Positions 1 through 64,000 of a DNA stretch of 64,000 nt are shown in pieces. The translations under genes and the position numbers were made by a program. The notes under the pieces are model-generated. The model did not search any database, had not been told where the DNA came from, and saw only the letters and a list, made by a program, of their open reading frames with translations. The stretch comes from Carcharhinus longimanus (taxonomy: Eukaryota): assembly GCA_030264375.1 (NCBI GenBank), contig JASCQW010000001.1, forward strand, positions 118,627,304-118,691,303, read 5' to 3'. Within the stretch, counting starts at the first letter, position 1, and the number at the start of each line of letters is the position of its first letter.

Positions 1-161
1 AATGCATAATACAGAGGCTTCACCTTGCATCTGCCTCCCAATCGCCCTTTACCCATTCAGATGCAGTGAGTCCACATCATATAGCAAAGCCGCAGGGTTT
101 GTTTGCATTGTACTCACAGAGAGTGCCTCACCACGACAATGGTCTGATAAGTAACCAACAC

Positions 162-385
162 AGTAAGAAGTCTCATAACACCAGGTTAAAGTCCAGCAGG
201 TTTATTTGATAGTAAACACCACAAGCTTTCGAAACGCTGTTCCTTCGTGCCACTCACCTGACAAAGGGACAGCGTTCCAAAAGTTTGTGGCATTTACTAT
301 CAAATAAACCTGTTGGACTTCAACCTGGTGTTGTGAGACTTCTTACTGTGTTTACCCCAGTCCAACGCCAGCATTTCCACATCAC
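162..385. mobile_element. Fold-back Penelope-like element remnant (inverted 3'-end copies) with a 13-bp target-site duplication
   Basis: Long inverted arms (cagtaagaagtctcataacaccagg ... cctggtgttgtgagacttcttactg). Flanked by aagtaaccaacac at 149-161 and 386-398. Degenerate hammerhead cores inside. Confidence 0.75.
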
Positions 386-1820
386 AAGTAACCAACACCC
401 AGGGCACTGCAGTTGTCCCGGATGGCTTTTGCCTTAGGGTGAGACTTGACCCAGTTATTTTTGACACAGCAGCCAATGACAACACCTGCCCTTCATACTC
501 CTCGCTGAGGATTTAGGAGATTTGCAAAAGCATTGCTTTCAGAGGATGACTATTCTTGTCATGGTCCAGCTCCCAAAGGCCAATCCTTTCTGTATACTCT
601 CAGTCAATGAGCTCAGCCATGCAATGAATTCAGATCGAGTTGTGTGCTGTGCCTTTATCCAAGGATCATATAAATCACCGTTAGGCAGCTGTCCAGGAGC
701 AATGTTTGATCCTCAAAGATAATGAGACTGCTTCATCTAGATTAACATACACCTCTGACACCACATACATACTTCTCTTACAGACATTTGTATATTTCCC
801 GATTGACTCTTACTTTCCTAGTTCAGCGTCACACACGGGGAGAGTGGGGACTAAACATGGAATAATATTCAGCATTAAACATGAAGACAGGAACAAGCTA
901 TAGAGAAACAAGGAAGTCTATGGATTTTGAAGTTTGATGCTACTTTTTTCAAATACTCACTCTCATAAAATAAACACCATTGTAAAGTACTTCATGGAGA
1001 AACAATTATGAGGTTTAGTTGCAACAACTACTTGTGCCATCCACAAACAACAAACATCAATGTGACAACAACAGGTTGACCACTAACATTGCTGAGCACT
1101 TCTCCAGAGACCAGAGCGTATTTGTCTCAGATTACAGGCTGATGGGTGTTTTGGCCAGCCATCGGTGCAGTTCAAATGTCACTGATGTGAAAAAATAAAT
1201 AAAATCTACTCTCTGTGGTGAGTTTGTGTGAGAATTAATGGCCACTGAAGATTCTGATGCGAGTTTATTATGGGGGGCACATGTTTGACCCGCAAATAAA
1301 CGCAGGACTTTAAATCACATTGAACGTCAATTGACTCTGTGAAGTTTGAAAATTTTATAAAATATATTCACAGAAGTGAAAAATATATACATGATTGAAC
1401 ACTCTCACCCTCAGTGCACATTCAAAACTTAGAAATCTTTCTTACTGTATTGCTCTGTTGAGGTGCAGCCCTAACATGCACAGCTGAGGTGCAGGCAGCC
1501 TGCTTTGTGCTGTGCCCTGTTGTCAGAGATGACTTTGACAGGCATCCTCTGGTGGTCTGAGACTTTGAGGGCCACAGCCTTCTGAGAATCTCCTGCTTGG
1601 AGATAGCTGCACCTTCCTCAGCCTGACTTGCTGGAGTTGATGGGGTCACCGGCAGAGGGCACTCTTGAAATGTCCTGGTGGATACCACTGGGATGACTAG
1701 CTGGTTCCCCTCTTCCTTTTCTGACTCCTTGGGAGAAGGGACACCTAAGGGGAAGTCGAAATGGCCCATTGCCCTCTCACCGAGCAACTGATGGAACGCA
1801 CCCGTGGCTAGAGGGATAGT

Positions 1821-2002
1821 CACAGTAAGAAGTCTCACAACACCAGGTTAAAGTCCAACAGGTTTATTTGGTAGCACAAGCCATTAGCTTTCAGAGTGCT
1901 GCCCCTTCATCAGGTGAGTGATGAAGCTGGTGAAACTTTAAGCTGGTGTTATGAGATTTCTTACTGTGTTTACCCCAGTCCAACACTGGCATCTCCACAT
2001 CA
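1821..2002. mobile_element. Second fold-back Penelope-like remnant, inserted into the Harbinger remnant
   Basis: Same family as 162-385. TSD-like tagagggatagt (1809-1820) and tagatggatagt (2003-2014). Confidence 0.75.
1886..1916 (-). ncRNA. Minimal hammerhead ribozyme motif (Penelope-type)
   Basis: Minus strand reads cacCTGATGAaggggcagcactctGAAAgct: both catalytic-core boxes are intact around a short helix II. Confidence 0.55.
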
Positions 2003-3626
2003 TAGATGGATAGTGTGCAGGTCCAAATGAAATCCAGCAGAAACTCATGGTCCTGTGTCTCCAAGGCAGCTGTCTCCCTCCCAACCAAAACTTTGATGCA
2101 TTTGCACACCCAAGCCACAACATCAGACAGAATGTGGATGGACTTTTCCATCTTTTGTTCCAGGCGGCTGACAGTCTCTAACAAATCTGCCTGATGTTCT
2201 CCTGCCTGTCACTGCATCTCCAACATCTGTCGTAAGAATAATTCCAGAGGTTCTTCATCAGACATGAACTCAGCAGACGTTTGATCACCAGCAGTGATCA
2301 GAGTGTCAGAGATCTTGGCTGCTACTCCCTACATCTGCTGTGGGCACATGTCTGTGAGGCGGTCGCAAATTGTAAACCCAAACCTACTCTAAAGTTGGGT
2401 CCCACAGTGGTGCGTGCAGCTGGTGGAGGATGCAGGTCCACACCATGACGGATCTTCAACTGAGGATAGGTCTGTTTCCTCTTCAGAGGTAGTCTGGGGC
2501 CCAGGGCTGATTCCTCTTGTCAAGGACGTCCTCCTCTGTGTCTTGCTGGTACCTGAAATATAGAGGAGAGATTTAGTGATTGACTAGGCGAACACATATT
2601 ACAGATCACTCAGTTGTTGCCCACGTTTTTATTGTAGGCTGGATTGCACACTCACTGGCTTGTTGGGGGAGGCCAATCTCCCCTTCCACTCAGGTGCGAT
2701 CCCTATGTTTACCAACCAGCTCTCTGGCCTGTTCCTCAAATGGTGAGAGGGTCCCCTGGGTGGCTGGAAAATTCTAGCCCATGTTTCAGTAACGTCAAAT
2801 AAATCAAACTCATATGAGTCACTGAATTATCTATCTTGTTATGAATGTTTTGTTCATCCAAATATAGCACCTTTATTTTTTGCCTTTTATTATCTTTCAC
2901 TGATGTGGGTAGGCTGAGTTACTGGTGCTATATTAGCATTATTAAAGTCTCTGGCCTTTACAGGCATTATCTGCTTGATTTTACCCAAATTGTTATCCTG
3001 CTTTATGGCCTTTGTCTTTTGTCTTCAGACTTACAAAATTATTCCTTGTCTGAACCTTACTAATGTGTCCTCTGCCAACCTAGTTATTCGATTCAGCAGG
3101 ATATTAGTCCCAATCTAGTTTAACTGGAGTCTATCACAAAGGGACAGGTCCCGCATTGCTGTTCGTATGAATAAAGCTTTTGTTGTGTCTCCACGAGATT
3201 ACACACTGAAGAATTTTCAAAGTAGCATTCTCCCCTTTTTCATTTGGGACCATGAAGTTTTTTAAAAAAAATCTCTTCCATCAGCTGGGCCAAATCATTT
3301 GGTTCCTTCCTTGTAGCTTCATTTAAAGGTAAAGGTAGAGTCCATAGAATCATTATCCATTTCAGTCATGGATACTGATTCAAAGCTAATCATCTCTTTA
3401 TGGCATGAAATGCTGACTCCAATTTCATCTGACTCTATTCCAATTCTATTCACGTTAGCAACAATAGCTCATCCATCCTGCAACTCTTCAAATGCAAGTC
3501 ATGCTAGGTGTCTAAATACAGAGGGCATCAGAGGGGAACCTAACTCTGAGTCTATGAATTCTATGAAAGTATTTCAAATAACCAACCATTTTACGCAGAC
3601 AGCCATTTTAAACTGGAAATAATTCA

Positions 3627-3934
3627 GAGAAACCCAAAATGCAAAAGGAGGCCATTCTGTCTATCAGGTCTGCACCAACCACAATCCTACCCAGGCCCCA
3701 TTCCCACAACCCCACATATTTACCTTGATAATCCCCCGACACTAGAGTCAATTTAGCATGACCAATCAACCTAACCCCCACATCTTTGGACTGTGGGAGG
3801 AAACTGGAGCACCCGGAGGAAATCCATACAGCCACGAGGAGAATGCGCAAACTCCACACAGCCAGTGACCTGAGGCCGGAATTGAATCCGGGTCTCTGGT
3901 GGTGTGAGGCAACAGGGCTAACCACTGTGCCGCC
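3627..3934 (-). mobile_element. tRNA-derived SINE (shark HE1/V-SINE-like), near full length
   Basis: Head ggcggcacagtggttagc (A box) and ggattcaattcc (B box-like), core ...ctccagtttcctcccacagtccaaagatgtg, CR1-like tail. Confidence 0.8.
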
Positions 3935-4000
3935 TTAATAATTGTGATTTTACAATTTAGGTACTCAGCAAATGTTATGACATAGAATAAATTATTGGAT

Positions 4001-4835
4001 GTTCTGATGAGAGGTTATTGACCTGAAACATTAGGCTAGATTTTCATCTTTGAGGGAGGTAGCGAGAATTGAGTAATTTCTAAGCTTCACATGCCCGTTA
4101 GGGAAGAAAATGTCTGCAAAGGCTGGATTTTCATTCCGGGGAAGAGCAGCTAAATGGAGTCAGGTCTGCATATCCCAAAATAACTGATTGGCAGACACAG
4201 GGGTTGCATGATGTGGAGGTGGGCTGTTTAAAATGTCTGCCTTGGTGCTCTGGCACTTTGTCTCTGTTGCACTAAAATCAATAAAATGAAAAAAAGCCCT
4301 CCAGCCCTCACCTTTTGCACCCCCTCATCTCCATATCCATCCATGCCAACTTATACCCCTCATCCATCTTCTTCCATGACCCCTCATGCCCCCCACACCA
4401 ATCTTTTTCCAATATCCAAGATGCTTGAACCCTCATATCCACCGTGCAGTTCTATACCCAGTAGATACTCTTATACAGAGCCTCTGAATATTTTAGCAAC
4501 CTTTAACAATGTCAGTCATTTGTAAAAATTCCTTTTACTACAACACTTCAAAAATGTCAATCATCCAGATCTTTTAAAATATCAGTGGCAGAAAGTGCTT
4601 GTACTTGAAATCACTTTATCTTGTGTAAATAGCTTTCTGCAATTGACAATGGTAGATCACTGAGAAAGAGCTGTCAGCACAGTAATGTTTTCCTTGGAGA
4701 TAGCTGTTTCAACAGAATAATGAATGTCTAGGCTCTTACACAAGCCTCATTATGCACTCTTGGCTCTCTCTTGTCTGACCTGCTGGGTAATTTCCAGCAT
4801 TTTCTGATTTCCAGCATAGGTAATATTTTGTTTTT
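4001..4835 (+). mobile_element. Penelope-derived short repeat (hammerhead head at 4004-4028, tail at ~4765-4835), split by a non-autonomous DNA element (~4034-4760)
   Basis: ctgatgagaggttattgacctgaaacatta at the start, and ...tctgacctgctgggtaatttccagcattttctg at the end. The insert resembles 38600-39513. Confidence 0.5.
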
Positions 4836-4859
4836 GGATAAATTATAAACTGACATTCA

Positions 4860-6924
4860 AATAATGTTTGTAGAAACATATTTATTAGTGCTAGTGATGT
4901 TTCATGGACATAAGATATTATACAGATACAAATAGATTAATTGCTGCTAACTTAATTAGCAATCTACTGTGTGAAAAACATTGCAAAATAACATTTCCTG
5001 CAATGAAATTTGATTTTACTCCTGAACCTTGACCTGAAAGAACCTTTAGTGAGAAGCTTCAGAAGCCACGATTTTCTGATTATAAACAACAGCAAAAAAA
5101 ACCCATAAAGAACAAATAAGCTACAACAAAACAGACTCAAGTAGAACTTGGCACATACTGTAACATTTTCACCATTCAGCTATAACACAAAAGTTGAACC
5201 TTGCCTTATAACGTCTTTGTAAATTAACACATAATAATGCATATGTCATACTAAATGCTCAATATTATGGAACATAAAAAAAATGGCTAGACCTTGAACC
5301 ACCAGTCTAGAAACAGTCTACTCAACATGTCTATACATCAACTACATTGAAACATTTCATTTTTGTGTAACTTTTAAACAGGCTGACTGTATAAACCTGT
5401 TTTATACATGGCAAAAATAAGAAAAAAGTTCAAGTTGTTCAATTATTTTGAAACATGTAGTCAACGCTTTGTTTCACAGAAAGATTTGTTTGTCATGTGC
5501 AAGGATTTACAATGAATCACTCTAAGGCATTAATTATTTCAGTTTCCACAGGCCTAGTGCTTTAGTAGCATGATGACTTCACCTTGTGTCCAAGCTGATT
5601 CTTCTCTTTGTCCTTCTGTTCATGTTCTAAGCTAGGTTTGACAATCATACAAGGTTCTCAAAATTGTTGGCTCATAAACCCAAAAAATGCTTTTGAATGT
5701 AGAGTAGCACCATAAGAAATCTGTTTGACATTACATGTTCTGTGGCCTTTCTCATCCGTTCCAGGCTTTAATATTTCTCTTCAGTTTTGGTTCATCCACA
5801 GTTTCCAAAGTTGAACTTGAAAAATGGTAATGTGGTGTACATATTTTAACCTTTCTATTTTGTCTCACTCACTGGGATTTGTAGCACTTAAACTTATCAA
5901 CAGTTTGATTACAGATTTTTCAGCACATGGAATAATTATAAAGGTACTGTTAAGGAATTGTAGTTTGCAATTTTTCTTTCCTTTCAATTCTGTGATCATT
6001 TTGCGCATTCCATTGTGGAAATACTATGTTTATCTGGTTATCTATTAATTTAATTTTCATACACATACAATTCATATGCTTACAACCTCAGGTGATTTAC
6101 ATACAGTCCAGAGACACATCGAATAGCTACAGCCTGAAAGCAGGCCCCACAATATCATTCTAAGTGCAAACTACCAACATATATATATAAAAAAACTATC
6201 CTGGGACATTCCAGTGGCAAAATATAGAAAACGCTATCAGGATTTTCAATGCTCTCAAATCTGTTTTTGGTACTGAAGGAATTCACAGCTTGCTACATTG
6301 CTCATCTGCATGAAGTCATGTAACAGAGAGACATGATCACAGGTAATACAGTCAGTAAAGACATCTAGTTCAAAAAAAATGGGAAAAAAGACTGGCAGAG
6401 CCCCATAAATTATGCAGTAAACGGTTTGCCTTTATACTGTAAAACCACATGTTGAAGATTGAACAGTACAGAGAATGCATCTTCCCTCCTTTCATTGTCC
6501 TTGGTATCTGACAAAGTAAAACTGTGATTGAGACACAGAGAAGCTAGCTCATTGTGCTCTGATGTAGCTTCATTCCTATGGATATTGCAGGTGGCTGAGA
6601 TGAAGAGTAGAGTAGTCTGCATGGGGATATATTTCACTGAGTGAACCTCTGTAGTCTTTAGTGACCAAAGTCAACACAGCACACAAACCTTGATAATCAT
6701 CCTGCAGGAAGGCAGTATTCTGTGACTGCAGTTTAATTCCCAGGCTAACTGTTAGCCTGCACTTGGAGTTTACATTGAACCTTCTACTGGAATACCTCAC
6801 CTGCACACAGTCAACTCAACAATACACATCTTTCAGTTCCTCACTACACTGTCAATATAAAAAAGTTCAGGTTATTTTTGCTTTTGTTAAAAAAAGAGAA
6901 ATGGAAATCATACTGAGGATCAGA
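4860..6924 (-). other. Probable TLL1 3' UTR (~2.06 kb)
   Basis: AT-rich stretch after the stop with no recognisable repeats. It ends near an AATAAA on the minus strand (4881-4886), and repeats resume just beyond. The 3' end is inferred. Confidence 0.55.
4881..4886 (-). terminator. Candidate polyadenylation signal AATAAA for TLL1
   Basis: tttatt on the plus strand at the distal edge of the repeat-free segment. Confidence 0.45.
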
Positions 6925-7059
6925 TTACTTTTTGGTGTGAAGGGCATCTTGGAACTTTGTACTTGTATATCGTATATGGAATCCCTTTTTGTTTATTGTG
7001 TCGTCAGTATGGAAATGAAGTAAAATGGCATTTCCTGTTGAATAGATTTCTTCAGGTGG
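6925..7059 (-). CDS. TLL1: Tolloid-like 1 last coding exon ([44 protein letters not shown])
   Basis: Acceptor tttttacag|CCA, 135 bp ending in TAA. Completes CUB5. [17 protein letters not shown] and HTKK match TLL1. Confidence 0.94.
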
Positions 7060-7136
7060 CTGTAAAAATAAAAATAAACAAATAATAATAACTACCTTGT
7101 AAAAGACAACTGGACCCAGAAAATACATGACAATAA

Positions 7137-8600
7137 CTTGTACTTATTTAGTGCCTCCAACCTAGTAAAACCTCCCAAGACATTTCATAGGAGCATAATC
7201 AGACAAAAACTGACAATGAGAACCAAGAGATATCAGAGAAATGGAGAACAAGATTTCTTGTTAGCTATATGGCTGCACAAATGGGTAGCAATCAGGAATG
7301 TGTGTGCAGGAAACAGGAAGCTTGTATATAAACAGCGACCCTTTTAAGATGTGTGCTTGTGTGACTACATGGCAATCAAATGGCTGTGTACAACAAAGAA
7401 GCATTAGAGAAAATAGCAGTGGAGAAATTGAAAAGTTCAGCAGAGGAATTCCAGAACTTAGGGCACGACAGCTGAAGGCATGCCACCTATGAAGGGGAAA
7501 AGGGAATGGGAATGTATAAAAACCAGAACTGGTGGTACATAAAGTTCATGAGGGATTGCAGGGTTGGAGATGGCTGCAGAGATATGGTGCAGTGAACCAT
7601 GTAGAGATTTTAACACAAGGATAAGACTTTTAAAGTCGAGGCATTGTTGGAATGAGAGCCAATCTGAGGTTCATGAGCAAAGGAGAAAATGGTACAGGCT
7701 AGGATGCTGACAGCTTAAATTTTGGATGTGTTCATCCAAAATTGAACACAATTTTGTGGAAAATGAAACGCCAACCAGGAGAGTGTTAGAATAATGAGTC
7801 GAGTCTGGCACAGTCAGGTCTGGAGGTAACAAAAGCCAAGTTAAGGGTTTCAGTAGAATTTAGGCTGAGGCCAATGAGGTTACTGAGGTGAAAATAGGCA
7901 GCCTTTGTGATGGGGAGGATATGGGGTCACAAACTTAGTTCAGGGTCAAACAGGATACTGAGGTTGTGAGGTTGTGAAGAGTCCTGTTCAAATATATAAA
8001 CTGGCTAGGAAGAAGGATTGGGGGAGTCAGGGGTGAGGAAGCAGAATTTCCGGTAGGAATTGGAAACAAAAATCAGTCTGACAATGCAGAGGCAGATGTC
8101 ATCAGTGTACATGTGAAACCTGATGACATGTCTTTAGATGATGTCACTAAGGGCACATGTAAAGTTTAATGTTTATTTATTAGCCTAGTTGCCACATTCT
8201 GGTGCCTGTTCAGGTCCACTGAGAGAAAATTTAGCATGGGCAATGCACCCAACCAGTATGTTCTTCGGACTGTGGGAAGAAACCGGAGTACCTGGAGGAA
8301 ATCCACGCAGACACGGGAAGAATGTGCAGACTCCACACAGACAGTGACCCAAGGCGGGAATTGATCCTGGGTCCCCTGTGAGGCAGCAGTGCTTGAGGGT
8401 AAAATAGAAGGAGATCAAGGATAATTCCTTGGGAGACTCTGGGGCAAAGAACTGGGGGAAGAAATTCTCTAGCTACGACTAGATAGATAAGAATTCGAAC
8501 CAGGTGAGGGTAGTCCTACTCATCTAGACAACAGAGGAATAGCATTGGAGGAGGATAGCAATATCAACCATGTCAAAGTTCTGCAGAGATTGAGAACATA
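7137..8600 (-). mobile_element. Decayed L2-clade LINE, interrupted by a SINE
   Basis: Minus strand encodes RFHMYTDDICL (YADD motif, ~8087-8120) and a GVPQGS-like motif (~8420-8440). L2-like 3' end near 7140-7230. Confidence 0.65.
8161..8393 (-). mobile_element. tRNA-derived SINE, variant with a taataaataaac-type tail
   Basis: Same core as 3627-3934, tail as in 18931-19217. Confidence 0.75.
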
Positions 8601-8619
8601 AGAAGCAAGGTCAGCAGTA

Positions 8620-8968
8620 GAGTAAAAGATCCCCGAAGTCTATTCTGCCACTCAATATTATCATGGTCGATTTGCCTTAATTCCACTCTCCCACCTGCTC
8701 CCCTTATTCCTGGATTCCCTGAGAAACTAAAAATCTGTCGATATCAGCTTGAAACAAACTCAATGATGGAGCCTCCACAAAACTCTGGAGTACAGAATTT
8801 CAAAGATTCATAACTCTGAGTGTAGAAATTTCTCCTAATTTCAGTCTCAAGTGATCAATCCCTTATTCTGAGCTGTGGGCCATGTTCTAGATTCCCCACC
8901 CAACAGAAACAAGTTCTTAGTCTCTATCTTGCAAATCACTTTTAGAATTTTGCATGTTTCAATTAGAT
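8620..8968 (-). mobile_element. Decayed CR1 LINE 3' fragment
   Basis: Similar to the other CR1 tails in the window (e.g. 61249-61790). Confidence 0.55.
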
Positions 8969-9515
8969 AATTATATCTGTGAACATATATTTGTGTAAGG
9001 TTCACTGTGAAAACAAAACAGTTATTATTTTATGGAAGAAAGAAATGGTTTTGAATTTCTATAGGGTTCTCCTTCAAGAGCTTTGACAGTAACTTGGCCT
9101 AACCTCCAGTGGGATGGTGTAATACATGAAACACTTAATTACACCATTTATCCGGGAACTGCCAATATGCCAAAGTTAGAGAGGAGGATTGGGACAATTG
9201 CCACAGAAATTCAAGGCCATTAACGTGTTTCACATTATTTAAGAGGAAGTGTGATAAATGTATGAACGAGAAAGGAATAGAAGGATTTGTTGATCGGGTG
9301 AGATGAGGGAAAGGTGGAAGGAGGCTGGTCTGGATTACACATCTGTGGGTTGTATGTTTCTGTGTGGTAAAATTATGTGTATATTTGGTTAAATCTAAGG
9401 AGTNNNNNNNNNNAGTAAATTTAATCAATTTCATTACCATTTTATAGGATTGTAAAGTTTACATAGTAAGTAGTCAGAGAATAACAAATGGCTAAACCAC
9501 TGTCACATTTCTTAC

Positions 9516-9766
9516 CCCTGATCCGCAGAATTGTCCAAGCCTTGAAGCTGTTGTATCAAAGCCATCAAACAGTTCAATAAAGTCATAGCCACAGTCAGCT
9601 TCCACTTCCACTTCAAATGTCTGGAACGACAACTCCACCCCATAACCTTTTTCTGCTATAATTTGCCACTCACAGTCTACTTGACCTGGGTAGTTGTTGT
9701 CTCCAAACTGCGCATGGGAATACAGATCCTTGGATTTTATTTCAGCTTTCAGTCTCCCACCACATT
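9516..9766 (-). CDS. TLL1: Tolloid-like 1 exon, CUB5 N-terminal part ([84 protein letters not shown])
   Basis: Read by hand. Acceptor tttgtttcag|AA, donor GGG|gtaaga, 251 bp, phase 1 to 0. [21 protein letters not shown] is TLL1-type. Confidence 0.95.
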
Positions 9767-10074
9767 CTGAAACAAAGAATTCACAGCAGTGTCACAGATT
9801 TGTACTACAGCATATCTCTTCACAAGAACACAATTACAGACATGGACCTTTTTATTTCACCCACTATGGCAGCCAATTGTACTTTAAATGCCAAAGAGAT
9901 TGAGCCTGAAGGTCCATTTCATGCTCTGATCACTGTATATTCTAATATCTGCCCTTAATTTGACATGCACTCCCTTGTTCTATTCTAGAAATTCAATTAA
10001 AAGTAACTCACCCGATTTAACCTTTTCAATTTGAGCACACACATACATGTGATATTGAACCTGCCAAACCCTAC

Positions 10075-10335
10075 TGCAGTACTGTTACCCTTGAATCAGA
10101 ACATTGCGGGTTCAAGTTCCACCCCAGAGACACATGCACAAAATATAGGCTTGACACTGCAGTGCAATACTGAGGGAATGCTGCATTGTCAGAGATACCA
10201 TTATTTGAATGCGACTTTAAATGAGGCCCTGTCCATTCTCTCAGGTGGATGTAAAGTATTTAAAGGCACTATTCTAAAGAAGAAGATTGGAGTCATATTT
10301 GATATCCTGGTTAATGGTTATCTCAAAAATCTCAT
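10075..10335 (+). mobile_element. Deu-domain SINE (SacSINE1/AmnSINE1-related)
   Basis: B box gggttcaagttcc, then tactgagggaatgctgcattgtcagag...ctctcaggtggatgtaaa...ggcactatt...aagaag, resembling the Deu domain as recalled. Confidence 0.65.
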
Positions 10336-11089
10336 CAATCAATCCTGGTAGGGAATGGAGATATAGAGGGGTTGAATGTCCATGGTGAAAAATAGAATGT
10401 TGAACTTTGTAGCCAAGAGTAGAATATAGGCCAGAGGGCAAACAACATGCCATACTTCTGTTTTCATTTTTAGTCGAGAAGCAAATCCATTAAAAGATCT
10501 GAGTAATAAACGAAATGGTAGCATTTATTCACTATTATCCCCAGATTTGTCCAACTTCAAAATAATGCTGGAGAACCAGGAGCAAATGCCAAAAGCAGGG
10601 TAGTGCGAAAGATGGAAAGCTGATAGGTTATTGACCTGAAGTGGTAACTCTCTTCACAGATGCTGCTTATTTTCTGTAGTTTCTGCAGCATTTTCAATGA
10701 CCACATGATCACCAGATTCAGGTATAAAAAGAAAAGAGCACCAAACACCATTTAGCAGTTCCATGGATTAAACATGTTTAAGGCAGCATTTTGCACCTTA
10801 TTACATGTTATTCAACAAATCGATGAACAAATTTCCTGTAAGGTATTTTATTGTTTGCTTCAATTTTCACCTGTAAAGATCCAGTCAGGCTGTGCAGAGC
10901 TACAGCAAAGCATCAGCTATAGACTTACTCTTCATCTACCAATGCTCAAAACATTTCCACAAGAATTGCAGGATTAGGTATCATGACTCAGGCAAATGTA
11001 TTTTTCATTAAATGCTTCTAGTGCCCTCATAGCTTGATAAATAGTTGCTGAATAATTTAATCTTGAGTTTATAAATAAGTTTGTTAAAG

Positions 11090-11337
11090 ATAAGAACATA
11101 CATAAGAACATAAGAAATAGGAGCAGGAGTAGGCCATCTGGCCCTTCGAGCCTGCCCCGCCATTCANNNNNNNNNNNNNNNNNNNNNNNNNNNNNNNNNN
11201 NNNNNNNNNNNNNNNNNNNNNNNNNNNNNNNNNNNNNNNNNNNNNNNNNNNNNNNNNNNNNNNNNNAGCTCAACCCCCTCAACTCCGGTATCAGCCTAGT
11301 AAACCTCCTCTGCACTCCCTCCAAGGCCAAAATATCT
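11090..11337 (-). mobile_element. Young CR1 LINE 3' fragment spanning an N gap
   Basis: KDILALEGVQRRFTRLIPELRGL, and the (ttcttatg)n tail. Confidence 0.85.
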
Positions 11338-14239
11338 TTGATGGCAAAGTAATGTTTGTTCTCAGAAAGACAAATATTTTTACAACTAAACAAACACAGA
11401 AGATTAATAAAATAGAAAAGTTAAAACAATTAATCTAATTTTGAATTAGTTCAAACAAGATTTTCCTTTGCATCTGCTTCGCAGTCACTTTTTGACAAAC
11501 TGAGGCTTAACTAGATATTAGTGCCAGAGATATTTTGACATACTGAATGTCATAACGTATCAAATATTACCACTTGTCAATGAAATTTTAAAGAACAAAT
11601 CTACTTTGAACTTTCTTAATATTGCCTTTATGCTACAGGATTGTCACTGGAATTTGCTTTGGGTTACCCCAAACAATTAGAATTGAACTATGCTGCCACC
11701 TCTATTTAATTATTAAGAGAATGGGGCCTGCTAGCCCCTGGCAGAACCCTGATGGTCCATGGAATTGGACATCGGCCTAAAATGGGATTATTGCTGGGTG
11801 ACAAACCCGTCACGATGCTCCTAGCCCCGTCCTGCCGGCCCAGATAAGGTTCCCATCCCAAGCAAATGGGAACCCAACAATAAAGCAAAACCCCTCATCT
11901 GCATGTGACTGGCGGGCTGGCAGTCTGATTCAATAGCCTCCCGCAATGTACCCACCCTCCCAGCAGACGTCTACTAGGTGATTTTGCCTTGCACTCTGAC
12001 AGGGGTGGGGGTAGCAGATTGGTAATTGCTGTGCCCATGTGCCATGTTAGGTGTTAATATTCCTTTATAAAGTGCTCTTAGAGAAACTACCCATCAGTTT
12101 TGTCTGGAAGATGCTTTCTCGCATAAAGCACAGCTGTTCTGAAAGCCCTTTGAAATGCTTTGATGGTTAGTTTCACTGGGAGTTACCGTCTATCATTGAA
12201 AGAATAGCATCTGGTGTCTGGATCCTTTGAAGTGGTATGATTGACAGGGTGGATAATTTACAAGATCTCATTTCCATTTTTTAACTGCAATTTTGCAGGC
12301 TTCCAGGTGTTCATGGGGCATGGATATCAAAGTGACCAGGGCACTTCAAAGGTTTTAAAGGACAGAGCCAATAACGACAATCTTATTCCAGAATGCCATC
12401 TGAAATCACCATCCTGAAAGTGCCCACTTTCCCAAAGTAACAAGGACAACTGTAGCCACGAGACCTCTATCCCAGAGGAGAGTCCAGATGTCAACCGCTG
12501 AGACCACCTAGCCCACCACCTCTCATTTCCCTGGGGGGTGGGGGGCAGGGTCCTCCCTCTGCAGTCTGGCAGTGGCAGGTGCATAAGGGCACAGCACTTA
12601 CCTGTCTGCTCCCCTTCAGAGTCCAAGGTTCCTGGTCAGGATGTCAGGGGCACTGCAAGATTGGTACTGCCAAGGGGTAGTGCCTGAAAGGGAGGGACTG
12701 ATGGGACCCTATCTCAGGGTATCTCTCTTCTGAGGGAGGGGGAAGTGGTCATGCTTGTGTCCAGCTGGTGTGGGTGGGGGGGGAAGGGCTGGTGAGGAGG
12801 TGACCCACTCTTTCAGTGGTGAGGTGGGGGGTGCGGGATGTCCTTCTGTTCTGAAGCACTGTGGGTGAATCCTGCCTCTCAGAAGGAGATTGTGCGCCCT
12901 TTAAAGCTGGCACCCTGAACTTTTAAAGCTGGGCTTGCCAGGGTGTTTAACATTTTGAATATTTAAACAAGCTAAACATGGGAGACGCTGCTGACGCCAG
13001 CAGGAAATACTCTTGCTTTCCCATTGGTGGGAGCACTTACAGCTGATTAGACTGAATCACATCCTGGAGCTGATGTGGATGCAAGACTTCCTCCTCAACA
13101 AAAATCAACAACCTAATTCTTGAGACACTGAGGCTCATCAGGGGGAGGGAGGGTGCCATTGATAATGGGGTGCAAGAGACATTCACCCCCCCTAGACTGG
13201 CTAACTCTAAGGGTCAGGNNNNNNNNNNNNNNNNNNNNNNNNNNNNNNNNNNNNNNNNNNNNNNNNNNNNNNNNNNNNNNNNNNNNNNNNNNNNNNNNNN
13301 NNNNNNNNNNNNNNNNNNNNNNNNNNNNNNNNNNNNNNNNNNNNNNNNNNNNNNNNNNNNNNNNNNNNNNNNNNNNNNNNNNNNNNNNNNNNNNNNNNNN
13401 NNNNNNNNNNNNNNNNNNNNNNNNNNNNNNNNNNNNNNNNNNNNNNNNNNNNNNNNNNNNNNNNNNNNNNNNNNNNNNNNNNNNNNNNNNNNNNNNNNNN
13501 NNNNNNNNNNNNNNNNNNNNNNNNNNNNNNNNNNNNNNNNNNNNNNNNNNNNNNNNNNNNNNNNNNNNNNNNNNNNNNNNNNNNNNNNNNNNNNNNNNNN
13601 NNNNNNNNNNNNNNNNNNNNNNNNNNNNNNNNNNNNNNNNNNNNNNNNNNNNNNNNNNNNNNNNNNNNNNNNNNNNNNNNNNNNNNNNNNNNNNNNNNNN
13701 NNNNNNNNNNNNNNNNNNNNNNNNNNNNNNNNNNNNNNNNNNNNNNNNNNNNNNNNNNNNNNNNNNNNNNNNNNNNNNNNNNNNNNCTCAAACCCCACCC
13801 CCCCCCGTCTCTACCCTGTTGGGTACAGGGCCCCTCCCCCCACCACCCTGCTGAGCTATAGGGCCCCCTTCCCACCCACCCTGCTGGGCTACAGGGCCCC
13901 TACCTGCCCCCCTAACCCCAGGACGTACCTTTCCGGGACAGCCATCCATCACCTTTGTGCTCCTTCTTTTAGTCTCAGCAGCACCCACAACTGAGCATCA
14001 GTGCTGCCAGGACTGCTGGAGCTACCGATCAGTTAGATTGGCCAGCAGCTCCTGAGGATTACCTCCCACCTAACAGCAGAAGTAGTACCCTCAACCACTG
14101 TCGCCCACCTGGAGTGTGATATGATTGTGGGGCTGTCAGCCAACTTTCCTTCAGGAGAGCGGTCGCCTCCCCTCAAATTCCCGCACCGCTTGAAAAGTAG
14201 CCCTTTCTGTACATTTTTGAATTGCGCTCTGTATATTCA

Positions 14240-14800
14240 AGCCTAGGTCATTAATATATATGTGAAAGAAAAGGGTCCTAACATAGATCCTTCAGCGTAA
14301 CATATTGAAGGACTGATAATCCCAACTTATACTGCTGGCTGCCCCATTACTGACTGTCTGGGGACAGTGAAGCTTCATACGCATCTGCTCAAACACATGT
14401 AGAGCTCTGTTTATCAACACTTGCATGCTGGTTCAACTTTTGACCCACTATATGGTAACATTAAAATAATTCAAGTTAAATTTAGAGAAGCTCTCAGGTG
14501 ATTCAATAAATGATCTGCAACCATTTTAAACATGGCTCTGCTCTGGACTGTGGTCCTCACATAGACCCCTGAGAGAACCTTCCCCCAATCTGGAAAAATG
14601 TTCACTGCTGCTCTCTGTTTCCTGTTACTTAACCAAATTCATATCCACGCTGCTACTGCCCCTTTTATTTTCATTTTGTTTACAGGCTTGTTTATCAAAA
14701 GCCCTTTGAAGTCCAAGCACATTTCATCAACCACGTCACCCTCATCAACCTGGTCAAAAAAATTCAACTTAGTTAATCACAGTTTGCCCTTAATAAATCC
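14240..14800 (-). mobile_element. Old CR1 RT fragment interrupted by a duplicated segment
   Basis: GSVLGP...IYINDL-like region at 14243-14290, continuing after 14552. Confidence 0.5.
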
Positions 14801-15455
14801 ATACTTGCCTACACTCTCCTACCATTCATTCTTGGTGCATGTCGAGTTTCCTGATCAGAAATTGCAATAAATTGTTCTCTCTCTATTTGAAACTCTCACA
14901 TAAAATAGATAACATTAAAGTTGTAAAAACCTGCCAGATAGAAGTAAAGGACCATAACAGAATGCAGCTGTTTAGTCTCAGTGTGATTTAGAGAGAAGCA
15001 CAGCTGTGTTTTGGAACTTGATTCCCAACATTAAGATTTCACCGTCAGAGAAAATACAGATTAATCAAAAAATGCACTTCTGTATTTCAAAAATGTCACC
15101 AACCACTTCAATGTACCAGAATTCAAATACAGAAGCCAAGAATTATCTGGCACACTAAAGGTACATTTGTGCATGTACCTGTCTCAAGCTGGTATTAATC
15201 CACAGTGTTGAAGGACTGATAACCCTAAGTTATACTGTTGGCTGCCCCATTACTGACTGTCTGGGAACAGTGGAGCTTCATACGCATCTGCTCAATCACA
15301 TGTAGAGCTCTGTTTATCAATATTCGCATGCTGGTTCAACTTTTGACCCACTATATGGTAACATTAAAAGAGGTCAAGTTTAGAGAAATTCTCAGGTGAT
15401 TCAATGAATGATTTGTAACCATTTTAAACGTGGCTCTCCTCTGTGTTGTAGTCAT
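14305..15455 (+). repeat. ~250-bp direct repeat pair (14305-14551 and 15208-15455)
   Basis: Both copies run from ttgaaggactgataa to attttaaac(a/g)tggctct, roughly 85-90% identical by eye. Confidence 0.9.
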
Positions 15456-15460
15456 ACTTC

Positions 15461-16276
15461 AGAGGTTGCGAGCGTGGATAGAGGATTGGTTGTCAAATAG
15501 GAGGCAGAGAGTGGGGGTCAATGGGTACTATTCAGATTGGCGGTTGGTGACTAGTGGAGTGCCCCAAGGGTCGGTGCTGGGGCCTCAGCTATCTACCATT
15601 TACATAGATGATCTGGAGGAGGGAACCGAGTGTATGGTGTCGAAATTTGCTGATGACACCAAGATTGGTGNNNNNNNNNNNNNNNNNNNNNNNNNNNNNN
15701 NNNNNNNNNNNNNNNNNNNNNNNNNNNNNNNNNNNNNNNNNNNNNNNNNNNNNNNNNNNNNNNNNNNNNNNNNNNNNNNNNNNNNNNNNNNNNNNNNNNN
15801 NNNNNNNNNNNNNNNNNNNNNNNNNNNNNNNNNNNNNNNNNNNNNNNNNNNNNNNNNNNNNNNNNNNNNNNNNNNNNNNNNNNNNNNNNNNNNNNNNNNN
15901 NNNNNNNNNNNNNNNNNNNNNNNNNNNNNNNNNNNNNNNNNNNNNNNNNNNNNNNNNNNNNNNNNNNNNNNNNNNNNNNNNNNNNNNNNNNNNNNNNNNN
16001 NNNNNNNNNNNNNNNNNNNNNNNNNNNNNNNNNNNNNNNNNNNNNNNNNNNNNNNNNNNNNNNNNNNNNNNNNNNNNNNNNNNNNNNNNNNNNNNNNNNN
16101 NNNNNNNNNNNNNNNNNNNNNNNNNNNNNNNNNNNNNNNNNNNNNNNNNNNNNNNNNNNNNNNNNNNNNNNNNNNNNNNNNNNNNNNNNNNNNNNNNNNN
16201 NNNNCTTATTGAATGGCGGGGCAGGCTCGAAGGGCTAGATGGCCTACTCCTGCTCCTATTTCTTATGTTCTTATGT
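15461..16276 (+). mobile_element. Young 5'-truncated CR1 LINE (RT) spanning an N gap
   Basis: [17 protein letters not shown]...[23 protein letters not shown]...[10 protein letters not shown], and the ttcttatgttcttatg tail. Confidence 0.9.
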
Positions 16277-16895
16277 ACATGGCCGTCCTCATGACTTTTG
16301 CTTGCACGCCCTAGAGCGAGTGACCCTGTACAAAAATCACACAATACAATTTGTCTTCATGCAAGTTTGATGCTATAATTGGCCATGTTGTTTTTAGAAC
16401 AGTTGTGTTAATAGATTACCATTACCAATGCTGGGAGTTCCTAATATTTCACATTTTGCCGTGTATGTCCTCCAATGCACATGAATAATAATATAATGCA
16501 CGTGAAAAACAAAGAACCCATAAGCTGTTATTACTTCATTCCACATCAATTTTTAAATAGATTCCATCAAAATGATCAGATTTATCTAAAGCAACATGTT
16601 TTGTTTGTGTTTGTCTTCAGAATTTATTATCCTTTCACTTTACTGCCAGCTATTAACAAAGTAAATGAGATGGCATTATTGGCATTCAAGATGCCACACA
16701 ATACCAGATTGGTTAATATTTAATCATTCTTCTGAAAGGCAACACTTTCTCCTATGATAACTTTAATTCTTCCCTGAAGGTGCTGACTCCTTACTGTCTT
16801 GAATCACCCTTTCGATAGTTCACCCAAGCAGTGCCATGACTCAAGTATGGGTCTGTAACAACAACAACAAACAGACTATTCAGTGAGAGGCTAGA

Positions 16896-17412
16896 AAATC
16901 GCACTCAGTTCTGGGCACCCCACATTAGGAAGGGTAAGTTAGATTTGAATGGGCTGCAATGCAAATTCACCAGAATACCAGGAATGAAAAAGTTAAATGA
17001 TGAAGATAGGTTCATGTAAAATCTGGTTTATATCCCCATTAATGTAGAACATTAATGAGTTATTAAATGAGGTGATTAATCTGATTAAAAGATTTCATCA
17101 TCTAATTGGAATCTCTTTTTTTCCCCTCTAGTCGGGGAGTCCGGAACAAGGAGGGCATAGCCTTAAAACTAAATATCAGGAAACACTTCTTCACAACAAG
17201 GGTAATGGAGTTTTGGAACTCTTTTCCCCAGGAAGCTGTTGAGATGAGGTCAATTAAAAATTTTAAAACTGAGAATGATCAATTTTTGATAAGCAATTAA
17301 AGATTCTGAGACAACGCTGATAAATAGTGTTAAGAAGCAGATCAGCTATGGTTTAATCACAAGTGGAAGAGGCTCAAGGGACTGGTTGGCTTCCTCCTCT
17401 TTCTATCTTCCT
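16896..17412 (+). mobile_element. Decayed CR1 LINE 3' fragment
   Basis: QFWAPH.RK and RKHFFTTRVMEFWNSFPQEAVE motifs. Confidence 0.7.
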
Positions 17413-18437
17413 GTGTGATCCTGTCTTCTTCTGGTATATATATACTTCTGGAAGAAATCACGAAATATCAGCTGGAAGCAGGAAATCTTAACACTTCTCC
17501 ACTAGTAACCCAAAAAGCCCAGGTAAATTATAACACTCCAACTATCATGTACTTTCACCATCACCAGTCTGAGAATAGTTATTTTAACAGAGACTAGACT
17601 CAATTCTAGGATGTTCCTCACCGATTTGACAATTTCCTGAAACCCTGGAGAACCCTCTTCCAAAAAGGTTATTCAGTAAGTCTTCGAATTGCAAATTATC
17701 CCACAAATAGTGGAGAAAGCAGGCATTAGAGAAGTTTGGGAGGACACCGTCAGAATCTGTACTCTTTGGCTTGCTAAGAAATAATCTATTTCAAACTAGG
17801 CCTTACAGTTAGTATTAGAAGAAAATTGATATTAATACTGCATCAGATTTGTTTCATCAATTGGAACAGTAGAGGGTGCTGTAACCCTTCCCATGTCTTT
17901 ACTGAACCATCCCTATTTAGAATGGCATCTGCCATCTTGGGAAGCCTCATTTAAAATTAAACATGATGACTAATTATAACCCCAATATATTTACTTTAAT
18001 ATGCTCTGTGCATCAAGCTAGCTGCAATATATTGCTATGATACTATAATACACTAAACACTGCATCAGAATTGCACTCTTGCAATTGGCATTCATTGGCA
18101 TTCAAATTGCATTTAATGCAATTGGCATTTAGCAATTACCTGTAACACCTGTGCTTCACACTTCCTCATTTGTAGTTGTTCCAAATCAAGAGCTACTGAT
18201 CTTGGAAACATTTTGATCCATAGGCAATTAACATTTTAATATCATGCTATTAAATATAACTGGGATCATGTTCCAGTCTATGAGACACATGTAAATGCAT
18301 GCCTATGATATCATTAGATATCCAGAGATCCTGCTTTACATTAAAGAGCATCATCAGTGTCAAGAGTATCATTTTTCCGCCATCATTGACACATTTTCAG
18401 CATATAAAGTCCTGTAAAAGTACCATTAGTCTGTAAT

Positions 18438-18600
18438 GAAAGCAGAAAAAGCTGAAAATATTCAGCAAGTCAGGTGGAATCTGCAGAGATAGAAACAAAG
18501 TTAACATTTCAAGTTTTTTATCAGAACTCACTAACATACTGAATATTCCCAGTTTTTTCTATTTTCCTTTCAGATTTCCAGCATCCACATATTTTGCTTT
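18438..18600. mobile_element. Penelope-derived short repeat, inverted fragments
   Basis: Reverse complement of the ctgatga...gaaa...ttaact...cagat...cctgacttgctgaatattttcagc unit also seen at 31266-31473. Confidence 0.5.
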
Positions 18601-18930
18601 TTCAACACTGGTTGCTGCCCTGCAGATTTCCCTGATCGTTTGCAGTCATAACATTCTGTTAGTTTTGAAACTTGTCTGTGAATGTGAACCACATCCCACT
18701 TTACAGTGACACATGTCACAGCAGTGTACTTCCAACTTTGTTTTAACTTGAAAAACATAGTCACTATAAATGTGGCATTTTAATAAATGAGTGATCACTC
18801 AAAAGTGTTAAAGCATTATATACAAGGGAATATATTTTACTTCATTTGTTTCTTTAGGAACATGCTGAGCATATTTGTTTGATTTACTTTGTTTGGTGAT
18901 ATTGCGCAGTTATAATCTTCAATTACTACA

Positions 18931-19217
18931 GCGGCACAGTGGTACAATTGTTAGCACTGCTGCCTCACATGCCAGGGATCTGGGTTCGATTCCTGGCTTG
19001 GGTCACGATCTGTACGTTTTTCCTGTGCATGTGTGGGTTTCCTCTGGGTGCTCTGGTTTCCTCCCACATCCAAAGACGCGCAGGTTAGATACACTGGCAA
19101 AGCTAAATTCTCCCTCAGTGTATCCAAACAAGCGCCAGAGTGTGGTGACTAGGGGATTTTCACAGTAACTTTAGTACAGTGTGAGTCTAAGTCTACTTGT
19201 GACTAATAAATAAACTT
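18931..19217 (+). mobile_element. tRNA-derived SINE
   Basis: gcggcacagtgg...ttagcactgctgcctcac (A box), gggttcgattcc (B box), tail gtgactaataaataaactt. Confidence 0.85.
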
Positions 19218-19884
19218 AATCTGCAAGTCACAGACAAATGTGACTGATAATTAAATTTATCTGTGCCACAAGGTGGCAATATTACACCACACAGTGGTTA
19301 ACAATGAACAAGATGCCAGTACTGACTTCCAATTCTACTTAAACTGAGTTTCAATGGAGGTGGAAAAATAACCCTACCTGCATCCATATCCACAATAACG
19401 AGGCCCATGGATGTACCACATTTAATGTTGGGAAAATATCCCAAAGCAACTCACAATTCTTCAAGCAAGGAAAAAAATGTATTAAAACCAAAGGAGAAAT
19501 TGGACCCGATTTTAGTTCTCCAAAGGGATGGAGAGTTTGAGAGTTAAAATCCTGCCCACCAGTAATTAGGAGGAGCAGTCAAAAGTTTGGTCAAAGAGTT
19601 GGGCTTTTTAAAAGGTCTTAAGGAGGAAGGGCAGGTAGTTTCAGAAGGCGATGCCTTGTCAGCTCAAGGAACTACTGCTGCTGGGATGAAAGTCAGAGTT
19701 GAAGAGACAGAAAAGTTCTGAGAATGGTATTTTTTACGACTACTGCTTTGCTCCTGAGGCTGGGAGTGAACCACTTCACAATGTGCTCTCCCTGCTTCTG
19801 GAAGGAAGTGCATGGCCCAGCTTCATGTTAAGATGTCCCTGACAAATGAGATGTCCTCAAGTTCCAGTGTCTCGTTAAACTTAC

Positions 19885-20098
19885 CGGTGGAGTGAGTAGC
19901 CTGGAAACCTTTCCTTTGTACAGATGCATCAGAAACAAATCTGATAAACATTTTGTTTCCAGTGGAGATGACAGGAGCTGGAATGATGCCGCCGCAGAAT
20001 CGGCCCAGGATTGCAAATTTATCAGTCTCTCCATCAAACACTTCTAGATGATCATAAGCACATTCCTGGTGCTGTTCAATTTCAAATTCATTGAAAGT
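19885..20098 (-). CDS. TLL1: Tolloid-like 1 exon, CUB4 C-terminal part ([71 protein letters not shown])
   Basis: Acceptor ttttcccatag|ACT, donor ACCG|gtaagt, 214 bp, phase 0 to 1. [14 protein letters not shown] and [16 protein letters not shown] are TLL-type. Confidence 0.95.
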
Positions 20099-21689
20099 CT
20101 ATGGGAAAAAAAACACAATTGACTGTGAAATGTTTTCTCCTGACATACACCTGTATTGCACAGTAAAAATGCTTATTAATATCCAGATCAACCACCAAGA
20201 GGGGAAATGACATTGATTGGGAAGAATTCTCCATTTCAGTGAAATGTCAGAGAATTTATTCACTTCTTTTTGTTTTAGTTTCACTATGGATTCAAGTAAT
20301 GAATTGCAGTCCTTGATCATGAAAGACATATGCTGTTTGGATGTAAGCATATGACCTAATCTCCAAACAGCAAGATTGTAAAGGTTAGATTTAAGGTAGC
20401 CCTCTGCGGCAGGAACCATGACAGCACTTAGTCATAGGAGAGATCCCGACTCAATATCCTGATGGCAGGAAAGCCTTCGATGATTAAGCAGGAGAACAGA
20501 AGGGGCTGATGTGGGATTCTCAGTCACTGGTGGCAGGCTGTCAATTTGGCTCATTAATCATTTGGCACCCATTATTCACGAGACCTCAGCAATTTAGTGG
20601 TACCTCCAGGAGTTAACAGGAGTGGCATGGCTTTCCCATGCCCTTGAAAAGTTGCTCAGCAAATAGTGGTCTCCTGGGTTGCAGATCCACAATGCCTCCA
20701 ATGAGATTCCCCCATCAGTCCAACATCCAGCCATAAACATGAATATAAAACTTCACATTTTATGAGGCAAACTGCTAATCTATAATACTGATGACACTGA
20801 CTCGTGCCTGACTTCAGATGACCTCATGTTCTAAAGCATTTTGTAGGACATTGTACTAAGGTAACATAGGTGTAGGGGGTGATTCTCCCAGCCTGCTGTA
20901 CCACCGGGAGACATAAGCAGAGTCCATTTAACCGGCTTTCTGCTGGGTGCCATGGCCTCCACATATTGCCAGATTTCCAGTGTTGTCAGCTCCACGCCAG
21001 AAATCAGCACGGAGCTGAATAAATTATTTGAATATTCATTTGAACCTGATTAGTGGGCATGGGACTGAAGTCCTGGAGTGTTGGTGGCCTGACCCCACTG
21101 GAGTGAAGGTGGAAGTGGGGAGGGGGTGGGGGGGGGGGCATGGCTGCACCCCCAGTGGATCAAGGGTAAAGGGTAGGTACCTCCCTGCCCCTAAGCACAC
21201 TGCAGTTCGGCTGTCCTATGGTGACCAAGGAGAGTACACTATTCACCTTGTGACTGACCATGCAGCTGGAAAGATACAATTAATCAACCAACCTAAATAT
21301 ATCATGGTTTGCATAGGCTGATGTCATTCAGAGACTTACAAACCAATGCTCATCATTATTCAACAAGCTCTATATATATAAATAATGGAAGAAGCCTCGT
21401 GTGGAATGGGTTGAATATTTTGTTTTTGTGCTGTATAATCTGTACAATTCTATGTAATGCAACAATTCTCAGTTTCCACTTTGGCAAACATCATTTCTAG
21501 AGTGTCAAACCACTTAGAAAGGAGTCTTGCATACACATTTAAAGATTAGTAACCCCCTTTCACTTACCCTCTTGTTATGGAGTGCCTTTTTGGTGAATCT
21601 GATAGATATTCGAAGCAGTAGAAGATGCTGGCCTCTGGGAAAAACATAGGGCAATGGGATTCATTTTGGATGTTTAGGATGGCTCTTGC

Positions 21690-22150
21690 ACGTGGCACAT
21701 TAGTTAGCACTGCTGCCTCACAGCCCCAGGGACCCAAGTTTGATTCCTGGCTTGGGTCACTGCCTGTGCGGAATGTGCATGTTCTCAATGTGTCTGTGTG
21801 CGTTTCCTCCCACAGTCCAATAAACCTGCTGGTTAGGTGCATTGGCCATGTTAAATTCTCCCTCAGTGTACCCGAACAGACGNNNNNNNNNNNNNNNNNN
21901 NNNNNNNNNNNNNNNNNNNNNNNNNNNNNNNNNNNNNNNNNNNNNNNNNNNNNNNNNNNNNNNNNNNNNNNNNNNNNNNNNNCCTCCCACAGTCCAATAA
22001 ACCTGCTGGTTAGGTGCATTGGCCATGTTAAATTCTCCCTCAGTGTACCCGAACAGACGTCAGAATGTGTCGACTCGGGGACTTTCACTGTAACTTCAAT
22101 GCAGTGTTAATGTAAGCCTACTTGTGACACTAATAAATAAACTTAAACTT
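21690..22150 (+). mobile_element. tRNA-derived SINE, with ~76 bp repeated on both sides of an N gap
   Basis: A/B boxes, core and taataaataaactt tail. Confidence 0.85.
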
Positions 22151-22930
22151 AGCAAAGAAACAGTTCAGGCACAATGGGGTAGATCTTCACCTTCACTACC
22201 AGTGCAGTAATCTGGTAGAGTGGATTATTGACTGTCCTTTATTGAGCTCATCTAATGACTGCTCAATGTAAAGATGTAAATCCAACCTGCTGCACTGCAT
22301 TTATGACTCTATAATAATTAAACCTTACTTTCTGAAAAAAAAAATTATTTGCATTTTGTGATCCCCGTGAGAATTTTCTCCAGCACTAAGGTTTAAGCAT
22401 GGGAAATGTAATATTTTATATTTAGTGCTGTTGTCAGTAGGCAAACTTTTACAGCTGGAGACCAGATTGGTCCTTATGTTTAAATTCAAAATTCACTATT
22501 TAGTCTAGACACTAATCTAAATGTTTTCTGCACTTAACGTAATTGAGAAAATTAAGTTATTTTGCAAAATGATGCCTAACGATTCTCCAAATCCTTCATC
22601 TTTTTAGAAACCTAATTACTCACTCAGAGTTCAGCAATTATGCATCAAGGATTTAGCCTGAAATCAGATTTACAAATGGAATAACTCAAGGATCTGCAAG
22701 TTGATTTTTAATAGCTAAAGGCTGCTCTCATCTTGCAATATGGTATATCATGTTCTTTTCTGTATGTGCACTGCTCCCACTAGGGCTAGAATTTCGAAGC
22801 AGAAGGGAGAGGCTCTCTGTCTTAGCCAAAACAGCAGCAGAGGTCCAGATCCAGGGATCCTGTCCCCTAATCTGAACCACACCATTATCACAGTGGAGGA
22901 GAGGAGATAAGTTCTAATGAGAAGAGCCAC

Positions 22931-23990
22931 AGTTTATAGAGGCAACTATGTAAATTAAAGTGAAGCTGCCTCAGCCAGATCTGGTTTTCACTAGTGGGGT
23001 GTCTAAAACACACCTTGTGCACGATAGACTTTCTAGAGGGTTTAAAGCTGCCTGGGTTCTTTGGAGAAGTAGGGTATTCAATTGGAGAGGTAAGGTACCG
23101 TTTTAGATATGGCTCTGGCACACCTTTGGGAGAGGTCAGGTGTCCTATGCGATTGTCAGAAGTAGATATGAATTGTGCATAAACTTATTATTATAAATGT
23201 AAAGTTCATTGGAACAGTCAAGAGAACTATCAAGCTGTCAATGAATTTAAATGTACTGCCTGCTAAATGTTAAAATAAATGTGTGCAGTGCGTAAAAAAA
23301 AATCAGTATTTGCTATTTCACTCTGACTGTTGACATAAACCTGAAGTTTACCATTTTTACAATGGGATGCATGTCAGTTTAGTTCCACTGACAGCTAAAT
23401 GGTTATAAACAAAATAATTGTTAGTTTTCATAAGAGATTAAAGCAAGTTAAATGTAGTGAATGGGTTTTTATCAGAGTTTAGTTTTTGTAATAATGCATT
23501 CATCAATAGAAACTTAAGAACTGGATTTAATCTCAGCATGTGTCCTAAGGTCTGCTCATGGTGGATAATAGGTGAGTTGGCATTGCAGCTCACCTGCAAA
23601 GGATGGTGGATAGGGGTATAGGTGAGCATGATTTAGCATTAATTTGGCATGGAGCTACAAAGGGACACGAGTGCAGGTATTGGGACATAGGATGCCTGGA
23701 GAATATGAGAGAAAATAGGGGTGAGAGGAGGGGCATAGGTTGGCATGCAAGAAATGGGAGGCCATGGGGATAGGTGGAGGGTCATGACATTATATGGGTT
23801 GGTGATGAATGGGGAGATGAGGGCTAGAAGGAGGTTTTACTTCATTCATTTTTTAATATTTTCAACAAAGTACCTGAGCATCAAGGCATACCTTCATCCA
23901 GCCCGACCGTGCACCTAGTGGCCTCCAATCTTTTTCCAAGGTTGCCCACCATGATTCTCATTTTCACCTCCCACACTGGAAATCAAAACT
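22931..23990 (-). mobile_element. ~1 kb non-coding element, inverted homolog of 38600-39513
   Basis: Shared blocks, e.g. gggagaggtcaggtgtcc versus gggcacctgacctctccc. Matching pseudo-peptides LGEVRCP and ANSP.IHH.QT..LMLRLN in the ORF track. Confidence 0.7.
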
Positions 23991-24276
23991 ACTTGACACT
24001 GACAGTGGATAATTTTAGAAGAGAAAATCCTTTTCTGCATTTAATCTGTTTTCAGTTTTGGTGAAGGATTGTCACAGATTTGTTGAAATACTAGCTTTGT
24101 TGAAACAAGTGGAGAAAATATTCAGCAAAAAAGAGTGAAAGAGTTGAATTAATGCTAACTAAATTAATAAGCTTATTGCAACTTTGGACATATGACTGTA
24201 TTTAGTAAAATTAGTGCATCAGATGCAGTAATGCCAACAGGGGAAAGAAGTGTTATGTTGCACTCTTCACACTTGA

Positions 24277-24601
24277 GCAGCACAGTGGTTAGAACTGTTG
24301 CCTCACAGCTCCAGGGACCCGGGTTCGATTCCAGCCTTGAGTGATTGTGTGGAGTTTGCACATTCTTCCCAGTGTCTGCGTGGATTTCCTCCCACAGTTC
24401 AAAGAAATGCATATAAGGTGGATTAGCCATGCCAAATTTTCCCTCAATATCTATACGATGTCTAGGTTAGATGGATTAGTCATGGGAGATGTATGGGGTT
24501 GCAAGGGTAGGATGAAGGAGAGGACCTGGATGGGTTACTCTGTCAGAGAGTGCTGCAGACTCGATGGGCTGAGTGGCCTCTTCTGCACCGTAGGGATTCT
24601 A
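24277..24601 (+). mobile_element. tRNA-derived SINE with CR1-like tail
   Basis: gcagcacagtggttag, gggttcgattcc, tail ggcctcttctgcaccgtagggattctat. Confidence 0.85.
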
Positions 24602-26065
24602 TAATTAAAGAACATCTCAGAGCATGAGTAAAACTAAACAGGTGAACATTAGGAAAAATGTGAATGAACTTGGGAATGACCAAAGGCATGGTCAAAGAGA
24701 TGAGTTTTCAGAGTGTTTTTAAAGACAGAGAGCAAAGAGATAAAAGTAAAATGCATTAGGTGGAGAGACCAGAAAGAAGAGGTATAATGGCTGAAAAGTT
24801 GGTTTCAGATAGTGGAATAAGGAATGAATAGTAATTAAGAATGGGAGGAACACAGATGGGTCATATTGTTGGGGACATTTTGCTAAGTGGAGTTAGGTCA
24901 GGCTGTGCAGCAATTTGTAAGGGAAAATGAGGATCTTGGCCAGGGGAGAAGGATTAGGGTTGAGGGTTGGGACAGCTTTAATAATTGTAAGTCAGGGGGA
25001 GTCAGGCCACAGGGTTTGGGAGCAGCAGTAATGCCCTGTGATTATTGGTGTGGAGCTCAGTAAGGCAAGCATCAGACACATGGACTGGAATTTGATACCC
25101 TTTCTCCAATCACGTCAGATGGCCTGCAGGAATCTCGATGTCCTAATGAATGGGCATCGGCCAAAAAGCTCCTGATGGCTGTGAGGGCCCTAGGGAGTCA
25201 TCCAACCAGTTGATCCCAATCGGGTTCCTGTCCAGAGTAAGCGGCAAACCAATAAGTACACAAACCCGCTAATTTAAAAGTCATTAGCACGTTTGACAGG
25301 CCATTCACCAGCTTCCTGCCATTCAACTGGGCATGCCTGCAGAAACAGCACCAGGTGGGTTTTACATGTGCCACCCACAAGCAGGAACATGGCATGCTGG
25401 ACCCTGACAGCAGAGGGAAACACAACCAACCCCTCAGAAGAGAGGCATTTTCTCCCCCAACCACTCAAATCACAGGCCACATCCACAGGGAAGCATGAGA
25501 GGTTTGTTGTCTTCACTTGGATTCTCGGGGTCCAGCAGGACATGTTCCTGTAGTGCATGTAAAGCTCACCTGGTGCCGTTCCAGCCACCTACATTTATTT
25601 TCATTTCCCTTCACAATTGAATGCACTGCAAGTACTCCATTAATCCTGACCACAGAATCCAAGCCTGATTGACAACCTGTGGTAACACTTCGCCTTTTGC
25701 AAACTACAAACATTTTGAAGAAAGGGGGGCACTGAGTGGGGAGTCTGGGGGAATTGATCAGGTTTTGTGACGTATGTGAGTGAAGGTGGGGTTGGGGTTA
25801 CCCATTATTTATGGGGGAATGTCCCTTTTTGTGAGGGGTGGATGGTGCTCACCTAGGGGTGGCACCATTTCATTTTTTTGTGGCGGGGTGGGAGCAATCA
25901 GTCTGAGTGCGAAGATTGGGGCGCCCTTTAAAAATGGCAGCCCAGTCTCGGAACAGTGGGGCTGGCCAGTGCGTTAATCGAAATTATTTCATTAACATCT
26001 TTCAGGTGGGTGCACTCCATCTGAAAAACACTGCCACGCCACATTCTGGTGTTCCCACTGACATG

Positions 26066-26200
26066 GGCACTTAGTGCGGAATTTTACCACCCTGCCCGCC
26101 ATGAGAATTGTAGTGGGCAGGACACGGACCATGCAAAGGTCCATTGAGCTTGGGCGGTGCTTTCCCGACTTTGGGCGAGCGCAGCCATTAAACCTTGCCC
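26066..26200. mobile_element. Short MITE-like element, inverted homolog of 47084-47210
   Basis: accatgcaaaggtcca here versus tggacctttgcatagt at ~47141. The ends resemble imperfect TIRs. Confidence 0.5.
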
Positions 26201-29200
26201 TAAGTCCCAATATGAGAAAATCGGGCCCAGGAAGCTGTGAAATTACTCAGGCATAAGATTGAATGGACAGTTTGATAGTACAACAGCACATAAATAAATG
26301 GAATTTGTGCATGTATCAGAAGAATATGTGCTTCTAGTTAATATTACTGAGGGCTTGCATGCAGACAATAATTGGAAGGAGAAAAACTGTAGACACTGAA
26401 GGAGGAGCAGTCTGAAGAAATATGACATAATTTAGGATAGAGAGGAGTGGAAAAATGAGAGGGCAGCATCATGAATGCTGACTGTGAAAAGGTNNNNNNN
26501 NNNNNNNNNNNNNNNNNNNNNNNNNNNNNNNNNNNNNNNNNNNNNNNNNNNNNNNNNNNNNNNNNNNNNNNNNNNNNNNNNNNNNNNNNNNNNTGGAGCA
26601 GGAAGGTATCATCAATAGATCAATGAAAGGAAAATGACACAGCCTTGTGTGGAGTTACTTAAGGCCTCATTGATGATTATTGTCTTGGCTTAGTGGACAA
26701 TCAGATAGGAAGAATTCAACAGACAGTGATGAGGAAAATGAGAAACTGGAAGGATAACAATACTGCAGTTAAAAAATTCATGGAACAAGGAAAAGTTAGA
26801 AACAAGACAATAGCTTAAAAAAGATGGGAAAAGTCAATGCTGGGCTTTTTTAATGAGAGAGTAATGACAGTGGAGCTGAAAGGAATGGGGATGATACCAG
26901 ATGATAGGAAACAGTTGGTGATGTGGAAGAGAATATCAAGGAGGAGAACATGAAGAGAAATTCTAAAGCATAGAGGCTGGTCAGGATGAGTTGAAAGGAA
27001 GGTTGAAAGGTTTGTGGGAAGGAGAAGAAACAGAGCTAGCAGAACCTATGGTCTTAATGTTTGCGATGAAGAAATCTCAGGCTGGATTTCTCAGGAATTT
27101 CCTTGGAGGATCAGGATATGATTCCTGCCAGTCATCCCAACCCTGCAGTGAACCAAATCCAAACTGCCTGGTTGTGTTTAATTTAAGTGGCAATGCTCTC
27201 AATGGGAAGTCCACTGGAAGGACAGACGTCATCATTCAAGCCCTCAGGTTGGATGTGTCATTTTCTTTTAGGTCGCTGGCTAGGTCAGATTCTAAAATAA
27301 TGCACTAGAGACTATCAGCACACTTCTGTCAATCACAGAAGTTGAGAACAGTGCCAAATGGGGACAACTTGTCTCAACAAGACTCCCTAAGAGCATTGCC
27401 ACTTAAATTATTCATAAAGGGTGGAAAGGGACAGCTGATAGCCTGAAAATAAAAGAAAGGTATTTGTCAGAATCAGAATATGATTATTGCACTAATCCTG
27501 AGCTCAATGGTTAGCTGTGCAAAAAGTGGCGTGGTTTGGATTAGTCGAAAGAGAGTGGGAGGAGGACACATGGAATATGAATGAATACAAACAGCCACCT
27601 GTTCGGCAGAGTGGCCTGTTTCTGTGTTGTAAATTTTAGTAAGAATTTGATGCAGACTGCAGAATTGGTGCTAAGGTTTGAGAGCCTGATCTTCAGCCTA
27701 TGCTCCCTTTGAGTGTGGCACTTCACTGGGAACGTGATCGAATGCAACTTCAGTTATTTAGAAACAGTTGCTAAGATGATGTGCTCTGAGATATTTTATA
27801 CTTCAGAGATTTTAGTAATTGCAGTTTTTTTTACAATGTCAGTGAGTTCTATGCAAGTTTACTAGACTCACACTTGATTGACTATCTTTCACATACATTT
27901 TGATTGACAGTCTTTAACATACAGCTGGCCAAATGTGTCAAATAACAGATTCTTTGAAAGCTTTCTTTAAAAAAAATGCACGACTGATCCACCTTGATCA
28001 TGCAGTACAAACTGCAAAAACTAATTTGGTGCTGGATCAATAACATTATTTTTTTTTTAATTATGGTGTACAATTTTGGCAGCAGATGAAGGATTAAGAT
28101 GTACCTCATATTAATAACTGAAAGTAGCAAAATACAACATGTTGTTAATACCACATTTTGAATCCCTTACAGCAAACCCATCTAACCTAATTCCAACTGG
28201 CATCCAGCCAAATCACTAGGAGTTTGCACTCAATATTAACAGTTGCCCTTGAAAACGAGTTCCACAACCAAATTCTGACCAGCATGTGAAAAGATTTGAT
28301 AGGAGCCAAAGGGTGGAGTGCATAAAATGCACTATTTATTTTGGCTGGTTTTAAAATATATATTAATCATCAAGTGCTCACAACAGGTACCAATCACAAC
28401 TCACATCATGAGGCAAAATGATCACTGTTAAATGTGGTTTCACATTTTATAATTCAATTTGATATTTGATAAATATAGTCAGATTTGGACAATGTCTGAC
28501 TATATATATCAAATATCAGCATCAAGTACTCAGATCATACATAAGTTAGATACAGAGGAAAGCTAATTACACTATCCTAGTGATGAAAGGTACTTCTTCA
28601 GCTTACATTAATTGAGGAGGCAAAACTTCTATTTAACACAGTGTACATTCAACACTAGAAGGGTATTGCTCCAGTTTGTCATTTTAAGCTTCCCTTACAA
28701 GATAAACTTGCCATGTGGGTTCTTTCAATCGCTTGTTGCAACTTCAGCACTTTATTATGTTCAAAATACCTCTTCTTTCAAAGTGTAAATAAGCTGTTTA
28801 GTGTTCTATAGATTAAATATAATTACAGGAAGAACAAAGACTTATGGTATTTCCATTTGTTATAAACTGTCAACGATTTTACAGCACTTCATAGCTGACT
28901 TGTCAAATGCTGTCCTCTGCAATTTTACACAATAGAAAAGCCAAATAAATATATTTGCGTTCTTGATACAGTAGCATTTATTTTCATTTTTAACTGGTGG
29001 CAGGAATGGGGGCACATCAGAAAGTTTGATGACGTGGAGACTGCCAATTTTAACTCCAGAGCTGCAATAAGATAAATATTCCTGGAGCCCAAACCAGACG
29101 CTCAACAAGATTCATTATCTGATTAATGGGTGGAGTTGTAACATGGTGCAAAAAACTGTAGCTAAAGCCAGATGGGAGGGAAATTTCTGTGTGATCTGGA

Positions 29201-29655
29201 TCAAGAAAGGCTGGGATTGAGGAGGCTCAAAAGCTCCTTGTACTCTTCCTGAGATCATTAGAGATATTTCTGGGGGACTTACCTTAGGTTCTTCTGGCCC
29301 CTTGGCATCTCCTGCAATGCTTCTACTGCCAGGCACAGATGGTGTGGGGTTCTGGTGTCAATGACACCATCACGCTTTGACTTACGAACAGCGACCCCCC
29401 ACCCGCCCCCAGCCTTTGCAGTGAAGCTGGTCGATTGCATGATTCACCATCTTAAAAGGTACGATCTCTGGAAATAGCTTCAGTTTTAACTCCTTCCCCA
29501 CTTACCTTCTCAGTGAGACACCTAAAATTCCTGTCATTATCTTGTTACACATATTTTTGGTATGTATGGTTAGCCCAACCATAGCCCCTGTAACTGGTAG
29601 TAATATTGAAAGAAGCGTAGTTGGTAGAATTATTTTTTAATAATCATAAACTTAC

Positions 29656-29783
29656 TATCTTCACTCTGTGGCCTGGAGTTGCTGAGATCTCCCACGTACA
29701 TTCTTTGCGGCTAGGGTATTTATCAGGCCAATTGGGACTCGTGATAATTCCAGTGGCACTGTAGATCTTGTGTTCACATTCAG
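29656..29783 (-). CDS. TLL1: Tolloid-like 1 exon, CUB4 N-terminal part ([43 protein letters not shown])
   Basis: Read by hand. Acceptor ttttctgtcag|CT, donor ATA|gtaagt, 128 bp, phase 1 to 0. Confidence 0.95.
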
Positions 29784-30069
29784 CTGACAGAAAACAAGAG
29801 CAATTAGTTCATGAGCATAGTGACATTATAACTAAGGTCACATTATATAATTAAGCAGGAAGTATTTATTCACAAAAGCATTGTAAAAGGATAAAATATA
29901 AACACTGAAATAAGTAATGAATTATCAATATCTGCAGAATGTACACTGATACCCTGAGAACAAAGACTTTTTGAGAAGCACAAGACTGATCCGAGCATTG
30001 CATTTAATTCGTTTATTTGAACAGCTGTATTTTTATCTCTTCTACGCTCCAGCAGTCTGTATAGCAAAT

Positions 30070-31140
30070 GAACCTATGAATTAGGAGCAGGTCATTTGGT
30101 CCCACAAGTCTGTACCCCCATTTACTGAGACCATGGTTGATCTGACTGTAACCTCAAGTCCACATTCCTGCCTATCCCTGATAAACTTTTACCCTCTTCT
30201 TATCAAGAATCTATTTACCTCTATCTTAAAAATATTCAATGATCACCCCACTCCATCAGCTTGTTAGTACTGTTTTCCTAGCGATTGTAATTTCCTCTCT
30301 CCCATCTCCTGATTTACAGCTATCATTGGAATGTTTGTGTATCCTCTACACTAAAGACAGAAGCAAAATACTGATTCATTTCTACACCATTTCCATATTA
30401 TCTATTAATAATTCCCCATTGTCACTTTCCAGAGGACCAACAGTCGCTTTAGTTACTCTTTTCCTTTCTTAAATTATGGTAGAAACTCTTGCAATCCATT
30501 TTTACATTTCTAGCTAGCTTCTTCTCATTATCCAAATTCTTCCTCTGAACTAACCTTTTAGCCATTCTCTGCCATTCTTTATTTTCAGACTTGCCATACA
30601 CCTTGCCACATTTAAATGCTTTTTTGTTTGAATGTCTTAATTTTTCTTTACAATATACTTATCCTGAGTATTCTGAAATATTCCCTGAAATGTCTGCCAT
30701 GCTTCTCTATCATTTTACCCTCTAGCCTAGTATCTCCGTTCACTTCAGCTAGCTCAGCTTTCGTGTCTGCATAGTTGTTCTTATTAAGTTTAAAATACTA
30801 GTCTCTGACCCACTCTTCTCCTTTTAAACTGGAGTTCAAAATCAATTATTGTGGTTGCTGTTACCTCGGCTTTCACTCTAAGGTCATTAATTAATCCTGT
30901 TACATTACACAATACCAAGCCAAACATAACCTACTCTCTGGTTGGTTCGAGAATGTGCTGCTCGAAAGAAAAAAGCTCTCAAAAGCATTCTATGAATATT
31001 TCATCTAGGTTATTGCTGCCAATCTGATTTTTCCAGTTTATATATAGATTAAAATCACCCATGATTATTGCAGTTCCTTTATCACAAGCATTCTGTATTA
31101 CTTCCAGTATACTTTGTAATACATTGTGGTTACTGGTGGT
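30070..31140 (-). mobile_element. Decayed CR1 LINE fragments
   Basis: CR1-type tail at 30070-30240, followed by degenerate ORF2 sequence. Confidence 0.5.
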
Positions 31141-31265
31141 GACTTCTTTCCCCTACTATCTACGAAAGGGTCTCTGCTGCTTTGGCCTCTATTCACTGCA
31201 TGAGCAATACTAATTCACAGCTGCTGGCCACAGGAACAAAATACCCCAGTACAAAGACAAATTCT

Positions 31266-31473
31266 GTTCTGATGAAAGATCATTGACCTGAAACATTAAC
31301 CCTCGCTGGGATTTTTCTGTCCAGTCCAATTCCCACCAAAAGTCAATGAACTTTTGGCTGCCTCTCCAAATTTTCCGTCCCATCATGGCAGGACTGGAGA
31401 ATCCCAGCCTCTGCTTCTTTCCACAGATGCTGCCTGACTTGCTAAGTATTTCCAGGAGTTTCTGCTTTTATTT
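31266..31473 (+). mobile_element. Penelope-derived short repeat with a hammerhead core, split by a MITE (31305-31409)
   Basis: CTGATGAaagatcattgacctGAAAcattaac, then MITE with TIRs gctgggatt...aatcccagc, then tctgcttctttccacagatgctgcctgacttgc. Confidence 0.65.
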
Positions 31474-31545
31474 ATGAAAAATTTTCAAGATGTGATAATA
31501 GGGCTAAGTTTACAAAATTACATGCCTGACATTCCATCCCTCAGT

Positions 31546-33785
31546 TTGATTTGATTTAATTTGATTTTTTTATCACATGTATTAGTGTACAGTGAAAAGG
31601 ATTGTTTCTTGCACATTACACAGGCGAAGTATATTGTTCATAGAGAAGGAAAGGAGAGAGTGCAGAATGTAGTGTTACAGTCATACTAGGGTGTAGAGAA
31701 AGATCAAATTAATGTGAGGTAGGTCCATTCAAAAGTCTGATAACAGCAGGGAAGAAGCTATTCTTGAAACAATTGGTACATGCCCTCAGACTTATGTATC
31801 TTTTTCACGATGGAAGAAGGTGGGAGAGAGAGTATGTCCAGGGTGCATGGGGTCTTTAGTTACACTGGCTGCTTTTGCAAGGCAGCGGAAAGCGTAGGAA
31901 GTGTCAATGGGTGGGAGGTTGGTTTGAGTGATGGACTGGGCTTCAATCACGACTCTTTGTAATTTCTTGTGGTCTTGGACAGAGTAGGAACCAAACCAAG
32001 CTGTGATACAAGAAATAATGCTTTCTGTAGCGGCTCTGTAAAAGTTGGTGAGAGTTATGGTGGATATGCCAAATTTCCTTACTCCCTGAGAAAGTAGAAG
32101 CATTGGTGGACTTTCTTAACTACAGTCAGAATTCAGGGAGCAGGATAGGTTGTTAGTGATCTGGACACCTAAAACCCGAAGCTCTCGACCATTTCTACTT
32201 CACTCTCATTGATGTAGACATGTGCATGTTCTCCTTTATGCTTCCTGAAGTTCAATGACTATCTTCTTCATTTTGTTGACATTGAGAGATTATTGTCATC
32301 ACATCAGTTCACCAGGTTCTCTATCTCATTCCTATACTCTGCCTTGTCATTGTTCGAGATCCAATCCATTATGGTGATGTCGTCAGCAGATTTGAAAATT
32401 GAATTGGAGGTGAATTTGGCCACATACGTATTTGAGGAGTATAGTAAGCAGCTGAGGACTCAGCCTTGTGGGACACTAGAGTTGAGGATGATCATGGAGG
32501 AAGTATTGTTGCCTATCCCTACTGATTGTGATCTGTGGGTTAAGAAGTTCAGGGTCCATTCACAGAGGAGGAGCCAAAGCGCAGGTCACGGAGTTTGGAT
32601 TTGAGTTTTGTAGGAATAATGGCGTTGAAGGCTGAGCTGTAGTCGATAAATAGGAGTCTGACATAGGTGTCTTTGTTATCTANNNNNNNNNNNNNNNNNN
32701 NNNNNNNNNNNNNNNNNNNNNNNNNNNNNNNNNNNNNNNNNNNNNNNNNNNNNNNNNNNNNNNNNNNNNNNNNNNNNNNNNNNNNNNNNNNNNNATTTCA
32801 AAGCACTTCACAATAATGGATGTCAGAGCCATTTGACAACAGTAATTAAGGCATGCTGCCTGGCTTTTCTTTGGTATTGGGATGATAGTCATCTTCTTGA
32901 AGCAGATAGGGACCTCAGATTGGTGTAAAGAGAGGTTGAAGATGTCTGTGAATACCCCCACCAGCTGGATCTGAGTGCTCATGGTATCCAGGTACTCCAT
33001 CCGGGCCAATCACTTTCCATGGGTTGACCTTTGAGAAGGCTGCTCCGATATCCACAATTGTTACCTCCAATACAGGTTCATCTGAGGCTCCGGAGTGGAA
33101 GGTGTGCTTTAGTTGACCTCTTGCTCAAAACGAGCACAGAATACATTGAACTCATCAGAGAGGAGTGTGTTGGAGCTGGCGATTTTACATGCCTTCATCA
33201 TGTAGCCTGTTGTGTTTTGCAGACCTTGCCATAGTCAGCAGGGGTCCATGTGGCTAGCCTTGATTCTAGCTTAGTCCAGTACTGTCTTTTGGCCTCTTTG
33301 ATGGATCTCCTTAGATCATATCTCGTTTTCTTGTATAGGTCAGGGTGACCTGAATTGAACGCCTCAGAACTAGACTTCAGCAAGTAGTGGATATCCCTGT
33401 TCATCCAAGGTTTCCCATTGGAAACAAGTGGATTTGCTTCTTTGCCACACAGTCTTCTACACTCTTACTAATGAAGTCAGTTACTGTAGTGGTGTACTCA
33501 TTCAGGCTGGTTGCAGAGATTTAAATACCATTCTACTGACTTTAAGCAGTTCTGTACGAGATCATCTGATTCCTCAGACCAACATTGCATGATTTTCTTT
33601 GACGGATTTTCCCATTTCAGTTTTTGCTTGTAAGCCAGGAGCAGGAGCACAGACTTGTGGTCTGATTTGCCAAAGTGTGAGCGTGCGATGGAGCGGCAGG
33701 CATGCATGATATTTATGTAGCAGTAGTTGAGTATGTTTGGGCTTCTGCTGAAACAGGAGAGGTGTTGGTGGTATCTTCGTGCCCA
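31546..33785 (-). mobile_element. Rex1/Babar-clade LINE, 5'-truncated and decayed (end of endonuclease, RT, C-terminal domain)
   Basis: HFGKSDHKSVLL; QLVGVFTDIFNLSL...FKKMTIIPIPKK...ALTSIIVKCFE; RKFGISTITLTNFYR..ESIISCITAWFG. (ATCAA)n-like tail at 31546-31566. Confidence 0.85.
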
Positions 33786-36034
33786 TTCAACAGGCAGCAT
33801 CTTCCTATTCTGACCTGGCAACTGTTAGATGAATGTGCACAAACTCATTTACTCATCTCTTGACAGAAGTGTGCACAAGCATTTTGAATTTGTGCTTGTG
33901 CAAGTTCAAGCACTTGTACAGGGGCTGAATTTTAAGGGCCTTTGAGGACAGTTCAGAGGAAGAAAGACTATAAACATAGAGTGGGGGTAACCTCCTCTCT
34001 TCCCAAATGCCTCCCTCTCACTTCCCACTCTGCCACTTCAGTGAGCAATTAAGAGCGTCTTTCCACCTCTGCTGGCAGTGGCAGGGTAGGGCAGCTTCTT
34101 TTGTGGGCACACTTTGGCCCATAAACAAGATATCCAAGCTTAATGGCCACCCCACACTCCCAAAACAATCAGCACTAACTGTCCTCAATGACCCTCTCGC
34201 CCCCTACTTGCTGGCACCTGCTTGACTAGCTCCAAAACACCCAGGTGCCAGGTTGTGAGGATGCATGTAGATCACTGCATTTTTTTCCTACAGTTTCAAG
34301 CTCAGGACTGCCCACTACATTGCTGGGCTGGCAGTTAATCAAGGAGGCCACAGTCCTTAATACAGTAGTGGGTTTGGTGACAGAAAGTTAATTAACTAAA
34401 GAAACTTAAGACTTGTAAAATGTGACTCTTGGTATTGCAGCCCAGCAAAGCATTAGTTAGTCATGCGACACCTATGTAATAAACACTAGCAAGCTTAATT
34501 TTGCTCTCCTGGTCTTTTAATCTACCTTCTACCATCAAATTTCCTAGTAGCATATAGCATATAGATAAAGTTGTCATTTTTCATTAATGGTTTCACCAAT
34601 TCTTAATAAATTAATGTTCCAGTAAATTCACAAACACATTTCATTTTTACGTAGACAGAATTTTAGCTCAATGGGTCTGTGCTGGTGTATATGTTCTACA
34701 TGGGACTCCTCCCAACTTAGTTTTATCTAACTCCTTCAGCGTAGTAACACCTTAAAATATCTGTTATTTCTCCAGAAAAAAAATGAATCGTGAGATTGGA
34801 AGAAAAATTGTTACTGCAATGAGTAGAAAATAAGGCTTATTTTCCAATTTTGCACTCCTGGCAGGGATCCTAACCACTGGGCACATCTATTGGAAATTCA
34901 ACTGTGCATTGCACATTATTTAACAGCTGTTATGATCCTTCCTGTTACAGATGTGATGAAGCTGAGAACTAACCATTACCCATCGCATATCAAAGGACCT
35001 TGTGAGGGCTCCCTCAGTCCTGTTTCAAATTACATTATTGTATTTTCAAATACTATGATTAATTGTTGGAAATGCTTGGGCAGAATTTCAGTATTATAAT
35101 GGCACTGTTTGATTTTTTATTAAATGAAAGCTTAGCATGAGTTCTTGTGGATGAAGTGATGCACTTGACTGGCCACTATAGTACCCACTGAACCCTCAGA
35201 AAACCGTTTCATGAATACGTGCATTTAAATTGCTGATTTGTTTCTCATTATTGCCTGTAAACTTTAAAACACTTTTGTTCAACAATTTGTACATTAAAAA
35301 ATAGATTTGTTGCTGACTCCATTTTGGAAATAACTTAGGTCAGGAAACTCGTGCATACAAAAGTGAAGCTTCTGTCTAGGGTGTAGTGGATTCCTCACTA
35401 TCTACAAGTTCCACAAAGATTGTTAATAAGAGAAATTTTCTAATAAACTATATAAATGCTATTAACCCCAGTGACCAGTAGTACATTGCAACTGCTGGAG
35501 ATGTTCTTCCAAGTCATTGATAAGGAAACACAAACTGTTTTACCAAACAAGCAGTCAGCTGCATCCCAAATTTCTGTTTTGTAAACTGGAAAATTGAGTC
35601 CATAAATATAAGGCATTTGTGGAATGTTTTGTCAACATCTTTTACAATTGTAGAATTGACAGAACTCTGCACTTGTCAACATGTAATATTTATCATCATG
35701 ATGTTGACATAATGAAAAACGTTCTTGGCATTGCTGTCATTAAAGTGATAGACAGCACTTTAATCATATAGACTCCTTGGAAAAGACCTTGCCTTTGACT
35801 GCATTCAGGTTTCTGACATCACACCAACATCTAACATTATATACAATCACATGAACAACACAGTTTTAGTTCTTATTCAATAGATTTTGATACAGTTAGT
35901 CGGTTTGTGTGCATCATTTTATGATATTCATTATTCCATTATGGAACCATATGTCAAGAAGCTGCAAATTGGTATCCCAGGTTATTTTATTTGTTCTCTT
36001 TCGGTTTAAGCATTAAACAATAGATGTGTTATTA

Positions 36035-36295
36035 TAGAATCCTAGAATTCTACAGTGCAGAAGGAGGCCATCAAGTCTGCACCGATCACAATTCCACACA
36101 GGCCCTATTCCCATAACCCCACATATTTACCCTACTAATCCCGTGGCACTAGGGTCAAATTTTAGCATGGCCAATCAACCTAACCTGCACGTTTTTGGAC
36201 CATGGGATGAAACACATGCAGACACGGGGAGAAAGTGCAAACTCCACACAAACAGTCACCTGAGGCCTGGCATCCCTGGCGCTGAATGCTAACCA
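36035..36295 (-). mobile_element. tRNA-derived SINE just downstream of the EGF2 exon
   Basis: Same core and tail as 3627-3934. Confidence 0.8.
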
Positions 36296-36331
36296 TTTAG
36301 TTCTTGTCTAAGGAATCACAACATCACATAC

Positions 36332-36457
36332 CTTCTTTGCAGTCATGTTTGTTTTCATGTAGTACAAATCCATTTCGACACTGACACACGTAACTGCCTA
36401 CTGTATTGATGCATTCATGTTGACAGCCGCCGTTGTCTTTGGAACACTCATCCTTAT
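36332..36457 (-). CDS. TLL1: Tolloid-like 1 exon, calcium-binding EGF2 ([42 protein letters not shown])
   Basis: Read by hand (not in the ORF track). Acceptor cttcgcag|AT, donor GAAG|gtatgt, 126 bp, phase 1 to 1. Six-Cys cbEGF pattern. Confidence 0.95.
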
Positions 36458-37783
36458 CTGCGAAGAGGTCGAGGAGAGGTCATACAAAATATATTCATGA
36501 GCCGCTAGCCCAAAACATTTTAGGTAAGAATGAAAATACGCCTGTGTGTTCGTCCAGAAGAAGGTAAACTAAAGCACAGGTCGGACTGCCCATTAGTACA
36601 CCTTTTGCTTTAGCTATACCCATTCATTATTAAGCTTGCACTTTCACCTACAATTACCAATCCATCAAGCAGGCCGGAAAAGAAGCTTTTGGATTTGGCA
36701 ATGGCTCCAAGCTTGCTCCTTAGCAAGGAGAACTCTGCTCGTTTAAATCATGTGTAATTTTTAAAGTGCTTGGCAGTGCATTACCTTTAAATGAATCTGG
36801 ACATTTCTTAAACACACAATAAAAGCCAGCAGTAGTTAAGAACTAGAAGTAAAAAATTCTGCTCACTTCAAACAGACCTACTGATCAAGGTGACAGTTTA
36901 GCAAATGATTTTACTTAATTAAACTAATCCCCTAATAAAGGTACAACTGTGTTAGAGGTGAAGCAAATATTAGCACAGAAGAGATAACACCTTGTATCTG
37001 CGTAAAACAGCCACAAAACTCACTACAGGGAGGACAAGCAAAAAATATTATTAGCAGCCATTCCAGTGAGTGGCAGTCAACTCTTGTCATTCTACACGAG
37101 CTTTCATGTCAGGTAAGGGATGGTTCGTCCATTTAATCAAAACTGGCAGACTGTTTCTGACACTCTCAGTTCCATGATGAACTATGCTTTATCACTTCAA
37201 TATGTACAGAAATGAAAGGCACAGGGGACTATTAAATACTAAAACAGGTGGGAGCATTTGAGCAAAATAAAAATTCCCAGTATCTTCAACTTGCTCTGCA
37301 ATCAATCATAAAAATACAAGGAAGGATGAAAAGAATGCCTTGAGCCTGTGATCATATGCATCAACAAATTTTCTTCAGATATTAATAAGAGTAATAAATG
37401 GTTTGCAGGGACTGAAGAAACTAAGGTAAAATGACTGGTTTTCAAAAAGCTTATAAAATGAAAGCAGTTTGGTACATAGAAGATGTATTTCTGTGTAATA
37501 AATCATATTTACCCAGCAACTTTGCTTGCTATCTTTACAAGTTTTGATTGCAAACAACTTAATACATTGTAATTAGTAGAAATGAAATAAGATCTACATA
37601 CATTCTATGTAGGTGAAATATGTAGCTTAAATAAATGAGTTACATGGCAGAAAAATAGTTTTGCTGCTGTTGAACAGAAATCAGTCTGCCAGCTTTGAAT
37701 GGATGCATCAGTCCCCACGTAATGAAAGATCCAGCCCGAAAACTGTGTTAGATGCCAACCAAGCAGACGACATGTGGTCGTAC

Positions 37784-37906
37784 CTCTGAGACTCTCAGAG
37801 GCCACCAGTCTGTCAATAATACGTACTCGGCTGGAAGGGGAAACCTGCATCAAGTTCTTGCAAGATTCAAAAACAAAAATTTTCTCTTTGCATGGTGCTT
37901 CCTTGT
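37784..37906 (-). CDS. Candidate alternative TLL1 exon (123 nt, phase 1-1: DKEAPCKEKIFVFESCKNLMQVSPSSRVRIIDRLVASESLR). The frame stays open to a TAG at 37605 if the donor is skipped.
   Basis: Strong acceptor ttttctttcacag|AC, donor AGAG|gtacga, in frame with both flanking exons. No expression evidence. Confidence 0.3.
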
Positions 37907-38599
37907 CTGTGAAAGAAAATGTACCAAGATGGCACCAGAGATGAATGCATACTGATTGCTCTCAAGTTCATTACCTCATTGAAACTAGGGTTCAAAAATT
38001 CTCTTTTGTTTTAAAGTGAAGGCTTTTGTGACTATACAAGCAACATAAGAAAGATTGACTTATATCGTAGTATTAAGTAACATTTGTTAGATTATTTCAA
38101 GATAAAGAATGGGATCATTTCCTTTAGTTTTACGATGCAACACACGTTAAAATTACTTGATCAAATAGAGTAATACATCAATGTATATATCTAAATTTTG
38201 CAATATTTTATTCAACTGATATATGAGTATAGCCAAGAAGTTATTGTGGAAATGTCAACAGACAAACATGCAACAACATGAATGACATTCTTCTGCTTGT
38301 TCTTTTAGAGCAGGTTTTAACCCATTTATTTTAAGTGGCTAATTACCTTCTGAAGCAACAGACAGAAAATGCAAGGATGTTAAATGTTTGTCTGCTAAAG
38401 GATCACAATAAAAGACAGTTTCACTGATAGCACATTATTTAGTCCCTTCAGCCTGTTCTACCATTCAATGAAATCATGTTTGATTTGTAATCAAACTGCA
38501 TGACCTGTATTCGCTCCCTGTGGTGGTTATGAAGAGTAAGGATGCATTACAGCTCCTTCAAATCGACTCCTGGAAAAGTGGTTTTCATTTGGTTGTGGG

Positions 38600-39513
38600 A
38601 GGGAGGGGGGTGGAGGGTAGCGGGGGAGGCTGAGTATGGAGGCAGGCTGGGCAAAACGTACTTTAGCCCAGCTGTGAAAAATAAATTTTAAAAAAGCCCT
38701 TCACCACAGACCCCCTCACTACCATCACACATTCCCCATCATGCAATCTCAGATACACCCCCCCTTGCCCCTCCTCCCATGGCCCTTTATTATCCCGATG
38801 CCACTGATGCCCCCTTCCACAATCCTTTGCCTTTATATCCCCCATGCCAACTCACCAAGTATTCATCATAGGCAGACTTCAGGGCTTATGCTGCGATTAA
38901 ATAAAGTTCATAAGTGTCTATATAGGAATTCATTATTTAAAAGAACACTCCAGCTGAGTACATTTCACTTCCTTTAGTTCTCTAATATTATAAGTATTTG
39001 TATTCATGGTCTCACTTCAAAGATTTATAAGCACTTGGAGCCATCAATCAAACTGTGAACAATAGAAACTCTACTGTGATGATAGGTTGTGAAATTTGTC
39101 ATGTAGTGCTAACTCTGTAATGGTAACCTCATGCTTACATCAGCAAATACTGTATTTTCCAACACTGCTGACAAGTATTTTTTAATATTTGAAGGACAAG
39201 AGATTTAAATGTCCTGACAGGTTGATTGCCTCCTTTGACAATGCTAATGAGCATGACAGTTCTGATGAATTTATCCACATTTTACACACATTTGTGCTTA
39301 CTTTTAATATTCTCAAAGGGCACCTGACCTCTCCCAGAGATGCATAGGAACCACGTCCAAAAGGGTACCACCAACTCTTCAAAGGACTCTGGTAAGTTTA
39401 AACCTTCTACTACCAGGTTTAATGTGCACAGGTTGTATTTCCCACTCCCTACTTGTGAAAATCAATAAACTGAAGGCAGCTGCACTTTAGCATGTTCAGC
39501 TGCCTCCATAAAT
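38600..39513 (+). mobile_element. ~0.9 kb non-coding element, same family as 22931-23990
   Basis: 39420-39513 is the reverse-complement match of 22931-23025, and internal blocks are shared. Confidence 0.7.
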
Positions 39514-39809
39514 CATGGATGTCCAAAGTTCAACCGGTACATTTACTAGATGGTGAGCATATCGGCTTTTTTACTGCAGCATGCTACTTTATCATTTATA
39601 GAAAAAAAGATTGATTTGAAAAGTCATCTACTTTATACTAGTAAAAATAGTAATGGTAAAATTACAACATTGTCTTTACTGCAATAAAGACAATCTGTAA
39701 CAACTTCTAAACTTGACAATCACTCTTGGTGATGTTAGTGTGATAGTGCTAATTGCACTTGTATCAAATTCCTCTGCTTGCTGTTGTTTGTCCAGAAGAA
39801 GCTATTTGA

Positions 39810-40090
39810 TCATAGATAAACATAGAAAACATAGAAAATAGATGCAGGACAAGGCCATTCGGCCCTTTGAGCTGCACCACCATTCAGATGTGATCATGAC
39901 TGATCATGTACTTTCAGTATCCCACTACCGCTTTCTCTCCATATCCCTTGATCCATTCAGCTGGCAGGGCCGTGTCCAGCTGCCTCCTGCAATATCTGAT
40001 GAACTGGCCCCAACAGTTTTCCATGGTAGAGAGTTCCACAGATTCACAGCTCTCCAAGTGAAGAAGTTCTTCCTCAGCTTAGTCCTGAAC
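39810..40090 (-). mobile_element. CR1 LINE 3' fragment
   Basis: (catagaaaa)n tail and an RKNFFT.RAVNLWNSLP-type region. Confidence 0.75.
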
Positions 40091-40204
40091 CTTAGTCAGG
40101 CCTTAGTAAGAAAGGGAATGCTAGCCAATTTTTTCTCCCCAAGTCCAGAGACAACAAACTCAATTGAAGTGGTCATTCCAACAGGTAACTTAATGAATAT
40201 AGAG

Positions 40205-41158
40205 ACATGTCAAAGATTTTCATCTTGTACTCATCAGAACATGTCATAAGATTATTAACATATAGGGAAAACAACCACTTATACTGTATGAGAAGACATA
40301 GTTATTTGGTTGACAAGTAGATTCTGGTTGGTAGAGGTGTTGGCATGGAGAATGCACCAGTTGATAGTGACTAACAATTAACTGCCAAACATTGCTTGAA
40401 TTTTAAACCAGGCAGCTTCACCATGATTGGTTCATAGAATCCTTACAGTATAGGAGGTCATTTGGCCCATTGAGTCTGCACTAAAAACAATCCAACCCAG
40501 ACCCTATCTCTGTAACCCCACATATTTACCCACTAATCCCCCTCACACTAAGGGGCAATTTAGCATGGACAATCCACCTAACCCGTATATCTTTGGACTG
40601 TGGCAGGAAACTGGAGCCCAAGCAAACATAAAGAGAATGTGCAAACTCCACATAGTGAAGCCGGAATTGAACTTGGGTCCCTGGCACTGTGAGCCAACAG
40701 TGCTAACATTGTGCCATCATTCCTGCAGAATGAGTCAGTGAATGGCAGTCACTTATTTTGTTTAGCTAAAACTAACTCGCTGTGTGTACATGTTCTGTCT
40801 ACAAAATACCGTGCCCTACATATTAATATTTGTAGCTTCTATTACATATAAATGAGTCACACAGAAAGCCTGAATGACAATCTTAAATTGATTGTCAGTG
40901 TAATTCTTAGCACACTGAAATAGGGTGTGGCAAAGACATCCTGTGGGATAATGGCTGCTCTGCTCAGATCATTTCATGCTGTGTATTTGAAAACTCATTA
41001 ATGGGCTTAAGGCCATCATTTTCAGCTAAAAGTACCCAGTCTATCTCAGGTTACCCTATATTTTCTTCCCATACAGTATAAATTGTTGTTTTCCCATTAT
41101 ATTGATATTCTTGTGAAATGTCCCGGTGAGTGCATGATGAAAAGTTTTGACACAAGTC
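40205..41158 (-). mobile_element. Penelope-like element 3' part (GIY-YIG C-terminus plus hammerhead), with an inverted terminal copy at 41055-41158 and a nested SINE
   Basis: Minus strand 40795-40915 reads CAKNYTDNQFKIVIQAFCVTHLYVIEAT...CRQ. CTGATGAgtacaagatGAAA at 40218-40237 (minus). Inverted copy on the plus strand. Confidence 0.7.
40433..40718 (-). mobile_element. tRNA-derived SINE nested in the Penelope remnant
   Basis: Same core and tail as 3627-3934. Confidence 0.8.
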
Positions 41159-42129
41159 ATTTTTTAAACAATATTGAATTTCTGTACTATTAAGTGACCA
41201 TTTCAATATAGAACTTGAGATCTTCCTAGTCTGCACAACTGAGCGAGCAGTGCATCTAGTGAGGCCATTGAGAATAAGTTTATTTTCATTATTAGTCTCA
41301 ATTTAGTGCACCTTTCCTTACATTTTTCATCCTATTTGTAATAATTTGAGGACAAAATGAAGTGCCATCATATCACCATTCCTGCCATAATGCAAAGCTG
41401 CTTCTGGTTCAATAGTCTGCACAAGGCTGATCATCTACTTTATCTCTTCATATTTGTTGGTTTGAGAAATGAAAATATCTCCAATAAGGTCCAGTGTAAA
41501 GCTGCCTTTAAAAAGTGTCCAGAGGTTTGTTGGATGCCAGGGCATTGTATTTGTGTTATAAATTCCTTGCTCATGGTTCATAGTTAATATTTTAAAGATA
41601 ATTTCTAGTTCTGGGACGATCAAAATTTAACTGCAGAGCATGTGATAAATGCAAGCAAAACAGCTTAAAGACTGTTGCATGTGCCTAGCCCAGCTTTCCC
41701 TAAACCTACTTGCCCATCTTCGAGAGCACCTCAACCATTGAGATGTTCTCTTATCACTACTGTAGCCTCAACAATGCCCATTGTTAATAGTAGCTAACAA
41801 TGCTGAGGCTGCAGGGCTGCCAACTATTTATTTGGTCTGGTAGCACTTGGTCACCATTCTAAATCGATTGCCATCAGCAAAATGCTGTCCGACAGTCCCA
41901 CTACTGACTTAAGTGAGCTTATATTCTACTTTTGACTCTGGTGGTGGGACTTCTGCCTCCTGTATTAAATTCAAAACCCGAGAGAAACTCTCTACAGATG
42001 CCACAGACCTGCTGAGTGTTATATGAGGGAATTGATGCAGTGTTATTGGGTGATATTGACAAGAGGCAACACACAGGTGAGAAATAGGATGGGGATCAAG
42101 AACATATCCTTGGATACAAATGGAAGTGG

Positions 42130-42480
42130 GATTTTGGAATTCTCTTCATCCATTCAGTAATGATGCTGTTTGCTTATGATATTTCACTGAACCTTGGTTT
42201 CTGGATGTTGCTCTGATGTTATCAGCCAAGATTTAAGTGGGTAATCCTAATCTCCAAGTACCCTTTCTGACATGTATACTTCCGTACGACATTGTCTCTG
42301 CTCTAGTAGATCCACGGTTAGGATAGGAAGCCATAGAATTCTCGCACACTGCTTGTCAGGAGAATTTTATAAATTATGTCAATGATCTGTAGATTTTCTG
42401 CAACATCTATCATATCAAATGGTATCTAACTATATGATGCTGTTTAATGCCCCATCTTTCTGTTCCTTTTCCCATCCTCA
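42130..42480 (-). pseudogene. Highly decayed Harbinger (HARBI1-like) DDE transposase fragment
   Basis: Minus strand reads VLGD*DYPLKSWLITSEQHPETKVQ (cf. LLGDxGYPLxxWLMTP), with an upstream NRK motif. Confidence 0.55.
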
Positions 42481-44407
42481 TCATTGCTTNNNNNNNNNNT
42501 CCTCAGAACATTACAAAAATGCATTTCTGAGAAGGAAATTCATTATTTATCTACAAGGTTAATTTGATTTTAAATCCTGTTCTAACAACAGTCTTTAATT
42601 TCTAATTACGCAATATTCTAATGCAGGTATGAGTATTATACTCACTACTCATTATTGTAACATAAATCATCCAGGCCTTATAGTCCTAAAGAAAAGATGT
42701 ATTTACTGACTTTAGGCTTTCACCATTCTTTCTCATCTCTTGGACACTGCACAGGTTTCAAATACGCCCTTTTTATAAAATTGGTGCTTTTTAAGCTTGT
42801 GAAATCAGCATAAATAGAAGTAAAATAGTGAGGATTAGTAAACCATATCCTGTGCTATTATCTACAGGCAGCCCGAACAGGATGAGGGCAGGCAGATCGA
42901 CACCGTGTTAGGGTCACTGGAGAAAAATCAATGCGGCCATTTTTTAGGATTGGGGAAATCAGTGGAAGGCCCACCCCATTTAACCTTTCCAGAAAGAAAA
43001 CATTTAGACCATCCAAAATGGGTTTTACAGATGAATTGTCAAACTTGTATCTCTTTTCCGTCTTGTCTTCTTATGTCATTTCTCATCTCTGTTTTATAGT
43101 TGTCTCTACTCGTTGACTGCCTCTTTCTCAAATGCTTTTCTCTCCTCTTCGTTTCTATTTCTCATTTCTCTCCTTCTCAATCCTTGACTTGGTTATTTCT
43201 TTGTCATTATTCTCTTGTTATAGACCTGCACTTACTGGGGATAATGAAGATTTTGGTTACTGATGTGGCGAAGACAGTTCGGGGTGAGTTGGGCTGGACG
43301 GGCAAGATTTTGAATGAGGATGACCAGTGGGACAAAAATGAGATGTCTATATCCTGCCGTTAACTGTTGAACATTACTAACATCAATTAGTAATGTAAAC
43401 AATCAGTGAATTCACACTGTTTCGCTATCAAGACAAAATATGCATATCCAAATTTTAGGAGAGAAGGTAGAGTGCACAAAACATTTTAAAAACTGAAACA
43501 AAGAAAATGCAAGAATAACAAACAAAAGAAAAAGAGGCGAAAACCAAAACAAACTCGAAAACCAAGAACAACCTCAGAGCAAGTCCAAGTCCACCACTCT
43601 AGTTTGGCCGAAAGTGTGGCAAAAAGCTGGTCCAGGGAAGTTATTGATCAAAGAAGATAGGAAATAATAAAAGTATATTCAAGCAGATTCAAGACTTTAA
43701 AAGTATAAAAATGAGTTAGATTCATACTTCAAAGCTTTTTTGCATAGAAACCGCATTATTGGGAAGTGAAGTTCTGAAGAGGTAGTTTATGCATTTGTAT
43801 CTCATGGATGGAAACTCTTTAATGGCTCCAAAACCTTCCTGATTGCTGCGTAAAGTTTGTGGGCACATCTGCTTGTTCATAAATTCTCAAAAGACTCTAG
43901 AAAGACAACTATGCCTTTGTGCAGCACAATTGTAGCAATAACATACTATTGTAACCAGTAACCACATCCAGGTAGATAGAAAGATAAGCAAGAAAATCTG
44001 CTGCAAAGAAATAACCTGACTACTGTAAATTATCATCGACATGCAATACTTCCTTTCACCTCTTCCACTTTCTTTCAGTTTTGTCATGCAATGTCATGCC
44101 TGAGAGGGGCAAAAAATGACTGGCTCCCACATTTCGTCCTATGTTGCTTAAAAAACCTACAAGAAGATGCACCCTAAGTAGACCCTTCTTTTGATGGTCG
44201 TTCCTTCTGCTCACGCTTCACAGTGCGCTTTGGTAGGTCATCTACCACCATTCCATGGAAAGTATATTGCTGCTTCAAAGTGTGAGTTACTACCCTGTTT
44301 TGCTTCATCGATGTTTTATAACTTTTCAACTTAATGTAAGCCTACAGTGGTGAGATCACAAATTAGTACATCATTATTCTAAGTTCATCAACACACAATT
44401 TTAAATG

Positions 44408-44625
44408 AGAACATAAGAACATAAGAAATAGGAGTAGGAGTAGGCCATCTAGCCCTTCGAGCCTGCTCTGCCATTCAATAAGATCATGGCTGATCTGAAG
44501 TTGATCAGTTCCACTATCCCGCTTTCTCCCCATAACCCTTAATTCCCTTGTCTGTCAAAAACCTATCTACCTGTGACTTAAATAGATTTAGCGAGGTAGC
44601 CTCCACCGCTTCAACTGGCAGGGAA
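44408..44625 (-). mobile_element. CR1 LINE 3' end
   Basis: gaacataagaacataagaaataggag tail, as at 11090. Confidence 0.85.
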
Positions 44626-44949
44626 CCGCCAGATGCAAATGGTCACTAAAAGCACGCGATTTTTTTTCATTCAATGTGGCAGCAACAACAAGTAGGTCAA
44701 ATGCTTTGAGTGATCATTTGCAGACACCTCGTTATTCTTGAACTCCAGTCTGCCGGCAAGAAAGTAGTTTCAAAATATAATTTCCCTTCCAATTATCTGC
44801 TGCACCTACATGCTAACTTTAAGCATTCCTTGTACAAACGCATCTATTATATTCTTAATATCAACATTTATATTTTTCAGCTCGTCAAACATGTTCTGGT
44901 CTTTCTATGTTTTTCACGAAGAAGAATATCTTTTTGCTGTCCAATATTG

Positions 44950-46514
44950 CACCTGACCTGCCCCTCCACTCAGAAGAACACTCTGCTTCCCCTCCTACTC
45001 TATCTGCCTTTTTCCTACAGCTTGTATTAGCTAAACTTTGGGTAATACCATCCTAATAATCTGTTATACAGGACAGATTGATGGTCCTCTGTGACACTTC
45101 GCAAACTCCTATGCGCACACTAACCCACAGCCATGATAACAGCAGTCTAAGCCTGCATGGCATCATGTTGACTTTGAAAAGTAGCTCACTGAAATTCCAC
45201 TGCAACACTGAGACACTTGTTGAATTCTGCTTGTGCTGCAACATCAGCCATCAGATGTTGCATGATGATTAGGTCCACAAGTTTGTAAATAAAGCTGACC
45301 ACCGCTTCTGTGCTGGAAAGAATGGGCTTCAATCTCTGCACAGTCCTGTGCCATCTTGGTTCTTCCATGCTCCTTGTCCTAAATGCCAAGCTTTTTGGCA
45401 AACCTCCCAATGCACCAGCATTTTGTTGTGCATACCCATCAATGTTCTTTTATAGATTGTCCCTTCAAAGTCTGTAACAATGTCTCTGCAACAAGACTTG
45501 TGTGCGACCTTACTCTTTGGTGAATTGGCACCGACACTACCTTTGTCTCTTGTCCTGGCTGCAAACCACTCGTGCCCTATGTTTTACCACATGCATGTTC
45601 CACCTCGATGCTATTCTGTAAATTATTTGCAGTGTCAGTGTTTGAGCTGGTGGCTGTGATTATGAAATCAAATGATGGTGCATTTTAATCATCACCATTT
45701 TCTTGTTCCTCTCCTGTCTGGCCAGATAGAAGTTTCTGGTTTCCTGGAAAGAAGAAGGGCCCAAGTGTCAAGTTGTGGTGCAGGCAGGAAAGGTGCATGC
45801 TGATACCATCTGTTGCTTGTAAATCAAAAGAGATTATGGGATAAGAGGGAGGTGGGATGTGAGAAAGAGGATGAGGTATGGTGATATTATCATCTTTGCT
45901 GTTTCAACCCGTCTGCTAGCTACTGCCTCAACAATGACTGTCACAATAAATAGCCAACACCATCTCCTGTATGGAGGTTAGGAAATGCAAGTACATCAGT
46001 GCCTCTCCAGTTAGCTCCTGCTACCTCAAGACAATCCTTCTCTTTCTAGATAGAGGAAAGTGTGTCAATAAATGCCGTGCAACCAGTTTGGATGATGTGA
46101 CTGTTATGGTGTGCAACCTGTAAGATATGGTATTAAGTGTGTAGCAGGGCTCAGTCTGTGAGGATGCAGTGGATCCTATCTATGTTAGAAATGAGTCATG
46201 GTGGTAGGGATTGTTGGTAGCTGCTTAATGCTGGTATGGTGCATTCAGCAATGTTTAAAGCTAGTGATACAATTGGCAGTCGAGGCATTTTATGATGCAT
46301 TAACTGACTGTGACCACTTGTGTGAGGTAATTGAATTTCTTTTAGCACTCTATTTGGGTCCTCAGGGTTTGATTCCTGATATTAATCTCCATGCTATCAA
46401 TTCCTCTGAAGAGCCTCCCGGCTCCCTGCAAATACAGGACGTCAACTCCTCCACCAAGGCCTCCAGTGCAAAGTCCAAATATCTAAGAGCCTGCTCTCCT
46501 CCACATTGTGCCAT
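44950..46514 (-). mobile_element. Decayed Harbinger Myb/SANT accessory ORF
   Basis: From ATG 46514: MAQCGGEQALRYLDFALEALVEE..., then frameshifted RTQIEC..KFNYLTQVV (cf. RAPRFSDxxLExLVEEV...RTxxQCRKKFNDL). The lower boundary is uncertain. Confidence 0.6.
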
Positions 46515-46939
46515 CCTTCAATTTTCCCAGGTTAAACCTGCACAAAGGCTTTAACCATAATGTGCCTCCCTTTTAAGAGGTTCACACTGGTTTTAAGTAG
46601 TACAGGCAGTTTTAAGTGGTGCTGGCTACTCACAGTATTACCGCCCTCCAGCTTAAAATGTACCCAGCCTACCATCATCACTGTTAGTATTAGCTGGAAA
46701 CTGAAAACATTAAATGAGGAAGCAGCATGAATTCAGTATGTTACCTACATCACAGTCAAGAGTATGGGTTAATCATACCTCACATCTAATTTGAAAGGTT
46801 ATCATGTTTAGTCCCAATATTTTTGTAAGTGAATGAGTTAAGGTCCTCAAGTTTAGAATTGCAGGAATTTTTAGACCTCCGAAGTAATATACTCTGCAAA
46901 AATTTCATTAAATTGCTATTATTTTATAGAAAAGATGAG

Positions 46940-47210
46940 GGCCAGAACTTTCCAGTCTTTCTCTCACCACTACCACTATCAGTGAGAAGAAAGAGTTTGA
47001 AGCTCAGCTAAATTTCCATTGACTGCAACAGGGCTGGAACATCCCAGTTGCGAGTGAGATTAGAGAATTCTGGCCAAGATGTTGGGTGGGATTTTCCAGC
47101 CGCACACTCCCCAAGGCCAGAAATTCCCATCCAAGGATAGTGGACCTTTGCATAGTTCATTCCGGCCTGCTACAATTCCCGTGGCAGGCAGAACAGGAAG
47201 ATTCTGCGCA
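46940..47210. mobile_element. Two adjacent short MITE-like elements (46940-47076 and 47084-47210)
   Basis: TIRs ggccagaa...ttctggcc on the first. The second matches 26066-26200. Confidence 0.5.
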
Positions 47211-48054
47211 TTATGTCAGCATTAACCGTATTGAAATTAATTTGTCTACTTCTGTGCAGTACTCTTAAATTTGTTATTGCCTTAGTCTGCTATCAAAAAA
47301 GGATTTGTGAGGAATATCAATTATTCTTTTCAGTTCATTTGATTCATAATGAAAATTTTGACACCAACAGCTACAACTTGGAATAGAGATCCTGTGTACA
47401 ATTAATGTACTTAATTCGATGTTGTACTTAATTCTATGTTGTCCTTATAGCCCCTGCAATGCTCCTCAGTTTGCAAAGTGATACAGCAGAATCAGAATAA
47501 CATAACATATAGCAAAAAGTATACCATTCAGCTCATTAAATCTGGTTTAATATTTTTGGTAACTTTATACCCAGATGTACTGCCTTATATTTTCTAATGG
47601 AAAGCAGTGTCTGCCTTATTCCACCCACTTGCTTACACTTTCTTTTGTGCTTTTGTAATTTTTCCTGACCATTTGCAACTTTAAGTCATTTAGATAGAGT
47701 AAGTAGTATTGACACCCAGCCCTGATCCCTTGGACACCGCTTGTCAATCCAAAAATTATCCTTTAATCCTCACACTCTGCTGTCAACTTACCCCCCAGTT
47801 TCTTGCCCATACAATTTGTATGGGTTTCACTAACATAATTTCAATTAACAGTTTCTTTTATGGAACCTTATCGCCTATCCGTGTGTGTAACATCCATATA
47901 GATTCTTTTCTCATACCTCTCCAATTTTAAAATAAGACCAGTTCACCAGGATGGAAATGCCCATAGATGCTTCAGCTTGAGGCCGAGGTCATTTTACTTC
48001 TGGGTCTCATACCTATTTCTGCCCTGTTTCCTGCCTGAAACTGATGGTTCTGAT

Positions 48055-48440
48055 GTAAGTGTGGGGAGATCTCATTGAGACGTCATTGAGACGTCACCTC
48101 TATCCTATCCATCATCTCATTGAGATGATGGATAGGATAGAGGTGGAGAGACTCTTCCCGCTCAGAAAGGATAGTAGGACTAGGGGGCACAGCCTCAAGA
48201 TAANNNNNNNNNNNNNNNNNNNNNNNNNNNNNNNNNNNNNNNNNNNNNNNNNNNNNNNNNNNNNNNNNNNNNNNNNNNNNNNNNNNNNNNNNNNNNNNNN
48301 NNNCTTCAATGGGCAGAGAATTCCAGAGATTCACCACCCTTTGAGTGAAGAAGTTCCTCCTCAACTCCAATCTAAACTGCACCTCCCTTATCTTGAGGTT
48401 GTGCCCTCTAGTCCTGCTATCCTTTCTAAGCGGGAAAGAT
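48055..48440. mobile_element. Two oppositely oriented CR1 fragments across an N gap
   Basis: FPLRKDSRTRGH(S/N)LKI reads on both strands. Confidence 0.8.
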
Positions 48441-48719
48441 GAGATGTTGAATTCCTCTCCCACTCTTCATTTATTACTTCTTTTTTTTGAGCAAAACAAA
48501 TAATCAAATAAACCAATTAACTCAAGAGCCAGCCTAAAAGACACAATAATAATGTTATATACACAATACTGTACGAGTACCATAAACCACTGTAACCAAT
48601 TTCCAGGTTTTAAATTTTCAGTCAAACTTCCTGACAATTTGCAATGTCAGAACATCTTGATCTCAAATGTGAGAATTCAACAACATTTTTCAGAGATACT
48701 CACTCTCTAGTTAGCCTAC

Positions 48720-48900
48720 CTGAAAAAAAGTGAGCCTTGAATCCTTTCTTGGAAACAGTATTGTCAGATTTGAATTCAATCCTCATATTATTGTATTGGG
48801 ATGTTATAACTTCAGGCACTTCAGTACCACAAAACTTCCCATGAAGTTTCGAATCTGATGAAAGGCCACTGCGGATCTCAACATAATCATATTTGCATAT
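48720..48900 (-). CDS. TLL1: Tolloid-like 1 exon, CUB3 C-terminal half ([60 protein letters not shown])
   Basis: Acceptor ttttaccag|ATA, donor TCAG|gtaggc, 181 bp, phase 0 to 1. [15 protein letters not shown] and EVITSQ are TLL1-type. Confidence 0.95.
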
Positions 48901-50847
48901 CTGGTAAAAGCCAAACAGATAACTTCGGTTACATACGACATGTTTGTGGATACCTCCACAGTATGCTTTCTCATCATTGTCGCTTTTAAATTGTTCAATA
49001 TTGCTTTGGCATGTTGACCGAAGTGTGGAAAAATAAAGACATATATTTTGGAGATTTTTTGGATGTGATTTATATCTTGCAGTTAGTAACTGCTGAGCGA
49101 GAAAGGTCATAGTCACAAGTGGAACATGAATTGTCACCATTGAAATCCTTAATATATCGTATTTCATCAAGAATTACATTCAACATTAATTTATTAAGGA
49201 ATTAAGTTTATCAGACAAAGTGGTCAAATATATCAAAAGGATGATGCTAATTATATATAAAGTGCAGAAATAGGCCATTTGGCCCACCAGTCCATGCAGG
49301 CATGGAGATTATGGGCTAACAATTGATTCCTGGTGTCTGGGCCCAAGAGTCAAACAGCAATGTCACAAGTTGTTATTGTTAATGAATACACCTTCACATG
49401 ACTTTTCCTATGGACTACACCACCAACCCCACAAAATATCCACGTATCACAGCCCTATCACTCACCCATTTGCAGCAGTTCAAGGTAGATCAACTTATCA
49501 AGGAAATTAGGGATGGGCAACAATGCTGGCCTTCCCATGAAAGGATATTTAAAAAATTCTCTGCCACTCAGGAACTAACGCCAAATATCCAGATACTCCA
49601 ACTCGTGCTCGCACACTAACTAATCACACAAGACTCTGACCCAAACCTTGCTGCCTCCACATATCGCTAGCTATTCTGTTATGCAAGCATATCAGCTATA
49701 TATATATGACAAGGTCATCTGCCATTCTGCCCTCTCACTTGAAGGATAGACTGGCACTCAGAGAGCTGGATGGGATACACAAACCTCCTCAACCCCATGG
49801 AGGAGATGTCTTTCCACTTCATGCAATCAATGGTGGCAGAAACAGTGGCATCCAATGTCACTAAGCATACTGAAGATAATGTCATCGTCCTGCCTTGTGC
49901 CTCTTCTCAATGCCCAACTCATCCTCAGCCTGCTATCTGACATGACAAGCAAGCTGCAGATGCTGTGACCATGGAACTTTTTTTTCCAATCCAACCCAAC
50001 TTCTTTGACACAATCTCCTTCTGATTTTCTTCTTTCAAACATGCACAAATTAAAACCTGCCCAGTCACTGCAACTCAAAGAGATGGGGCAACAATGCACA
50101 GATTAATGTTTACAAAGGAGTTCAGAGACATCTCCTTTATTGTGGAAAAAACAATGCTGTGTTTTTGCAAACATTCTTTATTGAATGTCATGCAAGTATC
50201 CCGTATTGTTCTTGCCTCTCTGTGGAACATGGCAGAGCTTACAAGCTCAGCCTTCTATACATTGCATGACATCACTCTCACTGGGCCTAAATGAAATGTT
50301 GTAGGTGACTCAAAGCCCCGTAAGGACAATGCCAGGCAACACCCTGAGAGGGACACACATTTGAATAATGCCTCATTTTCTTATCTTAACTGACTGTCCA
50401 ACAACAGCCACCCTTTCTAACCATGCAGAGGATCCCAAGCCCTTACTACTTTGTCTTTTTTTGAATCCGAATTCTATGTCTCCATGTCCCTAAACCCAAT
50501 CCACAAATCCCCCCTTAAAACTGATTCATCCTTGCCAGCCTGGAGGCTCCTGTAAGCTGTCATTCTTCTGTTCCCCTTCCTCATGCTGTAGAATTAAATA
50601 AGGCAATCCACTGACCTTACACATAACTGCACAGTGCTAGCTGGTGCACACCACCTTTAAACAAATGTGAACCAGGCATCAGGAGATTCTCATGTGCTGC
50701 TGACTTTAATTTGCAGGTAGGATGAAATTCAAGTACATTTTACGCTAATGGAGGTGCTATTAGCGAATCAGGAGGAATAAAATGACTCCTCTCATTCTCC
50801 TGCCCAAGGTAGTTATAATACAATTTGGATTTAAAATGGTGGTGATA

Positions 50848-51208
50848 TAAGAACAAAGAACAAAGAACAACCCAGCACGGGAAACAGGCCCTTCGGCCCA
50901 ACAAGCCCGCGCCACCGCATCACCCTACACCTATTNNNNNNNNNNNNNNNNNNNNNNNNNNNNNNNNNNNNNNNNNNNNNNNNNNNNNNNNNNNNNNNNN
51001 NNNNNNNNNNNNNNNNNNNNNNNNNNNNNNNNNNNNNNNNNNNNNNNNNNNNNNNNNNNNNNNNNNNNNNNNNNNNNNNNNNNNNNNNNNNNNNNNNNNN
51101 NNNNNNNNNNNNNNNNNNNNNNNNNCCCACTACTCTCTGCGTAAAGAACCTTCCTCTCATATCCAAATTATACCTTTCCCCCCTCACCCTTAAATCATGT
51201 CCCCTTGC
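50848..51208 (-). mobile_element. CR1 LINE 3' end spanning an N gap
   Basis: RGERYNLDMRGRFFTQRVV, and the (ttctttg)n tail. Confidence 0.8.
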
Positions 51209-53093
51209 CTATTGCCTATTGCCTATTGAAAAATGTACTTAGCTCAATGCAAGAAATAAACCAGCAAGTTTCCTAAATTAACAAGTAAATTGTTTGTTTT
51301 ATTGCTAAAACTCACTCAGATAAAGATACGTACACACACGGACACATCGACCCCTGTCACAAACATGCAGATCTTAAAACTTGGCCAAGTAAAAAGTAAA
51401 GTCAAAAAAAAATTATTCACGAATTGTCCCAGTGCTTGTTTACTGCTGAAGGCTCACTTTCCATAGTAACTGCTGGTGCTGGAAATTTTCAATTAGGTTG
51501 TCATGCTGCAGTTATGGCTGGTTGATTCACTATTCTCTTGGAGAAAGTGGTGTTGATTTGGAACCTTCCTCTAAGAATTCTCAGTTTGCAGCAGTGAGGT
51601 TTTCTGGTATGTTTTTAAACCACAAACCAGCCTCGATGAGAGAGGCTACATTTGAAGAGATGGGGGTTAAGGATCTTGCCCCTTTTGTCCCTATGACAGA
51701 CTCACACTGCTAGCTCAAAGTCAGCATATTTCACCCAAGAGCTGGGTCAGTTGACCTCTCTTTGGTTTCAATCTGGGCTTATTTTAGCCACTATCTCTGA
51801 GAGCTCTGTATACACTGTGTCTCTTTGAAGTAGCTTGTAGCCTTCAAAGTAGCTGCTGCAGAACAGTGTCCTTTTAGAAAAAGTGTTACATTTTGTGTGT
51901 GTGTCTAGCTAATAACATTATAAATTAGTGTTCCAAATAATATCTCTCCATTACAGGGTATTTATGTCATATAAATGTATAACTAGTGTGAATCTGCTAC
52001 AGGTCTGCATGAGATTCAGCATGCCACAAACACATCCTTAATTTTATCCCTGCATTTCCACCCACCATTGGGGAATTGAGACTTTGCGACCCTCTTAATT
52101 AAGTCACCCCACATGCCATGTTTCCCACTCTTGCAGGCTCCATAAAAATCTGCCTGTCAGACATTTTACAAAAGCAAACATTCTACTTTACTTGCAAGTT
52201 GGATGCCTGGCCCTTTAAATAACTCTAGTGCAAGGCACATCTTGCAGCGCAACACTTGCTCTGTGTCGAGTGGTACGCAAGTTTGTTGTCCACACCTGCA
52301 CAGGTGCAATTAAATGTTCTGCCATCACATCAGCTGGTTTGCTGCATCACATTAGGATAACGCTTCTTCTGAGTGTTCTGGTACATTCAGGGGACGTTTG
52401 TAAAAACACACTTTTCCCAGCAAAGCACATTCAGCCAGCACTAATGAAATTTGCATTCCATGTCCCTTTCTAATGTTATTCCAGTGTAACCATGGTCAGT
52501 TTGAATATTACTTAGTTGTGGTGTGGAAATAGAACATTTGAACAGTGAATAGTGTTAATTTGATTTTCTGGGGCACTCAAATGTGCTTCTCTCTGATACT
52601 AATTAGAACTGACTGGCAGCATATTACAAAACTGAATTCTTACATCCTACTTTAGTTGAATTTGAATTAATTAGCGTTTTGCTGATGTATATGAACTCTT
52701 CCTATCTTTGTAAGTGTTTCATTGGTTTGTGCCCCTCTTGTGATCAATATATTTTTTCAAAAATATTGCATATTACAAAAGAACATTTAATTTTTTGAAG
52801 TTTAGTCTAGTAAGAGAGATGTGTTTTTTTCAAAAACGTAAATGTTCTCAAGTTCAATTTGAATTTCCATTATTTGCTGCACATGTAACAAGGAAACAAG
52901 AGAAAGCAATTCAGTTGAGTTTCAATTCTGCTTGTGTGCATATTGGCAAATCTCTTCTGAAAAGATTGTGATCAGGAAAGGTTCTAGTCACAACATTGGA
53001 CTCCATGGCACCTAGTTCTTCAGTGCTACAAGTGTGCTACAGACATGTATACATACTGCTGGTGCTTGCCACACCAGATGCCATACTGACAGT

Positions 53094-53157
53094 GACACAC
53101 ACAAACACAGACACAGACACACACACACACGCAGACACAGACACACAAACACAGAGG
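53094..53157. repeat. Imperfect (CA)/(CAGA) microsatellite
   Basis: gacacacacaaacacagacacagacacacacacac... Confidence 0.9.
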
Positions 53158-53544
53158 TATGCACATAAGGCAGGTCATGATGTCACACTGACTTGATGTC
53201 AGTGCTGCCATTTTGGAGCTCAATGCCCTAACTAACACCCTCTCAACTTTGCACAGTTGAACACTAATTCAACAGCAGAAATGATCTAATCAATGCTATA
53301 TAAAGACTGCATCGACAACTTAAGAGGTTAGTTGTTGACTGACTTTTTTCTAGCTGTAGCTGCAATTGTAGAAGAGTTATTTCAAGTTCCTGAAATCTGC
53401 AGGGAATGTGCTGAAGAACTCTGAACTGACATCTACGAATCGGCACAAATCCTTTGCTCCCAGACTTGGGTGCAGTAGTTTGCATTCCTCTTGGCCTACA
53501 GCATCACTTGGATAATCAGCAGAAGGTAAACAGCATGGCAAACT

Positions 53545-54660
53545 GCTGGACAAGGGAGAGGAAAAGACTTCTCAGCAGGAAGCCATATCCACCCAGAGTT
53601 TTCAGGGAGCATTTAGGCTACTTCAACGTTTATGAAGGTGGGTGGGAGAGAAGGGGATTCACCAACCTCATCAGATGGCTGGTGGGAGTCTTGATGCCTT
53701 GCTGAATGGCGAATCAGCCAAAACTTGGGATTCCCGCTTGGTGTGAGGGCTATCAGGATTCACCCAACCTGCTCCACCAGCCCCAATTGGGTTCCCATCC
53801 ATAGCAGGCTGCTACCCGATTATTATGCAAACCTATTAACGGCCATTCACCAGACCCCAACATTCACCCGCCTCTCCAGCAAGAAATGCACCGGGTAGGC
53901 TTTGGTGCTGGTCGTGACCAAAGTGGATCTGGCGTGCTGGACCCCAAAGGGATTAAAGGAGCCAAGTCCAGTGGCCATTTACCCCTCTGACACTGCCAGG
54001 CTGCAGAAGGAGAGGCCCCCAAGGGCCTTCGCATTTGAGGGCTAGGGATTGACCTTGCCACCCTCCCAATCTCTGAACAGTGGGGCTGGCCAGTGTGAGT
54101 CATGGGGTGCATGTTTTGGACCCATCAGATGGGTGAATCCCACCTGACAGACGCTCCCAGCAGCAGCGCGATTCACTTCTGTTTTCACACCAATAGGAGA
54201 ACTTAGCCTGAAAACGGAAGAATCGCCTCCAGTATGTCAGATGTTCCCACTTCACGAGGAATGTTTTTCGTGAAATCTGCCATCTGCTGCAGCCACAAGT
54301 GCAACCTCCAGCAGGGTGAGTTCAGCACTGTTTGTGGCTGCAAAGCTGACTGTCACTGTGAATGTCCTTCCAGGCTGGAACAGGCAATATTTGCAATATT
54401 TCCCACTCTGCCATCTGTTGTTGCAAAAGAGATCACTGAGGCTCTGTATTTCAAGACAGCTGAATATAGTTCATTCTTTCTTGCCATAGAAAAAGGAGGA
54501 GGAGCAAGAACTTCGCTCTGAGAGAATTGCAGGTTTCCCAAGATACAAGACAATGACTGTCCTGCACATTACTTTGTGGGTACTATTTGCCAATTCTAAG
54601 AAATATCACAACATAAAATGATTCCATTCCTTCAATGTTCTACCGGTGTGCAACCATAAG
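53545..54660 (+). pseudogene. Decayed Harbinger (HARBI1-like) transposase, interrupted by a ~600-bp insert (~53636-54230)
   Basis: RKPYPPRVFREHLGY, then the insert, then REICHLLQPQVQP...SFQAGTGNICNISHSA...KEITEALY...RIAGFPKIQ...K*FHSFNVLPVCNH, with frameshifts. Confidence 0.75.
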
Positions 54661-55094
54661 TAAGAAGGGTACACATTTGTGTATTTTGACCTTGCAATCT
54701 CTGTACGCTGGTTTTTCCAGAGTCATGTCAAAATGGTGTGCTAAAAAGTGAGATCATGCTGCTGTAATTCAATGGTGTGATTTTCAAATCCCTTCACCAC
54801 TGGAGTAGTGCAGATCACACCAAAGAAGACTGAGAAGTTGATTTTACTATATTTGCTTGTCATTATCAGACAATCTCAAAGGCTTTTTACCCCTCACGGA
54901 ATATTCACAAAGCATTGGAGTGATGTCATGCTGGCGCCATTTACAGCAGCTGTGTATAAGTGTGAACCTTTATCTCTGAGAGGGATTTTGGGGACAGACG
55001 CTCAAGTGGACATCACCCTAAAGTGTGCTCAAGGCTCTGGGGGCACTGGAGAGGACACAGTGGATACAGTTAAGTGTAAGTTGGGGGCCAGGGG

Positions 55095-55350
55095 GATTAG
55101 TATAGGGCATTGGTGAGGCCGCAGCTGGAGTACTGTGTGCAGTTTTGGTCGCCGCACTTACGCAAGGATATTTTGNNNNNNNNNNNNNNNNNNNNNNNNN
55201 NNNNNNNNNNNNNNNNNNNNNNNNNNNNNNNNNNNNNNNNNNNNNNNNNNNNNNNNNNNNNNNNNNNNNNNNNNNTCTTATTGAATGGTGGGGCAGGCTC
55301 GAAGGGCTGGATGGCCTACTCCTGCTCCTATTTCTTATGTTCTTATGTTC
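55095..55350 (+). mobile_element. Young CR1 LINE 3' fragment spanning an N gap
   Basis: LVRPQLEYCVQFWSPHLRKDIL, and the ttcttatgttcttatg tail. Confidence 0.88.
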
Positions 55351-55359
55351 TAGTCACAT

Positions 55360-55810
55360 GATCTTGCGGGGGGGTGGTCACTTGTAGCCCTCAGCTTCCA
55401 CTCATCTCAGGATGAGACCTGCCTCAATGGGTTACAGTTTTGCCCTTCCACCCCATGCTTCCGATCCATGGGCACCCAGTGCGTAGGAAGGCAGGGAAGG
55501 AAGAGGATCTCCTCGCAAACCTGTTCCTTGGCTTGGCCAAACTTACCATCAGCAGGTCCAAGCAAGGGATTCATCCGACTTCAATATTTGCCCCTTTACC
55601 ACGGCTACATTCACAGCCGGGTGCTCCGGCAAAGGGAGCATGTGGTGTCTGCTGGCGAGGATTGGAGTGTCTAGTCAACCCCTTTAATCACATTTTAGTT
55701 TGGTGCTTTAAGTTTTATTTGTGCTTTGTTTTTGTTGAAGCAGTATCCCTTTTAATTCCTTCTTCAGTTTGTTTGATTTGGTTTTAATTGGTTTATTCAA
55801 ATAGTTGGAA
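55360..55810 (+). mobile_element. Tx1/L1-clade LINE ORF2 C-terminal remnant
   Basis: GHPVRRKAGKEEDLLANLFLGLAKLTISRSKQ / LPLYHGYIHSRVLRQREHVVS / GLECLVNPFNHIL, followed by a T-rich 3' region. Confidence 0.6.
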
Positions 55811-57244
55811 CTCTAGGCCCCAAGCATTGAAAAGAAAAGCTTATTTAAGTTTAACATGGCACAGATTATACTGAGGTGAGGGGAAGGTGGGCCCGTAGCT
55901 GTTTTGGAAGCAGCACCATAGTTGCTAGAACCTTGTAGGAGCCATTATCAGCACAGGGTCTTCCTCCTCCCCCGCCACTTCAAGTGCTCTCTCCTCATAG
56001 GACCTGTGAGTTATGACATGACTCAAACGCTGTGCCCACTTCACTTGTTTTGGACTTGGTCCTGCAAGCAGATTGATAGGGAGAAGCATTGTTGGGATTC
56101 CTGCAAGTTCAGATGGTGATGAGGTGTGGCATGCGTGGGGCTTAAGTGGAAGCTAGAGTGTGAGGAGCATAGAAGCTAATGAGGAAGAAACTTGGTGATT
56201 GGAGAGGTTGGAGCTGGAGGGGGAGGAGGAACAAGAGAGGGCCTCATGACAGATGTTGGCAAACCCCGGGTTGGTGGGAGAGAGATCAACTAGGAGGTGC
56301 GAGGAACGTGAGGGGAAATCCAACAGGAGTCTGGAGGAAGCACACTTATCCTAACCACGTGAAAATGACCATTCATCTTCTTATAGCACTGCTGTTCCAT
56401 CCTCTTCTGTAGTGGAATTTGTGAGGGCCTCCTGCTTCCTTTTGAATAGATAACATCTTTTGTCCTCTCTGCCATCAGCACCAAGATATCCAGTGTAGTG
56501 TTGAAAAACATTGGAATCCTCCTTTGCCATCTTGTGCCATTCTTCTGTCTTTTCCAGTTCAGGGCCAATTGACTTGAAGTACCTATTCCAGCTACAATGC
56601 GCCTCCCCTTTAAGGTATCCAAACTTAACTCATTCTAACCAGCTTAGTGCTGACAACATAGTATAAATATTCAAATTTGAAAACAGCATGAAGTTGGAAA
56701 CAATGCAAACTTCACAATCTAATCCTATTCAATTTCACAGTCTTCATCTTTGGTGAAGCCTCACCTCATATGAGGAATATCTATTACTGGACCACAGTAT
56801 GACACTGTAGCAATAAATGTTATTGTACAATATCAAAACTATTCAGACGAAATATGCGGTGAATACTAGGCATCAGTCTCTGAATTGTAAAATTTGGTTA
56901 AAGATAAAGGAAACAGACCTGAGATTTGAAATAAACATATGCAGAAATGCAATCTATCCTTTCTTGTAGTCAGACATCAATAATTACATCAAACCTGTTT
57001 TCTCTCAATTCTTCAATGCTACCAGATACAAAATAACAGGGAGACGAATGATGAACCGGTAGATAAATAAAGCAGGCACCTACTTAAAATATTTGTGGGT
57101 GTAAGTAAAAATGGGTGTAGAAAATAAATTAGCTGCAACAGATGTCAAGTAGTTTGACTGAAGGATGGACCATTTCCTTTGTAACAATGTAACATACAAA
57201 TGTAAGTGTATTACTTATCTATACAATCATTTCCTTTGTTGTGA

Positions 57245-57580
57245 CCTACAGGGGCTTGATAAGGTGGACACAGAGATTGCTTCCATTGGTTGTGGAATCT
57301 AATACATAGGGGCACAGTCTCAGGATAAGCGTCTGATCATTTTGGACTGAGATGAGAAGAAATTTCTTCTTTCAAGGAGTTGGAATGCTTTACCCGAGAG
57401 GGTTGTGGATGCTTCATCATTGAATACATTGAAGGCTGGGATGGAGAGATTTGAGTCTCTCAGGGAATTAAGGATATGAGAAAAAGAGTTCAAGCCCAAG
57501 ATCAGTCATGATCATATTAAAGAGCAGAGCAGTTTTGATGAGCCATGTGGACTACTCCTGCTTCTATTTCTTATGTTCTT
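57245..57580 (+). mobile_element. CR1 LINE 3' fragment
   Basis: GLDKVD...GHSLRI...TEMRRNFF...WNALPERVV, tail tttcttatgttctt. Confidence 0.8.
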
Positions 57581-58787
57581 GTGGGTGCAGTGTTTACATT
57601 ACAGTTGCTGTATGTGTATTTCCATTATCTCATTGGCCAGTGCTTAAGCATCTGTTACTCTCCTTTCCAACTGGCTAAATTTGATATTTTAATATATTAT
57701 TCAATAATTGCAAGAAACAGTTTCCTTCAGACTTTCACTCTCATCATGTTTAGAGTGAATCTAGCAAAATAATCTAGCAAAACAAGTTAAAAATGTAACC
57801 ACAATGACAATTTGTCAACTATCTCCTTACAATCTCACAAAAAGATCTACATTGCGTTCATAAATTCAGCTCAGGGGTGAACATTTGATGTTCACCTGCT
57901 TCAGGTTTGCAGATAGTAGGAAGGGCCTTATAAGCAGGTTCCTGTGCACCCCAACTTCTCTGTAATTTTACAGAAAGCACTCCCATCCCCACACGACCCT
58001 TGCCCCATTTAAGACCTTTAAGTGACTAATTAGGGACCACATAAGGCCTGTTTCCAACCTAGTTTTTATTTTTACAATGGTGGGTAGAGTTCAGGAACAG
58101 ATTGTAACCTGGAAAGTGACCCTGTTCAGGCGGGTGTGAGGAAAAAGTGGGAGTGGGGTACATCTATCAACAACTTCCTTTCAACATTGGGTGTGCCCAC
58201 CTCCACAAGGTCTGGCTCCTGCAGGTGCTTACAACTATCCTCCCATTCAACCTCCCCAGCAACACATCCATCCCACCTCAACCCAACACACAGATCTGAT
58301 CCCTCCTTCCAGTCCGGAGATGCCACATGAACCTGGCCTTCGTCTCCTGGGACTGTGGGAATTGCTTGTAGTCACATTCTCCTGCACTGCAGCTTCTGGC
58401 ATTGCTGTGACTAGGAAGTTGCCGGTCATTCTGATTGAAAATTGCAGCAAAGTTGGAGAATCAAGCCCCACAACCTTTTGTGTAGCCATTGGAGGAGAGA
58501 GCTAAGTTTGAAGACCACCAGGTCTTATGACAGAGTGTACAGGCAGAATAGGGTGGGAAATCTCTTTACAGTCCCCTTGGAGCATACCTACCTCTCCATC
58601 TGGCTCCAAAGACAATCTTTGCTGACAACTGGATGCAGTCTCAGCAGTGACCACCACTCCCAGTGGCACTGCTAGGACCCAGAGAGCTTTGGCTCCCTGA
58701 TTGGCCAGCTCTTGGAAGTGGCACTTCTTCTTCAAATGGGAGTAGAAGCTCCACCTTGAACCCTTGAATGTCCATCTGAACATTAAA

Positions 58788-58957
58788 CTCCCAAGATGCG
58801 AGGGTTAGGTTGATCAGCTATGCTAAATTGGCCCATAGCGTCAGGAGGACTAGCAGGCTAAATATGTGGGGTTCTGGGATAGGGCTTGGGTGGGATTGCT
58901 GTCGGTGCAGGCTCCTTAGGTGAAATGGCCTCCTTCTATACTGAAGGGATTTTATGA
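58788..58957 (+). mobile_element. 5'-truncated tRNA-derived SINE
   Basis: Core end (ggttaggttgat...atgctaaatt) and CR1-like tail. Confidence 0.65.
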
Positions 58958-61248
58958 TTTATTATTTATAAATGAATGCAAGCCACTGGAGGCAGCTTCG
59001 CTATTAATTTTTGCATCAAAAGGTGCTGGGAATTCCAGTGAATCAAAATCCTGTCACACCATGATGGATAGACCGAGGAGGCTGTACCGATTTTTGTTTG
59101 TCCATCTATCTAAATGAAAGCATACTTCGTTTCAAATGAAAACATGAGAAAAACAATAACTTAATCAAATAATAATCTTTAAATTGTACCACAGATGTGC
59201 CTCACATGAAAAACATGTACTGCAGGTTTTCATTGGGATTAAAGTTATAATCACACCATCTGTCCAAAGTTGTGGCTTATGTACTGAAGCTATTCAATGT
59301 ATTATATTTCCCTGCATTTCCACTTTTTATACAATTGGGCCTTTCGTCCTGACCTCACTGATCTATCTATGATTAACTACAATACTTATGATTGCAATTA
59401 AACATTGTCAAGAAATCCATCATTAGTGCCCCAGAATTCTTCCCCTGAACCCCTCAAAGTAGTTACATCTCTTCTCAAATTCAGAAACTTGCTTAAAATT
59501 CACCCCTTCTGTCATTTGCTTTGGTTCTTCCAACAACTCCTGCTCAGAATTAAAACCTTTTTTCATGTGAAATATTTTGCTATGATAATGACACTTTTAT
59601 TCCTGCTGTTAGTCCCATCAGACCTCTTAGTGAGGTACTAATCAATGGTTCAGTATTTGGACGATTTGCAAGAGATGTAATCAGCATCACTAGTTTGTCA
59701 GTTCAAGGTGGCCTTGAAATTAAATACCATTCTCCCCAAGTTCAATCAGTAGTAGAGTGATTCCATTGTCAAGGCTGAATATAGTTGATCTGGGGAATAA
59801 AACTATTTATTTTGTTAATTATATGGGGGTACTTTGAATTGAAGCTTAATTACAAACAAAATGGCAATTTGACTGCTGAGCAATTGATGTCCCCAAGATT
59901 GCTGACAGTTCAAAAATTTAAGGATCAAGAATATTCCAAAAGGTTTGAAAAAAATGCTCAAAACAGGGATACTTGATGCTTAGTCTTATTTGGGTAATGA
60001 TATCTGTGACCATATTGCACTTTATGAATCTTAAAAAGAACTCAACTTCAACTTGAAGATTTCAATTACTTTAGATGAAAGTTGGGAAAAAACAAAAAGC
60101 ATGGAAGATTGGAAATGGACAAATTCGTGGCCAACTTCATGGAGAGAGTCCAAGATCCAAAGTTATCTCAGTAAGGAAAGAAAAAGGAAAAACAAGCTTA
60201 TGTCCTGTTTACTCAATGGTTTCAAATGTGTAGGTATGTTCAATGAAGATAATGAGTGCACACTTCTAAATTGTGCCTCATAATAGAACAGCCTGTTGTT
60301 GGCGTTATACATGATGACTTGACATTATGGAAAGAATATGCTTGAATTACATAATGTCTTCAGAAGAAAAGGGAAAAAATTGGGAAAAGTGCAAGTCGGG
60401 TCAACTGATATGACTGTGATGAGAAAGTCAGTAATCAATTTTTGGTGGTTGACTTCTAGCACCTACATTATAATAGTGCATATATGAATTCTCCACAAAC
60501 TCACTGACCAGTGCACTTAATATACTGTATAGAGAAATTACCTTGGCAAAATGTAATTTCATTTCTAAATTAAACTGAAATTTATATTGTAAATACCATT
60601 TATTTTACCAGTGCTTTATACTCAATTAATGTGCTTAATTTATATTGCACCTTGAACAGGCTTGAATTTTACAGTCAGCATGCAAATAATGCATGCATTG
60701 TCAATGGCTGCAAAGATTTTCCTGACCCGACGTCACTACCCATTTCTTCCAGTTCTTTCTGATCAAGGGAAGTTGCATAGAACTGTTCCAAGTCTCCACC
60801 CTGAGCTCAGGAGGTAAACATGGAGGATCCCAGGCAGCAGGAATCTCCCATCGGATTTTTAAATTCCCACAGAAACTCCTTACAGGGCCATATTTCATGA
60901 TTTCTGCTGGGTCCTGATTTCCGCAAGGCCCCAACGTGCACCATCCATTGTACATCTGGACTTGAATGATCTAGAGACTGGAAGAATAGGGTCGTTCAGT
61001 ATATGTGCAGAACCCATCACACATGGACCATCAGAATGCTTCATGATACGACAGTCCCAGCAGAGAGTGGAATTCACTGGGGTCACATTTCACAAAGTGG
61101 AGTGTACATGATTCACAATCTTCCATTGACTTATTTTTGGACAGAAAAATCAAGGATGATGCACTTGATTTCCCAAGATGTATTTTCTATGATTCACAGT
61201 GAGCACCAAATCATGGAATCATCGCTTTTAATGAAAGGGACAACTTAT

Positions 61249-61790
61249 CCATAAGACGTAGGAGCAGAAGAGGCCACTTGGCCCATTGAGTCTGTTCTGC
61301 CATTCCATAAGATTATGATGATCAGATATAATCCTCAATTCCACATTCTCACCTTATCCCCATACGCTTGATTCCCTTACTGATTAAAAATTTGTCTATT
61401 TCAGCTTTGTATATACTTAACAATCCAATTGCTATAGCTGTTTGTGGTAAGAATTCTACAGATTCAATAACCTCTGAGAGAAGACATTCCTTCTCATCTC
61501 TGTCTTAAATGGGCAACCCCTTACTCTGAGATTATGCCCTCTGGTCCTGGACTCTCCCACAAGGGAAAACAATCTTTCAGTATCTACTGTGTCAAACCCC
61601 ATGATTCATATGTGTCTCAATAAAGTCGCCTCTCATTCTTCTAAACTCCAATGAGTACAGGCCCAACCTACTTTACCCCTTCTCATAAGAAAGTCTCTCC
61701 ATACCTGGGATCAATCTAACGAATCTTCTCTGGACTGCTTCCAATGCCAGTATGTTTTTCCTCAGGTAAGGGGACCAAACCTTTTTCCAG
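61249..61790 (-). mobile_element. CR1 LINE 3' fragment
   Basis: Reverse complement of the WSPYLRK...VQRRFVRLIPGM...SLEFRRMRGD...RTRGHNLRVRG region and tail. Confidence 0.8.
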
Positions 61791-61942
61791 TATTAACATT
61801 ATTGATTCATTTGTCATTTAATACAATTTATTCTAAAACGAGNNNNNNNNNNNNNNNNNNNNNNNNNNNNNNNNNNNNNNNNNNNNNNNNNNNNNNNNNN
61901 NNNNNNNNNNNNNNNNNNNNNNNNNNNNNNNNNNNNNNNNNN

Positions 61943-62010
61943 AAAGCTTGTGAGAATATTATCAAATAAATAGGTTGGACTAAAACCTGGTGTTGTCAGA
62001 CTTTTTACTG
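61943..62010 (+). mobile_element. End of a Penelope-like repeat (family of 162-385), next to an N gap
   Basis: aaagcttgtg...tcaaataaataggttggactaaaacctggtgttgtcagactttttactg. Confidence 0.65.
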
Positions 62011-62244
62011 AATAAATCAGAAAGCAGGACTAACAATGTTATTGTGTGAAGGTGTTAAAACCATTGAGATTGCTAACAGTGTGCCATTAAACAAAGAGTA
62101 GATCAAATCCAGATTATTTGCAGACTGAGCTAAGAGCATTTCTGGAAGAACAGTAAAATGGAAGCTCTAAAGGCCTTGGCAAGTTTACTTAGCTTTTAAA
62201 GTAAGACAAAATTGGAAAGAAAAAGAAGAAATTATCTTAATACA

Positions 62245-62600
62245 ACACTTTTCATGATCTTAGGGCATCCTCGACTGCTTTATAGCCAATGAATTGCCTT
62301 TGAAGTGTAATTACTGTTGTTTTGTAGGCAAACAATTTGTACTCAGCAAGCTCTGACACACACTCCTAAAATGAATAATTAATCTGTTTATTGGTAGTGT
62401 TGAGGGCGGGATAATTGTTAGTTAGGCTTCTGTGTTTTTCCTTGAAATGGTATTGTTCCAAGCTTTACATCAATCCAGACAGTTTTTTCAGCAGTGCAGC
62501 ACTCCCTCAAGAATATAACAAATTGTATTTAGAATCTAAAGCATGGTTTGACAATCTTCTGGCTTTAAAAGCAAGATTACTACTATTAGGCCAAAGTTGA
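62245..62600 (-). mobile_element. Decayed Deu-domain SINE, opposite orientation to 10075-10335
   Basis: cagtgcagcactccctca is the reverse complement of tgagggagtgctgcactg. The 3' part reads gctttatagccaatgaa...tttgaagtgtaattactgttgt. Confidence 0.55.
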
Positions 62601-63480
62601 CAGGTAGTCTGTTCTCATACTAGAAATCACTCACACATGGCATTAGGACTTCTCTCATTGTATTACGTTTGATACTTCTTGCCCAGATTATTGTGTGGGT
62701 GACTTCTTGATCTCAAGGCAAAGGATAAGCTTTTAAGATTTCTTTATTGCATTCTCCATCAGATAATCATAGAGCAACACTGACAGTAACAATGGACAAC
62801 CCATAAATCACCCCCTCTGCCTAAGATAAGGAAAGAACTGTATGGTTCTGGGATGCTATGGAACATCAGAAAGAATGGAGAAATCTTGATACATTTTTAA
62901 CTTTATAAAAATCAAAGTTGCCTGTAACCTATGTTAAATCAAAGACCAGTCAAAGGGAGACCACAGAAATCTCTCTCATTGGCTCAGGACTACAAAGGTG
63001 TGAGCTTTTTCCAATATTACTCTTGTTGATTTCACTACAATCCTCATAGACATTGCTAATTTGTAATATATTTGATCAGCACCAAGATTCTTAACAAATG
63101 TAGAGGATCCAAACTCATAGACCTGGATTTTCCCAAAGACTGTCTGAAATAGATATTGGCATATTTCAGACACACTCAAGAGACATGTGCTGTTTGTGCC
63201 AAGTTTCCATAATCAGCTCATTTGCTTAACTCAACACTCAGATAAATCTGAGTCTAGTTAACACATTTCAGAAATGCTAAAGGAAACAATTGGTTAGCTA
63301 GTCGTCCTCATCATTGTTGTCACATTTTGTACCATTATCTTACTAATGATATTACATTGGTGTAGCATATTAAAAAGAACTTATGATGTTCCATAAGCAC
63401 AGATTGCAATGTATTTATACGTTTTCAAAATAAAATTGCTTCATCAGCTCATGTCTGTTATATGGATTTAGTTAAAATTA

Positions 63481-63741
<261 letters not shown>

Positions 63742-64000
63742 TTAAATATAACTGCTAGCCTGAAACATCAGGCATGTATTCAACCAGCCTGATAGCATGT
63801 CACTAATGGTGAAATGAGTGTGCAGTATAAATGATCTTTGACACAATTCAACATGATTTCATGTGATAATTTGATCAAGGCTTTGATAGTTTAAATGCTT
63901 CTGTGGGTAGAGAGAAAGCCAGTGGGGCTAGTTTTTGGTTGGTCTCGTAAAGAGCCTGCATAGGAGGTGGCTTGAATGGCCATCTTCAGCATTGTAAACC

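What the first reader, a model, noticed from the sequence alone, without database searches (positions are those of the whole stretch)
37605..37920. Candidate unannotated TLL1 exon at the position where BMP1 makes its short isoform
Seen: in the CUB3-EGF2 intron the minus strand has a strong acceptor (ttttctttcacag|) at 37906. Spliced to the phase-1 CUB3 exon it reads DKEAPCKEKIFVFESCKNLMQVSPSSRVRIIDRLVASESLR... and stays open for 100 residues to a TAG at 37605. A donor AG|gtacga at 37784/37783 would instead give a 123-nt phase 1-1 cassette that joins EGF2 in frame. The exon starts D-K like the 126-nt EGF2 exon, and it lies in apparently repeat-free, locally CpG-retaining sequence. Known: the paralog BMP1 uses an alternative terminal exon in this same intron to make short BMP1 (ending after CUB3) rather than long mTLD. 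Inference: this TLL1 may have an analogous short isoform or an inserted-peptide isoform.
Basis: partly seen in the sequence, partly recalled or inferred. Interest (0 to 1): 0.7.

Follow-up and report, generated by a model that had tools for sequence, protein, structure and literature searches.

The report
Ancient optional exon in TLL1 protease
An intron of the gene for the tissue-patterning enzyme TLL1 holds a 123-base stretch whose 41-amino-acid product is conserved from rays to birds; it is very likely an optional exon that would lengthen a hinge of the enzyme and likely tune its activity, and although databases already predict it in other species, I found no study of it.

Summary
The gene is TLL1 (93-98% identity to catshark TLL1 over six of seven exons). 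Its CUB3-EGF2 intron has an acceptor at 37906, an in-frame donor after 37784 and a frame open to 37605. The cassette reading is strongly supported. The 41-residue peptide sits at the same junction, with matching ends, in database TLL1 isoforms of 34 named species: stingray (33/41 identical), sturgeon, teleosts, amphibians, lizards, turtle, birds, and a 28-residue form in mammals. Six species have isoforms both with and without it. The BMP1-like terminal reading is weak: the 59-residue read-through tail matches nothing, and only one lizard model ends there. The cassette shows no detectable homology to the BMP1 short tail, to EGF2, or to any Pfam or PDB entry, and AlphaFold leaves it unstructured. 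The likely role (inferred) is a disulfide-closed loop plus flexible spacer at the hinge before the domains that drive dimerisation and substrate exclusion. The exon is present in automatic annotations elsewhere, and eight literature searches found no paper on it. Splicing in this species was not tested with reads.

The parts
48720..48900 (-). TLL1 exon encoding the second half of CUB3; ends in phase 1 (upstream partner of the cassette)
37907..37926 (-). Polypyrimidine tract and AG acceptor of the cassette (15 of 20 upstream bases are pyrimidines)
37784..37906 (-). 123-nt phase 1-1 alternative cassette exon, 41 aa, pattern D-x4-C-x9-C followed by a variable basic and hydrophobic spacer
   Evidence: a lizard insert maps to window 37785-37907
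37778..37783 (-). 5' splice donor GTACGA, at the position where all full-length orthologous inserts end
37605..37783 (-). Read-through frame past the donor (59 codons plus TAG); not conserved, candidate terminal extension only
37132..37137 (-). ATTAAA, the only strong poly(A)-signal variant between the read-through stop and the EGF2 exon; use not shown
36332..36457 (-). TLL1 EGF2 exon, 126 nt, phase 1-1 (downstream partner)
6928..63684 (-). 3' part of the TLL1 gene; other exons approximately 63684-63520 (CUB3a), 29784-29656 (CUB4a), 20098-19886 (CUB4b), 9770-9516 (CUB5a), 7074-6928 (last coding exon)
   Evidence: tblastn

Best explanation
This 123-nt stretch of the TLL1 CUB3-EGF2 intron encodes a 41-residue peptide conserved across jawed vertebrates and is very likely an optional (cassette) exon, whose inclusion would lengthen the hinge between the enzyme's BMP1-like core and the EGF2-CUB4-CUB5 tail and would likely loosen or re-aim the tail's dimer-based brake on activity. 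Shown here: the splice signals and frame, the orthology, conservation with matching ends, and database isoforms with and without the insert. Inferred: regulated, probably minor or tissue-restricted inclusion; a disulfide between Cys6 and Cys16 closing a small conserved loop; a flexible second half; and an effect on dimerisation and substrate exclusion. About 0.92 that it is a real cassette exon; about 0.4 for the hinge-tuning mechanism.
For: A search with the 99-aa ORF returned 4 proteins among 54 candidates, all bird tolloid proteins (three named TLL1), matching only the first 45% of the query. Of 229 fetched tolloid proteins with a readable CUB3-EGF2 junction, 48 carry the homologous insert, 169 carry none and 12 carry unrelated read-throughs. 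The 48 come from 34 named species plus one unnamed record, and all are named TLL1 or end in a TLL1-type C-terminus. Identity to the window peptide, out of 41: stingray 33, girdled lizard 33, gannet 33, chicken 32, turtle 31, sturgeon 30, caecilian 29, frog 28, horse 21 (28-aa form), hake 15, perch 13. Non-mammalian length variants are whole-codon deletions (41, 40, 39, 36 aa). Six species have both forms among the fetched proteins: chicken, two lizards and three frogs. Cys6, which my filter did not select for, is invariant in 33 of 33 distinct inserts. The window gene is TLL1, and its BMP1 and TLL2 paralogs lie on other contigs. PMC3878766 shows that TLL1 dimerises through EGF2-CUB4-CUB5 and that forms cut after CUB3 are monomers with about twice the chordinase activity, so the insert lies on the regulatory boundary.
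Against: No reads were laid on the locus, so splicing in this species is untested. The database isoforms are automatic predictions; that such models usually rest on RNA-seq junctions is recalled, not checked. Only 1 of 16 fetched cartilaginous-fish TLL1-type proteins has the insert. AlphaFold gives the insert pLDDT below 50 in the full protein (residues 723-763) and 54 on its own, so neither the loop nor the disulfide is supported by a model. Invariance of D1, F13, S15 and C16 is partly built in by my filter. Unnamed genomic ORFs show exceptions: one lacks Cys6 and one has S15L. Mammals have lost the 3' third, and teleosts have diverged to 13-15 of 41 identities. Nothing here tests an effect on activity.
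Confidence: 0.6

Rival explanations
1. The exon is a real cassette, but the insert works as a binding or clipping module rather than a spacer. The conserved Cys-x9-Cys loop would bind a partner (matrix, enhancer, inhibitor or substrate), or the basic second half would be cut to release a BMP1-like short enzyme after translation.
For: Conservation is concentrated in residues 1-22 (63-81% identity to stingray in tetrapods and sturgeon, against 36-63% for residues 23-41 outside mammals). Mammals kept this part and dropped the rest. Teleost versions are rich in Lys and Arg. A pure spacer would not need this sequence conservation (inference).
Against: No family, structure or look-alike was found (Pfam, PDB, Atlas). 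No multibasic cleavage motif is shared across clades. No partner is known.
Confidence: 0.25
2. The exon is also, or mainly, used as a terminal exon: the donor is skipped, the frame runs to TAG at 37605, and the transcript is polyadenylated in the intron, giving a short monomeric TLL1 that ends after CUB3 like BMP1.
For: The frame stays open 59 codons past the donor (about 0.03 by the intron's stop frequency, uncorrected for local GC). Zootoca vivipara TLL1 isoform X3 (773 aa, P0043) ends 9 residues past the donor. An ATTAAA lies about 470 nt past the stop. Engineered TLL1 cut after CUB3 is folded and more active (PMC3878766).
Against: The 59-aa tail matches none of 348 fetched proteins and added nothing. 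Read-through lengths in 16 teleost-type genomic ORFs run from about 9 to 148 residues and change frame after about 12 codons. There is no AATAAA before EGF2. The search aimed at 272-867-aa forms returned only the one lizard model of this kind among 117 hits.
Confidence: 0.12
3. The stretch is a conserved non-coding element that is spliced in only rarely, and the protein product does not matter.
For: Most annotated TLL1 proteins lack it. The mammalian exon was remodelled by a frame-shifting change. No peptide evidence was seen.
Against: Conservation is at the protein level and ends at both splice sites. Indels keep the frame in all non-mammalian versions, and the mammalian remodelling also restored the frame.
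Confidence: 0.05

Closest known systems
TLL1 'isoform X1/X4'-type automatic models with a CUB3-EGF2 insert (e.g. XP_059820856.1 Hypanus sabinus, XP_032300134.1 Coturnix japonica, XP_053110817.1 Hemicordylus capensis, XP_023492108.1 Equus caballus)
   Same: Same gene, same junction, same ends, 28-33 of 41 identical residues outside teleosts and mammals. This is the orthologous exon.
   Different: These are database predictions with no functional description found. The mammalian form is 28 aa. Most fetched shark models lack the exon.
BMP1 versus mTLD alternative splicing (BMP1 short terminal exon after CUB3)
   Same: An alternative exon in the equivalent phase-1 CUB3-EGF2 intron of a paralog, at the boundary that sets dimerisation and activity (PMC3878766, PMC4763255).
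   Different: The BMP1 exon is terminal and removes EGF2-CUB4-CUB5; this one is internal and keeps them. No homology was detected: hhalign 0.1% and profile scores at or below 0 bits for the BMP1 tails. BMP1 tails came back only from amniotes.
Human TLL1 isoform 2 (short variant)
   Same: Alternative exon use in TLL1 that changes the C-terminal domains.
   Different: It ends with an extra exon between exons 9 and 10 (PMC6996343), far upstream; the matching database forms are about 390-400 aa (P0009, P0011, P0206). It is a different event.

Membership tests
TLL1 ortholog (BMP1/tolloid-like proteinases) | CUB3-EGF2-CUB4-CUB5 exons closer to TLL1 than to BMP1 or TLL2, with separate loci for the paralogs | tested here: met
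   88-98% to catshark TLL1 over 7 exons, against 57-89% to BMP1 and 58-87% to TLL2 proteins. C166 is BMP1-like and C168 is TLL2-like. Tested by identity only; no tree was built.
Conserved frame-preserving cassette exon | Canonical AG and GT, length a multiple of 3, matching phase, no stop | tested here: met
Conserved frame-preserving cassette exon | Orthologous coding sequence with the same boundaries in distant species | tested here: met
Conserved frame-preserving cassette exon | Both inclusion and skipping forms exist | tested here: met
   In database models of six other species; not shown for this species
Conserved frame-preserving cassette exon | Junction reads in this species | not tested
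   No reads were laid on the locus
Conserved frame-preserving cassette exon | dN/dS below 1 | not testable with these tools
   Orthologous DNA from other vertebrates was not available; only proteins
BMP1-type alternative terminal exon | Homology to the BMP1 short C-terminal tail | tested here: not met
BMP1-type alternative terminal exon | Conserved tail and stop beyond the internal donor | tested here: not met
   one lizard model has a 9-aa tail (P0043)
BMP1-type alternative terminal exon | Intronic polyadenylation site | tested here: inconclusive
   No AATAAA; one ATTAAA at 37137; no 3'-end data
Duplicated EGF exon | Six-cysteine EGF pattern or profile similarity to EGF2 | tested here: not met
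   Two cysteines only; hhalign 0.35% against 62 EGF2 peptides; no Pfam match

The most novel reading that the evidence does not exclude
TLL1 has carried, since before sharks and bony fish split, its own switch exon at the site where BMP1 makes its short form. It would be a composite exon that is skipped (standard braked dimer), included (hinge-extended enzyme with a new disulfide loop) or left unspliced at its donor (short monomer like BMP1). The two paralogs would have recruited the same intron independently to tune chordin and procollagen cleavage, and mammals would have rebuilt the exon into an 84-nt form that keeps only the loop.
Probability: 0.15. Interest if true: 0.75.

Novelty: new variant of a known kind. 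Interest (0 to 1): 0.5.

Why it matters
Tolloid proteinases set BMP gradients and process collagens. The papers read treat TLL1 as a fixed 5-CUB, 2-EGF enzyme with one known short variant. A peptide module kept for over 400 million years (divergence time recalled) at the exact hinge that controls dimerisation points to an unstudied layer of regulation, and it can be tested with existing assays. The value is limited by three things: automatic pipelines already list the exon, its inclusion level is unknown, and its presence in human and mouse was not established.

Tried and rejected
1. Sequencing runs: no RNA holder listed; nine rows came back, four only guessed to be RNA, and none was laid, so they are no evidence either way.
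2. A profile hit in the BMP1 intron (E 0.004) was two 6-7-bit pieces inside a tandem satellite; rejected. That intron has gaps of 412 and 1203 N, so absence of a paralogous exon is not proven.
3. Homology to BMP1 short tails and to EGF2: not detected. The BMP1-tail profile found nothing in this genome's BMP1 intron.
4. The idea that mammals use the in-frame GT at exon base 84 was dropped. Two unnamed mammal-type ORFs instead fit a frame-shifting indel plus the GT homologous to the one after exon base 80, which is out of frame here.
5. Pfam (0 families for 4 inserts), PDB (2 chance hits, E 0.56 and 2.2) and ESM Atlas (no usable hit) were blank. AlphaFold gave no confident fold, so no fold search was run.
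6. Splicing-factor motifs: YCAY 5-6 per 200 nt against 3.5 background, no TGCATG; not informative.
7. Literature searches found no paper on this exon. The library lacks most subscription journals, PMC2722432 was not held, and no supplements were read, so a listing in a splicing atlas could have been missed.
8. Earlier findings of this scan: none.
9. One search used the wrong frame, and the junction print was one base off; both were corrected.

Full report
Observation. On the minus strand, the acceptor, the 123-nt phase 1-1 interval (37906-37784), the donor GTACGA and the 100-residue open frame to the TAG at 37607-37605 are as described. The CUB3 exon ends at 48720 and EGF2 spans 36457-36332; joined in silico with the cassette the frame is open. 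Of 27 acceptor-like sites in the 12,262-nt intron, this is the only one with a frame of 100 codons or more, and the only one with an in-frame G|GTRNG donor. The region gave one match in the 2.68-Gb genome as DNA and one strong match as protein. The CpG remark is weak: 6 of 42 windows reach the same ratio.

Which gene. Seven exons in the window match catshark TLL1 at 88-98% (93-98% for six of them), BMP1 proteins at 57-89% and TLL2 proteins at 58-87%. Two other contigs hold the BMP1-like (C166) and TLL2-like (C168) paralogs. The gene is TLL1 of a cartilaginous fish, most likely a shark (inferred from identity; no tree was built).

The cassette is conserved. The 99-aa ORF found 4 proteins among 54 candidates, all bird tolloid proteins (three named TLL1), each covering only the first 45% of the query. 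In them the peptide sits between CUB3 and EGF2. A search centred on the quail insert (457 hits, 120 listed) and cluster look-ups extended the range. Of 229 fetched proteins with a readable junction, 48 have the homologous insert, 169 none and 12 unrelated read-throughs. These are fetched proteins enriched for the insert, not a census. The 48 come from 34 named species and one unnamed record: 1 ray, 1 sturgeon, 8 teleosts, 5 amphibians, 4 lizards, 1 turtle, 10 birds and 4 mammals. Identity to the window peptide is 28-33 of 41 for ray, sturgeon and non-mammalian tetrapods, 13-15 for teleosts and 20-21 for the 28-aa mammalian form. Chicken, Paroedura, Hemicordylus, Engystomops, Eleutherodactylus and Leptodactylus each have models with and without it. 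Only 1 of 16 fetched cartilaginous-fish TLL1-type proteins includes it, which suggests a minor or tissue-restricted form (inference). A lizard insert searched against this genome lands on window 37785-37907 (E 1.6e-10).

Anatomy of the peptide. In 33 distinct inserts D1, C6, F13, S15 and C16 are invariant. My filter required D1 and F-x-S-C, so only C6 is an unselected result. Residues 1-22 are more conserved than 23-41, and both are less conserved than the flanking domains (89-98%). Two cysteines in a secreted protein suggest an internal disulfide (inference). AlphaFold folds CUB3 and EGF2 but gives the insert pLDDT under 50 in the full stingray protein (95 sequences) and 54 on its own. Pfam, PDB and the ESM Atlas gave nothing. 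A profile search of 1.84 billion representatives returned 21 hits. By inspection, 19 are unnamed ORFs that read through this same exon and its flanks and 2 are unrelated repeat proteins, so the module was seen only in TLL1-type contexts.

Mammalian remodelling. Horse, dugong and a wild cat have a 28-aa version. Two unnamed mammal-type ORFs (P0340, P0341) fit one DNA in two frames over 9 of 9 residues (0.1% of 2000 shuffles reached 8 or more). One frame gives the mammalian end followed by a probable donor read-through; the other gives the ancestral-like second half. The likely history is a frame-shifting indel plus use of the GT homologous to the one after exon base 80, which restored the frame and dropped the last third. 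This is inferred from peptides, without the DNA. P0341 lacks Cys6, so some lineages may have let the exon decay. Human and mouse status was not established.

Terminal reading. The 59-codon extension is mildly unusual (about 0.03) but matches none of 348 fetched proteins. There is no AATAAA before EGF2 and one ATTAAA at 37137. Read-through tails of 16 teleost-type ORFs share about 12 codons, then differ in frame and run about 9 to 148 residues, as expected of intron sequence. One model, Zootoca TLL1 X3 (773 aa), ends 9 residues past the donor, and it was the only such form among 117 hits of a search aimed at short tolloids. A minor terminal use stays possible.

Relation to BMP1. BMP1 short tails from mammals, turtles, tuatara and squamates score at or below 0 bits against the insert profile, and 0.1% by hhalign. 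The only profile hit in this genome's BMP1 intron was a satellite repeat, but that intron is gapped. The parallel is positional.

Mechanism. PMC3878766 (read: abstract, introduction, methods, results, discussion, first figure legend) reports that TLL1 is a calcium-dependent dimer through EGF2-CUB4-CUB5, and that forms cut after CUB3 are monomers with about twice the chordinase activity. The cassette lies exactly at that boundary. I therefore favour a loop-plus-spacer that loosens or re-aims the brake (about 0.4), over a binding or clipping module (0.25), a mainly terminal exon (0.12) or an incidental product (0.05). No step of the mechanism was tested.

What is known. Passages were read in PMC4763255, PMC6996343 (human isoform 2 ends after exon 9, a different event), PMC9848320 and PMC7490524; none of those passages mentions this exon. 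Eight searches were seen as listings and showed no paper on it; subscription journals and supplements were not covered. The exon is in automatic annotations, so it is not new to databases.

Verdict. A real, ancient, very likely alternative TLL1 exon that appears not to have been studied. It is a new variant of a known kind. Interest 0.5. Splicing in this species is untested.

Noticed in passing
G000:C168, about 655170-656850 (L010:278-1950): The TLL2-like locus shows no EGF2 or first CUB4 exon between the CUB3b and CUB4b exons. A 100-N gap lies there, so an assembly gap is more likely than exon loss.
   Followed up: partly
P0325-P0339, P0343 (unnamed ORFs), just past the cassette donor: Teleost-type sequences share about 12 codons downstream of the donor before diverging in frame; probably a conserved intronic splicing element rather than a coding tail.
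   Followed up: partly
P0074, P0081 (Rhincodon typus): Named bone morphogenetic protein 1 but end with the same C-terminus as catshark TLL1; possibly misnamed TLL1.
   Followed up: no
P0211 (Kogia), P0244 (Myodes), P0228 (Polypterus TLL2): Database models that join CUB3 directly to CUB4, skipping EGF2; either another splice choice at this hinge or annotation error.
   Followed up: no
L008, BMP1 CUB3-EGF2 intron (G000:C166, about 17351550-17352300): A purine-rich tandem satellite that gave a false profile hit. No amniote-type BMP1 short tail was found in the ungapped part of this intron.
   Followed up: partly
window 15412-15670 (+) and 32307-33824 (-): Broken reverse-transcriptase-like frames, probably LINE fragments (family assignment recalled); several SINE-like repeats recur through the window.
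   Followed up: no
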